Origin: a virus
Taxonomy: Duplodnaviria > Caudoviricetes
Reading direction: 5' to 3' (one strand)
Length of the DNA: 64,000 nt
Virus record (IMG/VR): IMGVR_UViG_3300021254_000025
Location: 44,944-108,943 of that record
In this document: positions 1 through 64,000 of the stretch, piece by piece
Position numbering within the stretch: position 1 is the stretch's first letter
How the letters are laid out: each line of letters begins with the position of its first letter
Position numbers and translations under genes: made by a program
The notes under the pieces: model-generated
Seen by the model: the letters and a program-made list of their open reading frames with translations, nothing else
What the model was told of the DNA's origin: nothing
Database searches by the model: none

Positions 1-3000
1 ATCAAATATAAAGATGATAATGGAAAACTACTTCCTACAGAAGAAATTAAAAAGAATATTGCAGAAGAAATTGAACGTTCAGGTGGAAAAATTTTTGCAA
101 ACAAAACAATGAAAGATGCTCAAGGCGGAATCCACTGGATGTCCAGACAAGCATCGCAGATTCTTGGTAATTCTCCGGAATTTGTCGAAATGACAACACG
201 AGCATTTTTAGACGAGTATGCCCGTGTTGGAACAATGCAGGGAGCTCTTGATACCGTCTTTGCTGGTAACTCAGAAATGAGAGATTTAATATTAGCAACA
301 AACGGTGCTGTCATGGGAGATAAGCGCATTCAGGACGAAATACAAGGATTCCGTCTTGGAATGCTTACGAGAATTTCGCAAGGAGATACAATTTTACCTA
401 GATCCTTAGAAACTTCCAGGGCAATGGCTCAACCATATTTCTTTAATGCAATTATATCTGGATTAAAAAACATAAACGAAAGCGGCACAGGCATAATTAA
501 AGACGGAGAAACAAAATCATATTACGATACACTGTACTCTCAAATGTCTGAAGACCAAAGAAAAACACTTGGTTTGCTGACTATGGATGATGACGAAATT
601 GCTTTTCAGAAGCTCATGGCTTCAGTTGTAGGAATTAGTCGGTATCCTGCAACGACACGTTCTGCAAGAGAAGTTAAAAATATATCTGTCGGAAACTCTC
701 AACGTGAAAAAGCAATTCAAAAGTATCTTTCAGATTCTGGTTTTGATCCGGATGCTTTTTATATTTCACCTTCATCTCCAGTTATGCAGCTTCTGCAAGA
801 CGCTGATTTCGATGGAGACGTCATGGATTTGATTGGTCTTGCATATACAGGTAAAAATAAAAAAGGCGAAAAAGTTGCAGCGGCAGAGATTTTGAAAAAA
901 GCTTATGATTTAGGTATAAAGAAAATAGACGAAAGAGGCCTTTCTCAAGCTGAAGCAGATAAAATAAAAGAAGAATTTAAACATAACGTCTTTGGTGCAG
1001 ATGATATTGATTTAAATAAAGGTATAGATGTTATGAAAGTACTCGTTCCAGCAATGCAGAATGGGTATTTTATGGGTGGTCCTGACGCAACTATTCGTAA
1101 CGCAATGCAAGTTCCTTGGGATTCAACTGTTTTAAAAGCTATGTCTGCTGCAGAATCACAATACAGTGTTAATTCTATTAGAAATAAGACTGGTATAGAA
1201 ATGGATACAACTCCGGAACAATTAGAAGTGTTATCAAAATACAGAGCATTTACGGAGTTTTTCCATATTGTCGATAAAAACAGAGATAAATATGGAAACG
1301 TATCCATTCCAAATTTAATCGAAAGCGCTAAAGGCAGCGATGGTTTGCTTGGCGCTAAATTCTGGTCAACCAATCTTCCGTTTAATACAATGTCTAGCAA
1401 TGTACGTTCTATGATGCTTTCTCGGTATTTTGCTAAACAAAGAGGCGTAGATATTAATAAAAATTATGACTGGAATTATATTTTTGATTCTGCGTTAGGG
1501 AAAAAGGATGAATCAACTGCTTTAGGTCGTATGCAATCTGCGTTACGTGATACTTGGATGGGATATTTAAATGCAGATTATCTTGCCATAGACGAAGAAA
1601 CAATTGCTAAATTAGGAGAATTGCGCTCTGCTGCAATTGATGAACAAGCAGCGTTAGTGAAAAATGAAAGAGATAGACAAGGTAAAGCGTTTAACGAAAA
1701 AGGATCAAATAGAGCAATAGCCGAAAGAGTAGTTAATAGATTAGGCGGCAAGGTTATTCAAAACGCATTGTCTGGTATGGCAATGTCCGCATCGCATATG
1801 CACGACGAAGGCGTAAATGATTCGATTTTCACAACATTAGAAGCAATGAAGTTACCAAACGTTGTCGGAGGTTTAGACTTTACAAAGTTATTATCTGCAA
1901 AAACAACTCCTAAAGCGTTTGAAGAAATGAGTGAACCCACTCAGAATACTAAACTTGCTAGACTTTTGGAGTCATTTAATTTGTTGACTGTAGATGAGAA
2001 AAAAAGAATGATTGACAATATGCCAAGACTTTCTTTTAGCTCATTGTCGAAATTTGCATATAATCCAGCAAACTTTATGGAAGACTTAATTACTGGACGT
2101 GAAAATAATTCAACGCTTGCTAGTACAGAAATTGGGCAAGCTGCACATACAGCAATTGAGCACTTTATGCAACTGCGAATGAATGCTTCAGCACCATTGT
2201 CAGAAGATCAGCTGAAAGCAGCACAAAAAGAAGCTCTTGATGTTTTTGACGAGTATCTTGGTTTAAAAAAGCAAGGAAAAGGATTTAAACTTCCTGCAGG
2301 AAGCAGAGGATTAACAGATGCTGAACGCCAAACGTTAAAAACAAGTGGAACAAACTTAAACGACAGATATTACGCTCTTCGTCAATTTTTAGGTGGAGAA
2401 GGATTATTAAGCATTTATCCAGAAAGCGATTGGCAAGTCGTTGGCATAGAATCAAGCGACGTAGGAAAAGGTCCAAAAACTGCTGCTGGAAATATGATAA
2501 TAACAGGTAAAGGGAAAAAATTAACAACAGATGAAGACGTAGGTATGACTGGTTCATACGACTTAAGATTCAGAAGCAGAAAAGATGACCAACGCGAAGT
2601 GATGGCAGATATTAAGAATTATTGGAAACCATCAGACGACGATTGGAAAAAATGGAGAGTACAGCAGGCTATTTATGATAGTCAACTTCAAAAAAATGGA
2701 GTAAACATTGGTGAAGTTGGCATTATAGAACCATACCAGAATCGAATTCGAAAAATGATTTTTTCTGATGCTGATTTAAATTTAAGTGATGATAATGTAT
2801 CTAGGTCGATTAATAGAATTCAACAACTTGCAAAAGAAAATACATCTATCGGAGACGTGCTTGATGCAGCTAAATTTCTCCGTGAAAACATGTTTGGAGA
2901 TATTAGGGAAAGTGTTGCAGATCAAATTGTTAACAGAAAAGGAAGTTCTAAAAGCGGAAAATTTAATACAGGAAGTATAACAGATGCTTTATGGTTGCAC

Positions 3001-6000
3001 GACAGATATAATGAAGCAATTGAAGCAGATGAAGAAATTCAAAGTTTTGTTAACAAAAGAACAAGAGAAAGAGATAAAAGGACTCCAGACGATGTAATAT
3101 GGAGATCAAAGTATAATCAAGCAAACTTACTTCTTGAGCAATCCAAACAAGAGGAAATTGCTGGTAATACAGCTCAGGCAAAGGACTTACAAGCTCGATA
3201 TGATGCAGCAATGAGCAATTTGGATCTTGGCCTTTCACAAGCAGTTGTGCTGGACACTGAAAACTTTGGAGAAGATATATTTAGGTCCATTGCAGGAAAC
3301 AGCGGAACAAAAGCCGGTCGAGCTTTAGTTGAATCTTATGATAAAGTACAGGAAAGATTTAATAATATTCGAAGAGATAAAGATTATTTATCAGAAAGAA
3401 TAGACGAACGAAACCAAGACATAGAAGATGCATCTGGTCGCATAAACAGTTTAAAAAGTCAAGAACGAGAACTCAAAGAAGAAAAAGATATATTAGATCG
3501 TATTCAAGGATATACTGATGCTATTAATTCCTCGGGTTTGACTACAAAAGAAAAAGGAATTGCTAAAAGAGAAAGAACAAAACTTCTCAACAGACATCCA
3601 GAATTAGCTTCTAGCGATGAATTCTTTACTATTAGCAGTGCTATAAAAGAAGGAAACGATAAACTTGCTGCTGAAAGACTTGAAACTGCAAGAGAAAAAA
3701 CAACATCCAGATTGCAAGCTACGCAAGATCTTAGAAAAAAACAAGAAGAGGAAATGGATTTAAAAGTTTCAGAAGTTGAAGCAATGACAAAAAATTTGGA
3801 TGCAGCTACTCAACAAGAGAAACTAAACGAACCATTTGTTCAACAGTATATTAAACAATTACAAGGATCTGCAACAGAACTTCTCGGAAATACATTCAAT
3901 TCTTTAACAGCGATGGTTGATAAAGAAGCCGCAAAGCCAATGGACTTAGCAAAAAATAGGCTTTCTTTTATTGAACAGATTAACAATGCTAAAGTCGACG
4001 CTAAAGATTTGTTTGAACGAGGACTTATAAGCGGAACAGAATTGACATCTCGGCTTTCTCAGGCAGAACATTTGTTAAGCAACGAATCCTTAAATCAGTT
4101 TGATCAAAATCAAATCGATGCTGCAAAATTAAAACTCGGAATAACTCAAGCATCGAAAGATGAAATATATAACAAGGGTTTACAAGAGCGTATTAATGTA
4201 TTAAATGCGCAAAAAGAGTTAAATGCAAGAAAAGCCGCGCAACAATTTAAAGAAGATCGTCTGACAAATCCTCATGCTCGTTTATCAGATTACAAAAAAC
4301 AAGTTGAAGATGAGTATAACAGTGAAGTAGAAAAAGTAACAGAACAGTATAAAAAAGATTTTGAATCACAAAACGATCTTCGTCAATTACAACAAGGCTA
4401 TGCAGTAAATCAGATTACTCGACGTGGCAATATGATGCGTATGAATCGCTTTGGCACTTCTAGAAATATTGCTACTCGTGCTTACAGCATCTATAATAAC
4501 GCTCTTACTCAAGCTGAAAATAGGAACGTTGAAGCGCAATCTAAGCTTCGAGCTTACGAAAAAGAAACTGCTGGATTAAAAGAAGGCGACAATGGTTACG
4601 CTGAAGCTCAGACTAACCTCGCGAAACTTAGAGAAGAAGCGCAAAGAGCAAGTCAGGATCTTTCTCAGCTTCAAAGTCCGTTTGGCAAAGCCAGTGCAAC
4701 TGCAGCTGTGTTTGGTCAAACAATTGAAAGAGTTGCAGCTCGTCTTGGTCGTCAACTTTTTCAAAAAGCTCTCCAAGAAACCAAGCGTTTTATAAAAGAA
4801 TTTGATGCTTCTATGAACGAAATACAGGCCATTACGCTTAAGTCAGATAGTGATATGGCTTCTGTTCGTTCTAATACAATTAATAAAGCTATTGGACTTC
4901 GTACTTCTGTTTCCAATGTTGCTAACACTGAAGCTGCTTTATATCGTCAAGGATTAAGCGATCAAGAAGTTTCAAATCGAACAGAATCTATCATTAAATT
5001 TGCTACAGTTACAAAACTAAACGTTACTGAAGCTACAAAGATTATTACAACTGCTCTTCAGAATGACCTGGTGCCTTCTGCAGAACAGGCAATGGACGCA
5101 CTTGTCGCGCTTGGTGATAGCGCTGCAACTACCGCCGCCGAAATTGGTAAAGGTATGCAAAAGGCTGCTGCATCTGCTAAAGTTGCAGGTGTATCTTATG
5201 CAGAATTAACTGCATTGCTCACTGTTGGTACTTCCGATACTCAGTTGAGCGGCACTCAGGTTGGTACGGCTTTGCAGACTGTCTTTACTCGTATGAGAAG
5301 AATTAGTCTTTCGGGCTGGACGGCAGATCAAAACGGTGAAAAAACAACTGCTTCAGATGCTGAAGCAGCATTAAAGTCTGTTGGTATAGATTTGTTTTCA
5401 GATAAGAACGGACAAAAGATGCGCACGGCATACGAAGTTTTAAGTGATCTTGCTGGTGTATGGGAAAAGTTGAGTGATGTTCAGAAATCCGTTGTTACAA
5501 ACGCTTTAGCTGGAACTAGACAGACAAATATCTTCTCAACATTAATGGAAGGTATGTCCGAAGACGGCGGCAAAAGGATAAAAGAATATCTTGACCTTGC
5601 TTCAAATAGCGGTGGAATAACACAATCAAAATATGAAATTGCTATGCAAAGTCTCGCCGCTTCTTTAGATACGCTTAAAAGTTCGTGGGATGCGGTTGTT
5701 GAAAGTTTTGTCAATAGCGGTGTTGTTACAGGAGCTCTTGATATTGTTTCAGGATTCCTTCAATTTGCGGCCGGATCGGATGCCTTTGAACAAGCAGGTG
5801 GCGTTATTGTCGGCACGTTAACAGCAATAGGTGGAGCAATTCTTGCATTAAAGTTGAAAATGCCAATCCTTGCTGGATTATCTGCTATTGTAGGATTAGT
5901 TGCAGGTATTGGTACTACAGGCGTATTAAAAACAATTTTCGGCGGCGGCTCCGTCGAAACAGATGAAGAAAGATTCGCCCGTGAAAGCGCTGCTGATCTT

Positions 6001-9000
6001 GCTAATGTAAATAATTATTATTCGAAGAGTATGTCTTCTTTAAATAATAGAAGAGATATTATAAGTGAAGCTCAAAAGAAATATGATGAATATTTAAAAG
6101 CAACCGAATCTGGAAATACAATATCAGAAAAAGATGCAAGAGCAAAGTTAATTTCTGCTATGAATGATTTAGGGAATGCCTTCCCTACCATTGCACCAGA
6201 AGTTAAAAATGCAACAACGAATCTTTCTGAGTTTTCTAGCGCTTTGACTAAGGCATCTGACGCTGCCGATGCCGAAGCAGCAAGAATACACAAAGAAACA
6301 GATGAAATGACCAAACAACATCAAGAAGTTTATGGACAACAAGAATACAATAAAAAGTTTGATGAAACTGTTATTGGTGGATTTGATTATGGTCATTTAG
6401 ATCGAGAAGCAATAAAATATTTATCCGAAGCTGGTGCAGACACAACATATTATGATGAAAATGGCGATTTACAATCTCATGAAATAATTGATAACTTTAG
6501 TACATCACAAAATATTTTTAGTGAAAGTAATAATCCAACGCTTGATAAAGCCACTGGTTTTGTTAATCTTTTTAATAAGAGTGACGTTGCTAAAAAAATC
6601 ATTGGATCATATTACAAAAACGATGAAACAATGTTATCTTTGCTTGGTACAGATCCTAAGAAAGTTAAAGATTTACAAGCTTCAGATCAAAGAATCATTG
6701 CAGCTGCTTACGATAGTTTTTGGAAAAATCGTTTTAAATTAGATTTTAGCAATGAAGAAACATATGATGCTCAGAGACGTACCTTTAATAATGATTATAT
6801 CAAAGAGTTGATTGGACAGTGGAATTTAAGCGATTTGGCAACAGACACTGTTAGTGAAAGTACTATACAAAATATTTTTACTGATAAATTTTTCAAGATG
6901 ATAACTGATGAAAACGGAGATATAAAAGATAAGTATTTCATTGGTGACTTATTGAATGTTTCCGCAATTTCAGCTGAAATTGACAACCTGAAGAAAAAAG
7001 GTTCAAATTATCTTCTTGAAGGATATACTCCTGAAGAGATAGCTCAATACAGAACATCTGTTGATAACGCTGTTGATGCTTCATTAATTGATTTAAGAAA
7101 GAAAAGACCAATCAATCAACAAAGAGAAGATTTAATTGCTGCTGTGTCTACAGCAACAAATATGTCAGAACTTAAGAAATCCTACGAAGAAAATGACAGA
7201 GCTCAAGAGTTTGCTAATGTTCTTGCGAATTCTCCTGAACTGTTATCTGCTTATGTGATGGCAACAGGCGAAAATCCTTCAATCACTTGGGAACAGTTTC
7301 AAGATATTGCAAGTAAAGCAAAGATCGGATATTCACAACCTGTAGATATTGTAAAAACAGCAATGAGCGCAATGGAAGCTGATAATGCATGGGCCTCTGA
7401 ATTTAAGAATGATGATGTATTTGAAGTAGTATATAAAAATATGCAAAATATATTCGGTGATATGACCGATGAGATATTAAAAGCATATGAAAATGGCGAA
7501 GTTTCTGAAGAGATTGAGAAATACATCAATCAGTCAATCAGCAAAAATTCATTAAAACCAGATACTGGATTGACGCAATACACAAAGAAAGAAATCGCAG
7601 ATCTTGCCGATAAAGCAATGTCAAGTGATTATAAGTCTTTGGCTGAATATGCTCAAGCAAATAATTGGACTAAAAGTCAGTATGATGCTGTTAATAGTAT
7701 TTATGGCGCTGAAATTGATAGATATAAAAATATGACAGAAGCACAGCGGACTGATATCGAAGGACTCAATCTTAAGAGAGACTTTGATGTTAAGATTGCT
7801 GTTGCTGGAATCGACGATCTTGAAAGTGCTAATAAAGTTCTTCAAGGAACAACTCAGTTAATTGAGAACCTTAAAAAGGGCGGACAATTTGAGATTAAAG
7901 CTAAGCTTCAAATGGAGTCTGATAATTATAATTTTGAACAGCAAGTAGCTATGCTTCAAAATGGAACTTCGGAAGAACAAATGAATGCTTTAATGAGCCT
8001 GAATCCAGGATGGAGTAAAGCTCGTATAGAAGCAAATATGACAGAAGCTAGAGCTAATGCAGATAGAGCAATTCAAGATCAAAGAGAACAAACGGCTGGA
8101 CGGCTCACCCAACTTGCAAAAACGATGGGTGTTGATTACGCACAACAAGAAGCTGCAAAAATGGGATATAAAACAAAAACAAATCCTATTTTAGTTAAAG
8201 ATGCGTTAGAAGAAATAAACAAATATGCCATTTATCAACCGTATCAATACGATGAAACAACAGGAGCATTATATTGGACGAGTAAAGATACTGGACAACG
8301 TTATGCAGCAACACCTGAGTTTCAAAACTGGTTTGACAGAATGGCGTTTGGAGAATTTGAACCAATTGGCACTACACAAGATATTGACAGAGAAAACCTT
8401 GCCTATGGTTTACAGCGTTCGAAAACTCCATATGAGATTGAACAAGCTCAAAGAGTAATTCTCAGCGGTGATACTAACAGGATTGATGAGTTAAGAAAAG
8501 GCAATAACGAGCTTTACCAACAAGCGTTTAATGGATTAACTCAAAATCAAAAGGATTATCTTGCAATACAAGATGAATATAACTCTATCATGAACCATTA
8601 CGGTGGCAGTACAGATTATTTACCAGGAGATCAAGAAAAGATAAACAGATATAATGCTATGCAAACTGCTGCATATGCAGACTTTGGATATAAAACAAGA
8701 GACGAGATTTATAATGCAGCGTCCTTATATAATCCAATAACTAATCCACAATTCTACAACGATTATGCTGCTGTTGTTGGTTCTGATATTGCAGAAAGAA
8801 CAAAAGATCAAAACTATACATTAACGGCGCCCGAAGAAAGCTATGCAACACTTCGCATGCAAAGGTATGCTCAAGGATATGATGGAATAACTCAGATAGA
8901 TAAAATTCAAGGCGCTTATGATATGATTCAATCTATAGAAGATGGAACATATCAAGATAAATACGGTAAAGCCAGCGAAGATATGAAAAAAGACTTCACA

Positions 9001-12000
9001 AGTGCTGCGACAGGGCTTGATGAATTAATTGATGCTTATCTTTCTCTTGATAAAAATGCTGTTGATTATGCTGAAAAAGAAGCAATAATCAAAGATAGAT
9101 TAACAGATACAAAAGCTGCTTTAAAGACAGCTGCTGTTGAAGCAAAAGGATATGGCGAAGCAAATTCAAAAGCTGCGAAATCAATGGGTGAGCTGGCAAA
9201 AGGCGGCCTCGCCCAAAAGAAAGAAATTGCACAGTTAACAAAACAAGCAAAAGATTATCAAGATGCTATTACAGCAGCTCAGAAAAGCACTGGCAAAACC
9301 GGTAAACAGATAGCAAAAGATCAAGTTGCCGTAAAACAATTTGGTAAAATCGGTTTTGATAAGTCAGACATAGAACAATGGACAAAAGAAGAAGCAACTG
9401 AATATTCAAAGTTGCTTGAAGATTCTATTCAAGAAAACTTTGGAACAGAAATGCTCCAACCTTTAGTGCAACAAGCACTGGACGAAATTAATGCTCAACC
9501 ATTTGAAGTTCGTCCAAAAATTAATATGATTACCGATCCACAAACAGGAGATTTGGATTTCAGTCAGTTGGCGGCTGTTGTGGCACAATATAATGAATCG
9601 TTAGCAGCCGCTTTAGAAATTTTCAACGGAATATTGGCAGAAGCACATGTTCGCGTTATAGCACAAAGTGATAAAGAAGGAAACGGTGATGTTAAAGTCG
9701 TTGCAGATTCTAGCACCTTTAAAACTGCAAGAGTTAAAGGCGGCGGACGTGGCGGATCGTATAATAATAAAGGTGGCGGAGGCGGCGGAGGTGGCGGTAA
9801 ATCCGCAACCGATAAGCTTCTTGAAAAACAGAAGCAACGCATCTCCGAAATTGAGCATCAATCCAAAATGCTTGAGATCCAGGAAAAGTATCTTGATTTT
9901 ACTAACGATTATGATAATTATGGCAGCAATATCGATCAACAGATTGCCAACCAGGAAAGATTAAGAAGCGCATACGCTCAAAGCATCCAGGAGCTTAAGA
10001 ACCAGCTCGCCACACTGGAGAGAGGTTCTGACGACTGGAACAAAGCTAATGAGCAGTTAATGCAATACGAAGAAAATCTTGAAAATATCAAGAACACGAT
10101 AAATGATCTTGGCGCTAAACGTATTACCATTGTTGAGCAGAAACAAGAAAACGAAGATAAGCGTGGCAGCCATAACCTTAACATGCTTTCCAAGATGGCC
10201 GCAAGATATCAGAAGAGCGGTCAATTTGAAAGTTACGAAGGTATTATGGAGCAAACCATCGAAGAAACCCGTAAACAGATTCATCTGAACGATAAACAAA
10301 TTACAGAATGGGAAAACCTGCTCAAAACATTCACAGAGAACTCTGACAGCTGGATTCAAACAAGAGACAAGATCTGGGCAATGAGAGAAGAGAATGCTGA
10401 ACTTCAAAATCAGATGGCTTCTGATCTTATTGATTTACAGGAAGCTCGAATCTCACAGATCGCTGAAGATCTTCAGAATCAGAAAGCGCCTCTTGAGCAT
10501 AGAGCAAATATGCTTGATACTTATGGGCAGATGTATGAATCTGTAAACGATTTTACAAAGTATCGCGGAACTCTTGAAGGTACGATTGATACCAATCGCC
10601 AGATGAAAGAGATGACCGATGCGGCTATTGCTCAAGTTAAGAAGCAGATCGATGGAATGAAGGAAAGCGATCCGGCACGACAGAGTGCTATTCAGACTCT
10701 GTACGAACTGGAAGAAGCAAGCGCTCAATACGAAGCTTCTATTCTTTCTAATCAGCAAGCTATTGAAGAGTCTTTGATCTCTGAACTTACTCAGGCGCAT
10801 CAGGACAGCGGCTCTATTCTTGAGCATGAACTGAAACTGTTAAGCGAAGCTGAAAAAGAATTTGTTCGTAATGATGACTTCGTCAATTACGAGAACATTC
10901 TTGAAGAAAAAGCTCGCAATGCTTCAGATCGGCTGAAAGACCAGCAGAATGCTCTTGAAGATTATCTTGCTTTACAGAATAGCGGTAAGATTACAGAGGG
11001 TGGCCAGCAATGGCGAGAACTCGAAGATACTATTCGTTCCACAAAAGAGAATGTTGCTTCTCTTAAGAATGAATGGCAGGAAGCATTACAAGCTATTGAG
11101 AAGGCTAAATTTACTAATCTGAAAGAAACCTTTGCTGAAACTTACGATCTCTCTCAGCACCAGCAAAAGCTTGTGCAGTATGATCAGACAAAGTATCAAA
11201 ACAATGGTCAGCTTACTAATTACGGTACTGCCCTTGAATGGGAAGGGAAAATCCTTGAAGATCAAAGAGACAGTATTCAGAATCACATCAAAGATTTAGA
11301 AGAACAGCTGAAAGAATCCAAAGAATTCCCGGAACTGTACAAAGAGATTACAAAAGAGATTATGACCTGGGAAGAAAAGCTTTCAGATACTAACAATAGG
11401 ATTGAAAAGAATACTGAGCTTATCGAGAAGAATCAAGATGCTATCCGTAAAGCTCGTATCGCTGTCGAAAACGAAGCTGATAAGGCTATTCGCGCTTGGA
11501 TTCAGAAGCAAAGAAATATGCTTTCTGCAACAGTAACAATGCAGAATAACATCTTTGCTGTTATTTCCAAGAACTATCAACAGCAATGGGCGCTGGAACA
11601 GAAGACTCTTGATAAGAAAAAGCAAACACTGAATGAAGAGAAAAATCTGATTAACGAAAGAGTCAACTTCCGTAAAAAGATGATGGATCAGGAAGCTAAG
11701 GATGAAGAGCTGGCTGAATACAGAAGGCAATTAGCTTTAATCAGCCAAGATACAACCAGAACAAGAGAAGCAAACGAACTCCGTCGTAAGATCCAGGAGA
11801 TGGAAAAGGAACAGGCAATGCAGAACGCCCAGGATGTTGCCAATGCAGAAATCCAATCCTTGAACGATCAGTCCAAGGCTATTGACGATTATGCGGCAAC
11901 ATATCAGGAGAATCTGACTGAACTGCTTTCCAATATCAATAACTTCAAAGATATTATCGATGGGTTATTAAGCGGATCGTTTGAAGACTTTGTAAATTGG

Positions 12001-13080
12001 AACGCTGAATATAACGAAGACTTTAAGAAGTCTTCGGATGAACAGCGTCAGCAATTGATTAACGGCTGGGAAGACACATGGTATACCATGCTTGGTCAGC
12101 TGAGAACCTATTGGGATCAAGTAGATGAATCCATGCAATCCAGAGATGGGTTCCTTGAACTGCTGAAAACTCAGGATGAATATCTTAAGCTTTCAGATAC
12201 AGGACGGGAAAGCTATTTGTATCGAGCCGGAGAATTATATGATTCCTTTACAGCTTCGATGATAGATGATGCTACATTTAGTGATAATCATGAGATTATT
12301 GATACAATAAACGATCTGAAGGACTGGACATTTAATGTAAATATTGCCGGTCTTGGAAACTATGACTTTGGTGGTACTATAAGCGATTATGTCTACAATA
12401 GAGACAGAAGTGTTATACCTTATGAGTATGACTCAGATTATAAGGGTGTTGGGTATGTTGCTCCGCCTCCTGCGCCTACTCCTGCTCCAACGTCATCTTC
12501 TGGCGGTGGAGGATCAGGCGGCGAAAGCAAACCTGCTGCTACGGCGCCGAAGGCTAAAAAATACAGGTATACTTATACGTTCGACGGTTCTCCTAAACAT
12601 GGTATAAATTTTGAAAGCGAACAAGCAGCAAGACAGGATGCATCCGCTCGAATCACTAATGATTATTCTGTTGCAAAGTCAAAAGGAAAAGGCATAATGG
12701 CAGCATCTGTACTATATGCAGCTGCTCTAGGTTCTCTGAAAATCGAAGCATATAAGAAAGGCGGCTTAGTCGATTATACAGGACTTGCTATGGTACACGG
12801 AACTCCGCAAAAACCGGAAGCATTCCTGAGCGATGAAGACAGGGCTAATATGAGAGCAATGCTCGATGCGTTCAATTACGTAAAAGCACCTACTATGACT
12901 CATATTGATCCTTCTATGTATGGAACCACAACAAACAATTACGGCGATGTTAACATTACGATTAACGAAGCTAAGATTGATAACGATCAGGATATTTCTG
13001 CTCTCGCACAGAAAATCGGTAAAGAATTTACTAAGGAATTGTCGAAGAGTGGCTTCAACACTGCGTCTTACGCGTGGTGA
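1..13080 (+). CDS. Giant tape-measure polyprotein (5'-truncated) with an RNAP-like catalytic region, a PD-(D/E)XK domain and a TP901-type tape-measure core
   Basis: Frame 1 is open from base 1 (IKYKDDNGK...), so the gene starts upstream of the window. TP901/PhageMin_Tail-like core at ~4790-5700 (EFDASMNEIQAIT...LGDSAATTAAEIGKGM...GTQVGTALQTVFTRM). Hydrophobic segment at ~5700-5940, long coiled coils, and C-terminal YKKGGLVDYTGLAMVHGT..PEAFL. Lies immediately upstream of Dit/Tal. Confidence 0.9.
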   Translation: MKYKDDNGKLLPTEEIKKNIAEEIERSGGKIFANKTMKDAQGGIHWMSRQASQILGNSPEFVEMTTRAFLDEYARVGTMQGALDTVFAGNSEMRDLILATNGAVMGDKRIQDEIQGFRLGMLTRISQGDTILPRSLETSRAMAQPYFFNAIISGLKNINESGTGIIKDGETKSYYDTLYSQMSEDQRKTLGLLTMDDDEIAFQKLMASVVGISRYPATTRSAREVKNISVGNSQREKAIQKYLSDSGFDPDAFYISPSSPVMQLLQDADFDGDVMDLIGLAYTGKNKKGEKVAAAEILKKAYDLGIKKIDERGLSQAEADKIKEEFKHNVFGADDIDLNKGIDVMKVLVPAMQNGYFMGGPDATIRNAMQVPWDSTVLKAMSAAESQYSVNSIRNKTGIEMDTTPEQLEVLSKYRAFTEFFHIVDKNRDKYGNVSIPNLIESAKGSDGLLGAKFWSTNLPFNTMSSNVRSMMLSRYFAKQRGVDINKNYDWNYIFDSALGKKDESTALGRMQSALRDTWMGYLNADYLAIDEETIAKLGELRSAAIDEQAALVKNERDRQGKAFNEKGSNRAIAERVVNRLGGKVIQNALSGMAMSASHMHDEGVNDSIFTTLEAMKLPNVVGGLDFTKLLSAKTTPKAFEEMSEPTQNTKLARLLESFNLLTVDEKKRMIDNMPRLSFSSLSKFAYNPANFMEDLITGRENNSTLASTEIGQAAHTAIEHFMQLRMNASAPLSEDQLKAAQKEALDVFDEYLGLKKQGKGFKLPAGSRGLTDAERQTLKTSGTNLNDRYYALRQFLGGEGLLSIYPESDWQVVGIESSDVGKGPKTAAGNMIITGKGKKLTTDEDVGMTGSYDLRFRSRKDDQREVMADIKNYWKPSDDDWKKWRVQQAIYDSQLQKNGVNIGEVGIIEPYQNRIRKMIFSDADLNLSDDNVSRSINRIQQLAKENTSIGDVLDAAKFLRENMFGDIRESVADQIVNRKGSSKSGKFNTGSITDALWLHDRYNEAIEADEEIQSFVNKRTRERDKRTPDDVIWRSKYNQANLLLEQSKQEEIAGNTAQAKDLQARYDAAMSNLDLGLSQAVVLDTENFGEDIFRSIAGNSGTKAGRALVESYDKVQERFNNIRRDKDYLSERIDERNQDIEDASGRINSLKSQERELKEEKDILDRIQGYTDAINSSGLTTKEKGIAKRERTKLLNRHPELASSDEFFTISSAIKEGNDKLAAERLETAREKTTSRLQATQDLRKKQEEEMDLKVSEVEAMTKNLDAATQQEKLNEPFVQQYIKQLQGSATELLGNTFNSLTAMVDKEAAKPMDLAKNRLSFIEQINNAKVDAKDLFERGLISGTELTSRLSQAEHLLSNESLNQFDQNQIDAAKLKLGITQASKDEIYNKGLQERINVLNAQKELNARKAAQQFKEDRLTNPHARLSDYKKQVEDEYNSEVEKVTEQYKKDFESQNDLRQLQQGYAVNQITRRGNMMRMNRFGTSRNIATRAYSIYNNALTQAENRNVEAQSKLRAYEKETAGLKEGDNGYAEAQTNLAKLREEAQRASQDLSQLQSPFGKASATAAVFGQTIERVAARLGRQLFQKALQETKRFIKEFDASMNEIQAITLKSDSDMASVRSNTINKAIGLRTSVSNVANTEAALYRQGLSDQEVSNRTESIIKFATVTKLNVTEATKIITTALQNDLVPSAEQAMDALVALGDSAATTAAEIGKGMQKAAASAKVAGVSYAELTALLTVGTSDTQLSGTQVGTALQTVFTRMRRISLSGWTADQNGEKTTASDAEAALKSVGIDLFSDKNGQKMRTAYEVLSDLAGVWEKLSDVQKSVVTNALAGTRQTNIFSTLMEGMSEDGGKRIKEYLDLASNSGGITQSKYEIAMQSLAASLDTLKSSWDAVVESFVNSGVVTGALDIVSGFLQFAAGSDAFEQAGGVIVGTLTAIGGAILALKLKMPILAGLSAIVGLVAGIGTTGVLKTIFGGGSVETDEERFARESAADLANVNNYYSKSMSSLNNRRDIISEAQKKYDEYLKATESGNTISEKDARAKLISAMNDLGNAFPTIAPEVKNATTNLSEFSSALTKASDAADAEAARIHKETDEMTKQHQEVYGQQEYNKKFDETVIGGFDYGHLDREAIKYLSEAGADTTYYDENGDLQSHEIIDNFSTSQNIFSESNNPTLDKATGFVNLFNKSDVAKKIIGSYYKNDETMLSLLGTDPKKVKDLQASDQRIIAAAYDSFWKNRFKLDFSNEETYDAQRRTFNNDYIKELIGQWNLSDLATDTVSESTIQNIFTDKFFKMITDENGDIKDKYFIGDLLNVSAISAEIDNLKKKGSNYLLEGYTPEEIAQYRTSVDNAVDASLIDLRKKRPINQQREDLIAAVSTATNMSELKKSYEENDRAQEFANVLANSPELLSAYVMATGENPSITWEQFQDIASKAKIGYSQPVDIVKTAMSAMEADNAWASEFKNDDVFEVVYKNMQNIFGDMTDEILKAYENGEVSEEIEKYINQSISKNSLKPDTGLTQYTKKEIADLADKAMSSDYKSLAEYAQANNWTKSQYDAVNSIYGAEIDRYKNMTEAQRTDIEGLNLKRDFDVKIAVAGIDDLESANKVLQGTTQLIENLKKGGQFEIKAKLQMESDNYNFEQQVAMLQNGTSEEQMNALMSLNPGWSKARIEANMTEARANADRAIQDQREQTAGRLTQLAKTMGVDYAQQEAAKMGYKTKTNPILVKDALEEINKYAIYQPYQYDETTGALYWTSKDTGQRYAATPEFQNWFDRMAFGEFEPIGTTQDIDRENLAYGLQRSKTPYEIEQAQRVILSGDTNRIDELRKGNNELYQQAFNGLTQNQKDYLAIQDEYNSIMNHYGGSTDYLPGDQEKINRYNAMQTAAYADFGYKTRDEIYNAASLYNPITNPQFYNDYAAVVGSDIAERTKDQNYTLTAPEESYATLRMQRYAQGYDGITQIDKIQGAYDMIQSIEDGTYQDKYGKASEDMKKDFTSAATGLDELIDAYLSLDKNAVDYAEKEAIIKDRLTDTKAALKTAAVEAKGYGEANSKAAKSMGELAKGGLAQKKEIAQLTKQAKDYQDAITAAQKSTGKTGKQIAKDQVAVKQFGKIGFDKSDIEQWTKEEATEYSKLLEDSIQENFGTEMLQPLVQQALDEINAQPFEVRPKINMITDPQTGDLDFSQLAAVVAQYNESLAAALEIFNGILAEAHVRVIAQSDKEGNGDVKVVADSSTFKTARVKGGGRGGSYNNKGGGGGGGGGKSATDKLLEKQKQRISEIEHQSKMLEIQEKYLDFTNDYDNYGSNIDQQIANQERLRSAYAQSIQELKNQLATLERGSDDWNKANEQLMQYEENLENIKNTINDLGAKRITIVEQKQENEDKRGSHNLNMLSKMAARYQKSGQFESYEGIMEQTIEETRKQIHLNDKQITEWENLLKTFTENSDSWIQTRDKIWAMREENAELQNQMASDLIDLQEARISQIAEDLQNQKAPLEHRANMLDTYGQMYESVNDFTKYRGTLEGTIDTNRQMKEMTDAAIAQVKKQIDGMKESDPARQSAIQTLYELEEASAQYEASILSNQQAIEESLISELTQAHQDSGSILEHELKLLSEAEKEFVRNDDFVNYENILEEKARNASDRLKDQQNALEDYLALQNSGKITEGGQQWRELEDTIRSTKENVASLKNEWQEALQAIEKAKFTNLKETFAETYDLSQHQQKLVQYDQTKYQNNGQLTNYGTALEWEGKILEDQRDSIQNHIKDLEEQLKESKEFPELYKEITKEIMTWEEKLSDTNNRIEKNTELIEKNQDAIRKARIAVENEADKAIRAWIQKQRNMLSATVTMQNNIFAVISKNYQQQWALEQKTLDKKKQTLNEEKNLINERVNFRKKMMDQEAKDEELAEYRRQLALISQDTTRTREANELRRKIQEMEKEQAMQNAQDVANAEIQSLNDQSKAIDDYAATYQENLTELLSNINNFKDIIDGLLSGSFEDFVNWNAEYNEDFKKSSDEQRQQLINGWEDTWYTMLGQLRTYWDQVDESMQSRDGFLELLKTQDEYLKLSDTGRESYLYRAGELYDSFTASMIDDATFSDNHEIIDTINDLKDWTFNVNIAGLGNYDFGGTISDYVYNRDRSVIPYEYDSDYKGVGYVAPPPAPTPAPTSSSGGGGSGGESKPAATAPKAKKYRYTYTFDGSPKHGINFESEQAARQDASARITNDYSVAKSKGKGIMAASVLYAAALGSLKIEAYKKGGLVDYTGLAMVHGTPQKPEAFLSDEDRANMRAMLDAFNYVKAPTMTHIDPSMYGTTTNNYGDVNITINEAKIDNDQDISALAQKIGKEFTKELSKSGFNTASYAW
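631..835 (+). other. Two-barrel RNA polymerase (beta'-type DPBB) catalytic signature inside the tape-measure ORF
   Basis: GISRYPAT (RYP at 640-648) ... AFYISP ... LQDADFDGDVMDL (DADFDGD at 799-819) parallels RpoC LNRAPTL ... AIQLHP ... YNADFDGDQMAV. Confidence 0.75.
2020..2760 (+). other. PD-(D/E)XK (AddB/RecB-like) nuclease domain inside the tape-measure ORF
   Basis: Motifs in the canonical order: RLSFSSLSKF..NP, GQAAHTAIE, VVGIE, MTGSYDL, MADIKN, VQQAIY. Confidence 0.75.
9856..11450 (+). repeat. Five degenerate 105-111-aa repeats in the C-terminal part of the tape-measure protein
   Basis: Units begin HQSKML (9856), HNLNML (10171), HRANML (10498), HELKLL (10825) and HQQKLV (11158). Each has a (D/Q)(Y/F/L)xxY pattern followed by a coiled-coil hairpin. 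Confidence 0.65.
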
Positions 13081-13142
13081 TTTACGAATCGTTATGATTT
13101 CTTTGCTTTTCTTTAAGAATGGGTACTTTCGAAAATGACCGT

Positions 13143-13180
13143 AAAGGAGAGAGGAGCTTTACTGCTCCTCTCTCCTTTTA
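13143..13180 (+). terminator. Intrinsic terminator-like hairpin after the tape-measure gene
   Basis: AAAGGAGAGAGGAGC-tttact-GCTCCTCTCTCCTTT, a perfect 15-bp stem. Confidence 0.7.
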
Positions 13181-13206
13181 CCTATACAAAGAAAGGAGGA
13201 GCTTGA

Positions 13207-14313
13207 ATGCAGTGTGAAAAACTTATACGCGGCGGATTTTCTTTTTGCGGCGTGGATATTGCAGATCTTGGATTAAACTACGCACCGGAAAAAGAGAATA
13301 CCTATGTTTACCGTCCGGCTGAAACGACTATTCATGAAGAAACATTTGACGGTCATGATGGCGGATATTTTTATGGAGCTTCTAAGCAAATTAAAGAATT
13401 TATTCTTCGTTGCTATTTCGAAGAAGAAGCTATTGACCGTGGACTTATGGAACGTATTTATAACTTATTCAGAATGGGTAAGTCTGGGAAGCTTATTTTC
13501 TCACGCAGGCCGTGGTGTTACTATTATGCCACAGTGACAAGCTCCCCCGCCCCTGAACTTGCAAACTATTTAAACGGTACGATTACCATCACTATGAAAT
13601 CTTACTATCCGTTTGCAAGAAGCGATCTTTCATATAGTCCGGCTGATCCTAATGATGGCGGCGACAATACAATGCACGATCTGTTAATGAGAAGTACAGC
13701 GTTATTCGATAGACAGGAATTTATGACTCCCCTATCCTATTCGAATTTGACGACAAGCACTTCTTTATTACTACACAATCCAGGAACTGAAAGAGCAGAC
13801 GTGTCTATTGTTGCTGCTGGAGATGTAGGAGCCGGAATTACAATTCGAAACAAGACAACGAATCAGGAATGCAGAATTGTAGCTATGGATAAAGCTCATA
13901 CATCTAACTACAACAAAACTGTACGCATCGATGGTGTGAGTGGCAAGACTTCGTTGATCGATGAAGAAGGGAATGTTTCCCCTGCATATTTCTATCATGA
14001 GTCAGGATTTATTCAACTTGCGCCTGCGTATCCTATGCTTCGCGAGCTTTATATTGAAGCAATTTCCAATACGACTGTTCAACTTTATAACCGCATCTAT
14101 ACAGATGTGATTGGAAGTTATATTTACATCGGTGGCTCTTGGAGAAAAATAGTCGATCAGCCGACTGAAAATACTATCGTATTGGATCAGCATGCTTCCA
14201 AAACAAGTAATTACAGCACAGTAATTACAAAGATGAATGAGATTGAAATCATTCCTGATAATTCAATGGATTTAACTCATCTGAGTTTTTCCTATAAACC
14301 TACGTTTGCGTAA
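13207..14313 (+). CDS. Distal tail protein (Dit-like)
   Basis: Follows the tape-measure gene. GFSFCG N-terminus, G.DGGYFYG, GKLIF...YYYA, M.SYYPFA, NPGT. RBS AAAGGAGG. Confidence 0.8.
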   Translation: MQCEKLIRGGFSFCGVDIADLGLNYAPEKENTYVYRPAETTIHEETFDGHDGGYFYGASKQIKEFILRCYFEEEAIDRGLMERIYNLFRMGKSGKLIFSRRPWCYYYATVTSSPAPELANYLNGTITITMKSYYPFARSDLSYSPADPNDGGDNTMHDLLMRSTALFDRQEFMTPLSYSNLTTSTSLLLHNPGTERADVSIVAAGDVGAGITIRNKTTNQECRIVAMDKAHTSNYNKTVRIDGVSGKTSLIDEEGNVSPAYFYHESGFIQLAPAYPMLRELYIEAISNTTVQLYNRIYTDVIGSYIYIGGSWRKIVDQPTENTIVLDQHASKTSNYSTVITKMNEIEIIPDNSMDLTHLSFSYKPTFA

Positions 14314-14318
14314 AGGAA

Positions 14319-17300
14319 GTGAAAGGGATGCAACGCAAAAGGAAGTTATGTTTAACTATATATGATTATAACAACAATGTAGTATGTGATTTATATGATA
14401 ACAAATCAGACGTTTCCGGTCAGGCTACGGATGTTTACATTGACAAAGAACGCAACGGCTGGAAAGAATTATCTTTTACCATTCCTTCTACGTGCATAGG
14501 CGAAGATGGTTTAGAAGAAAACTATAGACTTAATTATTTAATTGCTGAGTATCAGATAAAAGCTGTGGATGATAAAGAAATAGACTGGTATGTTATTTCA
14601 GAACCAAACATAACAAGGAATAATTTTTCCAAGAATGTTTCCGTTAAAGCCGGTCATGTTTCGCAACTTCTGAAACACAAGAATCTTGATCTCGAATTTT
14701 CAGATGACGAAGGAAATAATGTTGGCACGGCTGAAGCCTTGTTAACGACAGTTCTTGAAGGTTCCAGCTGGAATGTCGGATATGTTGAGAATTTCCTCGA
14801 CGATAACGGAGAGGTTAAAATTCGTTCTATTACCGGCCCATCAGGAACAGGAGCTCTTGGATTTATTGAAAAGATCTGCGATGTATTTGAAGCAAAGCCG
14901 ATTTATCACGGCGATACGAAAACCGTAGATCTTATCAGCATGAATCCTTTAAGAGATATTGATCCAAGACAGATTCCTGCCAAGGTTCGGGATGAATTTA
15001 ATGTTCTTGAACTTCACTATGACAGAAACATTCACAGTTTAAGCAAGACAATCAATACAAACAGCATGGCAACGAGGTTATATGCATATGGTTCATCCGG
15101 AGACATGAACGGTGCATGTACATTACAAAATGCCAAACATTTTGAATGGCAGTTCACAGCACCGGAAACCGGAGACGAATACAGCATGAACCTTGAAGGA
15201 ATAGATAATTTCTTTCAAGGAAACGTGGATATTGGAGACGTTCTTATCTGGAGCAACATGGATATTACATCCATGACATATATCTGGAATCAAACCAAAG
15301 GTGAAGCATATGAATTATATGACAAGCCTAAAGGACGATATGTTCAACTTGTTCAACAGGATGTTTATCAGACAGAAAATAATTTTGCCTATTTGCTTGG
15401 GTTGAAATATTACCGTGATGTCGGTCTTATGTCTGATGAAACATTCCAGCAAGTTGCAAGATTCCAGAAGGAAATGCCGGAATATTATAAGATCGTTAAA
15501 GAGAAATCTGAATCTTATATAAAAGGCGAATCCGATTTAAGCGCCATTGCTGAACATAATACGGGCCTGCTGAAATTGAAAATCAGTTCAGTAGACGTTG
15601 AAACAGAAAGTGGAATTCCTTCAGAAGCATGGCCGCAGAAGTTCACAATTGACATTGATGAAGGCGACCACGGTGTACTTTACCGCACAGACTACGATAA
15701 AGCAGAACGAAGGTTTTTCCAGTGGCATGTAACAAGCCAACTGAAAGCTAATGGAGATCCGGTAACAGGAACACCAAGCGTATTGTTATTTATCCATAAC
15801 ACAGATCCTATTACTTGGGATATGGTTTATTTAAAACGTATCTATGACAGTAATGGAGAATTGGTAGTTAACAGCGAAGGTAAACCGGATGATTTTACTT
15901 ATACAACCGGAGACTTCCCTACCGCTGTGACTGTATGGGGTAACAATGTTAAATTCCAGACAAGCGACAGGGTTTACTTATTATGCACTAATAGTATGAC
16001 AGGTTTACTTGGCGGCCGCTTAAATGGAATCGAAGCATTAATCGAAAATCTCTACGCGACAACAAGAAAACATCCGACAACATTCTTTGATCTGGATGAT
16101 CCAACGCTTGTTCTTCCCTCTCCTTCAAACAACGAATATGAATGGTTGTATAAATACCACCATGACATGAGGGATGGAGAACTCTGGTTCTGCTGGGCCG
16201 CAAAAGGCGAAAGCATCTGGTACAGAGTATACTATGAAGACACCTTCCCTCTTGGCGTGGAAGGTGATTATTATTATGACCAGAAGCGCAAATGGCTTTG
16301 GAGGTTTACAAACGGCGATTGGACTAAATATGAATCCGTGCCGGATCAAAGCGTTGCTGATATGTTCTCTGAGGTAATCTATCTCTGCAAAAGAAGAGAT
16401 ATGTTATACAAAGGTCTTTATAAATACTATCAGTATAACGGTTATGTACCTGTTGGGAATTATGCTTTCTCAGACGGGTATGGATCATTCTGGACATTTA
16501 AAACCAAGAAAGATACGAATATTAAATTATTACTTAACACTGTTCTTGGATATGTCTTCCAGGATGATTCCGATGAAGTAGTATCTTTTTCGACTGTTGA
16601 ATCAGATACAGTATTCTATCCTCTCGAAAACGAACTGGAAGGCAAAACTTTATATAATGGGTCTATCGATCCTTCCAACGGTGTCGAGCAGGATGTTTCA
16701 AACAGATTCAGAACCGGAACAATCCGCGTATGGGAAGACACAAGGTATAACTACGATCTTCCTGACGGAACCTTTGTTCATTACTATGATGTGAACCTGA
16801 GATATCTTGGAGTTAACGGATTAAGTGGCGAAGGATCTTTCGTAACATTACCGCAAACAAGGTATATCAGATTCACTACAAATGTTCAGCAACCTGGCGG
16901 ATATGTTCATGTTGAAAACTACGATAATGTTTTTTACATGAACGAAGAACAATATTCTATTTTGGCTCCTGTTTATACAGATCTTGCCAATGTACCTGAA
17001 GATCAGGAGTTAATTGGTATCGATCCTTTGATGAAGAAGTTTGCAGATCTTGCAGATAAGACTTATGAAGAAGACTTAACGGCACTGAGAAATGCGCAGA
17101 CTCATATCAAAGAACAGGAAAACCTGTTATCCGATTCTTTAGGCGATATGCTTAAAGATGGTAGATGGCAGGATGCTAACTATATTTACGGTGACGAACA
17201 GCGTCTCTATAAAGATGCTATGACTATGTTCAAGCAAATTTCAGAGCCTGAGGTCAGCTACTCTTTCACGTTCCTTGATCTGTTTGGAACTCATCAGGAA

Positions 17301-20300
17301 GAGTACTATGAAACCCATGACGCTGAATGGCCTGACGTAGACATTGTAGATATATGCCATCTTGTTGATCAGGAATCCAAGACTAACTGTTGGGCATACA
17401 TCGAAAAACTTCATAAGTGTTACGACCAGGAATGGAAAACAACTCTTGATATCGATACTAAACTTACTATAGCATCCAAGCATAACTTCTCAGATGTTCT
17501 TGGGCGAATTGCTGAAGTAGCAAAAGATATCAGAGCGAAACAATCTATTTACGAACAATCGTTCACACGGCCTGTCGACAGCTCAAGATTACAGGGCATT
17601 ATCGACATCAATCAGAATATGTTGAACGGTGGTTCATCCAACTGGCATACCGACGAGAAAGGCAACATAATCTTTGAGGCTGCAGACGGACTCTCCGCTA
17701 TGATCTTGGGCGGCCGTGGAATGGGCGTAGCCAACTCACGTAACGCAGACGGATCGTGGGAATGGAGAACCGCTGCAACCGGTTATGGTCTGACAGCAGA
17801 TGAAATCAATACCGGAAAATTGTCTGCTGATCTTATTGAAGTTGGTTCTATTACAGCCGATAAGTTAATGAGTAATGTTGGACAGGAACTCGAAATCGGA
17901 AGCAATAAAGCATTGCAATTATTTGCAACCACAAACGGTTCCAGACCGGCAGGCTCATTACTTACAACCGACGCTAAAATAGAAATCAAGGCTGGATATG
18001 AAGAAGACGGCACTACAGTTCCGGCTGAAATCAATATTGCCTCCGGAGGAGAACTCAATCTCGAAGGCGGAAATGTTAATATTTCATCCGGTGGAACTTT
18101 AAATTTACAATCCACAGGAGCTTTCTATTTACGTGCAAAAGGTGCCGATAATATTAATTCTACAGCGGATGGTATTTATATCGGCACGGATGGAATGAAT
18201 CTCGGCGGTGGAAAGTTTAAAGTTGCTTTCAGCGGCGATACTTCTACAGTTAATATTACGGCTGCTTATTTTGCAGTTGGAGACTCTGCAAGAAAAGTTG
18301 CAGAATTCAGCGTTGATTCCAACAATGGTGTTATTAATATCCTTGCAGACAATCTTATTAATATTGCAGCAGGAAATACATTAACGCTTGTTTCCAATGG
18401 CGGCGGAGTGGTTATAGGTAATATAGGTCAAACATTTACAATTGACTCAGACACTGTAAATGCATATATCTATAACAGAATTTCTTCTCTTAATCCAACT
18501 AACGCCAGTGATGAGCTTGTTCCATTTGGTTCACTCGTACCCGGTATTTATGTCGGTACAGACGGTATTAACATTGCGAACATGGTGAAACTTGGAGCAG
18601 ATGGAAACGCAAAGTTCACAGGTGAAGTAAATGCCAATTCAGGTTTGATTGGTGGAATCCACATCGGAACTGCTGGTATATACAGTGGAAACAAGAGTTC
18701 TGCCGCTGCAGAATCGAACGGATTCTATATCGACAGCCTTGGTGCCATATATATCGGTCCACATGATCAAATAGGGTATTGTCCTTTCCAAGTGACAAAC
18801 GATGGATCTTTAAGAGCTGTTAAAGGCAATATTGCAGGCTGGTATATCAGGTCTGATTATCTTGGAAACGCAGAAACAAAGGATGACAGCACTATTGGTA
18901 TTGCCAATGCTACCGGTTCGAATATCGTATTCTGGGCTGGAGGAAACTACAACAGCAATCCTGATGCACCTAAGTTCATGGTGCAAGCCAACGGAACCTT
19001 AATCTCAACTCTTGGAAATATCGGCGGCTGGTATATAGGAGATTCCTATATAGGCAATAACTCAAGCAAAGAAGTCAGTACTGTTGGTATGGCGTTCTAT
19101 CCAATTACAGCAGACGATAGCAGTGTTGTATTTTGGGCTGGTGGAGCTTTCAGCAGCACTCCTTACTTTAGAGTAACCAAAGGCGGAATACTTTATGCTG
19201 TGGGTGCTGTTATTTCAGGAGATGCACACTTCTCCGGAACAATAGACGCAGGAGCAGTAGTTTCTTGTAACATCAGTGCTGATAGAATCACATCAGGAGC
19301 AATGAGCGCTGATCGTATCTATGGCGGAACTTTAACATTAGGCGGTGAAAACGGTAAGTTCGGCCGTCTTGTCATTAAAGATTCTCATAATGAAGATATA
19401 GGATATTGGGATAGAAGCGGTATCACAGCTTTAGCTGGAACAATCAGTGGTCCTGCTATTTCAGCTTGTGAAATCAGCGGTTCAACAATATCTGGTTCGA
19501 CCATCTCCGGTGGTTCTATCGTTGGTTCGAGCATTGACATCGGTGATGGAAACTTCACTGTTAATAATTTGGGACACGTAACAATGAAGAAATTAGTTAT
19601 TGATGGTACACCGGTGGATGTGTCGGATTTTGATAAAGCCGTCGCATATGGAAGTGGCGCATGGGACGGCACAACTTTTAATGCCACGTTTAATTTCTTT
19701 AAAGGTAAGATATCAAGAACAGTAGGAATATCATCATCAGTTGATGTAACATATATTTCTAGTCTCATGCCGTGGGCTGAAGGCGGATATGAGGGATATG
19801 CACTTGGAACTGTTGGCCTTGATCTGTATGTCAGCGGAGTAAAACGTTCAGAAGCTATAGAACGCGTTATGTTTGATGCATCGAAGTTATATAGTGCAGC
19901 ATGGGATCAAGCTCGTGAAGCTGTTTCGTATGAACCAGGTGCAAAAACAATTTATGTTCCAAGAAAAGGCGGCTTTAAAGGGCAAGACGTAGAATCATAT
20001 GATATAACTGCAACATGGACCGCCGGAGAACAAAGAGTATCTGCTGTAAGTGCAACTTTTTTCGGACTTCCTACAGATCCAACTCTTTCTGTTTTACTTT
20101 CTAACAGTAAAACGACAGCTAATGTACCAATGAATGGATTTAGCGATGTAAAAAACGCAATATGGCAAGATGGATATGATGCAGGCGCTGAAGATGCTGG
20201 TTCTTATAATGATGGCTGGAATGACTGTCTCGCTGCATGTACTTCACATACCTATTATACAGGAACATGGTATGACAAACTTTATGTTGCCCCAGCGATA

Positions 20301-20378
20301 ACTGCAAGAGCTGTAAACAATTGTATTGGTGAGGTAACATCTGTAACAGCTTATACGTTACCGCCTGCAAAATCATAA
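14319..20378 (+). CDS. Tal / central tail spike protein (prophage tail endopeptidase-like N-terminus, beta-rich C-terminus)
   Basis: Follows Dit. ELSFTIP, LL..VLEGSSWNVG, MATRLYAYG, W.WRTAATG.GL.AD.I.TG.L.A, and repeated G.I.GW.I..../VFWAGG units. Confidence 0.8.
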   Translation: MKGMQRKRKLCLTIYDYNNNVVCDLYDNKSDVSGQATDVYIDKERNGWKELSFTIPSTCIGEDGLEENYRLNYLIAEYQIKAVDDKEIDWYVISEPNITRNNFSKNVSVKAGHVSQLLKHKNLDLEFSDDEGNNVGTAEALLTTVLEGSSWNVGYVENFLDDNGEVKIRSITGPSGTGALGFIEKICDVFEAKPIYHGDTKTVDLISMNPLRDIDPRQIPAKVRDEFNVLELHYDRNIHSLSKTINTNSMATRLYAYGSSGDMNGACTLQNAKHFEWQFTAPETGDEYSMNLEGIDNFFQGNVDIGDVLIWSNMDITSMTYIWNQTKGEAYELYDKPKGRYVQLVQQDVYQTENNFAYLLGLKYYRDVGLMSDETFQQVARFQKEMPEYYKIVKEKSESYIKGESDLSAIAEHNTGLLKLKISSVDVETESGIPSEAWPQKFTIDIDEGDHGVLYRTDYDKAERRFFQWHVTSQLKANGDPVTGTPSVLLFIHNTDPITWDMVYLKRIYDSNGELVVNSEGKPDDFTYTTGDFPTAVTVWGNNVKFQTSDRVYLLCTNSMTGLLGGRLNGIEALIENLYATTRKHPTTFFDLDDPTLVLPSPSNNEYEWLYKYHHDMRDGELWFCWAAKGESIWYRVYYEDTFPLGVEGDYYYDQKRKWLWRFTNGDWTKYESVPDQSVADMFSEVIYLCKRRDMLYKGLYKYYQYNGYVPVGNYAFSDGYGSFWTFKTKKDTNIKLLLNTVLGYVFQDDSDEVVSFSTVESDTVFYPLENELEGKTLYNGSIDPSNGVEQDVSNRFRTGTIRVWEDTRYNYDLPDGTFVHYYDVNLRYLGVNGLSGEGSFVTLPQTRYIRFTTNVQQPGGYVHVENYDNVFYMNEEQYSILAPVYTDLANVPEDQELIGIDPLMKKFADLADKTYEEDLTALRNAQTHIKEQENLLSDSLGDMLKDGRWQDANYIYGDEQRLYKDAMTMFKQISEPEVSYSFTFLDLFGTHQEEYYETHDAEWPDVDIVDICHLVDQESKTNCWAYIEKLHKCYDQEWKTTLDIDTKLTIASKHNFSDVLGRIAEVAKDIRAKQSIYEQSFTRPVDSSRLQGIIDINQNMLNGGSSNWHTDEKGNIIFEAADGLSAMILGGRGMGVANSRNADGSWEWRTAATGYGLTADEINTGKLSADLIEVGSITADKLMSNVGQELEIGSNKALQLFATTNGSRPAGSLLTTDAKIEIKAGYEEDGTTVPAEINIASGGELNLEGGNVNISSGGTLNLQSTGAFYLRAKGADNINSTADGIYIGTDGMNLGGGKFKVAFSGDTSTVNITAAYFAVGDSARKVAEFSVDSNNGVINILADNLINIAAGNTLTLVSNGGGVVIGNIGQTFTIDSDTVNAYIYNRISSLNPTNASDELVPFGSLVPGIYVGTDGINIANMVKLGADGNAKFTGEVNANSGLIGGIHIGTAGIYSGNKSSAAAESNGFYIDSLGAIYIGPHDQIGYCPFQVTNDGSLRAVKGNIAGWYIRSDYLGNAETKDDSTIGIANATGSNIVFWAGGNYNSNPDAPKFMVQANGTLISTLGNIGGWYIGDSYIGNNSSKEVSTVGMAFYPITADDSSVVFWAGGAFSSTPYFRVTKGGILYAVGAVISGDAHFSGTIDAGAVVSCNISADRITSGAMSADRIYGGTLTLGGENGKFGRLVIKDSHNEDIGYWDRSGITALAGTISGPAISACEISGSTISGSTISGGSIVGSSIDIGDGNFTVNNLGHVTMKKLVIDGTPVDVSDFDKAVAYGSGAWDGTTFNATFNFFKGKISRTVGISSSVDVTYISSLMPWAEGGYEGYALGTVGLDLYVSGVKRSEAIERVMFDASKLYSAAWDQAREAVSYEPGAKTIYVPRKGGFKGQDVESYDITATWTAGEQRVSAVSATFFGLPTDPTLSVLLSNSKTTANVPMNGFSDVKNAIWQDGYDAGAEDAGSYNDGWNDCLAACTSHTYYTGTWYDKLYVAPAITARAVNNCIGEVTSVTAYTLPPAKS

Positions 20379-20402
20379 TAGATTATTAAAGGAGATTATT
20401 TT

Positions 20403-20765
20403 ATGAAACAGTTTATTATTAATAAGATTTACAAAGAGACCGAAGAACTCACAAAGCAAGACCTTACAATTCAGGGGAAGTGGATTATTTATAAGATCAG
20501 AAAAACATTGCTTCCTCATATTGAGTTTTACCAAGGTGAAGTTCAGAAGTTATTGGATGAATATAAACCTGAATATGAAAACGGAAACCTGAAGTTCAAA
20601 ACTCCTGAAATAGCACAAGAGTTTTTGAATAAAGAACAGGAAATAGAAAACTTTGAAGTTGAAGTTCAGAACACAAAAGAATCCTTAAAATTATCTGATA
20701 TCCCCGGAATCTCAATTCAGCAGATGGAACTGCTGGAAGATTTTATCGAGTTCATTCCTGAATAA
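20403..20765 (+). CDS. Small helical protein after the tail spike (DUF1617-like, possible chaperone)
   Basis: RBS AAGGAG, acidic helical protein ending LLEDFIE, and a position typical for such genes. Confidence 0.5.
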   Translation: MKQFIINKIYKETEELTKQDLTIQGKWIIYKIRKTLLPHIEFYQGEVQKLLDEYKPEYENGNLKFKTPEIAQEFLNKEQEIENFEVEVQNTKESLKLSDIPGISIQQMELLEDFIEFIPE

Positions 20766-21142
20766 TGTGGATTAAAGCAAATCCAAATCCAATGCGAAAA
20801 GAAGTTCCAGACTGTGTGATTCGAGCGGTGTCTATAGCTTTAAATCAGCCGTGGATTCAAACATTTGATGAACTGTATTCTGTTGCAAGAATGGATTTCA
20901 ATATGCCCTCAGCCGATTCGGTCTGGGGGCACTATCTTTATCTTAAAGGTTTTGAACCATTCTTATTACCTGATGCATGTCCCAAATGTGTTACTGTCGC
21001 AGAATTCACAAAACAGTTTCCAAGAGGAACTTACATCATTGGAACTGGGAGTCATGCCGTAGCTGTAATTGACGGCAATTACTTTGATTCATGGGATTCA
21101 GGTAATGAAATGCCAACATTTTATTGGAGAATTAGGAGATGA
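20765..21142 (+). CDS. Putative papain-like (Cys-His-Asp) peptidase-fold protein
   Basis: NPNP...DCVIRA...HAVAVIDG.YFDSWDS; translationally coupled to the upstream gene (TAATG). Confidence 0.55.
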   Translation: MWIKANPNPMRKEVPDCVIRAVSIALNQPWIQTFDELYSVARMDFNMPSADSVWGHYLYLKGFEPFLLPDACPKCVTVAEFTKQFPRGTYIIGTGSHAVAVIDGNYFDSWDSGNEMPTFYWRIRR

Positions 21143-21148
21143 TTCTTT

Positions 21149-21535
21149 ATGCCGTATCCTTATTATCAGTACCCTTACTACTATAACCAGAATCAATCTT
21201 ATAGTTCGAACTACAAGAGCATCGAATGGGTTGACGGCGAAGTTGGAGCAAAAGCTTTCCAGATGCCTCAGGGCTTACCACCTGAAACACCGATTGCTCT
21301 ATGGGACAACAGTGAAAAACGCATTTGGCTGAAGAGCTGGAACGCAATGGGAATGCCAAACCAAATGCAGGAACTGAATTACGAAATCAAGGAACGCACA
21401 AATCCCGCATTACTTCCGGGAAATATCTCCGGCGATATGAATCAATTTGCAACAAAAGAAGATCTCGACCATTTAAAGAAAGAAATACAAAAACTTTCCC
21501 GCACAATTAGCGAGAATCGCGGTGGAGAGAAATGA
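21149..21535 (+). CDS. Hypothetical protein with a Tyr/Gln/Pro-rich N-terminus
   Basis: ORF with RBS; WVDGEVGAKAF motif and C-terminal FATKEDL coil. Confidence 0.7.
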   Translation: MPYPYYQYPYYYNQNQSYSSNYKSIEWVDGEVGAKAFQMPQGLPPETPIALWDNSEKRIWLKSWNAMGMPNQMQELNYEIKERTNPALLPGNISGDMNQFATKEDLDHLKKEIQKLSRTISENRGGEK

Positions 21536-21783
21536 ATGAATTGTATAATGCATATATGAAAAATCCAATTAACAGACCTGTCGAAAATTTAAGTCCAATG
21601 CAAAAGCTGAATCAGGTTATGCAGGCGATGAGAAATCCGCCGTCTGTTATTTATCAGGCATTTCCTGATATTCCTTTATATATGCAACATGACGCAAATC
21701 AAATACTCCAATATTTAAAACAAACTCGAAACATATCAGATTACGATATACAAAACATATATAATCAAATTCCAAAATTCTAA
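21532..21783 (+). CDS. Hypothetical Asn/Gln/Met-rich protein
   Basis: ATGA overlap with the previous gene; GGAG RBS. Confidence 0.65.
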   Translation: MNELYNAYMKNPINRPVENLSPMQKLNQVMQAMRNPPSVIYQAFPDIPLYMQHDANQILQYLKQTRNISDYDIQNIYNQIPKF

Positions 21784-21801
21784 AGAAAGGAGCGGTTAGC
21801 A

Positions 21802-24420
21802 ATGCCTTATCTTGATTATCCAGGGTTGCAAAGATTCAAAAATAAGATGGATGAGAAAATTGAATCAAAGATAGATTCATCCGAAAAAGGCTCAGCCGGT
21901 GGAGTTGCCGAGCTGGATTCTAACGGCAGAGTTTTATCTTCTCAATTGCCATCTTATGTAGATGACGTTCTTGAGTTTTCGTCTGCTGATGCATTTCCTA
22001 TTACCGGTGAAGCAGGCAAAATCTACGTCGATCTGAATTCAAATGCAACCTACAGATGGAGCGGAAGTGATTACGTAAAAATTGGCTCAAGCTTAACCTT
22101 AGGAGAAACTGAAAGCACCGCTTATCGTGGAGATCGCGGTAAGGTTGCTTACAACCACGCCTATGCCAAAGGGTCGGCCTTTGAGAGCGGCCTGTATAAG
22201 ATTACTACAAATGATCAAGGCCATGTAATCATGGCCGACCCTGTGGTAAAAACAGATATTACTTCTCTTGGAATTCCAGGACAGGACATGGATACAAGAG
22301 TTACCAGCTCGGAAAACCACTATGTTCCAGAAACAGACGCAACGGGAACAATTAACGCAAATGCTTCCAGTGGCGCTGAAAACTGGAACGTTGATGTTGT
22401 AAGTGGAATATCTGTAAATACAGACGGAAGAGGACATATTACAGGATTATCTGTTTCTTCCAGCAGGATTCCGTCCAATCCAAATACTGATACTAAAGTT
22501 ACAAACGCAGAAAATCATTACACTCCAGTCAGAGATCCTTCCAGTGACAAAACTGCTGTCGCTGAAGGCGGTGCAGCAAGCTGGAATTTCGACGTTGTAA
22601 CTGGTTTAACCTTACAAACTGACGGGAAAGGTCACGTCACAGCTGTGAGCGTAGACTCAGCTAAAGTTCCTGTCAATCCAAACAATTATCGTGCAGTTCA
22701 AGTGGATGATGTTGAAGTGTTAAGTTCAGGCACAACATCCGCTATGAATTTAAAAGGTGGACGTAATGTTACGCTTGAAGCAACCGGTGGTGCTATTACT
22801 GTAAATGCTGCAGATACAACTTATGAAAATAAAGAAGCGTCTGCAGATGGAACAGAAGTTTCTCTTGTGACAACGGGAGAAAAAGCACTCTGGAATTCAA
22901 AAACGTCCAACCTCGGTACTGTGACAAGCATCACAGCCGGAGACGGCCTTACAGGCGGTGAAATAATTACAAACGGAACCATCGGCCTTAATCTGAAAGA
23001 CTCAGTATTAAGTGCATTTCCTTCTGTAAATATTACACCTATAGGCGGTAAACAATATGCAGTAGGACTGGACAGTGACGGATACCTCAGCGTGAACGTT
23101 CCGTGGACAGATACGTTATACGCAAATCTTGAGCCTGTTGTAAACGGAACGGATGTGTCTCTGGTTACAACTGGCGATAAAGCAAACTGGAATTCAAAGA
23201 CATCCAATTTGGGTACTGTTACTTCTGTTTCGGCCGGAATTGGTTTGGCTGGAGAACCTATAACAGAAAGCGGAAGCCTTAAGGCTAAACTTAAATCCGA
23301 AGAAGTCGGTTTAATTGACTCTATGATCTCTGCAAATATTGTTGGAAGACAATATGCTGTTATGGTTGATAAGTCCGGGTACTTATCTGTTTGTGTACCT
23401 TGGGAAGATACCAATACAACCTATATCAGCAGAGAAGCCGCTGCAGGCGGAAATGATGTTTCCCTTGTAACTACAGGAGAAAAGTATTATTGGAACTCCA
23501 AAACATCTAATTTAGGAACAGTAACTTCTGTAACTGCAGGTGCCGGATTAATCGGCGGTACAATTACAGAAACTGGAACCATTAAAGCAAACCTTGCAAG
23601 TGAGACACAATTTACTAATAGTGTTATTAGCGAAGGAGCTGAAGTTTCCACCAGAATCTATCCGATAAGGTTAGATAGAAACGGTAAGCTTGCAGTTAAT
23701 ATTCCTTGGACTGATACTACGTATGAAAGCCGGATGGAAGCAAGCGAAGGCACGGAAGTATCCCTTGTTACTTCCGGTGAAAAATACACTTGGAACCACA
23801 AGATAGATCAATCTTCTATTGGCGTTTCCGGTGGTGTTGCAAGTCTGGATCTTAGTGGCAGAGTTCCTGCATCACAGCTTCCAAGTTATGTAGACGATGT
23901 TCTTGAATATGAAACCGTAGACTTATTCCCTATTGTTGGTGAGAACGATAAAATCTACGTTGCGTTGGATACTCGTCTTACGTACAGATGGAGCGGTAGT
24001 GTTTATGTTGAAATTAGCCAATCAATTGGACTCGGAGAAACAGAAACAACCGCATATTGGGGAGATCGTGGAAAGATTGCCTATGAACATGCAACAGCAA
24101 AAGGTTCTGCCTTTGGTAGTGGTTTATATAAAATCACAACAAACGCTCAAGGACATGTAACAGCAGCAACAGCTGTTGTTAAGGCAGATATTACATCCCT
24201 TGGAATTCCGGAATCTGACACAACTTATCCCAATTTGAACGCCGCTGAAGGTGGCACAAATGTATCTCTTGTTACCACAGGAGAAAAATATATGTGGGGA
24301 CACAAGGCAGATAGGGCGGAAGTATGGGTAGACGAAGCCAATGGAATCCTTCATATTATGACAGATCCAAATGCTACACCATATGATCCAAACGCAGAAG
24401 AACAAGAACCAGAGGAGTGA
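21802..24420 (+). CDS. Repeat-built fibre protein
   Basis: Two copies of GGVA.LD..GRV..SQLPSYVDDVLE...GDRGK...ITSLGIP, two ENHY.P units, and three WNSKTSNLGTVTS units. Confidence 0.75.
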   Translation: MPYLDYPGLQRFKNKMDEKIESKIDSSEKGSAGGVAELDSNGRVLSSQLPSYVDDVLEFSSADAFPITGEAGKIYVDLNSNATYRWSGSDYVKIGSSLTLGETESTAYRGDRGKVAYNHAYAKGSAFESGLYKITTNDQGHVIMADPVVKTDITSLGIPGQDMDTRVTSSENHYVPETDATGTINANASSGAENWNVDVVSGISVNTDGRGHITGLSVSSSRIPSNPNTDTKVTNAENHYTPVRDPSSDKTAVAEGGAASWNFDVVTGLTLQTDGKGHVTAVSVDSAKVPVNPNNYRAVQVDDVEVLSSGTTSAMNLKGGRNVTLEATGGAITVNAADTTYENKEASADGTEVSLVTTGEKALWNSKTSNLGTVTSITAGDGLTGGEIITNGTIGLNLKDSVLSAFPSVNITPIGGKQYAVGLDSDGYLSVNVPWTDTLYANLEPVVNGTDVSLVTTGDKANWNSKTSNLGTVTSVSAGIGLAGEPITESGSLKAKLKSEEVGLIDSMISANIVGRQYAVMVDKSGYLSVCVPWEDTNTTYISREAAAGGNDVSLVTTGEKYYWNSKTSNLGTVTSVTAGAGLIGGTITETGTIKANLASETQFTNSVISEGAEVSTRIYPIRLDRNGKLAVNIPWTDTTYESRMEASEGTEVSLVTSGEKYTWNHKIDQSSIGVSGGVASLDLSGRVPASQLPSYVDDVLEYETVDLFPIVGENDKIYVALDTRLTYRWSGSVYVEISQSIGLGETETTAYWGDRGKIAYEHATAKGSAFGSGLYKITTNAQGHVTAATAVVKADITSLGIPESDTTYPNLNAAEGGTNVSLVTTGEKYMWGHKADRAEVWVDEANGILHIMTDPNATPYDPNAEEQEPEE

Positions 24421-24426
24421 TATGTT

Positions 24427-25176
24427 ATGCTTACGAAAGTTTCGCTCCTGGATGAAAATGGCCATTTGTTAGATTTCGGAGGAGAAGAAACTCCAACGTT
24501 ATTGGAAATATATCCTGTTGGTTCTGTTTATATGAATAATAGACTTGTTGATCCTGATATTATGTTCGGCGGAACCTGGGAAAGAATAATGGATGTTTTT
24601 CTTTTAGGAGCAGGTGACACATATGTTGCAGGAACAACAGGCGGAACTGCATCTATTTCATATACTCCTGTCGGAACTGTTGGCGACCATACATTAACTG
24701 TCGATGAGATTCCTGCTCATAATCATAGCTTCACAGGAACAGCAGTAACATCTGGAACACAAAGTGCTAACCACTATCATTCCATAACAGATTATTATGC
24801 TACGACGACCGGAGCTCATACAATAACTGTTGCTCAAATCGGTAGTCACGCTCATAGTTTCTATGACTATTGGGGAGTTTATGATGATACCTCTGGATAC
24901 TATGGTGTTCACGCACATAGTACTTCCGGTAACGTTGGTGGTTCGACAAGTGGTGCTGGATCAGGAAACTCACATACGCATAGTGGCGCTAATACAAGCA
25001 CGACAAGAACTACCAACGGAATAAGTGCCAATCATACTCATAGCTTCACGGCCTCAGGTACGGTTGGAAACAATGGTAGTGGAAATGCACATAATCACGG
25101 TTTTACAGGCACAGAAACAACAATTAATATACTGCCTCCATATACGACTGTTTATATGTGGAAACGGGTCGCGTAA
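24427..25176 (+). CDS. His-rich needle/short-fibre protein, paralogue 1 (T4 gp10/gp12 C-terminal-like)
   Basis: YPVGSVY...FGGTW...HTLTVDEIPAHNH, several HxH motifs, and PPY..VYMWKRVA. Confidence 0.75.
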   Translation: MLTKVSLLDENGHLLDFGGEETPTLLEIYPVGSVYMNNRLVDPDIMFGGTWERIMDVFLLGAGDTYVAGTTGGTASISYTPVGTVGDHTLTVDEIPAHNHSFTGTAVTSGTQSANHYHSITDYYATTTGAHTITVAQIGSHAHSFYDYWGVYDDTSGYYGVHAHSTSGNVGGSTSGAGSGNSHTHSGANTSTTRTTNGISANHTHSFTASGTVGNNGSGNAHNHGFTGTETTINILPPYTTVYMWKRVA

Positions 25177-25188
25177 AGGAGGATCGAT

Positions 25189-25947
25189 ATGTCAAGAATT
25201 AAACATGTTGATGTGAACGGTACATTATATACGTTCAACGGCACAGACGGTGTTGTATTTGATACGATTTATCCTGTTGGTTCTATTTATATTAACACTG
25301 CAAATGTTGATCCGGCTCCATTATTTGGAGGAACGTGGACACGTCTAAAAGACAGAATGTTATATATGGCAGATAACAACACTGTATCAGGTTCTACAGG
25401 AGGTGCTGCTTCTGTAAGTTATACTCCTGCTGGAACCGTGGGAAACCATACACTTACAACGGATGAAATACCGAGTCACAATCATAGTTTTACAGGATCT
25501 GAAGTGACATCTGGCAATCAATCTGCCGGTCATACACATACGTACACAGAATATTACGCTACCACTACATCGAGCACGGCTTTATCATCATCCACATCGC
25601 CTTCGCATAATCATGGATATGGATCATCCGGATGGAAAGTTGACCATACACATGCAAGAAACAGTGGTTCCTGTCTGGCTTTGAACGGTGACTCGGCTGG
25701 TGGAGCTGGAGGTAATACCAACAGTAATGGTTCCAGTAGTGGACATACACACTCCGGTGCAAATACGCACACAAGTAGAAACTCAACAAATAACAGTGCT
25801 AATCATACACACTCGATTACTGCTGCTGGTTCCATTGGAAATAAAGGTGGCGGCGGAGGACATAATCACAGTTTCACTGGAACAGCTGAAACACTTAATA
25901 CTATGCCTCCATATTTAGTTGTATATGTATGGCAAAGAACAGCGTAA
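25189..25947 (+). CDS. His-rich needle/short-fibre protein, paralogue 2
   Basis: Same YPVGSIY / HxH / MPPY..VYVWQRTA scaffold. Confidence 0.75.
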   Translation: MSRIKHVDVNGTLYTFNGTDGVVFDTIYPVGSIYINTANVDPAPLFGGTWTRLKDRMLYMADNNTVSGSTGGAASVSYTPAGTVGNHTLTTDEIPSHNHSFTGSEVTSGNQSAGHTHTYTEYYATTTSSTALSSSTSPSHNHGYGSSGWKVDHTHARNSGSCLALNGDSAGGAGGNTNSNGSSSGHTHSGANTHTSRNSTNNSANHTHSITAAGSIGNKGGGGGHNHSFTGTAETLNTMPPYLVVYVWQRTA

Positions 25948-25960
25948 AGGAGGTGTGATC

Positions 25961-26737
25961 ATGCCGTATATAAATCTTCTTGATATAAACGGGAGCCCTT
26001 TTAAACCAAAAGAAGGGGCTAATATTACGTTTGATAATATCTATCCTGTTGGTTCTATTTATTTAAATACCCGTCTTGTTGAGCCTGCTCAGTTATTCGG
26101 TGGAACATGGAATAGAATACAATCTACTTTCTTATTAGCCGCTGGTAATACTTATTCAGCTGGATCGACAGGAGGAGCTTCATCTCAAAGCTATACACCT
26201 GACGGTAGCGTAGATAATCACACCTTAACAACGGCTGAATTGCCATCTCATAACCATACTTTTACAGGAACGGCCAAAAGTTCCGAAAATCAATCGGCTG
26301 GTCATACGCATAACTTTACAGACTATTACGCAACAACAACAGGCGGTACGAAAGTTACCACTGCACAGATAACTTCACATGGACACTCTTACCATGCATC
26401 GCAAAGGAATGTCTGGGCGAATGCCGCAAGTTTAGCTCGTATTACAGTTTATGTTTCTGGCGATGGCAACCGCCTTGTTTCAAATACCTTAGGTGGACGT
26501 AATTATTCACAGAACAGTTGCTCTTCAAACAGTCATAGTCACGGAGGTCCAAACTCATCTTCGTCAAGGACCTCAGGTCCAATATCAGCTAACCACACCC
26601 ATAAGGCTACACTTGCAGGAACCATTGGAAATCAGGGAGGCGGCGGTGCACATAATCACGGGTTTACCGGCACCGCTGCAACTATCAGTACAATGCCTCC
26701 ATATGTAGCTGTATATGGATGGGTTAGGACAGCGTGA
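25961..26737 (+). CDS. His-rich needle/short-fibre protein, paralogue 3
   Basis: Same scaffold. Start moved to ATG 25961, downstream of AAGGAGGTG. Confidence 0.75.
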   Translation: MPYINLLDINGSPFKPKEGANITFDNIYPVGSIYLNTRLVEPAQLFGGTWNRIQSTFLLAAGNTYSAGSTGGASSQSYTPDGSVDNHTLTTAELPSHNHTFTGTAKSSENQSAGHTHNFTDYYATTTGGTKVTTAQITSHGHSYHASQRNVWANAASLARITVYVSGDGNRLVSNTLGGRNYSQNSCSSNSHSHGGPNSSSSRTSGPISANHTHKATLAGTIGNQGGGGAHNHGFTGTAATISTMPPYVAVYGWVRTA

Positions 26738-26750
26738 GGAGGCGTTCTAA

Positions 26751-27524
26751 ATGGAGCTAAAGGCTATCGATGTGAACGGAACGCCATTTTTTCTTAAAAG
26801 CATTGTTGATATTGTTTATCCTGTAGGTTCTATTTATACGTCTGTTAACAGTACAAGCCCTTCTTTGTTTTTTGGCGGAACATGGGAACAAATAAAAGGT
26901 AAATTCCTATATGCATGTGAAGATTCCGGAATAACATCTGGTCTCACGGGTGGAGCCAAGAGTGTTTCTTATACTCCAGCAGGAACAAACAGCGGCGGCG
27001 CTGTAAGTAGTCACACATTAACTGTCGATGAAATACCAAGTCATAATCATAGTTTTACCGGGAGCGAAGTGAGTACCGGGAACCAGAGCGCCGGACATAC
27101 GCACAAGTACACAGACTACTACGCAACAACAACTGGAAGCCATGCCGTCACCGTAGCGCAGTTGGCGAGCCATGACCATGCTATCGCTATTGGAACTTGG
27201 GATGGAAACCATTCCGGCAAACTAACCTTGAACAGCAATGCGATGTATAGTAATTCATGGAATGGTTCAACACAGAAAGTTGGAAATACGGGTTCCGGCA
27301 ACAGCCATTCCCACAGCGGTGCCAACACATCCACCACTCGTACATCCGAGGGTATTTCAGCCAACCACACCCACAAAGTAACAGCTGCTGGTTCTATTGG
27401 AAACAAAGGTGGAGGCAAAGGCCATAGCCACGGATTTACACAGCCCACATTCACTGGCACAACAGCGATAATAGACACAATGCCTCCATATTTGGCTGTA
27501 AACGTCTGGAAACGTATAGCATAA
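26751..27524 (+). CDS. His-rich needle/short-fibre protein, paralogue 4
   Basis: Same scaffold; GAGGAGG RBS. Confidence 0.75.
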   Translation: MELKAIDVNGTPFFLKSIVDIVYPVGSIYTSVNSTSPSLFFGGTWEQIKGKFLYACEDSGITSGLTGGAKSVSYTPAGTNSGGAVSSHTLTVDEIPSHNHSFTGSEVSTGNQSAGHTHKYTDYYATTTGSHAVTVAQLASHDHAIAIGTWDGNHSGKLTLNSNAMYSNSWNGSTQKVGNTGSGNSHSHSGANTSTTRTSEGISANHTHKVTAAGSIGNKGGGKGHSHGFTQPTFTGTTAIIDTMPPYLAVNVWKRIA

Positions 27525-27546
27525 ACAGAAAGGGGATCATAAAAAT

Positions 27547-28068
27547 ATGATCATTGAAATAAAAGGAAAAAGATATGACAATCCTGACTTCAGGATTAAC
27601 AACGGAATCGCAGAGCTTCGTATGCATTCCGATGCAAGCTTTGCTGAAGTTTTCAGCGATTTTGCGCTTGATGCTGGTGATACAATTCGCCAGTTTAACG
27701 ATAACGAAGAACAAATCGGTGAATGGTATGTAGAAGGAATGGCATCAATCCAACTTCCAGGTGAAGATGGCAGTGATGTTGTTACCATCAAATATCATAT
27801 TACTCAAATCAGCAAAGAAGCACAAGAAGCTTTAACAGACGATCTGGATGTTGCTTCTATGTCTGTGCTGGAACTTGCTGGTATTGTAGCAAATGCTAAA
27901 AAAGAAATGAACGATACTGCAACTCGAATTGAGCAGGAACAGCATGAACATAACGAGCGGCTTTCTACTATTCAGCAGGTCTTAAATAATCTGAATGAAA
28001 CTACCAGCCGCTGGGAATCAATGTATAACGTACTCGCTGATCGAGTTGCAACGCTTGAAAACAGATAA
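27547..28068 (+). CDS. Hypothetical fibre-associated protein with a C-terminal coiled coil
   Basis: ORF with RBS; heptad-patterned C-terminus; followed by a CD1375/XkdX-type gene. Confidence 0.6.
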   Translation: MIIEIKGKRYDNPDFRINNGIAELRMHSDASFAEVFSDFALDAGDTIRQFNDNEEQIGEWYVEGMASIQLPGEDGSDVVTIKYHITQISKEAQEALTDDLDVASMSVLELAGIVANAKKEMNDTATRIEQEQHEHNERLSTIQQVLNNLNETTSRWESMYNVLADRVATLENR

Positions 28069-28082
28069 AGGAGGATACATTT

Positions 28083-28199
28083 ATGAATCCTGACAAGATT
28101 TACGACATGTATGTAAAGATGATCCGCAGAGGAAAGATTACTCTTGCGGAAGTTCCCGAAGAATATCGGGTCGAAGTTAAACGGAGGCTTGAATCATGA
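28083..28199 (+). CDS. 38-aa CD1375/XkdX-like small protein (not in the ORF track)
   Basis: MNPDKIYDMYVKMIRRGKITLAEVPEEYRVEVKRRLES; RBS GGAGG; the Y...I..G..TL..VP...R.EV pattern. Confidence 0.65.
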   Translation: MNPDKIYDMYVKMIRRGKITLAEVPEEYRVEVKRRLES

Positions 28200-28405
28200 T
28201 TTTAGTTCATTTATCTGTGAATAGTAAGCCAGCTTTATTGGATGAAAATAATATCTTGTTCGCAGAAGAGACCACTGGAAAAGATACGGATGATAAAGAA
28301 GTTGAATTCACTCGTATTTATCTTAAACAGCCTCTTCCCGGCGAAAATGAATCATATTGGATTGATGTGCAGGAGACTGCTAAAAAGATACTTCAGGCTA
28401 TCTAA
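28196..28405 (+). CDS. Hypothetical protein
   Basis: ATGA overlap with the 38-aa gene; GGAGG upstream. Confidence 0.6.
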   Translation: MILVHLSVNSKPALLDENNILFAEETTGKDTDDKEVEFTRIYLKQPLPGENESYWIDVQETAKKILQAI

Positions 28406-28441
28406 CATCAAGGGAAGTTCGCAGAAACAGGAGCGAACAAC

Positions 28442-28478
28442 AGCACTGCGTTCAGGAAGGATTAGCAGTGTTTTTTTG
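28442..28478 (+). terminator. Probable intrinsic terminator
   Basis: GCACTGC...GCAGTG stem followed by a run of eight T. Confidence 0.55.
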
Positions 28479-28627
28479 ATTTAAAAAATATTGATTAGTC
28501 TATTCCAAGCAAAAGAATGATTAATTTTGAAGATTAATTTATTTCCTTCAATATCTAATTAAGACTTCTTGTGCGCGCAACTGATATATCAGGGGAAGTT
28601 TTAATTTAGATAAATATTTTTTAAAGG

Positions 28628-29242
28628 ATGGGGTTTATCATGACTGATTCTAACGCTGTACAAGGCTATATGCCTATGATGCCTGCTTACGCTGGCAACA
28701 ACGACATGTTCGGTGGAAACGGTTTATGGTTCCTGCTGATCTGGATGGCTATGTTCGGCTGGGGCAATAATGGCTTCGGCGGAAACAATGGCTATTCAGA
28801 GGTTCAGCGCGGCTTTGATCAAAACTCTGTAATGAATGGAATTGCCGCTATTCAGAACACGCAGAACCAAGCTGAAATATCCGCTGCCAATCGTCAGATG
28901 TCAAACATGAACCAATTCTTCCAGATGCAAAGCGCTTTCCAGAATTGCTGTTGTGAAAATCGTCTTGCTACCACTCAGCTTGGAACAGCCATTGCACAGG
29001 AAGGTGCAGCTACGCGGGCTGCAAGCGCAAATGACCGTCAGATGATTATGGACAAACTTTGCCAGCTGGAGATGGATGGCATTAAGCAGAACTACGAGAA
29101 TAGAATCGCAGGAATGCAGAGTGCCTTAGATCAGGCTCGTACAGACAATCAGAATTTACGTTTCCTTGCATCGCAGGGGGCGCAGACAGCACAAATCCTA
29201 AACGAATTAAACAATAATAATACTTGCACTTGTGGCGTGTAA
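28628..29242 (+). CDS. Gly/Asn-rich membrane-anchored coiled-coil protein with a CCCE motif
   Basis: FGGNGLWFLLIWMAMFGWGNNGFGG hydrophobic segment, QRGFD, NCCCE, and C-terminal CTCG. Confidence 0.75.
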   Translation: MGFIMTDSNAVQGYMPMMPAYAGNNDMFGGNGLWFLLIWMAMFGWGNNGFGGNNGYSEVQRGFDQNSVMNGIAAIQNTQNQAEISAANRQMSNMNQFFQMQSAFQNCCCENRLATTQLGTAIAQEGAATRAASANDRQMIMDKLCQLEMDGIKQNYENRIAGMQSALDQARTDNQNLRFLASQGAQTAQILNELNNNNTCTCGV

Positions 29243-29258
29243 TACAAGGCTGTCATCT

Positions 29259-29290
29259 CAGGAGTCCGGGAAACCGGACTCCTGTCTTTA
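29259..29290 (+). terminator. GNRA-capped hairpin, possible terminator
   Basis: CAGGAGTCCGG-GAAA-CCGGACTCCTG followed by TCTTT. Confidence 0.6.
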
Positions 29291-29323
29291 GTTTATCTAA
29301 TTTTGACAAAGGAGAAATGTATT

Positions 29324-29776
29324 ATGGCACAGTTTAATTATAACGAAGTTCAGCTTGTTCAACCTGGAGCTCCAGCTCTGCTGAACGACAAAATTGGTTG
29401 CAGTCGTAGTTCTGTGCTTCATAGGCCGGGTTCTGGGATTTTAACATTACGTGGAATTGTTAAGAATCCTAAGTGTGGATTTGCACGTTATCGTGTTGCC
29501 TATGATGGAAATATATCTGTTCCTACAGATGGAACGGCTGGTGAAATTCAGTTGGCTATTGCTATTGGAGGAGAAGTTGTCCCAACAAGTATTGGTACTG
29601 CAACGCCTACTGTAGTTGATGCTTATTGGAACGTCAGTGGTTTTGAGGTCATTGACGTTCCGGCTGGATGCTGCTACACGATAGCTATCGAAAACGCCTC
29701 TGTATCTAATACTGCAGCACTTCCTCCTGCGCTCAATCTTCGTAACTTGAACGTAGAAGTAACAAGACTTGCGTAA
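29324..29776 (+). CDS. Beta-sandwich protein (possibly BclA-C/C1q-like)
   Basis: All-beta pattern, HRPGSGILTLRG, and a C-terminal NVEVTRLA strand. Start placed after AAGGAG. Confidence 0.55.
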   Translation: MAQFNYNEVQLVQPGAPALLNDKIGCSRSSVLHRPGSGILTLRGIVKNPKCGFARYRVAYDGNISVPTDGTAGEIQLAIAIGGEVVPTSIGTATPTVVDAYWNVSGFEVIDVPAGCCYTIAIENASVSNTAALPPALNLRNLNVEVTRLA

Positions 29777-29790
29777 AGGAGTGTTGAATT

Positions 29791-30120
29791 ATGGAACACA
29801 GATATATGGTTATCGAAAGCAAACTTTGTAAAGAACTCGACTTGCTTCAAGAGAAATATCGTACCGGAGCAGAGATGAGTGAAGGAGATCTCAGACGAAT
29901 TGATCTTCTTGCCCATTCTCTTAAATCTCTTGTTTGTTATATGGAGAAGAAGGGCTCTGATGAATGGCAAGGTGAATCTTTTAATTCATACAATAACGGC
30001 AACTCGTACATGAATAATTCAACTGCTATGCGTGGCATGCGCAGTCGCGATATAGCTCCGGATATGTCTGGACATTATCCGATGAATTATCCTGTGTATC
30101 CTGAAGAACGCCGCTGGTAA
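29791..30120 (+). CDS. Hypothetical protein
   Basis: AAGGAG RBS; helical LCKELD..GDL..ID.L.HSLKSL region, then a low-complexity Y/N/M tail. Confidence 0.7.
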   Translation: MEHRYMVIESKLCKELDLLQEKYRTGAEMSEGDLRRIDLLAHSLKSLVCYMEKKGSDEWQGESFNSYNNGNSYMNNSTAMRGMRSRDIAPDMSGHYPMNYPVYPEERRW

Positions 30121-30140
30121 AAGAAAGGAGCTGTACCAAT

Positions 30141-30482
30141 ATGATGATTCGAATGCCGAGAGGCGATATTCGTTTGGTTCGGTTCTTGGTGAATGATCCT
30201 GATGGTACAGTTACCAATATTGATTTCACAGAGATCTATTTCACCGTAAAGAAAACTCCAAGGGACAATACTTATAAATTTCAGAAACGTTTATCACGAG
30301 GAGAAATTATTAAACTTGGTAACGGTGACTACGAAGTGAGAATCGAACCAGACGACACAAACAATCTAACTTATGGTAATTACAAGTTTGATGTACAACT
30401 CATGTACGCAACGCAACTTAAAGAAACTTTTGTTGGAGATTTTATTATCACCGAAGAAGTTACTTTTGCAAGTAATGAATGA
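30141..30482 (+). CDS. BppU-N-like Ig-fold adaptor, copy 1
   Basis: RGD...IYFTVKK...QK...V.IEPDDT..L.YG.Y.FDVQ. Confidence 0.6.
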   Translation: MMIRMPRGDIRLVRFLVNDPDGTVTNIDFTEIYFTVKKTPRDNTYKFQKRLSRGEIIKLGNGDYEVRIEPDDTNNLTYGNYKFDVQLMYATQLKETFVGDFIITEEVTFASNE

Positions 30483-30496
30483 GGGAGGGTAAGCGT

Positions 30497-31138
30497 ATGT
30501 ACGATCCTGATATTTATTCCAGAGTGAAAGGTAATTATCATACGCTTACCCTTTCTACTCCTGTAGCAACGGGCGAAGCAACTGGTAATTACGCAGACCT
30601 TGTGAATAAACCTTCCATAAACGGTGTCGAACTTGTTGGAAGGCTTTCTTTTGAAGATTTAGGACTTGGAGATGTTCCTGTAGCGCCTCTTTCTGAAAAT
30701 GATCTTGATGTCATTATAGGACTTGCGACTAACGAAACGGTTTTGAGAGAATTATTGGCACTCGGTGGAAATGTGGATGTTGCAAATGATATCACTATCA
30801 TGTCTCCAATTACTATTACCAAAGACACAACTTTAAACCTGAAACGCAACACTTTAACCTATAACAGCAATGGTAATCTTTTTATTGTTAATAATGCCAC
30901 ACTTACAATCAGAACTGGAATTATTCAATCTGAGAGTGGCATTGTTAAAGTAAATAACGGCGGTAATCTTATTATTCAAAGTGGAACATACCGCGCTGGT
31001 TCTGTTGCGTTTACAATTGGAACAGATTCCAAAATTACCGTTAATAACGGAAACATTTCTGCTTTGAACAAATGCATCAGTCTTATTGACAATGGTGTTC
31101 AAATAATTAATGGTGGTATTTTTAATCCAGAACTTTAA
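30497..31138 (+). CDS. Linker plus beta-helix-like protein
   Basis: NYADLVNKPSINGVELVG...LGL motif followed by parallel beta-helix-like repeats. Start placed after GGGAGGG. Confidence 0.6.
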   Translation: MYDPDIYSRVKGNYHTLTLSTPVATGEATGNYADLVNKPSINGVELVGRLSFEDLGLGDVPVAPLSENDLDVIIGLATNETVLRELLALGGNVDVANDITIMSPITITKDTTLNLKRNTLTYNSNGNLFIVNNATLTIRTGIIQSESGIVKVNNGGNLIIQSGTYRAGSVAFTIGTDSKITVNNGNISALNKCISLIDNGVQIINGGIFNPEL

Positions 31139-31144
31139 TGATGC

Positions 31145-31172
31145 GGGGCCCTTTTTGCAGGGCCCCTTTCTT
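31145..31172 (+). terminator. GC-rich hairpin, possible terminator
   Basis: GGGGCCCT-loop-AGGGCCCC followed by TTTCTT. Confidence 0.55.
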
Positions 31173-31199
31173 CAAATTCTGAGAAAGGAAGTGAAAACT

Positions 31200-31517
31200 A
31201 TGTTTATTCCCGGCGAAACTATATCTTTCCAATATTATATTCCTTTTGTCCGTAACGACGTTGAGAAACTTGTTGTTTCTTTCAAACAAAGAGATCGTGT
31301 CATTCTGCAAAAAATCGTTTATCCGGGGCAGATTGAAGGAGAAGGTTCGAACAGCAAAGTTGTTATCACTCTTTCTCAGGAAGAATCTTTGTTATTCGAA
31401 AACAATAATAAATTCAAAATGCAATTAAATGTTTATTTCATCGGAGGAGCCAGATGTACAAGCATGGAGCTTGTAGATGAAACAGGCCCACAGCACATCA
31501 GAGAGGTGGTGAATTAA
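31200..31517 (+). CDS. BppU-N-like Ig-fold adaptor, copy 2
   Basis: PGET..F...LVVSFKQ...LQK...V.ITLSQEESL.F...MQL. Start placed after AAAGGAAG. Confidence 0.5.
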   Translation: MFIPGETISFQYYIPFVRNDVEKLVVSFKQRDRVILQKIVYPGQIEGEGSNSKVVITLSQEESLLFENNNKFKMQLNVYFIGGARCTSMELVDETGPQHIREVVN

Positions 31518-31518
31518 A

Positions 31519-32124
31519 ATGAGTGAAGGTATTTTTACATTTTATCCGCAATTTAAAGAGTTCTTGCCTTTATACAGAGATGTTACAAGAGTCTGGATCG
31601 GTGACGGTGAAAACACAGGTGAGAAAGGAATGCTCTATGCTGAGTATGCAAACGGACAGGTTGCAGAACTTGGCTTTATTACTTTATATCCTTTAGCTGT
31701 TGAAGGTGGATATACCGGCACCGAAGCTGAATGGATGGATGCTATTATTCATTTAGCTGCTTCCAACAAAGGTGCAACAGTTGTTACGACTTATCAGAAT
31801 TCGGATAATCCTTCTACTCCGCCAGTCGATAGTGATAACTGGACACCAACTCCTTCTCCTCAACAAGGAAAATATCTTTGGGCGAGAAGCACTCTCACAT
31901 GGGCAGATCAGTCCCAAAGTAACATATATAACGTGTCCTACATAGGACAGGATAGTTCTCTTGTAAGCGTTAACGGACTTACCGGCGAAGTAGTTCTTCA
32001 CGGTGAGAACATTAAAATATCCAGCGAGTCAAACGAAACAATTAAATCCTATGTAGACAGCATAACATTTGAACCCGAAATTGCAACCGATGAAGACATC
32101 GATGCTTTATTTGGTATTTCTTAA
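31519..32124 (+). CDS. Fibre linker protein
   Basis: Y.LAVEGGYTGTEAEW, W..TP...GKYLW.R, VSVNGLTGEVVL, and C-terminal ATDEDIDALF. Confidence 0.65.
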   Translation: MSEGIFTFYPQFKEFLPLYRDVTRVWIGDGENTGEKGMLYAEYANGQVAELGFITLYPLAVEGGYTGTEAEWMDAIIHLAASNKGATVVTTYQNSDNPSTPPVDSDNWTPTPSPQQGKYLWARSTLTWADQSQSNIYNVSYIGQDSSLVSVNGLTGEVVLHGENIKISSESNETIKSYVDSITFEPEIATDEDIDALFGIS

Positions 32125-32142
32125 GAAAGGAGATGAGTAACA

Positions 32143-35100
32143 TTGAAATTGATTACTCCTGAACGGTTGGGTCGGTTTAAAACTGATCTTGAGAACACTT
32201 ATGGTCAACCTGGAAAGCCAGCTTTGCTGGATTCAAATGGTAAAGTTCTTGAATCAGAAATTCCCTCTTCAGCCTTTAATGTACTTGAATACGCTTCTGT
32301 TCAGGATTTTCCTGTAACCGGCGAAGCTGAAAAGCTGTATCTTGATACAACTGCGAAGGCTTTATATCACTGGGACGGAAATGGTTATGTGAGCATCTCC
32401 GATCAGGACAGTGTGAAATTCACATCACAGAGTTTAACGAATGAACAGAAAGCACAGGCCAGAACAAATATTGGTGCTTTGGATGCCAACGATCTTCCGG
32501 AAGATATCCTCAGATATTCTTCAATGGATCTTACAGATGAACAGAAGGTTCAGTCAAGGGCTAATATTGACGCCGCTTCTACTTCGAGTGTGAGTTCTTT
32601 AAGTTCAACGGTTTCCAGCATCGAAGCTTTAATCCAGACATACAGTGAAAACGTAGCGGATATCACAAAGATCGAAAATGGAATTAAGGTTCTTTACGCC
32701 GACGGAACAAGTAAAGAAATGGAACTTGAAACAGACTTCCCTATTAAGTCTGTTGTGTATGACGAAAACCATTATCTCCATTTCTACGATGCAAACAATA
32801 ACGATTTGTTTGACAATGTTTACATCGAAGGAGGCGGAGGCGGCGGTGGAAGCGTAGGCTCTGTTACCGTTGCCCGTATCACGGCTGAATCTTCAAGCTG
32901 TGTTTATGGTTCATCCTTCCCTATTCAGTTTACAATTACTGCACTGGATTCCAGTGGCGACGCTGCAACACTTAAAGGTTCTACATGGACTGTTGGTGGT
33001 GTTACCGTCGCCAGGAACATCCCAGTTGTCAACGGAAACAATACCTTTGATATCGGCCCGTATCTGAACGCAGGTGATAATACAATCAAGATTGTGGTTA
33101 CTGCAGATACAGGAGGAGACGCTGACGTCACTGCCTCTAAAACGTGGAGGGTCAACGCAGTCAACATGCGGTTCACATGGAATTATAATGATACGTCTAT
33201 CCATGAGTCCAGCTTTACTGATTCGTGGACAGTGTACGGTGAAATCGAAAAGACTTCGCATTCCAAGCTTGGTGATACAGAACTGCCTGTTACGGTGACA
33301 ACCAAGACAAACGCAACTCAATCTATCAGTATTCCAATGCAGCCGCACGGCGCATATGGTCTTGAAAGATGGGTGACTGCTTCCATCGGAGGTCAGCCTC
33401 AGTCTACACCTCATGAATATCACGAAGTAATCTTTGTGGAAAGCGGAAATCCTGCTCCTATTATCGCTGTATCAATGAAGGATACTACTCTCAAGAACAG
33501 CGACATTGAAATGGATCAGTACGATACAATTGAGATTCCTGTTGTTATCTATGATCCAATGCATATTCTTACAGATGCAACATTAACTGTCGACGGTGAA
33601 TACGCAGGTGAATGGGAAAACATTGATAGGTCTACCCATTTATGGGCATATACTCCTACCACAAGCGGTTCTCACACTCTTGCGATTACCTGTGGTGAAA
33701 CTGTCAAGACACTCGTGGTAAACGTTAACGAAGTAGCACTTGATATCGAAGAAGTGAGTGGATATACATTCCGGTTCAAGAGCTCTGAATTCGCCTCTAA
33801 TAAAGCGGTGAGAGAATGGGAATCCAATGGAATTACGGCATCCTTCTCAGATAACTTTGACTGGGTTAACGGTGGGCTGAAAACAGAAAGAGACGATAAA
33901 GGAAATCTCCAGCAATATTTCTGCATTAAATCCGGAACAAGAATGACTATTAACCATAAGTTGTTTGCAGTTGATCCTAAAGAGTCAGGAATGACCTTTA
34001 AGATTATTTATAAAGTAAGAAACTGCAGAAACTACGATGCTTTGGTTGGTCATTGTTTCTCGGAAGTCGGCATCAGGATGAACGCCCACAGCGCTACATT
34101 CAATTCTTCCGGTACGACAATTAATGTTCCGTATGGCGAAGATGAATATATCGAGCTGGAATTCGATGTTTATCCTTCCAATAACTATCATTATATGATG
34201 GCATGGATTGACGGTGTAATTACCTCCTGCAGAGTATATGATGCGAATGACAACTTTGTGCAGAATTACGAAACAAGGGAAAACATCGTCTTAGGTTCTG
34301 ATGACTGTGATGTTTATATCTATATGGTTAAGACCTATCCGATGCTTATTGATCGTGACGGTCATATTGACAACTTTATTATGGACGCACCGAACGCTTC
34401 AGAAATGGCAAAGCGTTATTCTCGTAACGATATCCTGAACGAAGGCGGAGACATCGACTATGAGAAGCTTGTCGATAAGAATCCAGACTGCCGTGTATGG
34501 TTATATGATATTCCGTATTTAACCAACGATAAAAGCGATAAGGTTGGCGGCTGTAAGTTCAATCAGTTCTGGAAGAACGGCAGCCAATATTACCAGATGT
34601 CCGGTGTAGGTAAGATGTCTGTTCAAGGTACCTCGTCTGTAAACTACATCAGAGGTGCTGCTAATACAGACATTAACTTCACGTCTCTTACAGATGGTAA
34701 TGATGTTAATCTTTTAGCTGGTGCCGTGAAAGATGATACCTATGGCGGAAACTGGTTTATTGAAGACGAAGAAAACCAGGGCCATGCTAAGGTTTTTGTT
34801 GTGGACGAAAACACTGAACTTACAGTGGATTGTGTTCCCATTGAAAGAGATTCCAACAGGAATGTAACAAAGTATGTTAAAGCTGTTGGTATGAAGCTGA
34901 ATGACGACTCGTGCCCGATTAGTTATGCCAATACAAAAGTTAACTTTGCTTCCTGTGAACAAGTTAACAACATGTGCAATGCTAAATGGTATCAGATGTA
35001 TAATCCGTATCCAAGCTTAACAGCACGGGATTGCATGGAATTCAACATGGGTGTCCAGTTTATCAAAGACAGCGGCGAAGTTCCTGATGACAGCCACTTT

Positions 35101-38100
35101 GTTCTTTGGGGAGACAATAAGTACCATATGTATTCTATTGCAAATATGGGAAACTCTAAGAAAAACGTCCATATTTTCCATGACTTATCCAATCCTAAAG
35201 AAGTCTGTATCGAAGTTAACGACAACGACAAAGACCAAATGAGAATGGTCAGCGATGACTTAAGCGAAGAAGATTGGTCTGGTAAAAAGTTCTTTGGTAT
35301 GCGTTATCCGGATACGAAGAATCCTTCACAGGAAGTTCGAGATGCATGGCAACGGCTCGTAACATGGATGGCTACCAACAATCCTAATGCTCATACGGAT
35401 GAGTTGTTACCGGAACCTGAAACATATGCCAACTATACTTTCCGTGGACATGATCGTCCAGGAACACAGGTTCTGCGTGGCGTTACTGTAACTCAATATG
35501 CAGGAACGTACACTCACGATACATTTGAACGCAGAATTGCAAAGATGCTTTCTGAATGTGAAGACTATATGGTTATGGATTCATTCGTGTATCACTTTTT
35601 ATATCTTGAACGGCATACAATGGTGGATAATGTCTCCAAGAACAACTTCTGGTCCTCTACTGACTTAATCCACTGGGATCTGTCCAAGGCATACGATATG
35701 GATACCTCTGACGGAAACAACAACCAGGGCCAGATGGTCTTCGATTATGGTAATGAGTACAACGATGATATCGGTGGCATGAAGGTTTTCAATGGTTCTG
35801 ACGCTGTATGGTTTGTGTTTGTCGCAAATCTTTATGAAGCATGTCAGGCTATGTTTATTAACCGTGAATCTGCCGGTGCATGGTCTGCTACCGCTTATCA
35901 TAATTTCTTACTGCAAGAACAACAGAAAGTTCCTGAAAGGTGTTGGGTGCAGTGCTACTGGTATGATTATCTTCGTACCTACGAGAATAATATTTCTGCA
36001 GAATGGATGACCTTCCTTGACGGCGGTCAGAAATCTCACCAGAGAAAGCACTATGAATACTTTGAAGAGTTATATGATTCTTCCAAGTATCGTGGAGCTG
36101 CTTCCACTTCCCAGAACGTTAACTTCCGTGCTTATACACCTAACACATGGAACAACTATGTCACAAAGGCAACAGGTGCATCTATGCGATCTTCGCCTAA
36201 CGCATCCGGAACTTTAATTCAAACTATTCCTGTCAATACACTGGTAACAGTGTCCAGAATTGCAGACGACTGGCGTGTTGTTACTTATAATAACAGAACT
36301 GGTTATGTTCTCAGATCTGAACTTGGAGGCGTTGAGCCTAGCGGAACACTTACCGTTACAATGTATAACAAGATGTATATCTCTGTTAACGTTGGTACTA
36401 CAGCATGGGCTCCAATCAAGGCTGAAAAGAATGTTCCTATGACAATTGAATTCTCGAATGGCGGATTGTTAAACAACACATTGATTAACATTAATACTGC
36501 GTCGATGATTCAAGCTATTAGTGGTATGGAACACTTATATACAGATACTTGTGTTTTCTCAGCTGCGACAAGATTAAGGGAACTGTCTCTTGGTTCAAAC
36601 GATATTGGATATGAGAATACTTTCTTAAAGAACCTGTCCCTTGATAACAACACCATGCTTGAACGACTGTATGTGCAGAATCTTCCCAATGCTAATTCGG
36701 CTCTGGATTTAACAAGCTGTTTGTCTTTAACAACTCTTGATGCAACAGGGTCTGGATTTACAGCATATTCATTTGCAGATGGCGGTCTGTTATCCAGTGC
36801 TATTCTTAATAGGCCTACTTCTTTAAGCCTTCTGAATCTTGCATATCTTGAAGATGAGAACTTTGCTATTACAGACTATTCCGGGTTGATTTCATTTAGA
36901 TATGAAAATACTCCCGGAATCGATTCTTATATGATTGCAAGTGCAGCACAGAATCTTCAGATTGTTCGTTTAATCGGCATTAACTGGGTTATGCCGAATG
37001 CAAATATGCTGAACAGAATGCTTCGGCTGCAAGGCTTAAACGAAAGCAACCATACTATCGATCAGTCTGTCCTTGCCGGCGAAGCTTATGCCCCGTCTAT
37101 GAGACAAAGAAATCTGAATGAATATGGTGTGGCATGGCCTGACCTTGTTGTTACGTATGATAACATTCTTGAGGAATTCCAGATTACATTCTCTAATCCT
37201 GATGGAACTGCTATCAAAGACAGACTTGGTAACGACTACATCCAGTATGTGGATCGCGGTCAGACAATTGTCGATCCCGTGGAAAACGGAGATATTGATA
37301 CTCCTACAATGGAACCAACGGCACAGTATATTTACACATATACTGGATGGCAAAACATTTCCGGTGCTGTAATGGATAACAGAAATGTTATTGCATCTTA
37401 TTCAAGCGCTGTCAGAACGTATCGTGTGCGCTGGTTTGCTCAGACGGGCGTTCTCTTAAAGACCACCTATGCTGAGTATGGTTCTGAAGTAATCTATCAG
37501 GATGAGGATCATGTATTCCCTCCGACCAAAACAGACGAAGAAGAGAACCTTTACTTCTGGGTATTCCTCAACTGGGATAAGTCTACTGGATTCATTACTG
37601 AAGATGTAGATGTGTACGCAATTTGGGACCGTGCTACTATTCCGTCTGGCTCTGTCAATCTTAAAGATTTGTCTATTGCTCAGATTTACGGTATTGCAAA
37701 AACCTACAACTCTTCAAATTACTTCCATGACGAGGACTATGTTGACATTAAGGTTGGTAAAGACTTTAACTTCTCGAATGTACAGTCGGAAGTGCTTCTT
37801 GAAAATAAATATTTCGACGGCACCGAAATTGTAAAAAAAGAAAACATCAGACTGTTTGACGCCGATGCTCCAAGCTTTACAATTGCCATCGATTATGAAT
37901 TCACGGAAGCAACAACCAACGCAACGATGATCAGCTGCTGTGACTCTACCGGAAGCACTGAAGGTTTCAGAGTGTATTATTACTTAGCAGGAAACACCAA
38001 CGAAAACCAGAGTGTTCAGGTTCTTTGGGGTGATAAGACAGCTATTGTTGGACACGGATTAAACCGTGGTATCCTTGTCTTAAGACACCGTAAAGGATCA

Positions 38101-39204
38101 AGAAACTTGCTTGTTTCGTCCGATAACGGTGGTCGTTACGTACTTCATACGTCAACATACGGCGGCGACGATTATCCTTCCAACAACGAGAATAGATACG
38201 ACGCATACAATGCAAGTGGATTTACTACTGAACTTGTGCGTGCACAGGATACTCAGACTGATTCTGTTCTTTCGTTTGGAGCTATGGCTTATGGTAGCCA
38301 GGGTTCTCGTTTCCCTGCCAAAGGATGGATTCACTGGGCGAAGATTTGGTATGACGATCTCGGAACAAGTGTCTCCAACGAACTGGCAAGCTGGCCTCAT
38401 GAAGTCTGGAGAATGCATTATCGTGGAAACCATCTCTACAATAAGGATGATGGTACTGGTTTAATGGATGGCGCTTCGTTTATTATGAATGCTCCGCTGC
38501 CTCAGTTCTACGAAATGTATGAACCGGACAGCCTCAACCAGATCTATACAACCGGCGGCTGGAAGAACTCGCTTGTGAGATCTTTCATTAACGACAGATG
38601 CTTTAATGCCCTTCCTTACTCCTGGCAGTCCATTATCAGTCCTGTCAGTATTCCTACCAAGGGTGGTGCCGACAACTATAATGTTCTTGAATACACCACG
38701 GATAAACTTTATATTCCTTCTATTGCTGACCTGTACTCTGGCGCTCAGAACCTTAACAGAGCTGAAAGTACTCAAATCAGCTGGTGTATTGACAATAAGA
38801 GCCGTGTAAGGTTTATGGGTATTACTATTCCAGAAGACGCCCAATACTACACAGTTGACAGTGATCCTACGCTTTACACTGGTACTTATAACGTTAAGGA
38901 AGGCGACGTATGGATCAGAGGCGACAGAGCTTATGTGTATGTAACACAGACTACTGCTGATAGACATGGTTATCTTGGTGGCCGTAACATTACGGAAACT
39001 TCCAACAATATTGTCGCAACCGGAACGCAGGGTGGATTATGGGTGCGCTCCATTACTTACTGGACGAGATCCAATAATACAACCGCACAGGCTAACTCTA
39101 CTTCAAGTCAGTGGACGATCTGGCCTACCGGTCAGCCCACAAGTACTTTTGTGCTTTATCCTGAATACGGTCGTCGCGGCATTATACTGATGTTCTCTAT
39201 TTAA
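32143..39204 (+). CDS. 2,353-aa multidomain virion-associated protein: Ig-like, LamG-like, CotH-like kinase, SH3b, LRR-like, B-repeat-like and DUF6273-like regions
   Basis: CotH-type motifs VQGTSS, MVDNVSKNNF (~35620) and YDMDT (~35692). SH3b-like SMRSSPN...WRVVTYNNRTGYV (~36150-36330). LxxLxL repeats at ~36570-37050. C-terminal YWTRS motif. Confidence 0.65.
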   Translation: MKLITPERLGRFKTDLENTYGQPGKPALLDSNGKVLESEIPSSAFNVLEYASVQDFPVTGEAEKLYLDTTAKALYHWDGNGYVSISDQDSVKFTSQSLTNEQKAQARTNIGALDANDLPEDILRYSSMDLTDEQKVQSRANIDAASTSSVSSLSSTVSSIEALIQTYSENVADITKIENGIKVLYADGTSKEMELETDFPIKSVVYDENHYLHFYDANNNDLFDNVYIEGGGGGGGSVGSVTVARITAESSSCVYGSSFPIQFTITALDSSGDAATLKGSTWTVGGVTVARNIPVVNGNNTFDIGPYLNAGDNTIKIVVTADTGGDADVTASKTWRVNAVNMRFTWNYNDTSIHESSFTDSWTVYGEIEKTSHSKLGDTELPVTVTTKTNATQSISIPMQPHGAYGLERWVTASIGGQPQSTPHEYHEVIFVESGNPAPIIAVSMKDTTLKNSDIEMDQYDTIEIPVVIYDPMHILTDATLTVDGEYAGEWENIDRSTHLWAYTPTTSGSHTLAITCGETVKTLVVNVNEVALDIEEVSGYTFRFKSSEFASNKAVREWESNGITASFSDNFDWVNGGLKTERDDKGNLQQYFCIKSGTRMTINHKLFAVDPKESGMTFKIIYKVRNCRNYDALVGHCFSEVGIRMNAHSATFNSSGTTINVPYGEDEYIELEFDVYPSNNYHYMMAWIDGVITSCRVYDANDNFVQNYETRENIVLGSDDCDVYIYMVKTYPMLIDRDGHIDNFIMDAPNASEMAKRYSRNDILNEGGDIDYEKLVDKNPDCRVWLYDIPYLTNDKSDKVGGCKFNQFWKNGSQYYQMSGVGKMSVQGTSSVNYIRGAANTDINFTSLTDGNDVNLLAGAVKDDTYGGNWFIEDEENQGHAKVFVVDENTELTVDCVPIERDSNRNVTKYVKAVGMKLNDDSCPISYANTKVNFASCEQVNNMCNAKWYQMYNPYPSLTARDCMEFNMGVQFIKDSGEVPDDSHFVLWGDNKYHMYSIANMGNSKKNVHIFHDLSNPKEVCIEVNDNDKDQMRMVSDDLSEEDWSGKKFFGMRYPDTKNPSQEVRDAWQRLVTWMATNNPNAHTDELLPEPETYANYTFRGHDRPGTQVLRGVTVTQYAGTYTHDTFERRIAKMLSECEDYMVMDSFVYHFLYLERHTMVDNVSKNNFWSSTDLIHWDLSKAYDMDTSDGNNNQGQMVFDYGNEYNDDIGGMKVFNGSDAVWFVFVANLYEACQAMFINRESAGAWSATAYHNFLLQEQQKVPERCWVQCYWYDYLRTYENNISAEWMTFLDGGQKSHQRKHYEYFEELYDSSKYRGAASTSQNVNFRAYTPNTWNNYVTKATGASMRSSPNASGTLIQTIPVNTLVTVSRIADDWRVVTYNNRTGYVLRSELGGVEPSGTLTVTMYNKMYISVNVGTTAWAPIKAEKNVPMTIEFSNGGLLNNTLININTASMIQAISGMEHLYTDTCVFSAATRLRELSLGSNDIGYENTFLKNLSLDNNTMLERLYVQNLPNANSALDLTSCLSLTTLDATGSGFTAYSFADGGLLSSAILNRPTSLSLLNLAYLEDENFAITDYSGLISFRYENTPGIDSYMIASAAQNLQIVRLIGINWVMPNANMLNRMLRLQGLNESNHTIDQSVLAGEAYAPSMRQRNLNEYGVAWPDLVVTYDNILEEFQITFSNPDGTAIKDRLGNDYIQYVDRGQTIVDPVENGDIDTPTMEPTAQYIYTYTGWQNISGAVMDNRNVIASYSSAVRTYRVRWFAQTGVLLKTTYAEYGSEVIYQDEDHVFPPTKTDEEENLYFWVFLNWDKSTGFITEDVDVYAIWDRATIPSGSVNLKDLSIAQIYGIAKTYNSSNYFHDEDYVDIKVGKDFNFSNVQSEVLLENKYFDGTEIVKKENIRLFDADAPSFTIAIDYEFTEATTNATMISCCDSTGSTEGFRVYYYLAGNTNENQSVQVLWGDKTAIVGHGLNRGILVLRHRKGSRNLLVSSDNGGRYVLHTSTYGGDDYPSNNENRYDAYNASGFTTELVRAQDTQTDSVLSFGAMAYGSQGSRFPAKGWIHWAKIWYDDLGTSVSNELASWPHEVWRMHYRGNHLYNKDDGTGLMDGASFIMNAPLPQFYEMYEPDSLNQIYTTGGWKNSLVRSFINDRCFNALPYSWQSIISPVSIPTKGGADNYNVLEYTTDKLYIPSIADLYSGAQNLNRAESTQISWCIDNKSRVRFMGITIPEDAQYYTVDSDPTLYTGTYNVKEGDVWIRGDRAYVYVTQTTADRHGYLGGRNITETSNNIVATGTQGGLWVRSITYWTRSNNTTAQANSTSSQWTIWPTGQPTSTFVLYPEYGRRGIILMFSI

Positions 39205-39220
39205 GGAAGGAGTGTAAAAC

Positions 39221-39643
39221 ATGACATACTTTAAAGTTATCAGAAATGATATTGTTGTTGATGTTGGCACTGTATTTCTTAAATGGAACATCAACAAGCA
39301 CAAATTCAATATCTGTTCCACAGACGAAGGTCAGTTCGTACAGTCCTATAAAGAGGATCACATATACAGAGATTCATGGATGAAACAGCATCCGGATGAA
39401 GCAAAAGGTTACGACAACGCAAAAGTCGTTATCATTGCTGAATCAGAATACAATGATTTAAGAGATCTTCTTGGTGAAGGTGAAACTGTTGAAGTTGATG
39501 AAATTGTAATTCCTGCTGAAGAAGCACACGAAGTTCCTGCTCAGGAACAACCTGAAAAGAAACTTTCCTTAGCTGAATTAAGGGAATTAGTCGTAGAACA
39601 GCAAAAACAAATCGAACTCTTAAACGAAAAGCTTAATTCTTAA
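39221..39643 (+). CDS. Hypothetical protein, probable partner of the CotH-like protein
   Basis: AAGGAG RBS; I.ESEYNDL motif; coiled-coil end. Confidence 0.65.
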   Translation: MTYFKVIRNDIVVDVGTVFLKWNINKHKFNICSTDEGQFVQSYKEDHIYRDSWMKQHPDEAKGYDNAKVVIIAESEYNDLRDLLGEGETVEVDEIVIPAEEAHEVPAQEQPEKKLSLAELRELVVEQQKQIELLNEKLNS

Positions 39644-39651
39644 GTGGACAC

Positions 39652-39682
39652 GCAGGGCGGTTTCGGCCGCCCTGCTGTTCTT
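39652..39682 (+). terminator. UUCG-capped hairpin, possible terminator
   Basis: GCAGGGCGGT-TTCG-GCCGCCCTGC. Confidence 0.55.
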
Positions 39683-39707
39683 ATAAATCCGAAAGGAGTG
39701 CTCAACT

Positions 39708-40628
39708 ATGGCATATGAACCTATAGAAACAAAAAAGTTTCTTAATTCCACAGGTGTAGGTCATCTTTGGGATAAAATTAAAGAACGTTATGATAATCGT
39801 ATTGCCAATGTTCAGGCCGCTGACGACTCTATTGTTGTCGATAGCGAAGACGGCGTGTCTGTTCAGATTTCAGCCGAAGAAGGAAACTTACTTCAACTGA
39901 AAACAACCGGACATAAAGGTCTGTATGTTGAAGCTGTTGCAACACAGGACACCTATGCCATTGTCAAAGCTGCAAACAGCGGTGATTACTCTGCTGTCTA
40001 TCAGCTTATGAAGTATACTCAAGGTTCCGATACTGGAACTAAAGTTGGCGTCGATATTAATATTCCAAAGGATATGGTTGTTCAGTCTGGTTCAGTTGAA
40101 ACCAAGCAAGCTGGCGACTGGGGTCCTGCCGGGACTTATATTCACCTCGTACTTGCGAATGCAGAGCAGAGTGATCTGTATATCAACGTTTCTAATCTTG
40201 TTGAATATATAACATCCGGATCTCAGGCCGGAGATGCTATTGTTCTTAATATTGATAATCAGCATCGTATTACTGCAACCATTTCCGATAACTCGATCAC
40301 TTCATCGAAGCTTGATCCGAACCTTCGTACCCAGATTGCTCTTGGCCAGTCTGCAGTGCAAAACATTACCGAAGGCACAACCAACGGAACCATTGATGTG
40401 GATGGAAATGAAGTGCCTGTTCACGGTCTCGGAACTGCTGCGTTTATGGCAAGCAGCTCTTTCGATGCTGCTGGTGCTGCTGACACTGTTCTCGGATCGT
40501 CTACAGACACTGCAGCAACAATGACAGTTCATGGTGTTAAGCAATATTCTTCTGATGTTTATACAGCAATACAGGCGCTTTCAAATGCAGAAATCGATGC
40601 TGCTATTTCCAATGCTGTTAACCCTTAA
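39708..40628 (+). CDS. Fibre/adaptor protein
   Basis: N-terminal KKFLNSTGVGHLW, internal INIPKDMVVQSGSV and V.VHGLGTAAF, C-terminal LSNAEIDAAI. Confidence 0.65.
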   Translation: MAYEPIETKKFLNSTGVGHLWDKIKERYDNRIANVQAADDSIVVDSEDGVSVQISAEEGNLLQLKTTGHKGLYVEAVATQDTYAIVKAANSGDYSAVYQLMKYTQGSDTGTKVGVDINIPKDMVVQSGSVETKQAGDWGPAGTYIHLVLANAEQSDLYINVSNLVEYITSGSQAGDAIVLNIDNQHRITATISDNSITSSKLDPNLRTQIALGQSAVQNITEGTTNGTIDVDGNEVPVHGLGTAAFMASSSFDAAGAADTVLGSSTDTAATMTVHGVKQYSSDVYTAIQALSNAEIDAAISNAVNP

Positions 40629-40644
40629 TATATGAAGCATTGAG

Positions 40645-40989
40645 GTGATTCATATGATTAAGATTGATGGAACAAATATAACAATTACAAGAGGAGACTG
40701 TGAACCTTTTACCATTACACTAACCGGAGAAGATGTTCCTGAAAATGGTGAAAAGGTTTTATTTTCTGTAAAGAAAACTCAATTTCAAGATCGTCCTGAA
40801 ATAAAAAAAATATTGGAAGTAACTAATTCTCAAATTGTTGTACAGATAAACAATTCTGATACAAAAAATCTTGAATTTGGTAATTATCTTTGGGATATTC
40901 GTTTTCCTAATTATTATGGAGAAAATGAACCATATACACCAATGTCTCCTGCCGTTTTTACGATTGCTGAGGTGATCGGAAATGTCTAA
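40645..40989 (+). CDS. BppU-N-like Ig-fold adaptor, copy 3
   Basis: ITRGD...FSVKK...DTKNLEFGNYLWDI; clearly similar to the 30141 gene. Confidence 0.6.
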   Translation: MIHMIKIDGTNITITRGDCEPFTITLTGEDVPENGEKVLFSVKKTQFQDRPEIKKILEVTNSQIVVQINNSDTKNLEFGNYLWDIRFPNYYGENEPYTPMSPAVFTIAEVIGNV

Positions 40990-41248
40990 AGCATTGGACA
41001 TTACAATTGCTGTTGAAAGAGAAAAACCTAATATCCAAATCGGTCTTGGAACAGGTGGAAAGAATATACAAATTGGGTTGGAAAAGAAAGCTGGAACATA
41101 CGAAAACGATTATGAAAGGCTCGTTCACCATCCACAAATCAACAGCACAACGCTGATCGGCAATAAGACATCGTCTGAATTAGGCTTGCAAAATGAGCTT
41201 CCGCTTATCACAAGGTCCGAAATCAGAGATATCATCAACAATCTTTAA
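40982..41248 (+). CDS. Short linker protein
   Basis: DYERLVHHPQINSTTLIGNKT..ELGL (similar to the 30497 gene) and C-terminal ITRSEIRDII. Confidence 0.6.
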   Translation: MSKALDITIAVEREKPNIQIGLGTGGKNIQIGLEKKAGTYENDYERLVHHPQINSTTLIGNKTSSELGLQNELPLITRSEIRDIINNL

Positions 41249-41256
41249 TTAATGAG

Positions 41257-42192
41257 GTGAAAACAATGGCTGTACAAGGTTTTGCGATGACCAAAAGTGA
41301 ATTATCATATATTTTGGGAATTATATGGGATACATTTCAAAAAGCAGAAAATGGGAAAGGTCTTTCTGCTAATGACTTTACAACAGCGTTGAAAGACAAA
41401 CTTGAGTCCTTGCCAACAACAGCACAGGCTAACGTTATTGAAGCTATTAAGCTGGCTGGCGCTGCACTGACTCCAGATGCTAATAAGGCAGTGGACATTC
41501 CCCAAATGAGTGGGGCTAACGCTAGTTCTAACGGAGCTATTGGTTTAGTTCCGGCTCCGCAAAAAGCAAACCGTGAACAATTCCTGCGTGGCGATGGAAG
41601 TTGGGCTACTCCTGAAGATACAACTTACGATGTAGTTTCTACTCTTGTTGCAGGTCTTATGAGTCCGGCAATGCTTCAAAAATTAAATGGAATTGCGGAA
41701 GGCGCTACTGCAAATGAAGGCACTATAACCGGCATTAGAATGAACGGAAGCAGCGTAGGCACATCTGGTGTTGTAGATCTCGGAACGATTCTTACGTCTC
41801 ATCAGGATATTTCAGGTAAAGCTAATGTTGCAAGCCCTTCTTTTACCGGAACACCAGCAGCTCCAACTGCGGCAGCTGGTACAAATACAACGCAGATTGC
41901 AACAACTGAATTTGTTGGTACTGCAATTACAAACGCCTTAAGCGGAATTACGGGAATTGCGTTTGAATTTGTTCAGACTCTACCTGCAACAGGAAAAGCT
42001 GGTACATTCTACTTTGTTCCTGACGTAAGCGGAAGCGGAACCAACAATTTTATCGAGTATGTTTGGAATTCGAATGCAAGCAAGTTTGAAGAGATTGGCA
42101 GACCGTCAGTAGATCTTTCCGGCTACATGAAGAGATCGGATTATCCGCTTATTACAGAGGCTGAAATTGATGAGATTGTCGCTTCCTTATAA
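41257..42192 (+). CDS. Head/tail fibre-like protein
   Basis: GKGLSANDFT, GLVPAP...FLRGDG.W, GLMS, SPSFTGTPAAPTA...TQIATT.FV, and C-terminal ITEAEIDEI. Confidence 0.7.
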   Translation: MKTMAVQGFAMTKSELSYILGIIWDTFQKAENGKGLSANDFTTALKDKLESLPTTAQANVIEAIKLAGAALTPDANKAVDIPQMSGANASSNGAIGLVPAPQKANREQFLRGDGSWATPEDTTYDVVSTLVAGLMSPAMLQKLNGIAEGATANEGTITGIRMNGSSVGTSGVVDLGTILTSHQDISGKANVASPSFTGTPAAPTAAAGTNTTQIATTEFVGTAITNALSGITGIAFEFVQTLPATGKAGTFYFVPDVSGSGTNNFIEYVWNSNASKFEEIGRPSVDLSGYMKRSDYPLITEAEIDEIVASL

Positions 42193-42207
42193 TGGTGGTG
42201 AAGAATA

Positions 42208-45129
42208 ATGAGTGATACTCTTAAGACTTGGTCAATAGAAAAAGTCACACGATTAATCAGTAATTTGCTTAAGAAAAATCAGGGGACAGCCAATGTCGGA
42301 AAGTTCATGAAGGTTGGAAACGACGGCAACCTTGTTCCGGATACCATTCCAGATCCTACGAACAAGGCCGATAAGGTAACCAATGCGACTGCCGGTAATT
42401 TCGCCGGACTTGACGCAACCGGAAACCTGACGGATAGTGGAAAGAGTGCGGAAGATTTTGCCGGTGCCATCTACAAGACCGCTACCCCTGGCTCTATCGT
42501 AACTTTTGATGATGGTGCGGACAATCTGCCTATCAAAGAGTTGAAGGTTGGGATTGACCCTGTGCAGGACTTGCACGGGTGTGACCATCCGTGGCCTGCG
42601 GGGGGCGGGAAGAATCTTGCAAAGGTTACGGACAATACGATTGTGCGGAATGGTGTGACGATAACTTTTGCAAATGATGAGATTCGCTTAAATGGGACTT
42701 GCACTGGAAACACATGGCTTACCCCTTCGCAGTCGATAACCCTCCCGGCTGGGACTTATACTATGAGTGTAGAGATAACTGGAGTAACGGGAACGGAGAA
42801 CCGTGGTGCTTATGGTATAAATAAAGATGGTATCGGTTATCTATACGTTCCTAATAATGGCGGGAAGTATACAAGAACATTTACTCTTGAATCAGAATCG
42901 ACAGCTTGGCTTGATGGCTATATCTACAAAGGCAATGTGTATAACAACGCCCAAATAAAGTTCCAGATCGAAAAAGGAAGTACTGCTACAGACTACGTCC
43001 CCTACTCCAACATCTGCCCAATCAGCGGCTGGGATGAAGTGGATGTGAATGTGAGTAGCGTGAACGCATGGGATGAAGAGTGGGAGTTAGGTGTGCTATC
43101 TACAACGGGTGGAAATGCGACTTCTTCTACGGAAATACGTTCGAAAAATTATATTCCTGTGGTTGGTGGGCAGACTTATTACTTGTATTGCGCTGTCTCA
43201 TCAACATTTAATTATAGGTTTTATGACGCAGATAAGAACTTTATAAGTGGTGCATATATTGGCAGAAACAACACGTTGCTTATTCCAAATGATGCAAGGT
43301 ATATGCGTTTTTACATGGGTGCAGCATATGGCGCAACCTATAACCATGACATCAGCATCAACTACCCAGCAACCGACACGGAGTACGAACCCTATCAAGG
43401 CGAAACCTACGACATCACATTCCCCTCCGAAGCCGGAACGGTGTACGGAGGGACGCTGGATGTGACTACTGGTGTGCTGACAGTGGATATGGTTAAAACG
43501 GTGTTCGCAGGTGTTATTAATGATGTAATTAATGGCTACTATATGCACATGCCAAGCGGATGGGCTGATGGCAGATTTGTCCTTCGGATGAGTAAACCGC
43601 ATAAATCTAATGGCAACAATAGCACAGTAAACCAATGGGCAATTTCAGACAAGTTCAAAAAAGCTTCGTTTAACGCAATTAATGTTGTCAACGCACCTCA
43701 ATATAGCTTTGCACCACAAGAGAATTGGAATACTGCAATTATTATATACGTTCCTAATATGACAACAGTTGATAATTATTTGGCGTGGTTTGCTGAAAAC
43801 CCAACAGAAATCGCATATAAACTCGCCACACCGATCACTTACCAACTCACACCGCAGGAAATCCGAACTCTGCTTGGCGTGAATAACATTTGGGCAGACA
43901 CGGGAGATATCACGGAACTGATTTATCCTGTGAATACAGATACCGCTATGGCGCTTTACGAAAAGGCGGACAAGGTTGCAAACGCAACAGCTGGAAACTT
44001 TGCTGCTCTGGACGCTGAAGGCAATTTGAAGGACAGCGGAAAGAAACCGTCTGACTTCTTAACTCAGGATCAGGGAGCAACAAACGCCGGAAAGTTCATG
44101 AAGGTTGGAGCTGATGGAAAGCTTGTGCCGGACACCATTCCAGATCCTACAGGTAAGGCTGACAAGGTTTCTGGTGCTACGAACGGGAACTTTGCAGGAC
44201 TCGATGCCAATGGCAATCTGATGGACAGTGGTAAAAGCACTGATGATTTCCTTGACAAGAACTACGAGTCCGGATGGAAACCTAAGACACTAAGTGGATT
44301 GGCTAATATTGATGCTTTATACGTTTGGACAGATGGAGAAAATATCTACTATAGTAAATACGGTAGCCACTACGTTTTAGATAAAACTACTTTTGAATGG
44401 ACAAGAAAAGTGTGGAATGGGTATACTGATTTTTCCGGTAAATGTATTTGGTCTGATGGTGAGAACATATATTATAGTTCTGGCGGGACAACTATAGTAT
44501 TGGATAAGTCTACATCAACATGGAGCATCAAATACTGGAATAACTTCACATATAGTCTTGATGGAGATTATATATGGACTGATGGTGAAAACTATTACTA
44601 TAGCAGGGGGACTGCACAATACGTTTTAGACAAAGCCAATGATACTTGGGTAACAAAAACTTGGAACGGACTAACTAATTTTGACGGCGTTCTTGTTTGG
44701 ACTGACGGAAACGATATTTATCATACCGCTGGAACAACATATGTTTTAGATAAAGCAACTTCTACATGGAGCGTTAAGACATGGAGTGGAATGGCTGGCT
44801 TTGGCGGGTCGGGCGTGTGGTCTGACGGAGAGAACGTCTATTATAACTCCACTAAAGTATTAGATAGGGATTCTTCCACATGGGAAGATAAGAGTTGGAA
44901 CGGATTGGATGAATTTTATTCTGAAAACCTTTGGACTGACAGAGAGAACATTTACTGTAGCCGTAATAATTCTAACTACATCTTAGACAACAATCCCAAG
45001 CTCTATCTCGGTCAGGATGGAGAATTTGCTCCCGTTTCCGTCAAGAAGTTCATTGATGACAACGTACCTGCTTACTCTTTTGCATACGATACTGTGGACA
45101 GTGCGCTTGTGATTACGATTCCGAATTGA
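42208..45129 (+). CDS. Modular receptor-binding/adhesin protein with CBM-like domains and C-terminal Trp-rich repeats
   Basis: Three KADKV.NATAGNFA.LDA.GNL.DSGK linkers, a GKNL-led CBM-like region, and about six W(T/S)DGEN.YYS...VLDK.T.TW repeats. Confidence 0.7.
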   Translation: MSDTLKTWSIEKVTRLISNLLKKNQGTANVGKFMKVGNDGNLVPDTIPDPTNKADKVTNATAGNFAGLDATGNLTDSGKSAEDFAGAIYKTATPGSIVTFDDGADNLPIKELKVGIDPVQDLHGCDHPWPAGGGKNLAKVTDNTIVRNGVTITFANDEIRLNGTCTGNTWLTPSQSITLPAGTYTMSVEITGVTGTENRGAYGINKDGIGYLYVPNNGGKYTRTFTLESESTAWLDGYIYKGNVYNNAQIKFQIEKGSTATDYVPYSNICPISGWDEVDVNVSSVNAWDEEWELGVLSTTGGNATSSTEIRSKNYIPVVGGQTYYLYCAVSSTFNYRFYDADKNFISGAYIGRNNTLLIPNDARYMRFYMGAAYGATYNHDISINYPATDTEYEPYQGETYDITFPSEAGTVYGGTLDVTTGVLTVDMVKTVFAGVINDVINGYYMHMPSGWADGRFVLRMSKPHKSNGNNSTVNQWAISDKFKKASFNAINVVNAPQYSFAPQENWNTAIIIYVPNMTTVDNYLAWFAENPTEIAYKLATPITYQLTPQEIRTLLGVNNIWADTGDITELIYPVNTDTAMALYEKADKVANATAGNFAALDAEGNLKDSGKKPSDFLTQDQGATNAGKFMKVGADGKLVPDTIPDPTGKADKVSGATNGNFAGLDANGNLMDSGKSTDDFLDKNYESGWKPKTLSGLANIDALYVWTDGENIYYSKYGSHYVLDKTTFEWTRKVWNGYTDFSGKCIWSDGENIYYSSGGTTIVLDKSTSTWSIKYWNNFTYSLDGDYIWTDGENYYYSRGTAQYVLDKANDTWVTKTWNGLTNFDGVLVWTDGNDIYHTAGTTYVLDKATSTWSVKTWSGMAGFGGSGVWSDGENVYYNSTKVLDRDSSTWEDKSWNGLDEFYSENLWTDRENIYCSRNNSNYILDNNPKLYLGQDGEFAPVSVKKFIDDNVPAYSFAYDTVDSALVITIPN
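42280..44250 (+). repeat. Diverged ~180-bp direct repeat (42280-42459 and 44071-44250) plus a partial copy (~43963-44058)
   Basis: Identical cores GGAAAGTTCATGAAGGTTGGA and ACCATTCCAGATCCTAC. The copies are 1,791 bp apart, which preserves frame. Confidence 0.8.
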
Positions 45130-45145
45130 TTGAGGTGATGATGTC

Positions 45146-45772
45146 ATGCAGACTACAACCAATTTCGGACTGCGTATTCTTGAAGGAAGTGACTCATTCA
45201 GATACGCAGACCTTCAGTTTAATTTCGACAAGTGGAACGATATTCTGAGAGCCATGTATCCTGTCGGCTATGTGTACGAGTCTACTTCTGAAACGAATCC
45301 GCTTGCTGATATACCGAACACAACGTGGCGTAAGATTGAAGGTGTGTTCCTGTTCGCTTGTGATCAAGATCACCCGGCAGGAACAACAGGCGGAGAGGAA
45401 ACTCATACGCTGACGCTTAATGAAATGCCGAGCCATACTCATGCGATAAGTGATCATACGCACAGCTTTACGATTGAGGGGCAGACTACAGGGGAATTTA
45501 CGTTTACGCATGATCATTCAGTAGATTTTTTAAAAGGATATCCGGTATCCATTACGAGCGTTAGTAGTCTTAGCGCTAAATATGTTAGTCATGCTCTCTA
45601 TCGTTCCGATAGCACATCATCATCTTCTGGCGATCACACGCATGATGTTACATTTCCATCTGTAACCACAACTGATTGTTCTGTTTCAGCGTCCGGTACT
45701 ACAGGAGGAGAAACATCGCATAACAATATGCCACCGTACAAAGTCGTAAACATTTGGGAAAGAATATCATAG
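45146..45772 (+). CDS. His-rich needle/short-fibre protein, paralogue 5
   Basis: YPVGYVY...TGGEETHTLT.NEMPSHTH...HNNMPPY.VV.IWERIS. Confidence 0.75.
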   Translation: MQTTTNFGLRILEGSDSFRYADLQFNFDKWNDILRAMYPVGYVYESTSETNPLADIPNTTWRKIEGVFLFACDQDHPAGTTGGEETHTLTLNEMPSHTHAISDHTHSFTIEGQTTGEFTFTHDHSVDFLKGYPVSITSVSSLSAKYVSHALYRSDSTSSSSGDHTHDVTFPSVTTTDCSVSASGTTGGETSHNNMPPYKVVNIWERIS

Positions 45773-45784
45773 GTGGTGAAAGAT

Positions 45785-46387
45785 ATGTTTATAAATGAAA
45801 CAATTTCAGTTTATAATAACAATCTTGAACAGTTTTTGTCATTTATATATCCTATTGGATCAATTTTAGAAATGACAAGTGCTGAAAATCCATCCACGCT
45901 ATTTCCAAATACAACATGGGAACAAATTGAAGGAAGTTTTCTATTTGCCTCTAATTCTGTTCATACTTTAGGAAGCACAGGAGGAGAGGAAGCTCATGCG
46001 TTGACAGTTGGCGAAATTCCAAATCACAATCATATAATTAATCATGAACACACTACGAAAAGTGAAATAGGAACAACTACGAGTAATGGTTCGCATACTC
46101 ATGTTGTTAATTATACCCTGTATCAAGGTGACATAGGAAGTACCAGCGGATCATCAATTGGAACCGGCACTACTTATAAAAAGAGATATTGGGACTATAC
46201 AGGTGCACACATAGATAAATACACGGTGTCTTTGTCTTCCCAAACTGATTCTCATACGCATACATCTGTTTCAAAAACTGCTACGTCCAATAGTGTTGCT
46301 TTAACTGTTGCATCAGCAGGAAGCGGATTATCGCACAACAACATGCCTCCATATATTGCTGTAAATACGTGGAAGAGAATAGCATAA
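45785..46387 (+). CDS. His-rich needle/short-fibre protein, paralogue 6
   Basis: YPIGSI...GGEEAH.LT..EIP.H.H...HNNMPPY..V..WKRIA. Confidence 0.75.
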   Translation: MFINETISVYNNNLEQFLSFIYPIGSILEMTSAENPSTLFPNTTWEQIEGSFLFASNSVHTLGSTGGEEAHALTVGEIPNHNHIINHEHTTKSEIGTTTSNGSHTHVVNYTLYQGDIGSTSGSSIGTGTTYKKRYWDYTGAHIDKYTVSLSSQTDSHTHTSVSKTATSNSVALTVASAGSGLSHNNMPPYIAVNTWKRIA

Positions 46388-46409
46388 ATAGCAGGAGGAA
46401 TATTGAACT

Positions 46410-47030
46410 ATGACATTTTTAAACAATAGCATGGATGTCAGATCTGTTATGAATCAGAATTCAAACGAATTTGATCAGTATTTATCGTTCATCCATCCAG
46501 TCGGATCGATTTATAAATCGACAAGTTCAGCGAATCCTTCTACACTGTTTCCAAATACTGAATGGGAACAAATTCAAGGAAAGTTTCTGTTTTCATCCGA
46601 TTCGTCTCATGCGTTAGGAAACACCGGAGGAGAATACGAACACGTCTTAACAGTTGATGAATTACCAATTCATGATCATACCGGTGGTAATCATACACAC
46701 GAAGTAACATTAACACCAACAGTATCAAATTCAGATATGTCTCATAGTCATCCGTCAGAATTAATACCTGGTTCAGTAAGTGCGACGTATCTTCGAGGCA
46801 CCAGTCATATTTACGACAAAGTAACGTCAAGAAATACAAGTAGAGCTTACAACGCGGAAATTCCATTGACACAAAAAGATACATCGCCAACGAGCCATTC
46901 GCACACAATTTCAGACCAAGAAATCACAACGGACACGTTTACAGGCAATACAGGATCAGCAGGAGGTGGCTTGGCGCACAATAATATGCCACCACATCTG
47001 TCGATATACATGTGGAAACGAATTGCGTGA
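46410..47030 (+). CDS. His-rich needle/short-fibre protein, paralogue 7
   Basis: HPVGSIY...GGE.EH.LT.DELP.H.H...HNNMPP...MWKRIA. Confidence 0.75.
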   Translation: MTFLNNSMDVRSVMNQNSNEFDQYLSFIHPVGSIYKSTSSANPSTLFPNTEWEQIQGKFLFSSDSSHALGNTGGEYEHVLTVDELPIHDHTGGNHTHEVTLTPTVSNSDMSHSHPSELIPGSVSATYLRGTSHIYDKVTSRNTSRAYNAEIPLTQKDTSPTSHSHTISDQEITTDTFTGNTGSAGGGLAHNNMPPHLSIYMWKRIA

Positions 47031-47044
47031 AAGGAGGAAAAAGA

Positions 47045-47299
47045 ATGGCAACTTATAAAACAAAAAAAATCATTGTTCGTAAAGCTGGCAATGAAGATGA
47101 AATTTATCAGCTTGGTGGCGGGGACTTTCCTGTCGGCGTAATCATCGAAACAGTATCTGCCACTTGCCCGTTTGAAGATGGTACATGGGTGGAAGTTGTC
47201 CGTGATCCTCCCACATGGGCACAGGTTGAATCTGGCACATGGAGCTATAGCGAAGGTACAGGAACCGGAACAATCCACTGTTGGAAGAGAACAGCATAA
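47045..47299 (+). CDS. Minimal paralogue of the needle family (collar only, no His-rich shaft)
   Basis: FPVGVII...GTW...WKRTA; RBS AAAGGAGG. Confidence 0.55.
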   Translation: MATYKTKKIIVRKAGNEDEIYQLGGGDFPVGVIIETVSATCPFEDGTWVEVVRDPPTWAQVESGTWSYSEGTGTGTIHCWKRTA

Positions 47300-47449
47300 A
47301 CATAAAACAGAGTGAAAAACCTCGAAATAGTCTTATTATGAAATGTTTCTCTGTTTGATGTAACCTTATGTCCTTTCTTTTTTGATAATTCAATATAAGA
47401 ATATATATACTTTATCTTTTTTTATCAACTTTAAAAGGAGATATTCACA

Positions 47450-47848
47450 ATGGCATATGAAAATCCTACCCAGAAAAAATTTCTGGACTTTACAGGGTTA
47501 AGTCATTTTGCTCAGAAGTTGAATGATTATCCAGATAATACTGTTATTGCGTCTGTTATTGATGGAATACAGGATGAACTGGATACTAAAGTTGATTCAT
47601 CCAGCATCGGAGCAAGAAACGGAATAGCATCCCTCGATTCAACGGGAAAAGTTTCAGCATCGCAATTACCAAGCGATATCTTGGTATATGTTGATTACTC
47701 TTATTTTCCTTTGAACGGGTCCGAAGACAAACTTTATATCGATGAAACTTCAAACATTCCCTACTATTGGAGCGGTGAATCATACGTTGCAATTGGCGGA
47801 AGTGTTTCTTCGATTACAAATGCTCAAATAGATGCTTTATTCGTTTAA
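47450..47848 (+). CDS. Short fibre adaptor
   Basis: N-terminal KKFLDFTGLSHF, internal GIASLDSTGKV.ASQLPS (shared with the 21802 and 32143 genes), C-terminal ITNAQIDALF. Confidence 0.65.
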   Translation: MAYENPTQKKFLDFTGLSHFAQKLNDYPDNTVIASVIDGIQDELDTKVDSSSIGARNGIASLDSTGKVSASQLPSDILVYVDYSYFPLNGSEDKLYIDETSNIPYYWSGESYVAIGGSVSSITNAQIDALFV

Positions 47849-47862
47849 TAATCTACTAAGGG

Positions 47863-48150
47863 GTGATATTTGTGCCAATATATGCTACAACCATTGAAGA
47901 CATGGTTCCATTGCATAGTGATGCAAATATTGATTCTGAAATAACAACTGTAATACCAGCCAATACTACCGTAGCTATCCTTGAAAAAGGTGAGGTATGG
48001 AGTAAAACTGTTTTTAATGAATATACAGGTTATCTACTGAATGTTTTTCTTAAGTTCGAGAGCGAAGGCGAAGATAAAATAGTATTAAGCCTCTCGCGTG
48101 AGAATGCACAAACTTTATACTTAGCGCTAAAGCTCTCGCTCAATCAATAA
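47863..48150 (+). CDS. SH3b-domain protein
   Basis: V.L......SEI...IP..T.V.ILEKG.VWSK..F..YTGY....FL. Confidence 0.6.
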   Translation: MIFVPIYATTIEDMVPLHSDANIDSEITTVIPANTTVAILEKGEVWSKTVFNEYTGYLLNVFLKFESEGEDKIVLSLSRENAQTLYLALKLSLNQ

Positions 48151-48157
48151 GCGAGGA

Positions 48158-48817
48158 GTGTTTCCTATGGGAGAAATATCAAAAGCAGTCGGCCAATGGA
48201 TACTTGGTAATGTCGGCTGGTCTATTATTATTCTTTTATTTATTTTGTCGTGTTTCTTTAAGATTACCAAGAGGAATATTGATCCGCTTGGCTGGGTTAT
48301 AAGCTGGATTGGAAAAGCTTTTACAACGGATGTCCGCAAAGATGTTGCAGAGTTAAAAGCTGATTCAGCCAGAAAGTTTGCTGAGGTTAAAACAGATCGA
48401 GCTGCAAAAATCGAAGAACTTAAATCAGACTATGAAGCAAAAATAACAAATCTTCGTACTGATCTTGACACCTTCGAAGAAAGAACAAATGCAAGTATCA
48501 ACGAGATGAAAAACGGCACAACAAATAATTGTGAGATGATGAAAGAACGCATGGACCGGATGGAAAAATCCAATGACATGCAAACGATTCGTCAAATAAA
48601 ATCACATGTGCTTGATTTTGCCAATTCATGTTTTAATCATCGGCAGCATACAAAACTGGAATTTGAAAACATCATAAAGGAAAATGAAGAATACGAAGAG
48701 CTCGTGGCAAAACATGGTATTAAAAACAATGTTTATAAAGAAGACTACGAATTCATTATGGAAGTCTATCACGAGTGTCAACGAAAAGGAACATTTCTCG
48801 GCAGCGACAGACAATAA
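48158..48817 (+). CDS. Holin-like / membrane-anchored coiled-coil lysis-region protein
   Basis: N-terminal TM segment, I.P..W...WIGK, R..VL.FA, and YE.......IKN; lies in the lysis cluster. Confidence 0.55.
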   Translation: MFPMGEISKAVGQWILGNVGWSIIILLFILSCFFKITKRNIDPLGWVISWIGKAFTTDVRKDVAELKADSARKFAEVKTDRAAKIEELKSDYEAKITNLRTDLDTFEERTNASINEMKNGTTNNCEMMKERMDRMEKSNDMQTIRQIKSHVLDFANSCFNHRQHTKLEFENIIKENEEYEELVAKHGIKNNVYKEDYEFIMEVYHECQRKGTFLGSDRQ

Positions 48818-48858
48818 GACTTCTTTTTTTGTAAGTCTTTTTAAAAGGAGGAGATCCG

Positions 48859-49194
48859 ATGGCAACATCTTTAAAGTTAAAGGAAGCCTTTATTCAATAT
48901 TCAAAAAAGATGTGTACGAGAGTGACGCTTTTCTGGATGCTCTATCGGATCGCAAATTTTCTTGTTGTTCTTTTGCGGCCAGAAATAGCGTCAGCTCTTG
49001 TAGATCTCAGTACCGGTGTTGACACAATTATGATTGTGAATATGGGTGCTTATACCTTTAACAGCGGCACTGAGAAAGTAGCTATAGCATTTGGTAAAAA
49101 TGCGATAAGACCTAAAGAAAAGTCTGAAGAAGAAGACGAATCTGAAGAAGACGAGTCTGAAAAGAAAGAAGAAGAAGGAGATGCAGTTGGATGA
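48859..49194 (+). CDS. Putative holin (two TM segments, acidic C-terminal tail)
   Basis: YSKK followed by two hydrophobic segments; short EEDES tandem repeat. Confidence 0.5.
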   Translation: MATSLKLKEAFIQYSKKMCTRVTLFWMLYRIANFLVVLLRPEIASALVDLSTGVDTIMIVNMGAYTFNSGTEKVAIAFGKNAIRPKEKSEEEDESEEDESEKKEEEGDAVG

Positions 49195-49919
49195 CTTACA
49201 AAGAAGCAGTAGATAAATTTCTTGCTAAAGTTATTCAGATTTATCGATCAAATCCTAAACGAAGAGAACCGGCCGATGGCTCCGATGGTTATTGCGATTG
49301 CATTGGATTAATTATCGGAGCTATTCGTAGAATGGGTCTCAAATGGACTGGTATTCATGGATCGAACTGGGCGGCCAGAAAAGAAATGGTAGACCTCAAG
49401 CCTATTGCATCTCAGGCTGATTTACAACCCGGAGATATTGTGCTGAAAGCAGTTCCAAAGGGACACAAAAACTGGGATCTGCCCTCCAGATACAGAAAGG
49501 GCGGAAGGTACTACAACGGTGATACGAACGATTATTATCATGCAGGTGTAGTGTACAGTGTAAATCCTTTTCAAATCAAACATATGAGTACAAGAATGAC
49601 CACTGATACTAAGGTAAACGTGTATTATCCTTGGACTCACTATGGAAAGAGTAGACAACTGAAAGAGGCATCCGAGATTCCTGTGCCAACTCCCACCTCT
49701 GGCGAACAGGCAGTGTTGGTTGCTCCTTCAGGAGGAACTGTTAATCTGCGTCGGACTCCTAGTCTGAAGGGAGCTTTAATGATGCAGGTTCCGCTTGGAA
49801 CGATTGTAAACATCATTACTCCCGGAGAAGAATGGTGCAAGGTAACGTTCAGGAATAAAACTGGCTACATGATGGCTAAGTTCCTTGACATTATCGGTGA
49901 TGGAAAAGGTAATTATTGA
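49191..49919 (+). CDS. Endolysin-like NlpC/P60-type cysteine peptidase with C-terminal SH3b
   Basis: DCIGLI...HGSN...LQPGD...YYHAGVV...WTHYG, then VNLR.TPS...WCKV.F..KTGYMM.KFL. Confidence 0.75.
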   Translation: MTYKEAVDKFLAKVIQIYRSNPKRREPADGSDGYCDCIGLIIGAIRRMGLKWTGIHGSNWAARKEMVDLKPIASQADLQPGDIVLKAVPKGHKNWDLPSRYRKGGRYYNGDTNDYYHAGVVYSVNPFQIKHMSTRMTTDTKVNVYYPWTHYGKSRQLKEASEIPVPTPTSGEQAVLVAPSGGTVNLRRTPSLKGALMMQVPLGTIVNIITPGEEWCKVTFRNKTGYMMAKFLDIIGDGKGNY

Positions 49920-49928
49920 TTAAAGGAG

Positions 49929-50309
49929 ATGTGTACTATGAAGTTTATTGCAGAAAATTGGTATATTATTCTTGCTGCTGTTGCGGCTATTGCTGTTATT
50001 ATTTACTGCATTATTAAGTTCTTTAAATTCCCGCGAGCAGAACAGATAGCGAAGATTAAAGAATGGCTCCTGTATGCCGTAGCCGAAGCTGAAAGAGAAC
50101 TTGGAAGCGGCACCGGCCAGCTGAAACTTCGCAAGGTTTACGATATGTTTGTTACCAAATTTCCATTCCTTGTTAAATTTATTTCTTTTGAATACTTCAG
50201 CAACCTTGTAGACGAAGTTCTTGTTAAGTTCAAAAAGATGTTTGAAACAAATGAAAACGTCAAAACTTATGTTAACACCAGTATTTCAACACACAATCCA
50301 GAGGTGTAA
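49929..50309 (+). CDS. Holin (LL-H-like)
   Basis: N-terminal TM segment; WLLYAV.EAE.ELGSGTG.LKL..VY. Confidence 0.7.
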   Translation: MCTMKFIAENWYIILAAVAAIAVIIYCIIKFFKFPRAEQIAKIKEWLLYAVAEAERELGSGTGQLKLRKVYDMFVTKFPFLVKFISFEYFSNLVDEVLVKFKKMFETNENVKTYVNTSISTHNPEV

Positions 50310-50312
50310 ACA

Positions 50313-51023
50313 ATGAACGAACAAGTTATCTGGGATTATTTAATCAAAGAAACAAATAATCCTTACGGCACGGCAGCAATTATGGGTAACCTTATGGCTG
50401 AAAGCTCATTAAATCCTAAAAATGTTACAGGATCTAAAGACCCGGATTACGTTGCCAAAGCCGATGCCGGAACCCTGGATTTCGTTCATGATAAATGTGC
50501 TTTCGGTTTAGCTCAATGGTGTTTCTATACTCGCAAAGAAGCACTCTTGAATCGTGCTAAAATCAAGGGGGTCTCTGTAGGAGACATCAACGTACAGTTG
50601 GACTATCTTGTAAGTGAATTAAAAAACAGTTATAAGACTGTCTGGTCTGTTGTAACCAATGCCAAAGAAATTCGTGCTGCTTCTGATATTTTTATGCTGA
50701 AATATGAAAAGCCAGCTAATACATCAGAAACAATGAAGCAACGGCGTGCTAACTATGCACAGAAGTTTTTTGATACATTTGCTTCTTCCGAAACTCCAGA
50801 TAAACAGGAGAAAAAAGAGGAAAAAACAATGCCTAAGAAGGTTATTATAACTGCGAACAGGGTAAATCTTCGGGTTGGAAATGGCCTGAATTACTCCAGT
50901 ATTGCACAGGTTAACAAGAATGCTATGTACGAGTGGATTGCAACAGCCGAAAATGGATGGCATGCAATCAAAATTCCAGGGAGAATTGTATGGGTAAGCG
51001 GACAATTTTCCAAGGTCCAATAA
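50313..51023 (+). CDS. Phage tail-lysozyme-like muramidase with C-terminal SH3
   Basis: AAIMGNL.AES.LNP, FGLAQW, QLDYL..EL, F...YEKP...RR..YA, then VNLRVG.G. Confidence 0.8.
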   Translation: MNEQVIWDYLIKETNNPYGTAAIMGNLMAESSLNPKNVTGSKDPDYVAKADAGTLDFVHDKCAFGLAQWCFYTRKEALLNRAKIKGVSVGDINVQLDYLVSELKNSYKTVWSVVTNAKEIRAASDIFMLKYEKPANTSETMKQRRANYAQKFFDTFASSETPDKQEKKEEKTMPKKVIITANRVNLRVGNGLNYSSIAQVNKNAMYEWIATAENGWHAIKIPGRIVWVSGQFSKVQ

Positions 51024-51025
51024 AA

Positions 51026-51086
51026 AAGGCAGCTTTCGCTGCCTTAATTCAGGGGATACTGTTATATACAGTGTCCCCTTTTTTTA
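51026..51086. terminator. Two hairpins terminating convergent transcription at the strand switch
   Basis: AAGGCAGC-TTTC-GCTGCCTT preceded by an A-tract, and AGGGGATACTGT...ACAGTGTCCCCT followed by a T-tract. Confidence 0.75.
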
Positions 51087-51599
51087 TCAGTCCCACAAAT
51101 AATCCCAGTGTTCCAGTATTTCATATATAGTTTTCTTAAACAATTCTTTATGTTCGTTTGTTAATTCGAGCCATCGTTCATAATATTTTTCTCTTAATTC
51201 CCTTTTCTCTTCTGTTTCTTCTTCTGTGAGAGCTTCTTTAGGATTTTTCATTAAGCTATTAATATATGGCTCGTAATATTCATTTCCATCGTTTTCGTCT
51301 TGGCATTTTTCAATTTGATTTGCCATATGACGGAGCCAACTGCTCCAGTCTTCAGGAGTTTCAAAAGGAGGTACTCCAGGGTATCCATGCCCATGTACAG
51401 CCATTTCTTTCAGCATTTGAGGAGCAATTTCTTTAAACCACATATCGAAATTAGCCCAATCCAAATAACAGTATCCCTTTGTTGTTCTTTGCCATGCGTT
51501 TTGAATATTCCATTTTAGTTCACGGAACCATTTCCAAGGTTTCTTTAAATAATATTTTGCTGGATGGTTCCATGTCCATACATTTAAATAGTCTTTCAA
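51087..51599 (-). CDS. Hypothetical Trp-rich protein
   Basis: 170-aa ORF, coupled to the upstream gene; GYP...W...L..M and LWD end. Confidence 0.7.
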   Translation of the reverse strand: MKDYLNVWTWNHPAKYYLKKPWKWFRELKWNIQNAWQRTTKGYCYLDWANFDMWFKEIAPQMLKEMAVHGHGYPGVPPFETPEDWSSWLRHMANQIEKCQDENDGNEYYEPYINSLMKNPKEALTEEETEEKRELREKYYERWLELTNEHKELFKKTIYEILEHWDYLWD

Positions 51600-51790
51600 T
51601 TTTGCTTTCCTTCTTTTTCACGTTCTTCCCTATACAGCGGACAGGATTCTGTTCCTTTTAAGTTCGCAGCTGAAAACAAACCTGTCTTACTTAACCTATG
51701 TATTGTATTGCGTTCACATTTTTCATAACTGCATTCGCTTACGCACCATGTTATATCGTCATAAATCCAGTCATACTCCATCTTTATCAC
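51596..51790 (-). CDS. Small Cys-containing hypothetical protein
   Basis: DITWC...C...C.R...CP; lies in an operon-like run. Confidence 0.6.
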   Translation of the reverse strand: MIKMEYDWIYDDITWCVSECSYEKCERNTIHRLSKTGLFSAANLKGTESCPLYREEREKEGKQN

Positions 51791-52424
51791 TCCACTCTTC
51801 TTTGTTTCTTGGATGTCCGCAAGGTCTTTCCTCTGTGCATTTTCCTGTTACACATCCAGGCCCTGCGTTTTCAAAGACTTGCGGCGCTATTTCCTTGCAC
51901 TGCTTAAGCATCTCGTCTGCCATCTGACGAATCTCCCATTGAGCTCTATTACATGTTCGGAGACCAAAGAAATGCAGGAGTTCCCGACAGTTCATTGTCA
52001 TAAATAATTGAGTTGGAACAGCCTGCGGTGTTACGTATCTTGCATCTTCCGCTGGAATTCCTGCATCAAGAAGCTTCTTGTATGTATCCATAGAATGTTT
52101 CATACAAGATATTGCTTCCTCAGCAAGATCAGACTGTTTAATGGTTTCCGGAATAATAAGTTCAGGATTATCAAGCTTTACATATCGCTGGCTCTGAACA
52201 CTGAATGAAGCCAAACGATGTCGTGTCAGCTGCGCAAGGCAAGCTCTGCTGATTCCTTCGATTTCAAATGTAAACGATGCGTGTTCAAGAACGCTTGTAT
52301 GTCCTGCTCCGGCTGAATGTTTCAGTGAGCTTTCATAATTGTTTGAATTATAACATACGGCTGCAGCCATTCCACAAAGTTTAGCTGCATCCATTATTGG
52401 ATAACTAATAAGTTTTACTTTCAT
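51771..52424 (-). CDS. thyX: Flavin-dependent thymidylate synthase
   Basis: GHTSVLEH, ISRA...QLTRHR.ASFSVQSQRY (RHRx7S motif), EDARY, AQWEIR. Confidence 0.95.
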   Translation of the reverse strand: MKVKLISYPIMDAAKLCGMAAAVCYNSNNYESSLKHSAGAGHTSVLEHASFTFEIEGISRACLAQLTRHRLASFSVQSQRYVKLDNPELIIPETIKQSDLAEEAISCMKHSMDTYKKLLDAGIPAEDARYVTPQAVPTQLFMTMNCRELLHFFGLRTCNRAQWEIRQMADEMLKQCKEIAPQVFENAGPGCVTGKCTEERPCGHPRNKEEWSDKDGV

Positions 52425-52439
52425 TGTTTCTTCCTCCGT

Positions 52440-52823
52440 TCAATAGTATCTTACGGCTCTTGTCACAACCCGTAATACTTTTCCGCATATACCCATATCC
52501 ACAAGTTCATGTATTGCTTTCTCATAGTTTTCGTCCTTTGGTTCTGCCATTATTTTTCTCTGCGGATACGAGTAGCAAAGATGGTACAGTGGATAATCTT
52601 CCTTTAATTCTTTCTCCATAAATTCGATTTCAGCGTTGATGATTTTTTCTCTCGGAAGATTGATCAAGTCAAAGATATACTCAGGGATGTAATGGATAAT
52701 CTCTATTACCGCATGTTCGTCGTCATCAATAATTTTCTTAACCATATTATACCTTTCATTTATATAACTGGAATTTTTTTGAAATTTTCCAAGCTGTTTC
52801 ATCTTCAAGTGGGCGAAAACCAA
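52440..52823 (-). CDS. Hypothetical protein (true start possibly downstream of 52823)
   Basis: Fills the gap between pth2-like and thyX on the coding strand. Confidence 0.55.
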   Translation of the reverse strand: MVFAHLKMKQLGKFQKNSSYINERYNMVKKIIDDDEHAVIEIIHYIPEYIFDLINLPREKIINAEIEFMEKELKEDYPLYHLCYSYPQRKIMAEPKDENYEKAIHELVDMGICGKVLRVVTRAVRYY

Positions 52824-53196
52824 TACATGTTAATGTGCGACCTATTCCATTTTCATCAAACTCTTCTGGTATTAGCTCTGTGTTACAAGCATCCTTAATT
52901 AAAAAGAAATCTTTTCCTTCTTCTAATCCAAGTTCTTCTGCTAATGTTTTCGCTTTTAAAAGCTGAGTTCTATTTTTAGCTTCGCAGATAGTTTTTGTAA
53001 AAATGCCACAGAACCAATCTTCGTAAACAGTTTTAGGAATAACTAATGGAACAAGGTAATCTGTTGTTAAACTAAGTTGCTCGCCCTTACTACGAATCTT
53101 TTGAGATAGAAATGCCCAACTTGCATGTGCAACTTGAGATGCAAGTTTTCCTGGACTCATTTCCAAGTCTTTTCGCGCAATTATTAGTTGTCTCAT
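52756..53196 (-). CDS. Peptidyl-tRNA hydrolase, Pth2 family
   Basis: M.Q.II.RKDL.MS.GKLA.Q.AHAS, K.I.., I.DA..TE, T.IG..P, ...L.Y match the Pth2 signature. Confidence 0.85.
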   Translation of the reverse strand: MRQLIIARKDLEMSPGKLASQVAHASWAFLSQKIRSKGEQLSLTTDYLVPLVIPKTVYEDWFCGIFTKTICEAKNRTQLLKAKTLAEELGLEEGKDFFLIKDACNTELIPEEFDENGIGRTLTCIGFRPLEDETAWKISKKFQLYK

Positions 53197-53242
53197 TTTT
53201 CCTCCTTAGGGTAGTCCATGATGGAAGCATACAGCAAGTTAA

Positions 53243-53383
53243 TCATGTTATCTCACAAACAATTTCCAATGCCACAAGCAATGCAGATTTCCAACCACGA
53301 ATATATTCTTCGTCTTCGCTGAATGCTTTATCTGCGTCAGTAATACACTCTTCAATTTCTTTAATAGCTTCATCTTTTGTCAT
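53243..53383 (-). CDS. 46-aa hypothetical protein (not in the ORF track)
   Basis: MTKDEAIKEIEECIT...EIVCEIT with an AAAGGAG RBS. Confidence 0.5.
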   Translation of the reverse strand: MTKDEAIKEIEECITDADKAFSEDEEYIRGWKSALLVALEIVCEIT

Positions 53384-53402
53384 GCACCAAACTCCTTTTA
53401 AG

Positions 53403-53579
53403 TTAGGGCTTTAGCCAACCCCATTGAATTATTTCATGGCAACACGGACAAATGACATCTTCTTTATTGATTCTTGCATGACATAATCCACAAACTATGT
53501 ACCACTTTTCAGAATCGTATTGGTTCATATTTTCAATATCGTTTTTGTCCCTGATGTCTGCTATTTCTTGCATGGTCAT
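53403..53579 (-). CDS. 58-aa Zn-ribbon protein (not in the ORF track)
   Basis: CGLC...CPCC; AGGAG RBS. Confidence 0.55.
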   Translation of the reverse strand: MTMQEIADIRDKNDIENMNQYDSEKWYIVCGLCHARINKEDVICPCCHEIIQWGWLKP

Positions 53580-53690
53580 ATAATTATCTCCTGCATTTTT
53601 TGCCGTTGTGCTTTTTGTATACTTCTATTGTGGAATTAATTTTCATTACTATTATTATTCGCCGCTACTTTGTAATACAGCAAATGTATA

Positions 53691-53903
53691 CTATACTATT
53701 TGTAAATCGTCGAATAACAATACGTTGTAATTGTGAATTTCATCATCCGATTTGTACATCAATTGTGTATCATGTCCACGATACTTAGATATAAATTCAT
53801 CATAGCTCATTGTATTATAATCTTGTATCATCTTATTACGGAGTTTTATGTCGTAGTCATCCCATGCTTGTAGATATTCTTCTTTAGTCTTTATCGGTTT
53901 CAT
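53691..53903 (-). CDS. Hypothetical protein
   Basis: ORF on the coding strand with an AAGGTG RBS. Confidence 0.5.
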   Translation of the reverse strand: MKPIKTKEEYLQAWDDYDIKLRNKMIQDYNTMSYDEFISKYRGHDTQLMYKSDDEIHNYNVLLFDDLQIV

Positions 53904-53929
53904 TAGTTACACCTTTTTGGCATTTCATA

Positions 53930-54101
53930 ATACAGTAATTGAGCAGGTGAGGATTTGCACCTCACATGACAGCCTTTACCAAGATCGCGGGTCGCATGAG
54001 CCATAACTCCTTCTTCTCTCGGAGTAACGTTACCTCTCCGATGGTAGCTGTCTCCCGGTAGCACGTCTACCTTTTCCGTCACCGCTCGTTATACAGTAAT
54101 T
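53930..54101. repeat. 11-bp direct repeat ATACAGTAATT flanking the tRNA-like element
   Basis: Copies at 53930-53940 and 54091-54101. Confidence 0.75.
53940..54087 (-). ncRNA. tRNA-like RNA with an expanded anticodon domain
   Basis: Minus strand: GAGCGG/CCTGCTC-A acceptor-like stem, Leu/Ser-type D arm ACG-GAAAAGGTAGA-CGT, T arm TGAGG-TGCAAAT-CCTCA. The ~95-nt middle is closed by GACAGC/GCTGTC and TACCA/TGGTA. Confidence 0.65.
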
Positions 54102-54109
54102 TAACAGCA

Positions 54110-54379
54110 TCACTTTTTCTGCTTTTCTCGTGCCTCAAAACACGAGTTGCAAGCTCTTGCATCTATTTCACAATCCCATTTATCACAGTAATCGTAATAC
54201 CAATGGTAATGTTTGCAATCGTCACAGCTGAACTTATTCGTATTAGTTTTTTGTGTTCTTTCTTCATCGAATAGTTTTTTACATTTTTCGCAATTCTTTG
54301 TTGTGAGTGGAGTCCAATTACTAAGAAAACAATTTTGGCATAAAGGATCGCACGTCATGTTACTATACAAGTTATTCAT
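54110..54379 (-). CDS. Cys-rich hypothetical protein
   Basis: Several CxxC motifs. Confidence 0.6.
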   Translation of the reverse strand: MNNLYSNMTCDPLCQNCFLSNWTPLTTKNCEKCKKLFDEERTQKTNTNKFSCDDCKHYHWYYDYCDKWDCEIDARACNSCFEAREKQKK

Positions 54380-54381
54380 AC

Positions 54382-54684
54382 TTAATTATCTGTTTTTCGC
54401 CTATCTATGTAGTCTCCGATATTCACGGAATTATAATAATCTTCAGTAACATTCCACCATTCTTTTCCATCTTCGTTCTCAACAAGAATACTCCATGAAT
54501 CAGCATGTGATATCCATCGTGGAATAATCTGTGTATGTCTATTCTGCATCATTATAATCGGTTGGTATGTTCGATGTGCTGGAACAAATGATTTGTCTTT
54601 AACTGTTCCGTTGTTTATAGATGCGCAACCTGTCAGACAAATCATCATAACAAACAGAAGTGCCACAATTATGATGCGTTTCAT
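54382..54684 (-). CDS. Putative lipoprotein
   Basis: MKR, a hydrophobic stretch, the lipobox LTGC, and V.EDYY.SV.IGD. Confidence 0.65.
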   Translation of the reverse strand: MKRIIIVALLFVMMICLTGCASINNGTVKDKSFVPAHRTYQPIIMMQNRHTQIIPRWISHADSWSILVENEDGKEWWNVTEDYYNSVNIGDYIDRRKTDN

Positions 54685-54902
54685 ACTATGTTGTCACCTT
54701 CTTCCTTTGCTAGTATCTGCATTTTCCATTTTTCATTTTTAATTCCCATTTCAATTAATGGGCACCATTCTGGTCTTTTCTTGAAAGGATCATCTATTTC
54801 ATCATTGTAAAAACTTTTATGGTTGATTCCACAGTTTACATAATCATTATTGCATGGACAATCTGAACAATTCTCAGGCATAGGAATATCAATTATTATC
54901 AT
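54681..54902 (-). CDS. Small Cys-rich protein (MP..C..CP...RP.WCPL type)
   Basis: Similar to the N-terminal module of the 56978 gene. Confidence 0.65.
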   Translation of the reverse strand: MIIIDIPMPENCSDCPCNNDYVNCGINHKSFYNDEIDDPFKKRPEWCPLIEMGIKNEKWKMQILAKEEGDNIV

Positions 54903-57900
54903 CCCACTTCACCGCCTGGTTGTATGGGTTTTCTTGCTTGTAAATATTTCGAAGGATATCAAGCTCTGCTTCTTGTTGGAGCAATTCTGCTTCCTGCTCT
55001 TTTAATATGGCAATGGTATCCTCGATCATCTGTCCCATGCAGTATTCGGGCTCCCTTATCGCCCTGAATTCTCTGCCGTTACAGATTTCATACGGGTTGC
55101 TGTCACGGAAAATCTTCCATGCTTTGATGAGTCTGTCAATGTTAGCCATTCCATTTCACCGCCTGTCCACAGAATCCGCACCAATGCGGGTACACTTCGC
55201 TGTTCAACCTTTCTCCGCAGTGTGGGCAATCCCCAAATTTGGTATCGAAAATTTTCCCACAAATTTCAACGGGTATAGGTTCACGCTCTCTTTGCATGAC
55301 CTTCATCAGACCAATAACGTTTGTGTACATTTCATGTAGATCACCATCATCCTGCACTAATTCACAATCGGCACAGTTCCGGTCGCAGTCATCGTGCGAT
55401 CCTCTGAGCATGCATTCATGTTCAATTTCTAATAGTTCAATCATTCGTTGGATCGTCATTCACTTCACCGACCTTTTTATTTTTCCTCGTAAACATATTT
55501 TTTAATAAATTCCATATCCGTTCAAAAACGTTCGGATAATAAGGAATTTCATCTGCTTCTTCCCACGTTCCATAAACCGTCTGTTTTGAGGTTTCCGGTT
55601 CATTCATCCCACTTTACCACTCTTCCTCCGGCTTTTCCGTTTTCTTTACAGATTCATGATGCAACTCAACTGTTGTGCTTGAAACCGTATAAGGAACACC
55701 ATTTCCACAGTAATAACACATTGGAATTGTTGGCGAATAAACCCGTTTACAAATAGGGCATTGCCAACCTTGCTGTGCAAAATCAACGCTATGCCACTCG
55801 CTCATTCCACTTCACCTACCTTCCTGCTTGTTTTTGTTCATTTCCTCTAACTTCTTCAGAATCCTTGAACTGTTAATAGCAATATGAACAAGCGTTGCAC
55901 ATACAAGATAACCCATCAGCAGAAAATTTATTCCAAGGCACCTGATAACATTGTCAAGACTCATTCCGCTTCACCTACTTTCCTGCTCCAATGGATACAT
56001 CCTTTGAGGTTTATCTGTATCCATAATGATTATTCCCTTGGGAAGTTTCTTTTCTACATCTTCAATTTCATGCAAATATTTGCTTGAGTAAACATATGTC
56101 ACAGTTAAACTATAACCATCAGTTGTTGGCATGTTCCAATGGCTTGATTGTGTGATTTTCATTCTTGCTTCACCTCTTGCTTAAGCCGTTTTATGAGATA
56201 TGCCTCAAAATTGTCTAAACCTTCAAAAAAGTAACCAGTATCAGCTTGAAATGCATAACCTTTTTTGTCTTTCCAATATGTACAACTACATTCATCTTCT
56301 TCGTCATCTATGTATTTGTTTATCGTTTGTATTGCATTCAAGCATTTGGCTGCATTTTCATCTGCGTTGTATTCTTTATTTATCTCAACGGCGTCCTGTT
56401 CTTTCAGTATAGCAATGGCATCGTCAATGTATTCCATGATGCCGTTATAATCATCTCTAAACATAGTTAATGCGTTTACATATGATTTGAAATCTTTTGC
56501 CCATTCTTCAATTGTCATTCCCACTTCACCTTTTTACCGCACTGACGGCAGTATTTTGCATATTCCTTCGCTTTGTCGATTCCATCGTAAATGTGATACA
56601 TGTACGCACCACACGAACCACAGGCCCATACAAAAATGCCGTCTTCACCTTGTTTGAATGTCGGTTCAACTGCTTCCTGCTCTTTCAGCAGAGTAAGAAT
56701 TTCGTCAATAAATTTATGCGCTATTACTGCACTATCAAGTCCGATTTCCGCAGTTTGCGTTTTTATATCCTCTAATGTACTGATAACATTTTCCCTGTCA
56801 GTCATTTCATCCAGCTCCTTGTTCTTCCACACAACCAATTACCAACGGCGCTATAATATGTAGGCTTCTTTCCTGTTTCTTTTTCAATTTTCTTTTCACG
56901 AAAATGATTAACGATAAGCCCAATAATACAGCCAGCTTCCGCAATCCCCAATACGCAAAGAATAAACACATCCTCATTCATTCCCACTTCACCTCTTGTC
57001 CGCAATATGGACAATAGTTCCATTCACGAAAAAGTTCTTCATCACGACTTCCACATGTAGGACAAACATAATCCCAATAGCCATTCTTTTTACGTATAAC
57101 TGGATTTTTCGCTTCATGCTTTTTCAACGGACAGTTATCATCACGTTTATTATTCAGCCATCCACTGTCGTTTGCAATCTTACATCCCATGTTTTTCCTC
57201 ACCCAACAAGAATAACAATCAGATGGCATCTGAATATCAATCTGAACCATCCCACTTCACCGTCTTTCTTTGCTCATCCGATGGCTTTGCAGACCAACAC
57301 CGCCATTTCTTGCCATAGCTGTCGTCACCGCGCTGTATCCGTATTGAGGCAATGCATGGCCATGTAATACAGGTTAATGCATAATCACCGCAAATCATTT
57401 TGTATTGTTTTCCAGGCAAACGTTCTTCTTCCAAATAGCAACAATCCCAATCAAACGCTTTGACCTCATCCAGCGTCATCACTCGTGCTTCCTGCTCTTT
57501 CAGCAAACCAAGAACATCGTCTACCAATCGTTCGCATATTTGAAACGATCTTCCCCCATATTCGCAGTTTTCACAATCGTTACATTTTTGATTTTTGCGG
57601 CAATATTCAAGACTTTCAATAATTCTTTCTTTACTCACTCACACTTTACCGACCTTCCCACAAAACTGGATGTCCACATTCACGACAGAATTTGTCAAAC
57701 TCGTTTGGGTCATCCTCGTCATGATCTTCAAATCCAACATATGAACCGCAGTTTCCACACAACCATATACGACCTGTTTCCTTGTCACGAACAGGCTTTA
57801 CAGCATCTTGCTCCTTCAGCAAGTCAATGGTATCACGTACTAATTCGGCGCATTGTGGCATTAACTCGTCAAGAACAATTGCAAGCCGTTTAAGCCGTTC

Positions 57901-59719
57901 TAATAGTAATTCCCTGTCAGACATTCTACTTTACCTCATTGTCTTTTCCTGTTGTTGTGTCTACTGAATAACAGCTTCCTTCCGGATGCTCAATGGCATA
58001 TTTATATCCATCAATAAAATCAGGCGTATCCTTTTTATGAACAAAAACATCGCCTTGACCATACCGCCATCCTTTGTGCCAATCATCCGATTTAGATGTC
58101 CACTCGTCATTCGTCATTTACACTTCACCGATCTTCCACTTTAGCTTTTACGGTTTCAACCATGCCAACAAATGCCACCGTTTCAGCCATACCGCCAATC
58201 GGAATGCCACTGTTAATATTGTCATATTTTTCAAGCGCTTCGGCTACATATTCAGAACCGATATTCTTTTCAACCCATTTGGCAAGTTCAGACCGTAAAT
58301 TGTAGCGTTTTCGTTTTGACTTTTTAAACAATTTCATTTTTCCGTATTGTTTCCTTTCTCTATTAATTCGCAAAGAGTGTGCTGTGTTCCGACAAGAATT
58401 GCGATTTGACTTCGTAAATCATGAATTAAGCCGAGAGCATCATCCAATACTTCCCAGACTTTGTAATCAACAGTATCCTGTTCCGGTCTGTTCTGTAAAA
58501 GGTCTTTTGCGTATTCAATATCTTTAATAATTTTGTTGCAATCCGTCATTCACTTTACCGCCTTTTTACCATTTTAATGGGATTTTGTTTGTTCCTGCTG
58601 TTGGTGTGGATTTTGCTTCCTGTTCTTTCATGCACTCATATGCGTCAGCCATAAGTTTACGCATGCAAGTCGGTCTTCCAAGCCTGTAAGGACAAATAGC
58701 AGAGCAATCGTCTTCTTTTCCGCATATCTTAAGCCAAAACATAACCTTTTCCTTGTTCATTCAGTTCACCTTCTTTTGTTTTTTCCATTGCCATCTGTCT
58801 TAAAGTGTCCCCAAAATAAATTGAATAGCATTTATTTTTTCTTCTTTTGTCATAGTTGATACTATTTCTTCAATTCTTCGCCTGTCTTTTGCTTCAGCAT
58901 CTGTAACTTCTCCAAGGAAATGTGTAATAGCATCTTCGTGCTTTGATGGAATTTTTGATACGCCGGAAAGCCACTTTGAAACCATGCTTCTCGAAACACC
59001 AATACGATTGGCTAATTCAGATGGTCTTAATCCTTTCAACACTAAGGAATACCGCAAGTCTTTGCCTGTCATTTCGGCTTCACCGCCTTTCCCCATCAGC
59101 GCAGTACCAATCCGAGTTGCTCACTGTAATTCCTGTTTTCGCGCAATATGTCATTATCATGTTTGTGCCCGGATAAACTGTGTTTATTTTATAGTGTTTG
59201 CAATCCTTGCACCTGACTACAGGAACTGCATCCTTGCTAAAACCATTTATAAATCCTATAAGTTTTTCTATTTTCGCTTCCTGTTCCTTCAGCAGCTCGT
59301 AAACATCTTTAATCAAAGCATGTTTGCAATCATATGGAATATCTTTATAAGAGCACTCTCCGCACAGGTTTGTATTATCAGGACGCAAACAGTACTCGAT
59401 GTCTTTCATTACTTTATCCTTATTAATCATCCCACTTCACCGCCCTTCCGCAGCTTGGGCAGTAATTGTAATAAGTCATTATTTCTGTTTCTTTGCATTT
59501 TCCACAGTAATAGCATCTATCTTCTATGCTTAATCTTGGCTTAACCGCTTTCTTCTCTTTTAATAGTTCACACATTTCATCAAACATTGGTTCTGAAATA
59601 TAGTAAAATATTCTTGAAGTAAAGAGATCTTCTTCGGCAGTTGATTTAACCCTTTTGATAAAATCATCTATTTTCGTTGCCATATTCAACAAATCCTTTC
59701 CATTTCTGATTGTAAACAT
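54889..59719 (-). other. Dense array of about 20 small ORFs, many Zn-ribbon or LKEQEA-family (e.g. 54889-55149, 55142-55459, 55614-55805, 55812-55964, 55971-56162, 56159-56524, 56515-56838, 56978-57250, 57237-57638, 57646-57924, 57926-58117, 58334-58549, 58566-58760, 59080-59430, 59423-59719)
   Basis: Abutting or overlapping minus-strand ORFs sharing N-terminal (D/N)REK/VI..LE, internal LKEQEA and C-terminal CxxCG..VKW motifs. Confidence 0.75.
58800..59072 (-). CDS. XRE/Cro-family helix-turn-helix protein
   Basis: LR......GL...ELA.RIGVSRS.VSKW.SG...IP; start follows the junction motif. Confidence 0.8.
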   Translation of the reverse strand: MTGKDLRYSLVLKGLRPSELANRIGVSRSMVSKWLSGVSKIPSKHEDAITHFLGEVTDAEAKDRRRIEEIVSTMTKEEKINAIQFILGTL

Positions 59720-59872
59720 ACGTCATTCGGACAAGTAATACGCCATTTTTTATCTGGTTCATTGCAAGAGTCTGATTTTTTACAATATGTACAGATCGGA
59801 ACATAATCTTTTGTCGATGTTCTTCTGTTAATGTATATGGCTCGATTGATAATCTCTGTTTTCATCGGTATT

Positions 59873-60298
59873 TTAATCCTCCGTAGCAAGAACATTCTGC
59901 ATTTCGTATTCTGGGCACCAGTCATCCCAAACAACAGCGATGGTTTTACGCGCTGAACATCCAGCATAACCTTTTGCATCAAACTTACCTTTATAATACT
60001 TGCAATGATTGCATTGTGGTTTGTAATATGGCTTATTATTGTATGTTTTTACTATTCGATTGTCGTACGGTAATGAAGTCGGAATTACAATATTTTCAAA
60101 ACGTTTTCCGCAAAATGGGCAATGTGATGGTGTAATTGTGTAATTTCTACATACCAAAAATGGTTTATCCTCTGTAAATTCTTCAATTCCTTCCTCATAA
60201 TTAATGAGAAGATTAAGCTGTTTTTCACAAGAACTGCATGTTGGTTTAAATATTATTTCAGCCGGAATACAAGATTGATTAGTTTTAATAGCGTCCAT
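59873..60298 (-). CDS. Multi-Zn-ribbon hypothetical protein
   Basis: CSSC...CPFCG...CNHC..Y...C...WC. Confidence 0.65.
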   Translation of the reverse strand: MDAIKTNQSCIPAEIIFKPTCSSCEKQLNLLINYEEGIEEFTEDKPFLVCRNYTITPSHCPFCGKRFENIVIPTSLPYDNRIVKTYNNKPYYKPQCNHCKYYKGKFDAKGYAGCSARKTIAVVWDDWCPEYEMQNVLATED

Positions 60299-60303
60299 TA
60301 TGG

Positions 60304-60528
60304 TTACCCTCCAATAATAGGGCCAGTTCTTTCCTTCTTTTTCTTAAGAATATAATTGTCGCAGCAGTATTCGCTGTCATTAGTGTTCTCATGCCATTCG
60401 ACTTTATCATCAACGTCGATTCTCGCAGTACAGACGTATCCATCAAGAAAGGTACATTGTGCTCCACCAGGAAACAATTCAACTTTTTCGACTTCATGGT
60501 GATAGGCACAGGTTTTACAGTTTTTCAT
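60304..60528 (-). CDS. Small Cys-rich protein
   Basis: MKNCKTC.Y...C...CC..Y; preceded by the junction motif. Confidence 0.6.
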   Translation of the reverse strand: MKNCKTCAYHHEVEKVELFPGGAQCTFLDGYVCTARIDVDDKVEWHENTNDSEYCCDNYILKKKKERTGPIIGG

Positions 60529-60543
60529 TTATTTCACCTCATT

Positions 60544-60981
60544 TTATTGCCTTATTGGAAATGTCCCATACATGTTGGAATAATAGAACTGTCTTGCAGA
60601 TTGCTGATTAATCTCTATCGCCATTAATCGTTCTTGAATGAGCTGCATTTCAAGGTCATGAATTTTCAGATCAATTCTTATTTTTATCTTTTCTTCATCT
60701 GTAGGCTCTGAATCCAAATGATAGTATTTCCTTAGTATTTCATTCTCATCCGTGAGTTGTTTAATGGTTTCATGGCACGATTTCAAATCCGCAAGATCTT
60801 TTGCCGTCTTTGCCTGGTCATCAGCTCGTTCTTTTAGCGATTCATAATATTCATTCTCTCGTTTTTTAAGCTTTTGTTTCAACCCATCGATCTCGTTTTT
60901 TAAAATTTTACTTGCTATCTTCTTTAATATCATTCTGCTTCCATCCTTTTTTCTATACGTATTATCTATAAGGACATACAT
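60544..60981 (-). CDS. Coiled-coil hypothetical protein
   Basis: Heptad-rich ORF; true start possibly at MILKK. Confidence 0.6.
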   Translation of the reverse strand: MYVLIDNTYRKKDGSRMILKKIASKILKNEIDGLKQKLKKRENEYYESLKERADDQAKTAKDLADLKSCHETIKQLTDENEILRKYYHLDSEPTDEEKIKIRIDLKIHDLEMQLIQERLMAIEINQQSARQFYYSNMYGTFPIRQ

Positions 60982-61432
60982 TTTCGCATTCTGACATACA
61001 ATAATCGCTTCCTAATCCATAGCAAACGCTTTTCTTTGTATTAGTTTTTGTAGACTGTTCGGCGTTTTTCTTTTCCTCTGTTCTTTTTTCTACACAATTT
61101 CTTATAATTTTGCTTGCTTCTGCGTTGCTAATATATTTGTCGCATCCTTCGCATGGACAATAACCCCACTTAATTTTTGATTGTGTACAATATCTTATGG
61201 TTGCGCCCATGTCTTTTGTTTCTTCATAAAAATAACAATCTTCTTTGTATTTTGGTCGGTTAAAGTCAAGTCCGCAACCATAAATCATATATGGTTCACA
61301 CGTATACTTTGGTTCTATAGAATCTTCAGTCTTTTTGTTTGTACGTGAGTTATGCACGGCATCTTCTAAATCCCATTCATAATTTTCTGGCACATCTTCA
61401 TTTTCAAATAAATGTCTTTCTGTCAAACCCAT
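60962..61432 (-). CDS. Cys-containing hypothetical protein
   Basis: 156-aa ORF with an AGAAGGT RBS. Confidence 0.6.
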   Translation of the reverse strand: MGLTERHLFENEDVPENYEWDLEDAVHNSRTNKKTEDSIEPKYTCEPYMIYGCGLDFNRPKYKEDCYFYEETKDMGATIRYCTQSKIKWGYCPCEGCDKYISNAEASKIIRNCVEKRTEEKKNAEQSTKTNTKKSVCYGLGSDYCMSECENVCPYR

Positions 61433-61471
61433 CCAATTACACCTTCTTTCCGCGCATTCTGCAGACTTTTA

Positions 61472-61849
61472 TTAGATGCCCTTAATGGCGTGAACAATAT
61501 AATCAACCACGTCTTTCACTTGCTGAACGGACCAATTAACGTTATCAAAAGTAGCAGTTTTCGCAATTAGAATCTCTATGCTAGTCGTCCTTCCAGGAAT
61601 AAAGATTGATGCTGTAATCAGAACAAAACCAACAATCCCAGTGACGATTGCCCAGGTTTTACACACTTTCATATAAACTTCGTTATCTTCGTAACCATTT
61701 TTCGCTTCACTTGCGTTATATATCCATCCAGCAACCAGACATATAAACGCTGTTACGAGCACTCCTCCAATTATAGCAATTACGGTTTGCAGAATACTAA
61801 GGACATTAATCCAGTAAAACACCTGCGGATTAATTACATAATTTTCCAT
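61472..61849 (-). CDS. Membrane protein (two TM segments)
   Basis: INP..FYW plus two hydrophobic helices; IFIP..T motif. Confidence 0.7.
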   Translation of the reverse strand: MENYVINPQVFYWINVLSILQTVIAIIGGVLVTAFICLVAGWIYNASEAKNGYEDNEVYMKVCKTWAIVTGIVGFVLITASIFIPGRTTSIEILIAKTATFDNVNWSVQQVKDVVDYIVHAIKGI

Positions 61850-62024
61850 TTGTTTTATTCCTTTTCTTTTAACATCGCATATATTTGGTAAATGTGTTTT
61901 GCGTTATATCCTATTCCTTTTGTTATCTCTGTTAAAGCTTTAATATCTTGTTGGTTATGATATGTTCCAAGCGCAGCATACGTAGACATAACTGTGACCA
62001 ATACAATCAAAATGACTACTGCTA

Positions 62025-62337
62025 TCATTTCACTTCACCATCTCCCTGTATATTATGCCTTTCCATCCTCGTTCCACAGTGTGGGCAGAAATATGAAAAC
62101 TTCTTTTTAAACGGATAGTTATCAAACACTTTTGTATGACACTCTGAACAATAAACGCCAGCATTAGAACAGTTTTTAAGTACAATCCAATGCCCAATCC
62201 TCTGCTCTTTCAGCACGGAAATAATCTTTTTTGCTTGTTCCTGTGTCAGCGAAAGTGTTTCGTCAGCATCAGCGTATTTCTGCAAATCATCAAGTTGAAT
62301 TTCCAATCCTTGAATAATCTTCTCTTTATCGTTCATT
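62025..62337 (-). CDS. LKEQ-family Zn-ribbon protein
   Basis: MNDKEKIIQGLE...VLKEQR.GHW...CSEC...FCPHCGTRM; start follows AAGGAAGG. Confidence 0.65.
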
Positions 62338-62670
62338 TTTGTCCTTCCTTTTTCCAGAGGCGCAAAACCAATCTTTATCTGTTTTTGCGCTGACACATGG
62401 AATCCATCGTGATGTCTGACCCTGATCTTTCCAGAATATACAGTCTTTGCATCGAACTATTTCAGGTCGTTCTTTTATCGATGAAATAGCATCACGTAAT
62501 ACGTCAGATACTTTTACTCGTAAAGAAACTTGTCCCTCGCCATATTGACCTTCTTTGAAAACAATATCAAAATCTGTATCTTCGTATTGTTCCTTTAATA
62601 AATGTAATCCATTGCATATTGCATTTTGCGTTAACATAATTTCTTTATCTACTTTCATACTATTACACAT
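62326..62670 (-). CDS. LKEQ-family protein with a VRCKDC module
   Basis: LLKEQ...IVRCKDC...DWFCA.G.RK; same C-terminal module as the 59080 gene. Confidence 0.65.
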   Translation of the reverse strand: MCNSMKVDKEIMLTQNAICNGLHLLKEQYEDTDFDIVFKEGQYGEGQVSLRVKVSDVLRDAISSIKERPEIVRCKDCIFWKDQGQTSRWIPCVSAKTDKDWFCASGKRKDKNER

Positions 62671-62880
62671 CCAATTATTAAATCACAATTATTAAACCGC
62701 TTTTGTATCCTTGTTTCATGCAACTTTCCAGTAATCTTTGGCCGCATTTTCTCCATCTGGACTTTTTATATGCTTTTCGATAGATGCTCCACTGAACATT
62801 TCCGTGTTCATCAAATTTAATTGTCATTCTTTTAAACCTTCTCTTTCAAGAAATTTTCGGATACTATTTCCTTAATGTTT

Positions 62881-63342
62881 TTATTTCTCTTCTGCATACC
62901 GATCTGTTGCGAAGCGCACATTAAAATGTTTGTCTTCATTACCCCAGCGGAACATAAAGTCAATCTCAACGCTATCTCCATCACGGCACCATAAATTCGG
63001 ATCATCACGAACAGCTTGCGGCATAGAGTTCAGGTCGTGCGTTGCCTGGTAAATCCAGTGATCATACGTGCTCTTGTTCTTGCAGCGAATTACAATGTCC
63101 GCAACACGTATGCCAATAAACCGGGTATCGATACCAACCCAATATGTCCAGCTGCCATCATCGTTCAGCCCCTCGAATCCGTGAACGTTAGCGTACATTC
63201 CAACAGATTTCTGTGATGCGTTAACATATTCATCACAAATATGATTAACCCAATATGTTTGTTCTGTTGATTCCAAGCCTTTGTTGCTAAACAGTTTTTT
63301 TATCCATTCGGCAAACCTTTTAAAAATGGAAATAATCCCCAT
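62881..63342 (-). CDS. Hypothetical protein
   Basis: 153-aa ORF with an AAAGGAG RBS. Confidence 0.65.
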   Translation of the reverse strand: MGIISIFKRFAEWIKKLFSNKGLESTEQTYWVNHICDEYVNASQKSVGMYANVHGFEGLNDDGSWTYWVGIDTRFIGIRVADIVIRCKNKSTYDHWIYQATHDLNSMPQAVRDDPNLWCRDGDSVEIDFMFRWGNEDKHFNVRFATDRYAEEK

Positions 63343-63382
63343 AATAACAGCTCCTTTTTAGCTATTTGTTTATTGCTCTGTT

Positions 63383-63682
63383 TCAGTCGTCATCAGATGT
63401 TAAAAGACTAATTAAGCTTTCACAGTATTCTTCATAACTATTATGTCTATAAAGAAGCATTTTATTCTTAAGTTCTTCCAGCGCTTCTTCGAATTTCTGT
63501 GTATCTTTGTTCTTAATCTCACAAATAATAATTCTGTATTCCTCTCCCTCTTTAACAAGTTCCTGTATAAATTTGACGGGGATTTTACGTTTATAAAACA
63601 ATGAATCGGCGAGGTATTCGCTTGTATCAATGTATGCGTATTTTGTTTTTCTAAGTCCTTTAAAGCTCAAATAATTATTCAA
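63383..63682 (-). CDS. Hypothetical protein
   Basis: TTG start downstream of GGAGG. Confidence 0.6.
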   Translation of the reverse strand: MNNYLSFKGLRKTKYAYIDTSEYLADSLFYKRKIPVKFIQELVKEGEEYRIIICEIKNKDTQKFEEALEELKNKMLLYRHNSYEEYCESLISLLTSDDD

Positions 63683-63735
63683 AATTGTACCTCCATATTT
63701 TTATTTATGTAAATTATATTTTATCAAATACAAGT

Positions 63736-63760
63736 AGGCCCCGCCATAACGACGGGGCCT
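63736..63760 (-). terminator. Hairpin terminator downstream of the HU gene
   Basis: AGGCCCCG-loop-CGGGGCCT; followed on the minus strand by ACTTGTATTT. Confidence 0.6.
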
Positions 63761-63785
63761 TTATCCAGCCATAACCTAATTAATC

Positions 63786-64000
63786 TTACTTGTTAACAGC
63801 GTCTTTGAAAGCCTTACCAGCTTTGAAAGCAGGAGCACGCTTTGCGGCAACCTTCATAGCTTCGCCAGTCTGAGGATTACGAGCAGTACGTGCAGCACGC
63901 TCACGAGTTTCAAAGGTACCAAATCCGATTATCTGAACCTTATCCCCCTCAACAAGCGCATCAGAAACAGTCTCAATAAACGAATTAAGAAATCTTTCGG
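63786..64000 (-). CDS. hup: HU-family DNA-binding protein (5'-truncated; not in the ORF track)
   Basis: Manual translation: ...[58 protein letters not shown]. Confidence 0.93.

What the first reader, a model, noticed from the sequence alone, without database searches (positions are those of the whole stretch)
1..900. RNA-polymerase active-site signature fused to the tape-measure protein (candidate injected virion RNAP)
Seen: the tape-measure ORF contains GISRYPAT (RYP 640-648), then AFYISP, then DADFDGD (799-819), and the frame is open off the left edge of the window. Established: two-barrel RNAPs carry RxP followed by (N)ADFDGD in the beta'-type barrel, in this order. Single-chain phage versions exist (SPbeta YonO, crAss-like virion RNAPs), and a tape-measure-fused virion RNAP has been described in Thermus phage P23-45. 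Inference: this probably Firmicutes-infecting phage packs an RNAP in its tail lumen and ejects it with the ruler protein to transcribe early genes. The second barrel with its conserved lysines should lie upstream of the window.
Basis: partly seen in the sequence, partly recalled or inferred. Interest (0 to 1): 0.9.

Follow-up and report, generated by a model that had tools for sequence, protein, structure and literature searches.

The report
RNA polymerase fused to phage tape measure
The first 1,200 residues of this uncultured phage's 5,041-residue tail "ruler" protein are predicted to fold as a cell-type (two-barrel) RNA polymerase with an intact active site, so the phage probably injects its own transcription enzyme, which is published so far only for Thermus phages.

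Summary
RYP (window 640-648) and DADFDGD (799-819) lie in one open frame that starts 2,046 nt upstream of the window and encodes 5,041 aa.

In 34 aligned homologs (down to about 20% identity) R896, P898, D951, D953 and D955 are invariant. So are F626, Q627, R629, K634 and K679, which lie just upstream of the window.

The same protein carries a PhageMin_Tail tape-measure core and a membrane segment, and its gene is followed by Dit and Tal genes. All 10 giant homologs tested share the fusion.

A second, free-standing 906-aa RNA polymerase lies 19 kb upstream. All 5 related phage genomes examined have such a partner, and 4 of 5 share a 29-nt hairpin upstream of genes on the opposite strand.

Injection and early transcription are inferred, not shown.

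This is a new, sequence-unrelated variant of the P23-45 arrangement. Earlier notes of this scan describe tape-measure/polymerase fusions on other DNA.

The parts
1..13080 (+). C-terminal 4,359 codons of the 5,041-aa giant ORF (RNA polymerase + nuclease-like module + tape measure). The ORF starts at genome 42898, 2,046 nt upstream of the window.
   Evidence: no stop from genome 42898 to 58023. It has 0 Cys in 5,041 aa.
1..1554 (+). Residues 683-1200: the C-terminal half of the two-barrel RNA polymerase module. The N-terminal half, including barrel DPBB-B at residues about 614-680, lies upstream of the window at genome about 44737-44937.
   Evidence: AlphaFold model pLDDT 85.5, pTM 0.83. VIA alignments span model residues 388-1170 against RDR2 and QDE-1.
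595..846 (+). Predicted catalytic barrel (DPBB-A, beta-prime type), residues 881-964.
   Evidence: Strands 881-883, 889-895, 905-909, 935-937 and 956-964, with helices 916-928 and 942-946.
640..648 (+). R896-Y-P898 (RxP motif), 52 residues before the first catalytic Asp.
   Evidence: R896 and P898 are invariant in 34/34.
805..819 (+). D951-F-D953-G-D955, the metal-binding DxDGD loop (DADFDGD = 799-819).
   Evidence: D951, D953 and D955 are 34/34 and G954 is 33/34.
2026..2754 (+). PD-(D/E)XK nuclease-like module, residues about 1358-1600, between the polymerase and the ruler.
   Evidence: Pfam PDDEXK_1 at 18.2-18.5 bits, below the cut-off of 22. PHROG 69 exonuclease E 4e-4. The motifs G.[YF]DL.F, D[IM]KNY and Q..Y are conserved in a 7-row alignment. 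A local HMM finds the module in 8 full-length relatives and 1 fragment.
4894..5514 (+). PhageMin_Tail domain (tape measure core), residues 2314-2520.
   Evidence: Pfam PF10145 E 1.3e-29, 104 bits against a cut-off of 33.2. Ten PHROG tape-measure families match.
5794..5940 (+). Hydrophobic, Gly-rich membrane segment(s), residues 2614-2662.
   Evidence: Kyte-Doolittle window of 19 with mean above 1.6.
9772..9798 (+). Run of nine Gly, residues 3940-3948, inside the ruler.
13207..14313 (+). Distal tail protein (Dit), the gene directly after the tape measure.
   Evidence: PHROG 33 E 1e-18. Pfam Sipho_tail 30.4 bits against a cut-off of 24.2.
14319..20378 (+). 2,019-aa tail-tip (Tal-like) protein.
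   Evidence: PHROG 6211 minor tail protein E 1.2e-26. Pfam YOMG_N 28.9 bits against a cut-off of 27.
53940..53968 (-). One of five copies of the conserved 29-nt hairpin element CATGTGAGGTGCAAATCCTCAC.. that lies upstream of minus-strand genes. The other four copies are at genome 6039, 6378, 7169 and 7898, outside the window.

Best explanation
The gene encodes one 5,041-aa, cysteine-free polypeptide.

Architecture:
- Residues 1-190 are predicted helical.
- Residues about 200-1200 are a single-chain two-barrel (double-psi beta-barrel) RNA polymerase.
- One barrel (614-680) carries invariant Arg and Lys residues.
- The other barrel (881-964) carries the RxP motif and the Mg-binding DFDGD loop.
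- A PD-(D/E)XK nuclease-like module (about 1358-1600) follows.
- A long helical tape measure follows that, with a PhageMin_Tail core (2314-2520) and a membrane segment (2614-2662).

Proposed mechanism, inferred by analogy with Thermus phage P23-45 gp96. The protein is built into the long non-contractile tail as its ruler. At infection it is expelled and forms or lines the channel through the envelope. Its polymerase end, the last part to leave and the first to meet the incoming DNA, then transcribes the first genes without host RNA polymerase. A second, free-standing 906-aa two-barrel polymerase (genome 21259-23979, minus strand) would take over later transcription. A conserved 29-nt hairpin upstream of minus-strand genes is a candidate phage-specific promoter for one of the two enzymes.

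Shown here: the sequence, the conservation, the predicted fold, the fusion, the gene context and the co-occurrence.

Inferred: catalysis, presence in the virion, ejection, template, timing and promoter.
For: Motifs and full ORF.

Family. 65 cluster representatives match aa 1-1200 at E<=1e-3, and 27 of them are 3,695-6,494 aa long.

Conservation. In 34 aligned rows F626, Q627, R629, K634, K679, R896, P898, D951, D953 and D955 are all 34/34. The variants seen are DFDGD, DEDGD, DLDGD, DYDGD and one DFDSD.

Model. pLDDT 85.5, pTM 0.83.

Foldseek against PDB. All listed rows among the 22 hits at E<=1e-3 are QDE-1, RDR2 or phi14:2 gp66 (3 ranks are hidden as further chains of listed entries); the best is 4.1e-10.

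Tape measure. PhageMin_Tail E 1.3e-29, PHROG tape-measure families and Dit and Tal genes next door. All 10 giant homologs tested carry PhageMin_Tail downstream of the polymerase part.

Partner polymerase P0067. It has RYP and DYDGD, invariant in 26 rows. Its model has pLDDT 86.5. Foldseek gives QDE-1/RDR2 at E 3.8e-9 and P23-45 gp64 at E 3.9e-3, probability 0.99.

Co-occurrence. A free-standing RxP..DxDGD ORF of at least 815 aa is present in 5 of 5 genomes that carry the fusion. Two of these ORFs pass Pfam RdRP (41.1 and 34.9 bits against a cut-off of 23.8), three of them, counting P0067, are sub-threshold and one has no hit.

Precedent: PMC10770324.
Against: No sequence method links the polymerase part to any known polymerase. 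phmmer and a family HMM against PDB sequences gave no polymerase hit at E<=10. Pfam gave nothing for aa 1-1357.

The strongest structural matches are RNA-dependent polymerases, so the template is open.

The stretch between the two barrels is about 200 residues. In gp96 it is 66 residues and disordered. The flat, clamp-less shape proposed to let gp96 pass through the tail may therefore be absent here. I could not inspect coordinates.

No metallopeptidase domain was found in the window-encoded residues 683-5041 at E<=0.1, unlike gp96.

No virion, expression or activity data exist. The host is uncultured and unknown. The contig is rated 74% complete and linear.

Some of the 38 shorter family members may be unfused forms or fragments, and I cannot tell which.
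Confidence: 0.72

Rival explanations
1. The domain is an active two-barrel polymerase that is delivered with the tape measure, but it does not act as a promoter-specific transcriptase. It might make primers or short RNAs on single-stranded DNA or RNA, as QDE-1 does. Examples would be priming phage replication or copying the entering strand.
Against: By the papers read or recalled, the phage-borne members of this clade characterised so far (gp96, gp64, phi14:2 gp66; YonO from recall) are DNA-dependent transcriptases. A second polymerase co-occurs in 5/5 genomes, as in the P23-45 two-step transcription scheme.
Confidence: 0.12
2. The polymerase domain is not ejected into the cell. It is either cut off during tail assembly or serves a structural or assembly role at the head-proximal end of the tail, with its catalytic ability irrelevant or used only late in infection.
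For: A folded domain of about 110 kDa is hard to fit in a siphovirus tail tube (general knowledge). The inter-barrel connector is long, unlike the flat gp96. Nothing here shows virion presence.
Against: The catalytic Asp triad, RxP and the basic residues are invariant across 34 proteins down to about 20% identity, which argues for selection on catalysis. The fusion is kept in 10/10 giant homologs tested. The whole protein has 0 Cys in 5,041 residues.
Confidence: 0.08
3. It is an artefact: a chance motif, or an assembly chimera that joins a polymerase gene to a tape measure gene.
For: The contig comes from a metagenome and is rated 74% complete.
Against: The same fusion, 3,695-6,494 aa long, is seen in 27 independent cluster representatives. 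It is also seen on four other contigs: G001, G002 and G003 and G004. The fold prediction is confident and specific.
Confidence: 0.01

Closest known systems
Thermus phage P23-45 gp96 (also P74-26, G20c, TSP4): virion RNA polymerase fused to the N-terminus of a 5,002-aa tape measure protein (PMC10770324; PDB 8H2M, 8H2N)
   Different: No detectable sequence similarity. DFDGD is at 951-955, against 779-783 in gp96. The inter-barrel connector is about 200 aa, against 66. Structurally it is closer to RDR2, QDE-1 and gp62 than to gp96. It has an extra PD-(D/E)XK-like module. No metallopeptidase domain was found. The phage has 40% GC and its relatives point to Clostridia or Bacilli, not Thermus.
P23-45 gp64 / P74-26 gp62 non-virion RNA polymerase (PDB 8F72, 8F5M)
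   Different: These are free-standing enzymes of about 590 resolved residues. There is no sequence similarity.
Eukaryotic RNAi polymerases QDE-1 and RDR2 (PDB 2J7N, 7Y7P, 7W82; Pfam RdRP PF05183)
   Different: The tape-measure polymerase gives no Pfam RdRP hit. It occurs in a phage virion protein. The template is probably DNA.
crAss-like phage phi14:2 gp66 virion RNA polymerase (PDB 6VR4)
   Same: A two-barrel polymerase that forms part of a giant virion protein delivered at infection.
Bacillus phage SPbeta YonO (recalled, not tested here)
   Same: A free-standing single-chain two-barrel polymerase in a large Firmicutes siphovirus. This phage's tail-tip protein has the SPbeta YomG N-domain.
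   Different: tblastn of P0067 against 50,697 phage records, which should include SPbeta, gave no match at E<=0.01. YonO is not fused to the tape measure.

Membership tests
Two-barrel (double-psi beta-barrel) RNA polymerases, single-chain clade | Metal-binding DxDxD loop (DFDGD) in the beta-prime-type barrel | tested here: met
   D951-F-D-G-D955. The three Asp are 34/34. The loop follows strands 889-895, 905-909 and 935-937 of a predicted barrel.
Two-barrel (double-psi beta-barrel) RNA polymerases, single-chain clade | [RK]xP 20-100 residues before DxDxD (the filter used in Supplementary Data 4 of PMC10770324) | tested here: met
   R896-Y-P898 lies 52 residues before D951, and both R and P are 34/34. 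The filter wording was seen.
Two-barrel (double-psi beta-barrel) RNA polymerases, single-chain clade | Second (beta-type) barrel with conserved basic residues, N-terminal to the catalytic barrel | tested here: met
   Six strands are predicted at 614-674. R629, K634 and K679 are 34/34. The region lies inside the span aligned to RDR2 and QDE-1 (388-1170). Residue-by-residue equivalence to the known lysines was not checked.
Two-barrel (double-psi beta-barrel) RNA polymerases, single-chain clade | Overall fold matches solved members and nothing else | tested here: met
Two-barrel (double-psi beta-barrel) RNA polymerases, single-chain clade | Bridge helix and trigger loop after the catalytic barrel | tested here: inconclusive
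   Long helices at 1023-1050 and 1057-1073 hold conserved M1040, G1041, Y1070 and K1078. No coordinates could be inspected.
Two-barrel (double-psi beta-barrel) RNA polymerases, single-chain clade | Template-dependent RNA synthesis | not testable with these tools
   Needs the purified protein.
Tail tape measure protein of siphoviruses | PhageMin_Tail core domain | tested here: met
   PF10145 E 1.3e-29, 104 bits against a cut-off of 33.2. Ten PHROG tape-measure families match.
Tail tape measure protein of siphoviruses | Gene sits in the tail module, directly before Dit and Tal | tested here: met
   Dit is at window 13207-14313 and Tal-like at 14319-20378. Terminase and portal are upstream.
Tail tape measure protein of siphoviruses | Hydrophobic membrane segment after the core domain | tested here: met
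   Residues 2614-2662.
P23-45 gp96-type tape-measure-fused virion RNA polymerase | Polymerase and tape measure in one polypeptide, polymerase at the N-terminus | tested here: met
   One ORF of 15,126 nt. 10/10 giant homologs tested share it.
P23-45 gp96-type tape-measure-fused virion RNA polymerase | Sequence homology to gp96 | tested here: not met
   phmmer of aa 1-1500 and an HMM of 21 family members against all PDB chain sequences, which include 8H2M and 8H2N, gave no gp96 hit at E<=10.
P23-45 gp96-type tape-measure-fused virion RNA polymerase | Structural similarity to the gp96 polymerase | tested here: met
P23-45 gp96-type tape-measure-fused virion RNA polymerase | Flat, clamp-less architecture | tested here: inconclusive
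   The connector between the barrels is about 200 residues with several helices, against 66 disordered residues in gp96. The shape was not inspected.
P23-45 gp96-type tape-measure-fused virion RNA polymerase | Companion non-virion two-barrel polymerase in the genome | tested here: met
   P0067.
P23-45 gp96-type tape-measure-fused virion RNA polymerase | Metallopeptidase domain in the tape measure part | tested here: not met
   Pfam scan of the 4,359 window-encoded residues at E<=0.1 found only PhageMin_Tail and a weak PDDEXK_1.
P23-45 gp96-type tape-measure-fused virion RNA polymerase | Present in virions; transcribes pre-early genes | not testable with these tools
   No cultured phage or host.
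Pfam RdRP (PF05183) | Score at or above the gathering cut-off (23.8 bits) | tested here: not met
   There is no hit for the tape-measure polymerase at E<=10. P0067 scores 18.7 bits. The partner ORFs in G002 pass, at 41.1 and 34.9 bits.
PD-(D/E)XK nucleases (for residues about 1358-1600) | Pfam PDDEXK_1 at or above the cut-off of 22 bits; D ... (D/E)xK ... QxxxY motifs | tested here: inconclusive
   18.2-18.5 bits, below the cut-off. The motifs G.[YF]DL.F, D[IM]KNY and Q..Y are invariant in 7 rows. There is no PDB sequence hit and no fold model was made.

The most novel reading that the evidence does not exclude
This is an independent, convergent capture of a QDE-1/RdRP-like two-barrel polymerase by a tape measure gene, in a large group of uncultured phages that probably infect Clostridia. 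The result would be an injected three-in-one machine: polymerase, PD-(D/E)XK nuclease and channel-forming ruler. It would start transcription at a conserved DNA hairpin (6-bp stem, invariant TGCAAAT loop), much as the unrelated N4 virion polymerase uses hairpin promoters (recalled).
Probability: 0.25. Interest if true: 0.85.

Novelty: new variant of a known kind. Interest (0 to 1): 0.68.

Why it matters
The tape-measure/polymerase fusion was published in 2024 as a peculiarity of four related Thermus phages. In six full-text searches I found no other paper that describes one.

Here the same architecture appears in a family with no sequence similarity to gp96. The family comprises 65 clusters at 50% identity, 27 of them giant. 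Its members come from uncultured phages whose relatives point to gut or anaerobe Firmicutes.

That would make injection of a ruler-tethered polymerase a recurrent strategy rather than an oddity. It also offers a second, mesophilic system for asking how a 110-kDa enzyme travels through or sits on a tail.

The finding further suggests:
- a two-polymerase relay, with a partner polymerase in 5/5 genomes;
- a candidate promoter that can be tested in vitro;
- an unexpected nuclease module on an ejected protein.

It also bears on the origin of eukaryotic RNAi polymerases, which are the closest structural relatives.

Tried and rejected
Sequence routes that gave nothing for the polymerase part:
- phmmer of aa 1-1500 against PDB: 0 hits at E<=10.
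- HMM of 21 members against PDB: only coiled-coil matches to aa 1-180.
- Pfam at E<=10: none.
- PHROGs: none for aa 1-1335.
- tblastn against 50,697 phage records: none.

For P0067:
- phmmer against PDB found nothing relevant, and the family HMM gave 0 hits.
- PHROGs none. tblastn against phages none.
- BLASTP between the two polymerases aligns only 11 residues around DxDGD.
- hhalign of the two families aligns RYP and DxDGD in register, but at E 6.3e-4 and probability 28%. I do not claim common origin from it.

Failed or empty steps:
- The tool's own profile comparison failed internally.
- The first structure job was too large, so I used a 31-row alignment.
- A pattern search with a 31-row alignment had no usable stretch, and a single-protein search found nothing. 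An 8-row alignment worked.
- The P0067-family profile finds nothing in G001-G004. Their partner polymerases were found by the DxDGD DNA pattern instead.

Other points:
- gp96 is absent from Foldseek's list and appeared only in the search that does not depend on Foldseek.
- Hairpin element as tRNA: rejected. ARAGORN found 0 genes and Rfam had no hit at E<=1.
- The repeat GGTGAAGTGGGA (5 copies) is the shared end of small paralogous zinc-ribbon genes overlapping the next start codon, not a signal.
- The repeat TTTTTTTATTTT (8 copies) follows GC-rich hairpins and reads as terminators.
Full report
OBSERVATION. In frame 1 of the + strand, GISRYPAT is at window nt 631-654, with RYP at 640-648. AFYISP is at 754-771 and DADFDGD at 799-819. 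The frame is open from nt 1 to 13080.

The window is bases 44944-108943 of a single 108,943-bp virus contig. That contig is rated linear and 74% complete. Upstream, the frame stays open to an ATG at genome 42898, preceded by GAAGAGGTG. The ORF is therefore 15,126 nt and 5,041 aa, and window nt 1 is the first base of codon 683. RYP is R896-P898 and DFDGD is D951-D955.

The DNA pattern that encodes DxDGD occurs only twice in the contig, and 0 times when the pattern is read backwards.

FAMILY AND CONSERVATION. A full HMMER pass of aa 1-1200 over 1.84 billion cluster representatives gave 65 proteins at E<=1e-3, 54 at 1e-10 and 27 at 1e-30. One is 96% identical and also 5,041 aa long. Twenty-seven are 3,695-6,494 aa. 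The other 38 are 54-1,818 aa, and I cannot tell fragments from unfused forms.

I aligned the first 1,350-1,450 residues of the query and of the 33 hits of at least 850 aa. I dropped the shorter hits and P0017, which ends before the motif. In these 34 rows F626, Q627, R629, K634, K679, Q732, F769, P815, R896, P898, D951, D953 and D955 are identical in all 34, and G954 in 33. The loop reads DFDGD, DEDGD, DLDGD or DYDGD, and once DFDSD. Identity to the query falls to about 20%.

FOLD. AlphaFold2 on aa 1-1200 with a 31-row alignment gave mean pLDDT 85.5 and pTM 0.83.
- Residues 1-190 are helical.
- Six strands at 614-674 form one barrel.
- Strands at 881-964 form the second barrel.

Foldseek against PDB gave 22 hits at E<=1e-3. 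All listed rows are QDE-1, RDR2 or the crAss-like phi14:2 gp66 (three ranks are hidden as further chains of entries already listed). The best is 4.1e-10, and P74-26 gp62 follows at 1.4e-3.

Re-alignment with VIA gave these scores:

- RDR2: 15.5.
- QDE-1: 14.9.
- gp62: 13.2.
- The two crystal forms of P23-45 gp96: 10.8 each (366 and 350 aligned residues; model 429-1094 against chain 327-1077).

phi14:2 gp66 came next at 7.3. After that the list holds only helical-bundle matches to the N-terminal 130 residues. The match is therefore specific to single-chain two-barrel RNA polymerases.

No sequence method sees this relationship. The authors report the same for gp96.

TAPE MEASURE. The same polypeptide has the following features:
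- PhageMin_Tail at residues 2314-2520 (E 1.3e-29).
- Matches to ten PHROG tape-measure families.
- A hydrophobic segment at 2614-2662 and a run of nine Gly at 3940-3948.
- No cysteine in 5,041 residues.

The gene follows terminase, portal and head and tail genes. It is followed by Dit and by a 2,019-aa tail-tip protein with the SPbeta YomG N-domain. Then come many tail-fibre paralogs, a holin and a lysozyme-type endolysin. All 10 giant homologs scanned carry PhageMin_Tail downstream of the polymerase part. The fusion is therefore a family trait, not an assembly accident.

A SECOND POLYMERASE. On the minus strand at genome 21259-23979, outside the window, lies a 906-aa ORF, P0067. It has GYGIKG, VRYPHG and GADYDGD.

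It has 37 unnamed metagenomic homologs at 56-92% identity. In 26 aligned rows K153, G154, R399, Y400, P401, D451, D453, G454 and D455 are invariant.

Its model has pLDDT 86.5. The model matches QDE-1 and RDR2 at E 3.8e-9 and P23-45 gp64 at E 3.9e-3 with probability 0.99. Pfam RdRP scores 18.7 bits, below the cut-off.

I then looked at four other contigs that carry the fusion:
- G001: 44.7 kb, 45% identity in the polymerase part.
- G002: 124.6 kb, 32% identity.
- G003: 115.4 kb, terminal repeats, 27% identity.
- G004: contig 9 of a MAG titled Acutalibacteraceae, 136 kb, 45% identity.

The P0067 profile finds nothing in any of them. The DxDGD pattern followed by translation finds, in every one, an open frame of at least 815 aa with RxP 40-50 residues before DxDGD. 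G002 has two such frames. In every case they lie on the strand opposite to the tape measure, as in this contig.

Pfam RdRP scores for these frames:
- The two G002 frames: 41.1 and 34.9 bits, both above the 23.8-bit cut-off.
- The G001 and G004 frames: 22.4 and 19.6 bits, below it.
- The G003 frame: no hit.

So 5 of 5 genomes pair the fusion with a free-standing candidate polymerase. For G001, G003 and G004 the evidence is at motif level only.

A CONSERVED HAIRPIN. A k-mer count found a 29-nt element, CATGTGAGGTGCAAATCCTCACCCGCTTA. It occurs five times, always on the minus strand, at genome 6039, 6378, 7169, 7898 and 98883. The last copy is window 53940-53968. Four copies end 25-36 nt before an ATG with a ribosome-binding site; the 6378 copy lies about 42 nt before an ATG with no clear ribosome-binding site. 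At up to 8 mismatches no copy appears in 20 shuffled genomes.

The 13-nt core occurs twice in G002, twice in G003 and five times in G004. It does not occur in G001, a fragment rated 36% complete. In G004 all five copies are on the phage contig, none elsewhere in the 2.3-Mb bin and none in the controls. In G002, G003 and G004 the copies lie on the strand opposite to the tape measure.

In nine aligned copies the 6-bp stem pairs in 54 of 54 cells. Four of the six pairs show compensatory changes, a score reached by 0 of 500 shuffles. The TGCAAAT loop is invariant. The five G004 copies were not in this alignment.

The element is not a tRNA and matches no Rfam family. I read it as a candidate phage-specific promoter or RNA signal. 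Which polymerase would use it, if either, is unknown.

NUCLEASE-LIKE MODULE. Residues about 1358-1600 give sub-threshold matches to PDDEXK_1 (18.2-18.5 bits against a cut-off of 22) and to a PHROG exonuclease family (E 4e-4). The motifs expected of that superfamily are invariant in a 7-row alignment: G.[YF]DL.F, D[IM]KNY and Q..Y.

A local HMM finds the module in 8 full-length relatives and one fragment, P0002-P0005, P0007-P0010 and P0021, out of the 65 family proteins. None of the ten more distant giants showed it in Pfam at E<=0.01. I made no fold model of it.

KNOWN WORK. Chaban et al. 2024 (PMC10770324) is the precedent. I read the abstract, six sections (6, 9, 11, 12, 13 and the data-availability section) and parts 1-2 of one supplementary table.

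They showed that the first roughly 1,000-1,200 residues of the 5,002-aa P23-45 tape measure are an active virion RNA polymerase with DFDGD at 779-783. It is flat and lacks a clamp. It transcribes pre-early genes, including that of a second polymerase, gp64. They found this fusion only in P74-26, G20c and TSP4.

Their supplementary table of viruses with two polymerases lists some metagenomic siphoviruses under other profile names. Their family alignments are in a 7z archive that I could not read, so this family may be among them under another name.

Six full-text searches found no other paper that describes a tape-measure/polymerase fusion. Earlier notes of this scan describe such fusions in other genomes. 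None resembles this window in sequence.

HOW IT MOST LIKELY WORKS.

Shown:
- One protein joins a confidently predicted two-barrel polymerase, with every catalytic signature under strong conservation, to a bona fide tape measure.
- A second polymerase co-occurs with it.

Inferred by analogy with gp96 and from general knowledge of siphovirus tails:
- The ruler is expelled at infection and spans the envelope.
- The N-terminal polymerase, the head-proximal end, meets the entering DNA and makes the first transcripts.
- The free-standing polymerase then takes over.

Open questions:
- The template, given that the best structural relatives are RNA-dependent enzymes.
- Whether the roughly 200-residue connector between the barrels forms a clamp, which would make passage through the tail harder than for gp96.
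- The role of the nuclease-like module.
- The host. The hints are TerL relatives in Clostridium and Bacillus phages, the YomG domain and a relative binned with an Acutalibacteraceae MAG.

VERDICT. It is a new, sequence-unrelated and apparently widespread variant of the tape-measure-fused virion RNA polymerase known from Thermus phages. It comes with three additions worth testing: a nuclease-like module, a partner polymerase and a conserved hairpin.

Noticed in passing
outside the window: genome 21259-23979, minus strand (L004:2259-4979:-): A free-standing 906-aa two-barrel RNA polymerase (P0067) with GYGIKG, RYP and DYDGD. Its model has pLDDT 86.5 and matches QDE-1, RDR2 and P23-45 gp64. It has no PHROG hit, a sub-threshold Pfam RdRP hit and no phage-database hit.
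   Followed up: yes
window 53940-53968 (-); genome 6039, 6378, 7169, 7898 (-); also L023, L024, L027-L031: A 29-nt hairpin element with a 6-bp stem showing compensatory changes and an invariant TGCAAAT loop. It sits upstream of genes on the strand opposite to the structural module and is conserved in 4 of 5 phage genomes that carry the fusion. It is not a tRNA and not in Rfam. It is a candidate promoter or RNA signal.
   Followed up: yes
window 2026-2754 (+): A PD-(D/E)XK nuclease-like module inside the ejected tape measure protein. Its catalytic-type motifs are conserved in the closer relatives only. Database scores are below the cut-offs.
   Followed up: partly
window 1-13080 (+) and upstream to genome 42898: The 5,041-residue protein contains no cysteine at all.
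   Followed up: no
outside the window: genome 18988, 19487, 20414, 24198, 24969, 25350, 26288, 27270 (minus strand): Eight GC-rich hairpins, each followed by a near-identical T-run with one A at a fixed place (TTTTTTTATTTT), lie between minus-strand genes around the second polymerase gene. They read as intrinsic terminators. The fixed A and the conserved bases after it might also mark an AT-rich start signal.
   Followed up: partly
outside the window: genome 39473-39724 (L002:14473-14724, +): Rfam group I intron (58.4 bits against a cut-off of 50) inside the structural gene module, between an 82-aa and a 188-aa ORF. A tail or head gene may be split by it.
   Followed up: no
outside the window: genome 2074-2510, 5721-5793, 15149-15223 (-), 33116-33188 (+): Six tRNA genes by Rfam. 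ARAGORN names five of them: Leu-taa, Pro-tgg, Ala-tgc, Ile-tat and Asn-gtt.
   Followed up: no
window about 54900-59450 (-): Five small paralogous genes end in a zinc-ribbon-like CxxCG..VKW(D/E) and overlap the next start codon. This produces the repeated 12-mer GGTGAAGTGGGA.
   Followed up: partly
window 24427-27524 and 45146-47030 (+): Two runs of tail-fibre-like paralogs, four and then three genes of about 200-270 aa, all match the C-terminus of PHROG 5717. There are also giant 2,353-aa and 973-aa proteins of unknown function in the tail region.
   Followed up: no

Follow-up and report, generated by a model that had tools for sequence, protein, structure and literature searches.

The DNA analysed here, called the window throughout, is a 64,000-nucleotide stretch of a Caudoviricetes record from IMG/VR (IMGVR_UViG_3300021254_000025, positions 44,944 to 108,943). 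It begins within a giant open reading frame (ORF) that is therefore truncated in the window to a product of 4,359 aa (P0001), and the full gene occupies G000:C1:42898-58023 of the phage record and encodes 5,041 aa (P0002). A Pfam scan of this ORF yields a match to the PhageMin_Tail family (PF10145) with an E value of 1.3e-29 and no peptidase domain, and six PHROGs tape-measure families also match it (best E 6e-24). The genes for TerL, the portal and a head-tail adaptor lie upstream, and those for a distal tail protein (Dit) and then a tail-associated (Tal-like) protein follow directly downstream. The Tal-like product additionally scores 29.9 bits against Prophage_tail, which is below the Pfam cut-off of 31.3 bits. 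By both profile and gene position, the giant ORF encodes the tail tape-measure protein of a siphophage. The translation further includes a segment rich in glycine, alanine, isoleucine and leucine that may span a membrane. All features are listed in Table 1.

Table 1. Features in and around the tape-measure gene, in window coordinates.
Feature	Position	Strand	Basis or remark
Giant tape-measure ORF	1..13080	+	5'-open in the window
Conserved N-terminal module, C-terminal part	1..1890	+	Whole module is P0002 aa 1-1310
DADFDGD motif	799..819	+	P0002 aa 949-955; candidate metal-binding signature of two-barrel RNAPs
Whole folded nuclease domain, flanking helices included	1951..2895	+	Model residues 22-336
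PD-(D/E)XK catalytic core, S-x-S motif to strand beta5	2026..2757	+	Pfam PDDEXK_1, six-frame PF12705 search, secondary-structure order
N-terminal motif RLSFSSL...F..NP	2026..2076	+	Second S invariant in 10/10 aligned sequences; no Cys
Helix alpha1 motif GQAAHTAIEHF	2134..2166	+	G and H invariant; E replaced by Q in P0015
Strand beta1 VVGIESS	2437..2457	+	E invariant; model strand E182-187
Lys/Gly-rich 33-aa insert, beta1 to beta2	2452..2550	+	Alignment
Motif II GSYDLRF, strand beta2	2551..2571	+	D invariant
Motif III MADIKNY, strand beta3	2602..2622	+	D-x-K invariant
Motif IV VQQAIY (QxxxY, helix after beta3)	2659..2676	+	Q invariant; Y replaced by H in P0015
PhageMin_Tail (PF10145) tape-measure core	4894..5514	+	Pfam, P0001 aa 1632-1838
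Hydrophobic Gly/Ala/Ile/Leu-rich segment, start	5797..5835	+	Read from the translation
Distal tail protein (Dit) gene, directly 3' of the tape measure	13207..14313	+	Pfam Sipho_tail, E 5e-7, 30.4 bits
Tail-associated (Tal-like) protein, 2,019 aa	14319..20378	+	Pfam YOMG_N, 28.9 bits, cut-off 27

A first-pass annotation, made from the letters alone, had proposed that a PD-(D/E)XK nuclease of the AddB/RecB/Cas4 type lies between an RNA polymerase (RNAP)-like region and the tape-measure core of this protein. The position is as described, with the nuclease occupying approximately residues 1340-1650 of 5,041, in the N-terminal third of the tape measure, after a region that bears a DFDGD motif and before the PhageMin_Tail core. 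All six motifs that had been named occur in frame +1 of the giant ORF and in the canonical order; motifs II, III and IV are numbered as in other PD-(D/E)XK enzymes. The asparagine of the N-terminal motif sits at what we take to be the site of the first iron-sulfur cysteine in Cas4 and AddB. A minus-strand ORF at 2285-2557 (90 aa) was rejected as a gene because it is wholly contained within the conserved coding frame of the nuclease.

Profile searches agree with this assignment. Pfam PDDEXK_1 (PF12705) matches the isolated 333-aa segment with 25.4 bits (E 1.6e-5), above the gathering cut-off of 22 bits, and the HMM scan suggested at the outset thus gave a positive result. The same family reaches 18.2 bits (E 0.0025), below the cut-off, when the whole 4,359-aa window product is scanned. 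A six-frame PF12705 search of the 109-kb phage record returned G000:C1:46969-47622 (window 2026-2679) with 24.3 bits, and no second PDDEXK_1 match anywhere in the record. The Cas_Cas4 family (PF01930) scored 14.6 bits (E 0.036), short of its 22.7-bit cut-off, and searches of PDB chain sequences with the single nuclease query and with a nine-sequence profile gave no meaningful match, the best hits (E 0.05-0.08) being unrelated enzymes.

Structure prediction supports it as well. The AlphaFold2 model of the nuclease (mf744a6abcebe; pLDDT 84.0, pTM 0.79) has a core of alpha-beta-beta-beta-alpha-beta order (H78-98, E182-187, E226-230, E237-242, H250-269, E274-281). The folded domain somewhat exceeds the extent originally given, 2020-2760, the model being confident from about nucleotide 1951 to 2895. 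When this model was compared with the PDB by Foldseek, four matches had E values of 1e-3 or less, all of them chains of the Cas4-family enzyme ACE1, followed by AdnAB, AddB, 3l0a, RecE, Dna2 and Cas4. Against BFVD there were 50 matches at that threshold; those that have a name are PD-(D/E)XK, Cas4, RecB or RecE-like proteins of phages or other viruses, with the single exception of a match named intein-containing helicase.

Furthermore, the residues expected to form the active site are conserved. Nine close homologues share 46-64% identity, and in all nine the histidine, the beta1 glutamate, the motif II aspartate, the motif III DxK and the motif IV QQ..Y are invariant. A wider alignment of ten sequences, which adds three distant giant homologues and three stand-alone 200-aa PDDEXK_1 proteins, keeps S, G..H, E, D, DxK and Q in every sequence and the motif IV tyrosine in nine. 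The aspartate of motif II, DxK of motif III and glutamine of motif IV are also invariant in the 12 giant homologues aligned; P0015, the most distant homologue, has glutamine for the alpha1 glutamate and histidine for the motif IV tyrosine. The Lys/Gly-rich insert is shorter in P0012 and P0013 and missing from the three stand-alone relatives. The earlier claim of an intact catalytic D and DxK is therefore upheld, as is that of a fold like AddB, RecB and Cas4. The two points on which the first-pass annotation had staked its reading beforehand also came out in its favor: the model shows a restriction-endonuclease-like fold, and homologues retain the catalytic residues. Window positions 2026-2757 almost certainly encode a genuine PD-(D/E)XK domain. 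This domain is a cysteine-free Cas4/RecB/AddB-type nuclease with a complete active site, and we predict that it is very probably catalytically active.

Seven giant representatives were recovered among 1.84 billion proteins, each with a nuclease match at residues ~1274-1681, and each of the 12 giant homologues has the nuclease directly beside its RNAP-like module. The position of the domain does not vary among the close members of a small clade of low-GC phages known from metagenomes alone. A tblastn search of 50,697 phage records gave no match for the nuclease, the RNAP-like region or P0025 (a second RNAP candidate of this phage); pattern scans found no relatives in IMG/VR or in GTDB species genomes, and a single locus (L004) in JGI metagenomes. 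A distant relative of 5,796 aa, P0054, is 24% identical over the N-terminal module, and the nuclease domain was not found in it.

The N-terminal module itself is conserved, with 181 invariant columns among 11 homologues, in all of which D951, F952, D953, G954 and D955 are unchanged; the distant P0054 has EDFDGD. Of the named ESM Atlas matches, 27/30 belong to the PF05183 set of RNA-dependent RNA polymerases (RdRPs), with a score (0.90) that is borderline. The AlphaFold model of the module, built from 11 sequences only, is poor (pLDDT 60.5, pTM 0.35), and its top Foldseek match in the PDB, QDE-1, is not significant (E 0.032, probability 0.18). Pfam detected no family in the RNAP-like region, and hhalign gave probabilities of 1.7% with P0025 and 0.1% with the N-terminus of the Thermus phage protein discussed below. 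P0025 carries DYDGD, and by BLAST the RNAP-like region has the LQ.AD.DGD motif alone in common with it. A six-frame PF05183 search of the record found the P0025 gene only, at 20.5 bits, below the cut-off. The part of the original proposal that calls this module an RNAP is suggestive only.

The arrangement of RNAP, nuclease and molecular ruler in one polyprotein had been put forward as undescribed. In fact, a fusion of RNAP and tape measure has been published for gp96 of Thermus phage P23-45 (Chaban et al. 2024; PMC10770324), which is reported to be a virion RNAP (vRNAP) kept within the full-length tape measure and, as its authors propose, would transcribe at the pore that the tape measure forms while the DNA is entering. 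Several likenesses link the two proteins. Both are giant (5,002 aa for gp96 and 5,041 aa here), both have DFDGD in roughly their first 1,000 residues (at aa 779-783 in gp96 and 951-955 here), both tape measures contain no cysteine, and each genome encodes a further polymerase candidate at another place (gp64 in P23-45, the DYDGD-bearing P0025 here). However, sequence similarity between them is not detectable (BLAST, nothing below E 0.1; hhalign, probability 0.1%), and gp96 has a Peptidase_M23 domain whereas the tape measure described here has no peptidase match. Neither Pfam nor a profile of the present nuclease family finds a PD-(D/E)XK domain in gp96, and the word 'nuclease' does not occur in the main text of the gp96 paper (PMC10770324). 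The novelty is limited to the added nuclease, for which literature searches gave no counterpart embedded in a tape measure. Such a domain is dispensable for fusions of RNAP and tape measure in general, as both gp96 and P0054 are without it.

Among enzymes of the same fold, the stand-alone phage Cas4/RecB-like/RecE-like exonucleases (PF12705) have the S-x-S, G..H, E, D, DxK and QxxxY motifs in common with the new domain. The nearest of these, P0019, P0023 and P0024, are 200-210 aa long and each scores above the PDDEXK_1 cut-off. Such exonucleases are usually encoded among replication and recombination genes, as free proteins of 200-400 aa, whereas the present one lies inside a structural protein of the virion, with the extra 33-aa insert and flanking helices. 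The nuclease domains of AdnAB and AddB match the fold with E values of 1.2e-3 to 7.9e-3 and share the core motifs, as does Cas4 proper, which is a weaker fold match (E 0.06-0.17) and differs by a four-cysteine iron-sulfur cluster that is absent here; the CRISPR or helicase context of these enzymes is likewise lacking. The best match to a solved structure is ACE1 (PDB 9iac/9iab; E 1.7e-5; TM 0.44 by query and 0.55 by target), at 12-13% identity to the nuclease domain. ACE1 is described as an Argonaute-associated Cas4-family enzyme, an ssDNA endonuclease that exists as a free protein and acts alongside a pAgo of a defence system (PMC12094033), and it has no phage-virion context.

The composition of the tape measure bears on whether the nuclease leaves the virion. 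There is no cysteine in all 5,041 residues, nor in the 340-aa stretch around the motifs (P0001 aa 634-973), in line with the lack of iron-sulfur cysteines noted earlier for the domain, which therefore has no iron-sulfur cluster. Cysteine accounts for 1.47% of residues in the 60 other ORFs that are 150 aa or longer, and homologous tape measures have 0-3 cysteines each. Such a composition fits a chemistry compatible with ejection. Within the tail, the N-terminus of a tape measure is on the side of the head and adjoins the end of the DNA, and tape measures exit the tail before the genome; therefore, the nuclease should be co-ejected. In phage 80alpha, the neck is reported to contain residues 1-37 of the tape measure alongside the tail completion protein and DNA, the C-termini being at the baseplate (PMC11661146). 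We consider it likely that the nuclease is delivered into the cell, and it probably enters with the leading part of the phage genome.

Given these observations, we propose that the nuclease is ejected with the tape measure and would then refold in or at the cytoplasm, hence its lack of both cysteines and an iron-sulfur cluster. It would stay tethered at the entry pore, beside the RNAP-like module and the leading genome end, where its Mg-dependent activity may cut or resect the phage's own incoming DNA end. The resulting ssDNA could give the tethered polymerase a template or a place to enter, or it could supply a recombinogenic end through which the genome circularises; no annealing partner of the RecT or ERF type was detected in the record, whose completeness is 74%. 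That the enzyme acts on the phage's own entering DNA and not on host nucleic acid is a tentative conclusion that we hold at somewhat less than even chance, and the explanation as a whole has the same standing. One specific version, a 'resect-and-transcribe' entry machine, is unlikely: here the nuclease would strip one strand of the first-entering end and so present the polymerase with an ssDNA template at the pore. If true, pre-early transcription would start without promoter melting, at a time when the capsid still contains the remainder of the genome. By analogy, ACE1 speaks against resection, as this closest solved fold is reported to be an ssDNA endonuclease and not a resecting exonuclease (PMC12094033).

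The strongest competing explanation is that the ejected nuclease attacks the host chromosome, plasmids or DNA-based defence intermediates, thereby shutting down the host or blunting its defence before any phage gene is expressed. Its complete and conserved active site is consistent with such a weapon, as is its confinement to one clade, which is expected of an arms-race add-on. However, there are few tape-measure copies per virion, the enzyme would have little reach while part of a pore-forming 5,041-aa protein, and there is no sign of release by cleavage. Even with a carrier protein that is expected to enter the cell first (PMC10770324), we consider an attack on the host possible but doubtful.

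A role in holding the DNA end is distinctly unlikely. The domain would bind the leading genome end in the neck or at entry and shield it from host exonucleases of the AddAB/RecBCD type, with catalysis being secondary. This idea draws on the 80alpha tape-measure N-terminus, which adjoins DNA in the neck (PMC11661146), and on the fold matches, which identify Cas4/AddB/RecB-type domains as DNA-end enzymes. However, the nuclease lies ~1,350 residues from the N-terminus and not at the tip. Moreover, all catalytic residues are kept down to about 30-45% identity, stand-alone relatives included, which would not be expected of a pure binding module.

PD-(D/E)XK endonucleases act on RNA in some viral polymerases, and the domain might instead be an RNA-processing partner of the polymerase that cleaves nascent or host RNA for transcript release, 5'-end processing or host mRNA decay. 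Its invariable place directly beside the RNAP-like module would suit this task, as would weak fold matches (E 0.1-0.6) to DXO/Rai1 and a bunyavirus cap-snatching endonuclease and the reported termination of the P23-45 vRNAP at an unusual conserved motif (PMC10770324). However, every significant match by fold or by profile is to an enzyme that acts on DNA (ACE1, AdnAB, AddB and phage Cas4/RecB/RecE), and gp96 itself lacks a nuclease, making an RNA substrate very unlikely.

Still less probable, and in our judgement highly unlikely, is a function confined to the producing cell or to head-tail joining, such as trimming the DNA end that reaches down into the tail, with none after ejection. We know of no precedent for an active nuclease parked on a packaged DNA end, where a competent enzyme would be a hazard, and the cysteine-free composition, as in gp96, better fits transit and refolding, although the tape-measure N-terminus and the DNA end do meet in the neck (PMC11661146). 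Finally, the idea that the motifs came together by chance in a long coiled-coil protein of low complexity, as might be argued from the sub-threshold whole-product Pfam score and the PDB sequence searches, has next to no probability and is refuted by the confident model, the Foldseek matches and the motif conservation, together with the above-cut-off scores of the isolated segment and the six-frame search.

Before 2024, the roles ascribed to tape measures were those of a ruler and a channel former, with a cell-wall hydrolase in some cases. Phage P23-45 then showed that a tape measure can carry a polymerase (PMC10770324). The protein described here represents a second lineage of giant tape measures that begin with a polymerase-like module, unrelated in sequence to gp96, and is the first tape measure we have found that has a built-in enzyme for cutting nucleic acid. 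The absence of cysteine, common to this protein and gp96, offers a simple sequence signature by which to find other enzyme cargo that has to unfold on its way through a tail. If the nuclease is delivered, the genome end would on arrival first meet phage enzymes able to cut as well as copy nucleic acid. This would bear on how infection starts in long-tailed phages, on how their genomes survive host end-directed exonucleases and defence, and possibly on how these genomes circularise.

The window is the final 64 kb of a virus record of 108,943 bp (~74% complete by CheckV, with no end repeats) and opens within the gene for a giant protein, P0002. Pfam places PhageMin_Tail at window aa 1632-1838 of this ORF (E 1.3e-29), which also matches six PHROGs tape-measure families. 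The gene is preceded by those for a terminase, a portal and a head-tail adaptor and directly followed by those for Sipho_tail (Dit) and then for a 2,019-aa YOMG_N/Prophage_tail protein. From these domain matches and gene neighbors, we concluded that the 5,041-aa product is a tape-measure protein. Its ruler part includes nine consecutive glycines (KGGGRGGSYNNKGGGGGGGGGKS; window 9772-9798), with a glycine run at the same place in the alignment consensus of its homologs; tape-measure homorepeats have been linked to tail length in a 2026 paper (PMC13585406). Elsewhere, a second very large ORF (window 32143-39204, + strand; 2,353 aa, 25 Cys) matches SH3_3 and DUF6273 and probably encodes a tail fiber or cell-wall-binding protein. 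Gene orientation flips from + to - at window ~50000-51100, where GC skew changes sign and near which its cumulative value peaks (window 50,000), and this switch may mark a module boundary or be related to replication.

The AddB/RecB/Cas4-like nuclease that the first-pass annotation proposed within the tape measure is supported by its profile score, its modeled fold and the structures that resemble it. All six motifs listed in that annotation are present in the order given (nt 2026-2676), and the isolated 333-aa region reaches 25.4 bits (E 1.6e-5) on PDDEXK_1, for which the cut-off is 22 bits; the whole 4,359-aa product encoded in the window reaches only 18.2 bits. A six-frame search of the 108,943-bp record with PF12705 recovered window 2026-2679 (24.3 bits) and no further match. 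The AlphaFold2 model of 340 residues, built from a nine-sequence alignment of the region, has a mean pLDDT of 84.0 and a pTM of 0.79, and the conserved residues fall on elements whose modeled order is that of the classical PD-(D/E)XK core.

Features of the tape-measure gene, the modeled nuclease core and the second polymerase candidate (G000, the virus record)
Feature	Position	Strand	Details
Giant tape-measure ORF, 3' part	window 1-13080	+	start 2,046 nt upstream of window; whole ORF G000:C1:42898-58023; product P0002, 5,041 aa
D951-F-D-G-D955 motif	window nt 805-819	+	among the 181 invariant columns, 11 homologs
Model helix, 1st in order			GQAAHTAIEHF
Model strand, 2nd in order			WQVVGI(E)
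Model strand, 3rd in order			(YD)LRFRS
Model strand, 4th in order			EVMADI(K)
Model helix, 5th in order			WRVQQAIY
Model strand, 6th in order			IGEVGIIE
P0025, second RNAP candidate	G000:C1:21259-23979 (L003:1259-3979), upstream of window	-	906 aa; GADYDGD

Sequence-only searches of the nuclease against PDB chains gave no significant match. When the model was compared with the PDB by Foldseek, four matches were obtained at E<=1e-3, all to chains of the Argonaute-associated Cas4-family enzyme ACE1 (best E 1.7e-5; TM 0.44 and 0.55), followed in rank by AdnA/AdnB, AddB, the putative exonuclease 3l0a, RecE, Dna2 and Cas4. Foldseek against BFVD gave 50 matches at E<=1e-3 and, with the exception of one intein-containing helicase, those that are named are phage or viral PD-(D/E)XK, Cas4-family, RecB-like or RecE-like proteins of ~250-430 aa. 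The predicted fold is restriction-endonuclease-like, as anticipated. Between strands beta1 and beta2 lies a 33-aa Lys/Gly-rich insert (window 2452-2550), shortened in the distant giant homologs P0012 and P0013 and absent from three stand-alone relatives, which may form a nucleic-acid-binding hairpin.

In a word-indexed search covering 5.8 billion proteins, nine giant proteins were identified (5,041-6,925 aa), one of them the window's own. PF10145 is present in all nine, and the remaining eight share 45-61% identity with the window's protein in the nuclease region. When 1.84 billion cluster representatives were searched with the profile and without a filter, only 18 proteins matched at E<=1e-3. 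Seven are giant proteins (3,695-5,721 aa) in which the match always lies at residues ~1274-1681, eight are short proteins (84-479 aa) that cover part of the profile only, and three are stand-alone proteins (200-210 aa) that themselves exceed the PDDEXK_1 cut-off. The short matches, which begin at residues 1-6 in seven proteins and at residue 29 in the eighth, are presumably gene fragments. Known nuclease-bearing members amount to a handful of metagenomic phages on contigs of ~100-150 kb.

The nine close homologs are unchanging at the H, the alpha1 E, the beta1 E, the motif II D, D-x-K and QQ..Y. In a wider alignment of four close homologs, three distant giant proteins (P0012, P0013 and P0015) and three stand-alone proteins, all ten sequences keep S, G..H, the beta1 E, G..D, D-x-K and Q, and P0015 carries Q in place of the alpha1 E and H in place of the motif IV Y. 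The catalytic D and DxK, previously judged intact from one sequence, are conserved in all ten. These alignments show a conserved and complete predicted active site inside a virion structural protein.

The 1,310 residues ahead of the nuclease are also conserved throughout, with 181 invariant columns among 11 homologs. No Pfam family was found in this N-terminal module, and comparisons by BLAST and hhalign with gp96, the tape measure of Thermus phage P23-45, and with P0025 revealed nothing past the DxDGD motif. The AlphaFold model, from an 11-sequence alignment, is poor (pLDDT 60.5), and its top PDB match, which falls short of significance, is the two-barrel RNAP QDE-1 (E 0.032, probability 0.18). 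Of the 30 named neighbors in the ESM Atlas, 27 belong to the PF05183 set of RdRPs, and the score, 0.90, is borderline. We regard the module as probably a two-barrel polymerase. P0025 matches the Pfam RdRP family (PF05183) below threshold (18.7-20.5 bits versus a cut-off of 23.8), and no relatives of it were found in 50,697 phage records. The P23-45 genome likewise encodes a second, non-virion RNAP elsewhere, gp64 (PMC10770324), and P0025 is a candidate for the equivalent non-virion two-barrel enzyme in such a two-polymerase scheme.

The first-pass annotation considered a protein joining polymerase, nuclease and ruler to be undescribed. For polymerase and ruler this was incorrect: gp96 is a 5,002-aa tape measure with an N-terminal two-barrel RNAP (DFDGD at 779-783). 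Virions contain this RNAP within full-length gp96, and its proposed task is pre-early gene transcription at the tape-measure pore (Chaban et al., 2024, PMC10770324). The architecture that includes the nuclease was found neither in print nor in any of the 50,697 phage records, and full-text literature covering few subscription journals yielded no tape-measure protein described as carrying a nuclease domain. No match to the nuclease profile of the P0002 family was found in gp96, whose sole significant Pfam domain is Peptidase_M23, with no PDDEXK match, and the word 'nuclease' does not occur in the main text of PMC10770324.

A search with the RNAP-like region added a single distant relative, the 5,796-aa tape measure P0054. 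It aligns to 93% of that region at 24% identity, has EDFDGD at 903, carries PF10145, lacks Cys and has a ruler core 37% identical to that of P0002. The nuclease-holding aa 1270-1907 of P0002 (637 residues) correspond to a 409-residue stretch in P0054 in which neither a nuclease-profile match nor a Pfam family was found, so that P0054, judged by sequence, is a natural 'minus-nuclease' comparison lineage. Because gp96 and P0054 both lack it, the nuclease is an accessory module, foreign to the known RNAP-tape-measure arrangement and inserted between polymerase-like head and ruler in one clade. Its probable ancestor is a stand-alone PDDEXK_1 exonuclease of phage origin.

The tape measures of phage 80alpha have residues 1-37 in the neck, alongside the tail completion protein and the end of the DNA, and touch Tal at the baseplate with their C-termini (PMC11661146). 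Tape measures are believed to be ejected and to make up the DNA conduit (PMC10770324). The N-terminal polymerase-nuclease block would be the last part to exit the tail, immediately before the genome; it would refold on the cytoplasmic side and remain tethered at the pore, where the nuclease could act on the leading phage DNA end to yield ssDNA for the polymerase next to it or to leave a recombinogenic end. We tentatively favor the phage's own leading DNA end as the most likely substrate. Against this, the gp96 and P0054 lineages manage without a nuclease, ACE1, the closest solved fold, is an ssDNA endonuclease (PMC12094033), and searches of the ~74% complete record found neither a RecT nor an ERF partner. 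An attack on host nucleic acid is the next reading to consider, and is rather unlikely. It is improbable that the domain binds or protects the DNA end, and more doubtful still that it processes RNA for the polymerase; action at the assembly stage is the least likely of these readings.

The nuclease domain has no cysteines at all, bearing out the earlier reading that Fe-S cysteines are missing, and there are none in the entire 5,041-aa tape measure. Cys makes up 1.47% of the residues in the record's 60 other ORFs of 150 aa or more, a rate from which ~74 would be expected in a protein of this size. The giant homologs carry 0-3 Cys each, gp96 has none in 5,002 aa, and P0025, the non-structural RNAP candidate of the same phage, has 11 in 906 aa. 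We infer that the absence of Cys reflects a constraint on a protein that passes the tail tube unfolded and refolds afterwards, which would explain why a Cas4/AddB-type domain occurs here without an Fe-S cluster. Such an absence may generally mark proteins that carry enzymes and have to unfold in order to cross the tail.

Follow-up and report, generated by a model that had tools for sequence, protein, structure and literature searches.

A short motif, GGTRAAGTG, sits immediately upstream of the start codons in a minus-strand array of small phage genes. Its position and spacing are nearly constant, it is conserved at the nucleotide level and widely distributed among other phages, and breakpoints of similarity between phages bracket it. 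The best overall explanation, which we favor without great confidence, is that a translation-initiation region doubles as a connector for gene exchange.

A junction motif confined to one gene block

Exact copies of GGTRAAGTG number 12 in the window (the whole 64,000-nt stretch of DNA analyzed, whose positions are used here), every one on the minus strand, whereas 100 shuffled windows held a mean of 0.58 (sd 0.68, maximum 3) and none reached 12. The complete 108,943-bp phage record contains 13: the 12 copies of the array block, all on the coding strand and each with a small minus-strand gene starting 1–3 nt further on, and one at record position 22658 that is intragenic and has no start codon after it. 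The plus strand of the record has no exact copy of the 9-mer. With four one-mismatch and three two-mismatch copies (Table 1), motif and close variants total 19, of which 17 lie within 54.9–59.5 kb, the same totals as in the initial annotation. Its description of a motif at nearly every gene boundary also holds, in that 17 of the 19 junctions in this interval carry one; those before the starts at 58337 and 56805 lack it. The gap to the start codon is 1–3 nt across all 19 copies, and the start codon is ATG in 18 and GTG in one. For the gene after the 56985 motif, the start is most likely 56981 (a product of 59 aa) and not 56977. A genome-wide positional check found the motif limited to one 5-kb block and one outlying copy rather than equally frequent everywhere. 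Among 133 predicted genes outside the array, GGAG stands upstream of 70 and GGTGA upstream of 17; one of these 17 is the two-mismatch copy at 59076, and the spacers of the other 16 are unrelated.

Table 1. Junction motif copies and in-gene linker sites in window coordinates (gap, distance from the motif to the start codon)
Feature	Position	Strand	Gap and downstream gene	Upstream gene or remarks
Small-gene array	54681..60528	-		~24 tightly packed genes, 50–141 aa, majority motif-joined; from ORF list and translations
Motif GGTGAAGTG	54905..54913	-	2 nt, ATG of 54681–54902	reads VKW
Variant GGTGAAATG, one mismatch	55152..55160	-	2 nt, ATG of 54889–55149	reads VKW
Motif	55461..55469	-	1 nt, ATG of 55142–55459	reads GEV
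Motif GGTAAAGTG	55610..55618	-	2 nt, ATG of 55437–55607	W-stop within motif
Motif	55808..55816	-	2 nt, ATG of 55614–55805	R-stop within motif
Variant GGTGAAGCG, one mismatch	55967..55975	-	2 nt, ATG of 55812–55964	
Variant GGTGAAGCA, two mismatches	56166..56174	-	3 nt, ATG of 55971–56162	
Motif	56522..56530	-	3 nt, ATG of 56159–56518	reads VKW
Motif	56985..56993	-	3 nt, ATG of 56802–56981	reads VKW
Motif	57253..57261	-	2 nt, ATG of 56978–57250	reads VKW
Motif GGTAAAGTG	57642..57650	-	3 nt, GTG of 57237–57638	R-stop within motif
Variant GGTAAAGTA, one mismatch	57927..57935	-	2 nt, ATG of 57646–57924	
Motif	58121..58129	-	3 nt, ATG of 57926–58117	R-stop within motif
Motif GGTAAAGTG	58551..58559	-	1 nt, ATG of 58334–58549	non-coding; upstream gene stops 16 nt before start
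Variant GGTGAACTG, one mismatch	58762..58770	-	1 nt, ATG of 58566–58760	non-coding, 39-nt gap
Variant GGTGAAGCC, two mismatches	59076..59084	-	3 nt, ATG of HTH gene 58800–59072	..CADGERR-stop within variant
Motif	59433..59441	-	2 nt, ATG of 59080–59430	reads VKW
Weak variant GGTGAAATA, two mismatches	60530..60538	-	1 nt, ATG of 60304–60528	
Outlying motif copy	62031..62039	-	2 nt, ATG of 61855–62028	reads GEV
LLKEQEA codons (example in-gene linker)	57486..57506	-		inside 57237–57638; repeat families D1, D2, D4
Like LKEQE sites	~54988, 56393, 56671, 57802, 58614, 59275			repeat families D1, D2, D4
Weaker LKEQE sites	55290, 59546, 62199, 62581			

The array genes overlap or abut as in an operon. 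They comprise modular LKEQE/zinc-ribbon paralogues (just 26–50% identical in protein), one HTH gene, small membrane proteins, and unrelated ORFs, and about half of the motif-preceded genes are unrelated to the paralogue family. In a Pfam search of the array the zinc-ribbon matches were weak, and HTH_3 was also matched. The 28-nt junction around the 55967 variant is 93% identical to the junction at 55801–55828.

Upstream genes read the motif in every frame, and the initial list of their tails was right. The tails are VKW(D/E/N) in the genes at 54889, 55142, 56515, 56978, 57237, and 59423, R-stop or W-stop at 55614, 55812, 55971, 57646, 58125, and 59080, and GEVK at 62025. For comparison, 91 phage loci were fetched. 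Their copies and those of the present genome gave 166 that could be classified (VKW frame, 103; stop inside the motif, 43; GEV, 9; non-coding, 11), in a sample that is not unbiased because loci L009–L091 were picked for carrying the 17-mer; leaving out the 17-mer seeds gives 35, 20, 2, and 3 of 60, respectively. The proposal of nucleotide-level conservation is borne out by these three frames and by the copies in non-coding DNA. Where VKW falls within the last 12 residues of an ORF, the valine is GTG in 130 of 136 cases (search seeds counted in), against a rough background of 25%. Some of the conservation acts at the protein level, given that the VKW frame accounts for 62% of copies and that two relatives without the nucleotide motif keep a tail containing tryptophan (AVSWNE in L001, ATPWTE in L008). 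Spacing is equally tight in the 91 loci: among 147 copies followed by an ORF, the gap from 9-mer to ATG is 1 nt in 11, 2 nt in 110, 3 nt in 25, and 6 nt in one.

The 17-mer was found in 84 IMG/VR stretches of very different phages, where the motif adjoins different genes. Five other large phage genomes carry 2, 3, 2, 10, and 2 copies of motif plus ATG, on a single strand in each, and a reversed-pattern control gave 0. The unit of ~20 nt is common to many gut and rumen phages, the hosts of which are probably Clostridia.

Probable translation initiation and breakpoints of similarity

By its sequence context, the motif is most likely a ribosome-binding and stop/start-coupling region. It occupies the Shine–Dalgarno position, and the array genes are without any other Shine–Dalgarno. 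The extended form, ~rAAGGy-GGTGAAGTG-g(g/a)-ATGA, would be the initiation region of the downstream gene, embedded in the final codons at the 3′ end of the preceding gene or in the short gap behind them. The 16S rRNA tail would pair with GGTGA, often together with the upstream AAGG, and the upstream frame would be closed by the TGA within GGTGA or by the frequent ATGA, so that ribosomes would pass from gene to gene on one long transcript. Predicted 16S pairing is −11.8 kcal/mol for motif genes vs −11.0 for other genes (with an assumed 16S tail sequence), and the motif region is predicted to be open (unpaired probability, 0.58 vs 0.48, p = 0.006). Pairing to rRNA gives no explanation for the fixed bases AGTG(G).

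Similarity between phages stops at the motif far more often than chance predicts, as the initial annotation had proposed for exchange breakpoints: 130 of 718 internal alignment ends fall within 20 nt of it, where 8.1 would be expected and no more than 19 occurred in any of 500 trials. Among alignments of at least 150 nt, 91 terminate at the motif and 13 continue across it; the corresponding numbers at GGAGG-N-ATG sites are 22 and 50. Upstream-side ends lie mostly at +9 to +18 and downstream-going starts mostly at −7 to 0, so that the breakpoints bracket the motif. Four other metagenome runs gave contigs in which 37 of the 52 joint ends listed lie no more than 15 nt from either a motif or an LKEQE site (6.7 expected) and six joints run from motif to motif, but most of these joints have a short side of 20–48 nt at 85% likeness, such joints often being from other organisms; they are linkers beside other sequence and not proven recent rearrangements of the present phage.

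The LKEQE-coding stretch, judged from its sequence pattern, behaves like the motif as a linker. It has no ribosome-site role. Its synonymous sites are fixed (AAA in 90 of 95, GAG in 83 of 95, then GAA in 68 of 86), and 79 alignments end there and 10 pass through. Motif and LKEQE stretch may represent two "standard connectors" of a gut and rumen phage gene pool, often the sole sequence common to otherwise unrelated neighbors. Through short-homology recombination or template switching between connector copies, whole genes would be moved, lost, or replaced at the motif, and half-genes at LKEQE, leaving a product that stays translatable. Lengths of 9–20 nt are short for RecA-type recombination. 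What we infer from these patterns is ribosome binding, coupling, the single transcript, and an active use of the motif by recombination, as opposed to recombination that simply stops at it.

Weighing the alternatives

The motif may be a ribosome site only, the preferred initiation and coupling sequence of one gene class with no part in recombination, since a small-gene exchange has to stop at a gene boundary anyway if it is to be viable. We regard this as a real though lesser possibility. Within arrays, ends vs pass-throughs are 61 vs 2 at strict motif junctions and 22 vs 1 at other junctions, practically the same ratio; because non-motif junctions are boundaries too, the breakpoints may be explained independently of the motif if every small gene behaves as a separate unit, and the motif may be either a cause or an effect of exchange. 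The tight spacing to ATG, 16S pairing and accessibility that are predicted to be ordinary or slightly better than in other genes, and the failure to find a recombinase in the record also fit such a site. The sole difference between the two kinds of junction is how often an end is seen, and here the motif stands out, 36 of 109 motif junctions carrying one vs 12 of 92 others (2.5 times as often). A pure ribosome site also leaves unexplained the fixed AGTG(G), given the unrelated spacers of GGTGA-type sites elsewhere, and one sequence of ~20 nt common to very different phages; nor does it account for the same synonymous fixation and breakpoints at LKEQE. The fixed bases might instead form an mRNA recognition site for a factor of phage or host origin that turns the entire gene class on or off in concert, such as a T4 RegA-type translational repressor, a RegB-type endoribonuclease cutting ribosome sites, or a small RNA. 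Conserved positions exceed those that pair with rRNA and are limited to one gene block, and the GGTAAAGTG variants retain AAGTG at weaker predicted pairing. However, no candidate factor was identified, no sequence of the record beyond the array is exactly complementary to the 9-mer, and LKEQE conservation would need a separate explanation. A phage-encoded factor would, moreover, have to travel along with a motif shared by phages of otherwise unrelated genomes, yet no common neighbor was seen to do so; the commonest neighboring families (SSB, a small HTH-like protein, and a ParB-like protein) each reach 12–13 of the 91 loci. Such regulation, which could coexist with a connector role, seems unlikely.

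Three further readings appear very improbable. If an ancestral gene and its ribosome site had been copied repeatedly in tandem, the motif would be the part not yet diverged, as the many distant paralogues and some junction repeats of 22–52 nt (families D5, D7, D15, and D20) might suggest. This is largely refuted already by frame and neighbor data: the motif is nearly invariant beside far more divergent paralogues, occurs in three frames and non-coding gaps, precedes unrelated genes (the HTH gene, membrane proteins, orphans) in about half of cases, and recurs beside different genes in other phages. Equally doubtful is a site-specific cassette system, in which a dedicated recombinase would act on the motif as its core site, much as the integron integrase acts on attC. 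The array does resemble integron cassettes in that small co-oriented genes are gained, lost, and exchanged as units, with breakpoints bracketing a short core; it differs in that the core is a putative ribosome site. The record has no match to a tyrosine integrase, RecT, ERF, or RecA, although at 74% completeness this does not prove absence; no recombinase family recurs beside the arrays of the 91 loci, and no attC-like local inverted repeats or hairpins were found at the junctions, which are predicted to be unpaired. Of the initially proposed combination of ribosome site, coupler, and recombination site, Shine–Dalgarno position and breakpoint enrichment stand, whereas the integron analogy as a mechanism is not supported. 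It is also hard to credit the motif as a promoter from which the phage's own polymerase-like protein would make nearly leaderless transcripts. A 906-aa protein of the record weakly matches a two-barrel RdRP family (E 7.7e-4, below cut-off), and sigma-70-like sites in the array are at chance level; against this, position and content fit the Shine–Dalgarno that array genes otherwise lack, and the array is packed in operon fashion.

Resemblance to known phage systems

In the linker model of modular phage evolution, short conserved sequences between modules, like lambdoid boundary sequences, are proposed homologous crossover points. The present linkers share the location at module borders but appear to have a translational role, and the second is intragenic, at a domain boundary. 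T4 RegA/RegB targets and mycobacteriophage L5 stoperators are short asymmetric sites, at or near the ribosome site or in junctions, shared by a gene class that one factor controls. Stoperators act on transcription and are spread over both genome arms, unlike the motif described here with its single dense block. They are mentioned in the available part of PMC3203893.

The motif behaves much like the start-associated sequences (SAS) of cluster K mycobacteriophages, by analogy and not in sequence. As described in the available parts of Pope et al. (2011, PMC3203893) and of a 2025 survey (PMC12699233), each element is short and asymmetric, lies a few bases ahead of a start codon (preferably ATG), and combines a Shine–Dalgarno core with conserved bases that have no rRNA partner. 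Both keep a single orientation and the non-structural part of the genome, sometimes contain the upstream stop, and precede genes whose family varies from one related phage to another. By both accounts SAS still have no known function, and the former poses the same question of a regulator for SAS (PMC3203893). Relative to those accounts, the sequence differs (GGTGAAGTG here, GGGATAGGAGCCC in SAS), as does the host phylum; ESAS-type 17-bp inverted repeats are absent here, and copies form one dense block, usually within upstream coding sequence. Those parts of PMC3203893 and PMC12699233 describe for SAS neither an enrichment of breakpoints nor a second linker inside genes, both of which are seen here.

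PeSL mobile regulatory cassettes of T4-type phages, as set out in the available part of Arbiol et al. (2010, PMC2839356), are ~100 bp long, with a sigma-70 promoter and a terminator stem-loop, and their mini-circles are proven by experiment. In contrast, the present element measures 9–20 nt, is predicted to be translational, and has neither promoter nor hairpin. In both systems, conserved regulatory sequences flank small orphan genes in hyperplastic regions, and the element is where gains, losses, and replacements of genes between phages terminate. The reasoning offered there matches as well, namely that a gene brought in by recombination at a regulatory element stays expressed (PMC2839356).

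Distribution and conservation of the junction motif

The array, a run of tightly packed small minus-strand genes (54681-60528), carries at most of its junctions a copy of the 9-mer GGTRAAGTG or a close variant. The window has 12 exact copies, each of them on the minus strand (0.58 expected; none of 100 shuffles reaches 12), and the addition of four one-mismatch and three two-mismatch variants recovers the 19 copies counted in the initial annotation. Between 54.9 and 59.5 kb the motif lies at 17 of 19 gene junctions, 1-3 nt ahead of the start codon, which is ATG after 18 of the 19 window copies; the same gap of 1-3 nt separates motif and start in 146 of 147 copies from the fetched phage loci. 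The gene upstream reads the motif as VKW(D/E/N), with a TGA or TAA stop inside it, or as GEV, the three frames that the same annotation had listed at these junctions. At 58551 and 58762 the motif falls in a non-coding gap. The whole record holds 13 exact copies, all on the minus strand, and the confinement of 12 of them to the small-gene block agrees with the expectation that the sequence is not a general feature of ribosome-binding sites; the thirteenth is located inside a large gene, with no start codon after it. In the rest of the genome, GGAG precedes 70 of 133 predicted genes and GGTGA precedes 17; the copy of the motif at 59076 accounts for one of these 17, and unrelated spacers occur at the other 16. 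An independent repeat search of 54600-60600 returned two dominant direct-repeat families, namely the junction motif and the sequence coding for an LKEQE peptide, a second linker that lies within genes. The string GGTGAAGTGG, present in every motif copy, is a mirror repeat, reading the same backwards.

A search of IMG/VR with the protein encoded by 57237-57638 gave eight loci, five of which have the motif at junctions next to different genes, and 84 stretches of that collection, from contigs 4-150 kb long, contain the 17-mer GGCGGTGAAGTGGGATG. Across these loci and this genome, 166 motif copies followed by ATG can be classified: 103 are read in the VKW frame, 43 contain the upstream stop (with tails such as ...CADGERR-stop and ...WEGR-stop), nine are read as GEV, and 11 are non-coding. 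Without the seeded 17-mers, the remaining 60 copies divide into 35, 20, two, and three, respectively. The use of three frames, together with the non-coding copies, bears out the proposal that conservation acts at the nucleotide level. Conservation at the protein level is nonetheless real and exists alongside it: a CxxCG zinc-ribbon knuckle precedes 56 of the 103 VKW-frame copies, and two relatives lacking the nucleotide motif keep the tails ...AVSWNE and ...ATPWTE. Where VKW occurs in the last 12 residues, Val is encoded by GTG in 130 of 136 ORFs (rough background 25%; seeds counted).

Similarity breakpoints at two linkers

All-vs-all blastn of the fetched loci and this genome, a sample biased by the selection of loci via the motif, yielded 718 internal alignment ends, of which 130 lie within 20 nt of the motif (8.1 expected), 98 are as close to an LKEQE-coding site (8.3 expected), and 29 to ordinary GGAGG-N-ATG sites (13.5 expected). 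Among alignments of at least 150 nt, 91 end at the motif and 13 cross it; the corresponding numbers are 79 and 10 for LKEQE sites and 22 and 50 for GGAGG sites. The anticipated enrichment of breakpoints between phages at the motif is thus found. Ends arriving from upstream map mostly to +9 to +18 from the first base of the motif and downstream-going starts mostly to -7 to 0, so that exchanges bracket a unit of ~20 nt. Within arrays, however, junctions lacking the motif also end alignments (22 ends, one crossing, compared with 61 ends and two crossings at strict motif junctions), and the sole difference at motif junctions is the frequency of ends (36 of 109 sites vs 12 of 92). The initial annotation had proposed a combined ribosome-binding site, stop/start coupler, and recombination site, which is partly supported: its ribosome-site position and its place at cassette boundaries stand, and the behavior of the non-motif junctions speaks against the causal part. 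No match to RecT, ERF, RecA, or a tyrosine integrase was found in the record (74% complete by the estimate of the IMG/VR collection), and no recombinase recurs beside the arrays in the loci examined.

The LKEQE-coding stretch is itself a similarity breakpoint, separating unrelated N-terminal modules from conserved C-terminal ones. In gene 57237-57638, the C-terminal domain, from LLKEQEA (57486-57506) to the motif, retains 81-86% DNA identity in seven loci; the N-terminal part matches a different contig (L007, L021), and the protein alignment shows the N-terminal parts to be unrelated. Synonymous positions within the stretch are fixed, with AAA at 90 of 95 sites, GAG and CAG at 83 of 95 each, and GAA as the following codon at 68 of 86. 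Because Lys in the VKW tail is mostly AAG (108 of 136 ORFs), codon bias cannot account for both linkers. The LKEQE site, moreover, has no ribosome role, so the idea that the two are kept uniform by exchangeability itself deserves real weight.

Contigs from DNA runs of four other animal-gut metagenomes, compared with 53000-63000, provide a further view of both linkers; none of the runs listed for the stretch is recorded as RNA. Of 52 ends belonging to the 26 joints listed (15 of 75 in one set, 12 of 24 in another), 37 lie within 15 nt of a linker (18 at the motif, 19 at LKEQE), where 6.7 would be expected. Six of the listed joints run from motif to motif, as in a connection of 56517 to 56982 that deletes 56515-56981. 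The short sides of the joints are 20-48 nt at 85% likeness and possibly derive from other phages; the joints show linkers adjoining other sequence in other samples and are not proof of recent rearrangement of this phage.

Probable translational role and alternative explanations

The motif occupies the Shine-Dalgarno position of array genes that have no other Shine-Dalgarno sequence. With a generic 16S tail, which may differ from that of the host, its GGTGA (often with AAGG further upstream) is predicted to form a duplex of -11.8 kcal/mol, compared with -11.0 for other genes. Stop codons of upstream genes reach at most 23 nt into the following gene or lie up to 39 nt ahead of it, mostly at -14 to +7. 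No terminator-like site was found on the coding (minus) strand within the array, and promoter-like sites of the sigma-70 type occur there at chance frequency (42 vs 41.9 in shuffles), none coinciding with the motif. Together with the predicted openness of the motif region (0.58 unpaired vs 0.48 at other starts, p=0.006), these features would be consistent with coupled translation along a single long transcript. The motif is most likely a start-associated ribosome-site linker that, throughout a wide gene pool of phages, coincides with cassette boundaries as well. Pairing with 16S rRNA leaves the fixed AGTG(G) bases unaccounted for, and four GGTAAAGTG variants have weaker predicted pairing and keep these bases.

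Several other explanations for a fixed sequence at these junctions were considered. A relic of gene duplication is very unlikely, as the array paralogues have just 26-50% of residues in common and about half of the genes behind the motif (an HTH protein, small membrane proteins, and orphans) are unrelated to their family. A hairpin hiding the ribosome site is unsupported because the junctions are predicted to be slightly more open than other starts. Recognition by an antisense RNA that the record itself would supply in trans was rejected: the 9-mer has no exact plus-strand copy there, so that its only exact complement is the array's own opposite strand. Two further ideas, a mini-ORF of two codons (GTG-GGA-TGA) that overlaps the ATG and a G-quadruplex with two quartets, each fit, by eye, a minority of window copies and were dropped. 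A Chi-like host hotspot was likewise rejected on counts in five Clostridia-class MAGs holding arrays, in which a 10-mer is not over-represented (10-24 copies per 2.1-3.8 Mb), some of its copies lying inside the arrays themselves; the mirror symmetry of this 10-mer meant that a reversed-pattern control gave identical counts and was uninformative.

A broader reading of the two linkers, possible but on balance somewhat doubtful, is that of a two-level construction kit. In it, the motif at junctions and the stretch coding for LKEQE would act as two standardized connectors shared by numerous Clostridia phages of gut and rumen that are otherwise unrelated. The ribosome-site connector would serve for swapping whole small genes, and the in-gene connector for swapping half-genes (N- and C-terminal modules). 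Selection on exchangeability itself would then keep the connectors identical at synonymous and non-coding positions. Such a kit would constitute a natural two-level combinatorial system diversifying small zinc-ribbon proteins, possibly host-takeover or anti-defense factors, and would show the old "linker" model of phage evolution at work. The means by which phages acquire and reshuffle the small accessory genes of their variable regions have long been in question, and the linker model, dating from the 1970s, has to our knowledge few clear natural examples. The present case makes the idea testable, offering a connector of ~20 nt with a visible translational role, an in-gene partner connector, a wide gene pool (84 stretches in one viral collection), and measurable breakpoint enrichment.

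Known systems and genomic setting

The closest match in behavior is the start-associated sequence (SAS) of cluster K mycobacteriophages. The SAS is asymmetric, 13 bp long, and placed 3-7 bp ahead of starts that are mostly ATG; it has a Shine-Dalgarno core and conserved unpaired bases, keeps a single orientation, is found only at non-structural genes, ahead of genes of different families, and has its function given as unknown (PMC3203893). A 2025 survey still treats its role as unverified (PMC12699233). The junction motif is similarly short and asymmetric, located a few nt before mostly ATG starts, present in one orientation in a non-structural small-gene block, and kept across related phages ahead of genes of different families. 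It also combines a Shine-Dalgarno core (GGTGA) with fixed non-pairing AGTG(G) bases, as judged against a generic rather than the host 16S tail. The motif is no member by sequence or lineage, however. Its consensus differs from the cluster K sequence GGGATAGGAGCCC, and its multi-copy loci come from Clostridia-class MAGs. About half of SAS sites, in addition, have 17-bp inverted repeats (ESAS) that the motif lacks, and a search for inverted repeats in 54600-60600 gave just distant, chance-like pairs.

With respect to shuffling, PeSL, the regulatory cassettes of T4-type phages, come closest as a precedent (PMC2839356). As with PeSL, gene gain, loss, and replacement between phages end at the motif, although non-motif array junctions behave alike. 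Unlike PeSL, the motif contains no sigma-70-type early promoter and no stem-loop terminator, its junctions being predicted open; excised mini-circles are another PeSL feature. The likeness to an integron drawn in the initial annotation fails as a mechanism: PF00589 has no match in the 74%-complete record (control matched in 14 of 14 genomes), so that no IntI was found, and attC imperfect inverted repeats are absent from the cassette ends. L5-type stoperators, which are repressor-bound, are spread over both genome arms, in contrast to one 5-kb block plus one outlying copy here. In the literature searched, strings of the motif and of LLKEQE/LKEQEA led to two unrelated papers and to no description in a phage context. 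The motif extends the SAS-type phenomenon from mycobacteriophages to gut Clostridia phages, which suggests that start-associated linkers are a general habit of phage accessory arrays, and it could be used as a search handle for such arrays in gut viromes.

Assignment of the hosts to Clostridia is tentative because MAG binning can misplace phage contigs. A 19-mer matched 23 stretches in the genome collection, seven of which carry further motif copies or LKEQE sites and belong to MAGs titled Clostridia, Clostridiales, Oscillospiraceae, or Acutalibacteraceae; matches in other phyla are single copies that look like chance. Five other large phage genomes have two, three, two, 10, and two copies of the motif followed by ATG, clustered and on one strand in each.

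The record is linear (108,943 bp), and the window is its final 64 kb. Structural genes occupy the plus strand up to ~51 kb of the window, and small minus-strand genes follow to the end. Neither megablast of 54000-62500 nor tblastn of the 57237-57638 protein gave a match among GenBank phages, leaving no cultured relative as a source of annotation. Pfam and PHROGs searches with ten array proteins gave weak zinc-ribbon matches, one HTH_3, and, from PHROGs, only families of unknown function. A PDB sequence search with the 59080-59430 protein gave no credible match (the best, E 0.02, is an unrelated PAS protein), ESM Atlas returned just unnamed viral clusters scoring 0.82-0.86 (below the threshold of 0.9 for more than a lead), and the AlphaFold model of the 57237-57638 protein, from an eight-row alignment, has a mean pLDDT of 58.9, too low for a fold search.

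Features of the array and its surroundings (window positions unless marked as record positions)
Feature	Position	Strand	Remarks
LKEQE-coding sites	near 54988, 56393, 56671, 57486, 57802, 58614, 59275; span 54988-62601	minus	in-gene
ThyX thymidylate synthase	51771-52424	minus	E 2.4e-66; directly downstream of array
PTH2 peptidyl-tRNA hydrolase	52756-53196	minus	E 4.1e-17; directly downstream of array
Terminator-like hairpin	63736-63760	minus	11 pairs, 8 G-C, strongest of region; 3' of gene truncated by record end
Promoter-like site	63684-63713	minus	10/12, best of region; after strongest terminator-like hairpin
SSB protein	L092:9508-9897 (record positions)	minus	E 6.1e-21
RNase H	L092:17190-17636 (record positions)	minus	E 5e-28
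906-aa protein	record 21259-23979 (L093:1259-3979; outside window)	minus	weak, below-cut-off match to two-barrel RdRP family PF05183, E 7.7e-4

The best promoter-like site may be the start of the transcription unit containing the array, and the gene truncated at the record end resembles, by eye, an HU/IHF-type DNA-binding protein. That a peptidyl-tRNA hydrolase adjoins ~30 very short genes may be no coincidence. SSB and RNase H are the sole named functions among ten larger left-arm proteins (L092 and L093 in the table being pieces of the phage record), and the 906-aa protein may be a phage RNA polymerase. Of the five other large phage genomes searched, four contain copies (93-100% identity) of a stretch of ~25-30 nt at ~53943-53967, numbering two, one, four, and one.
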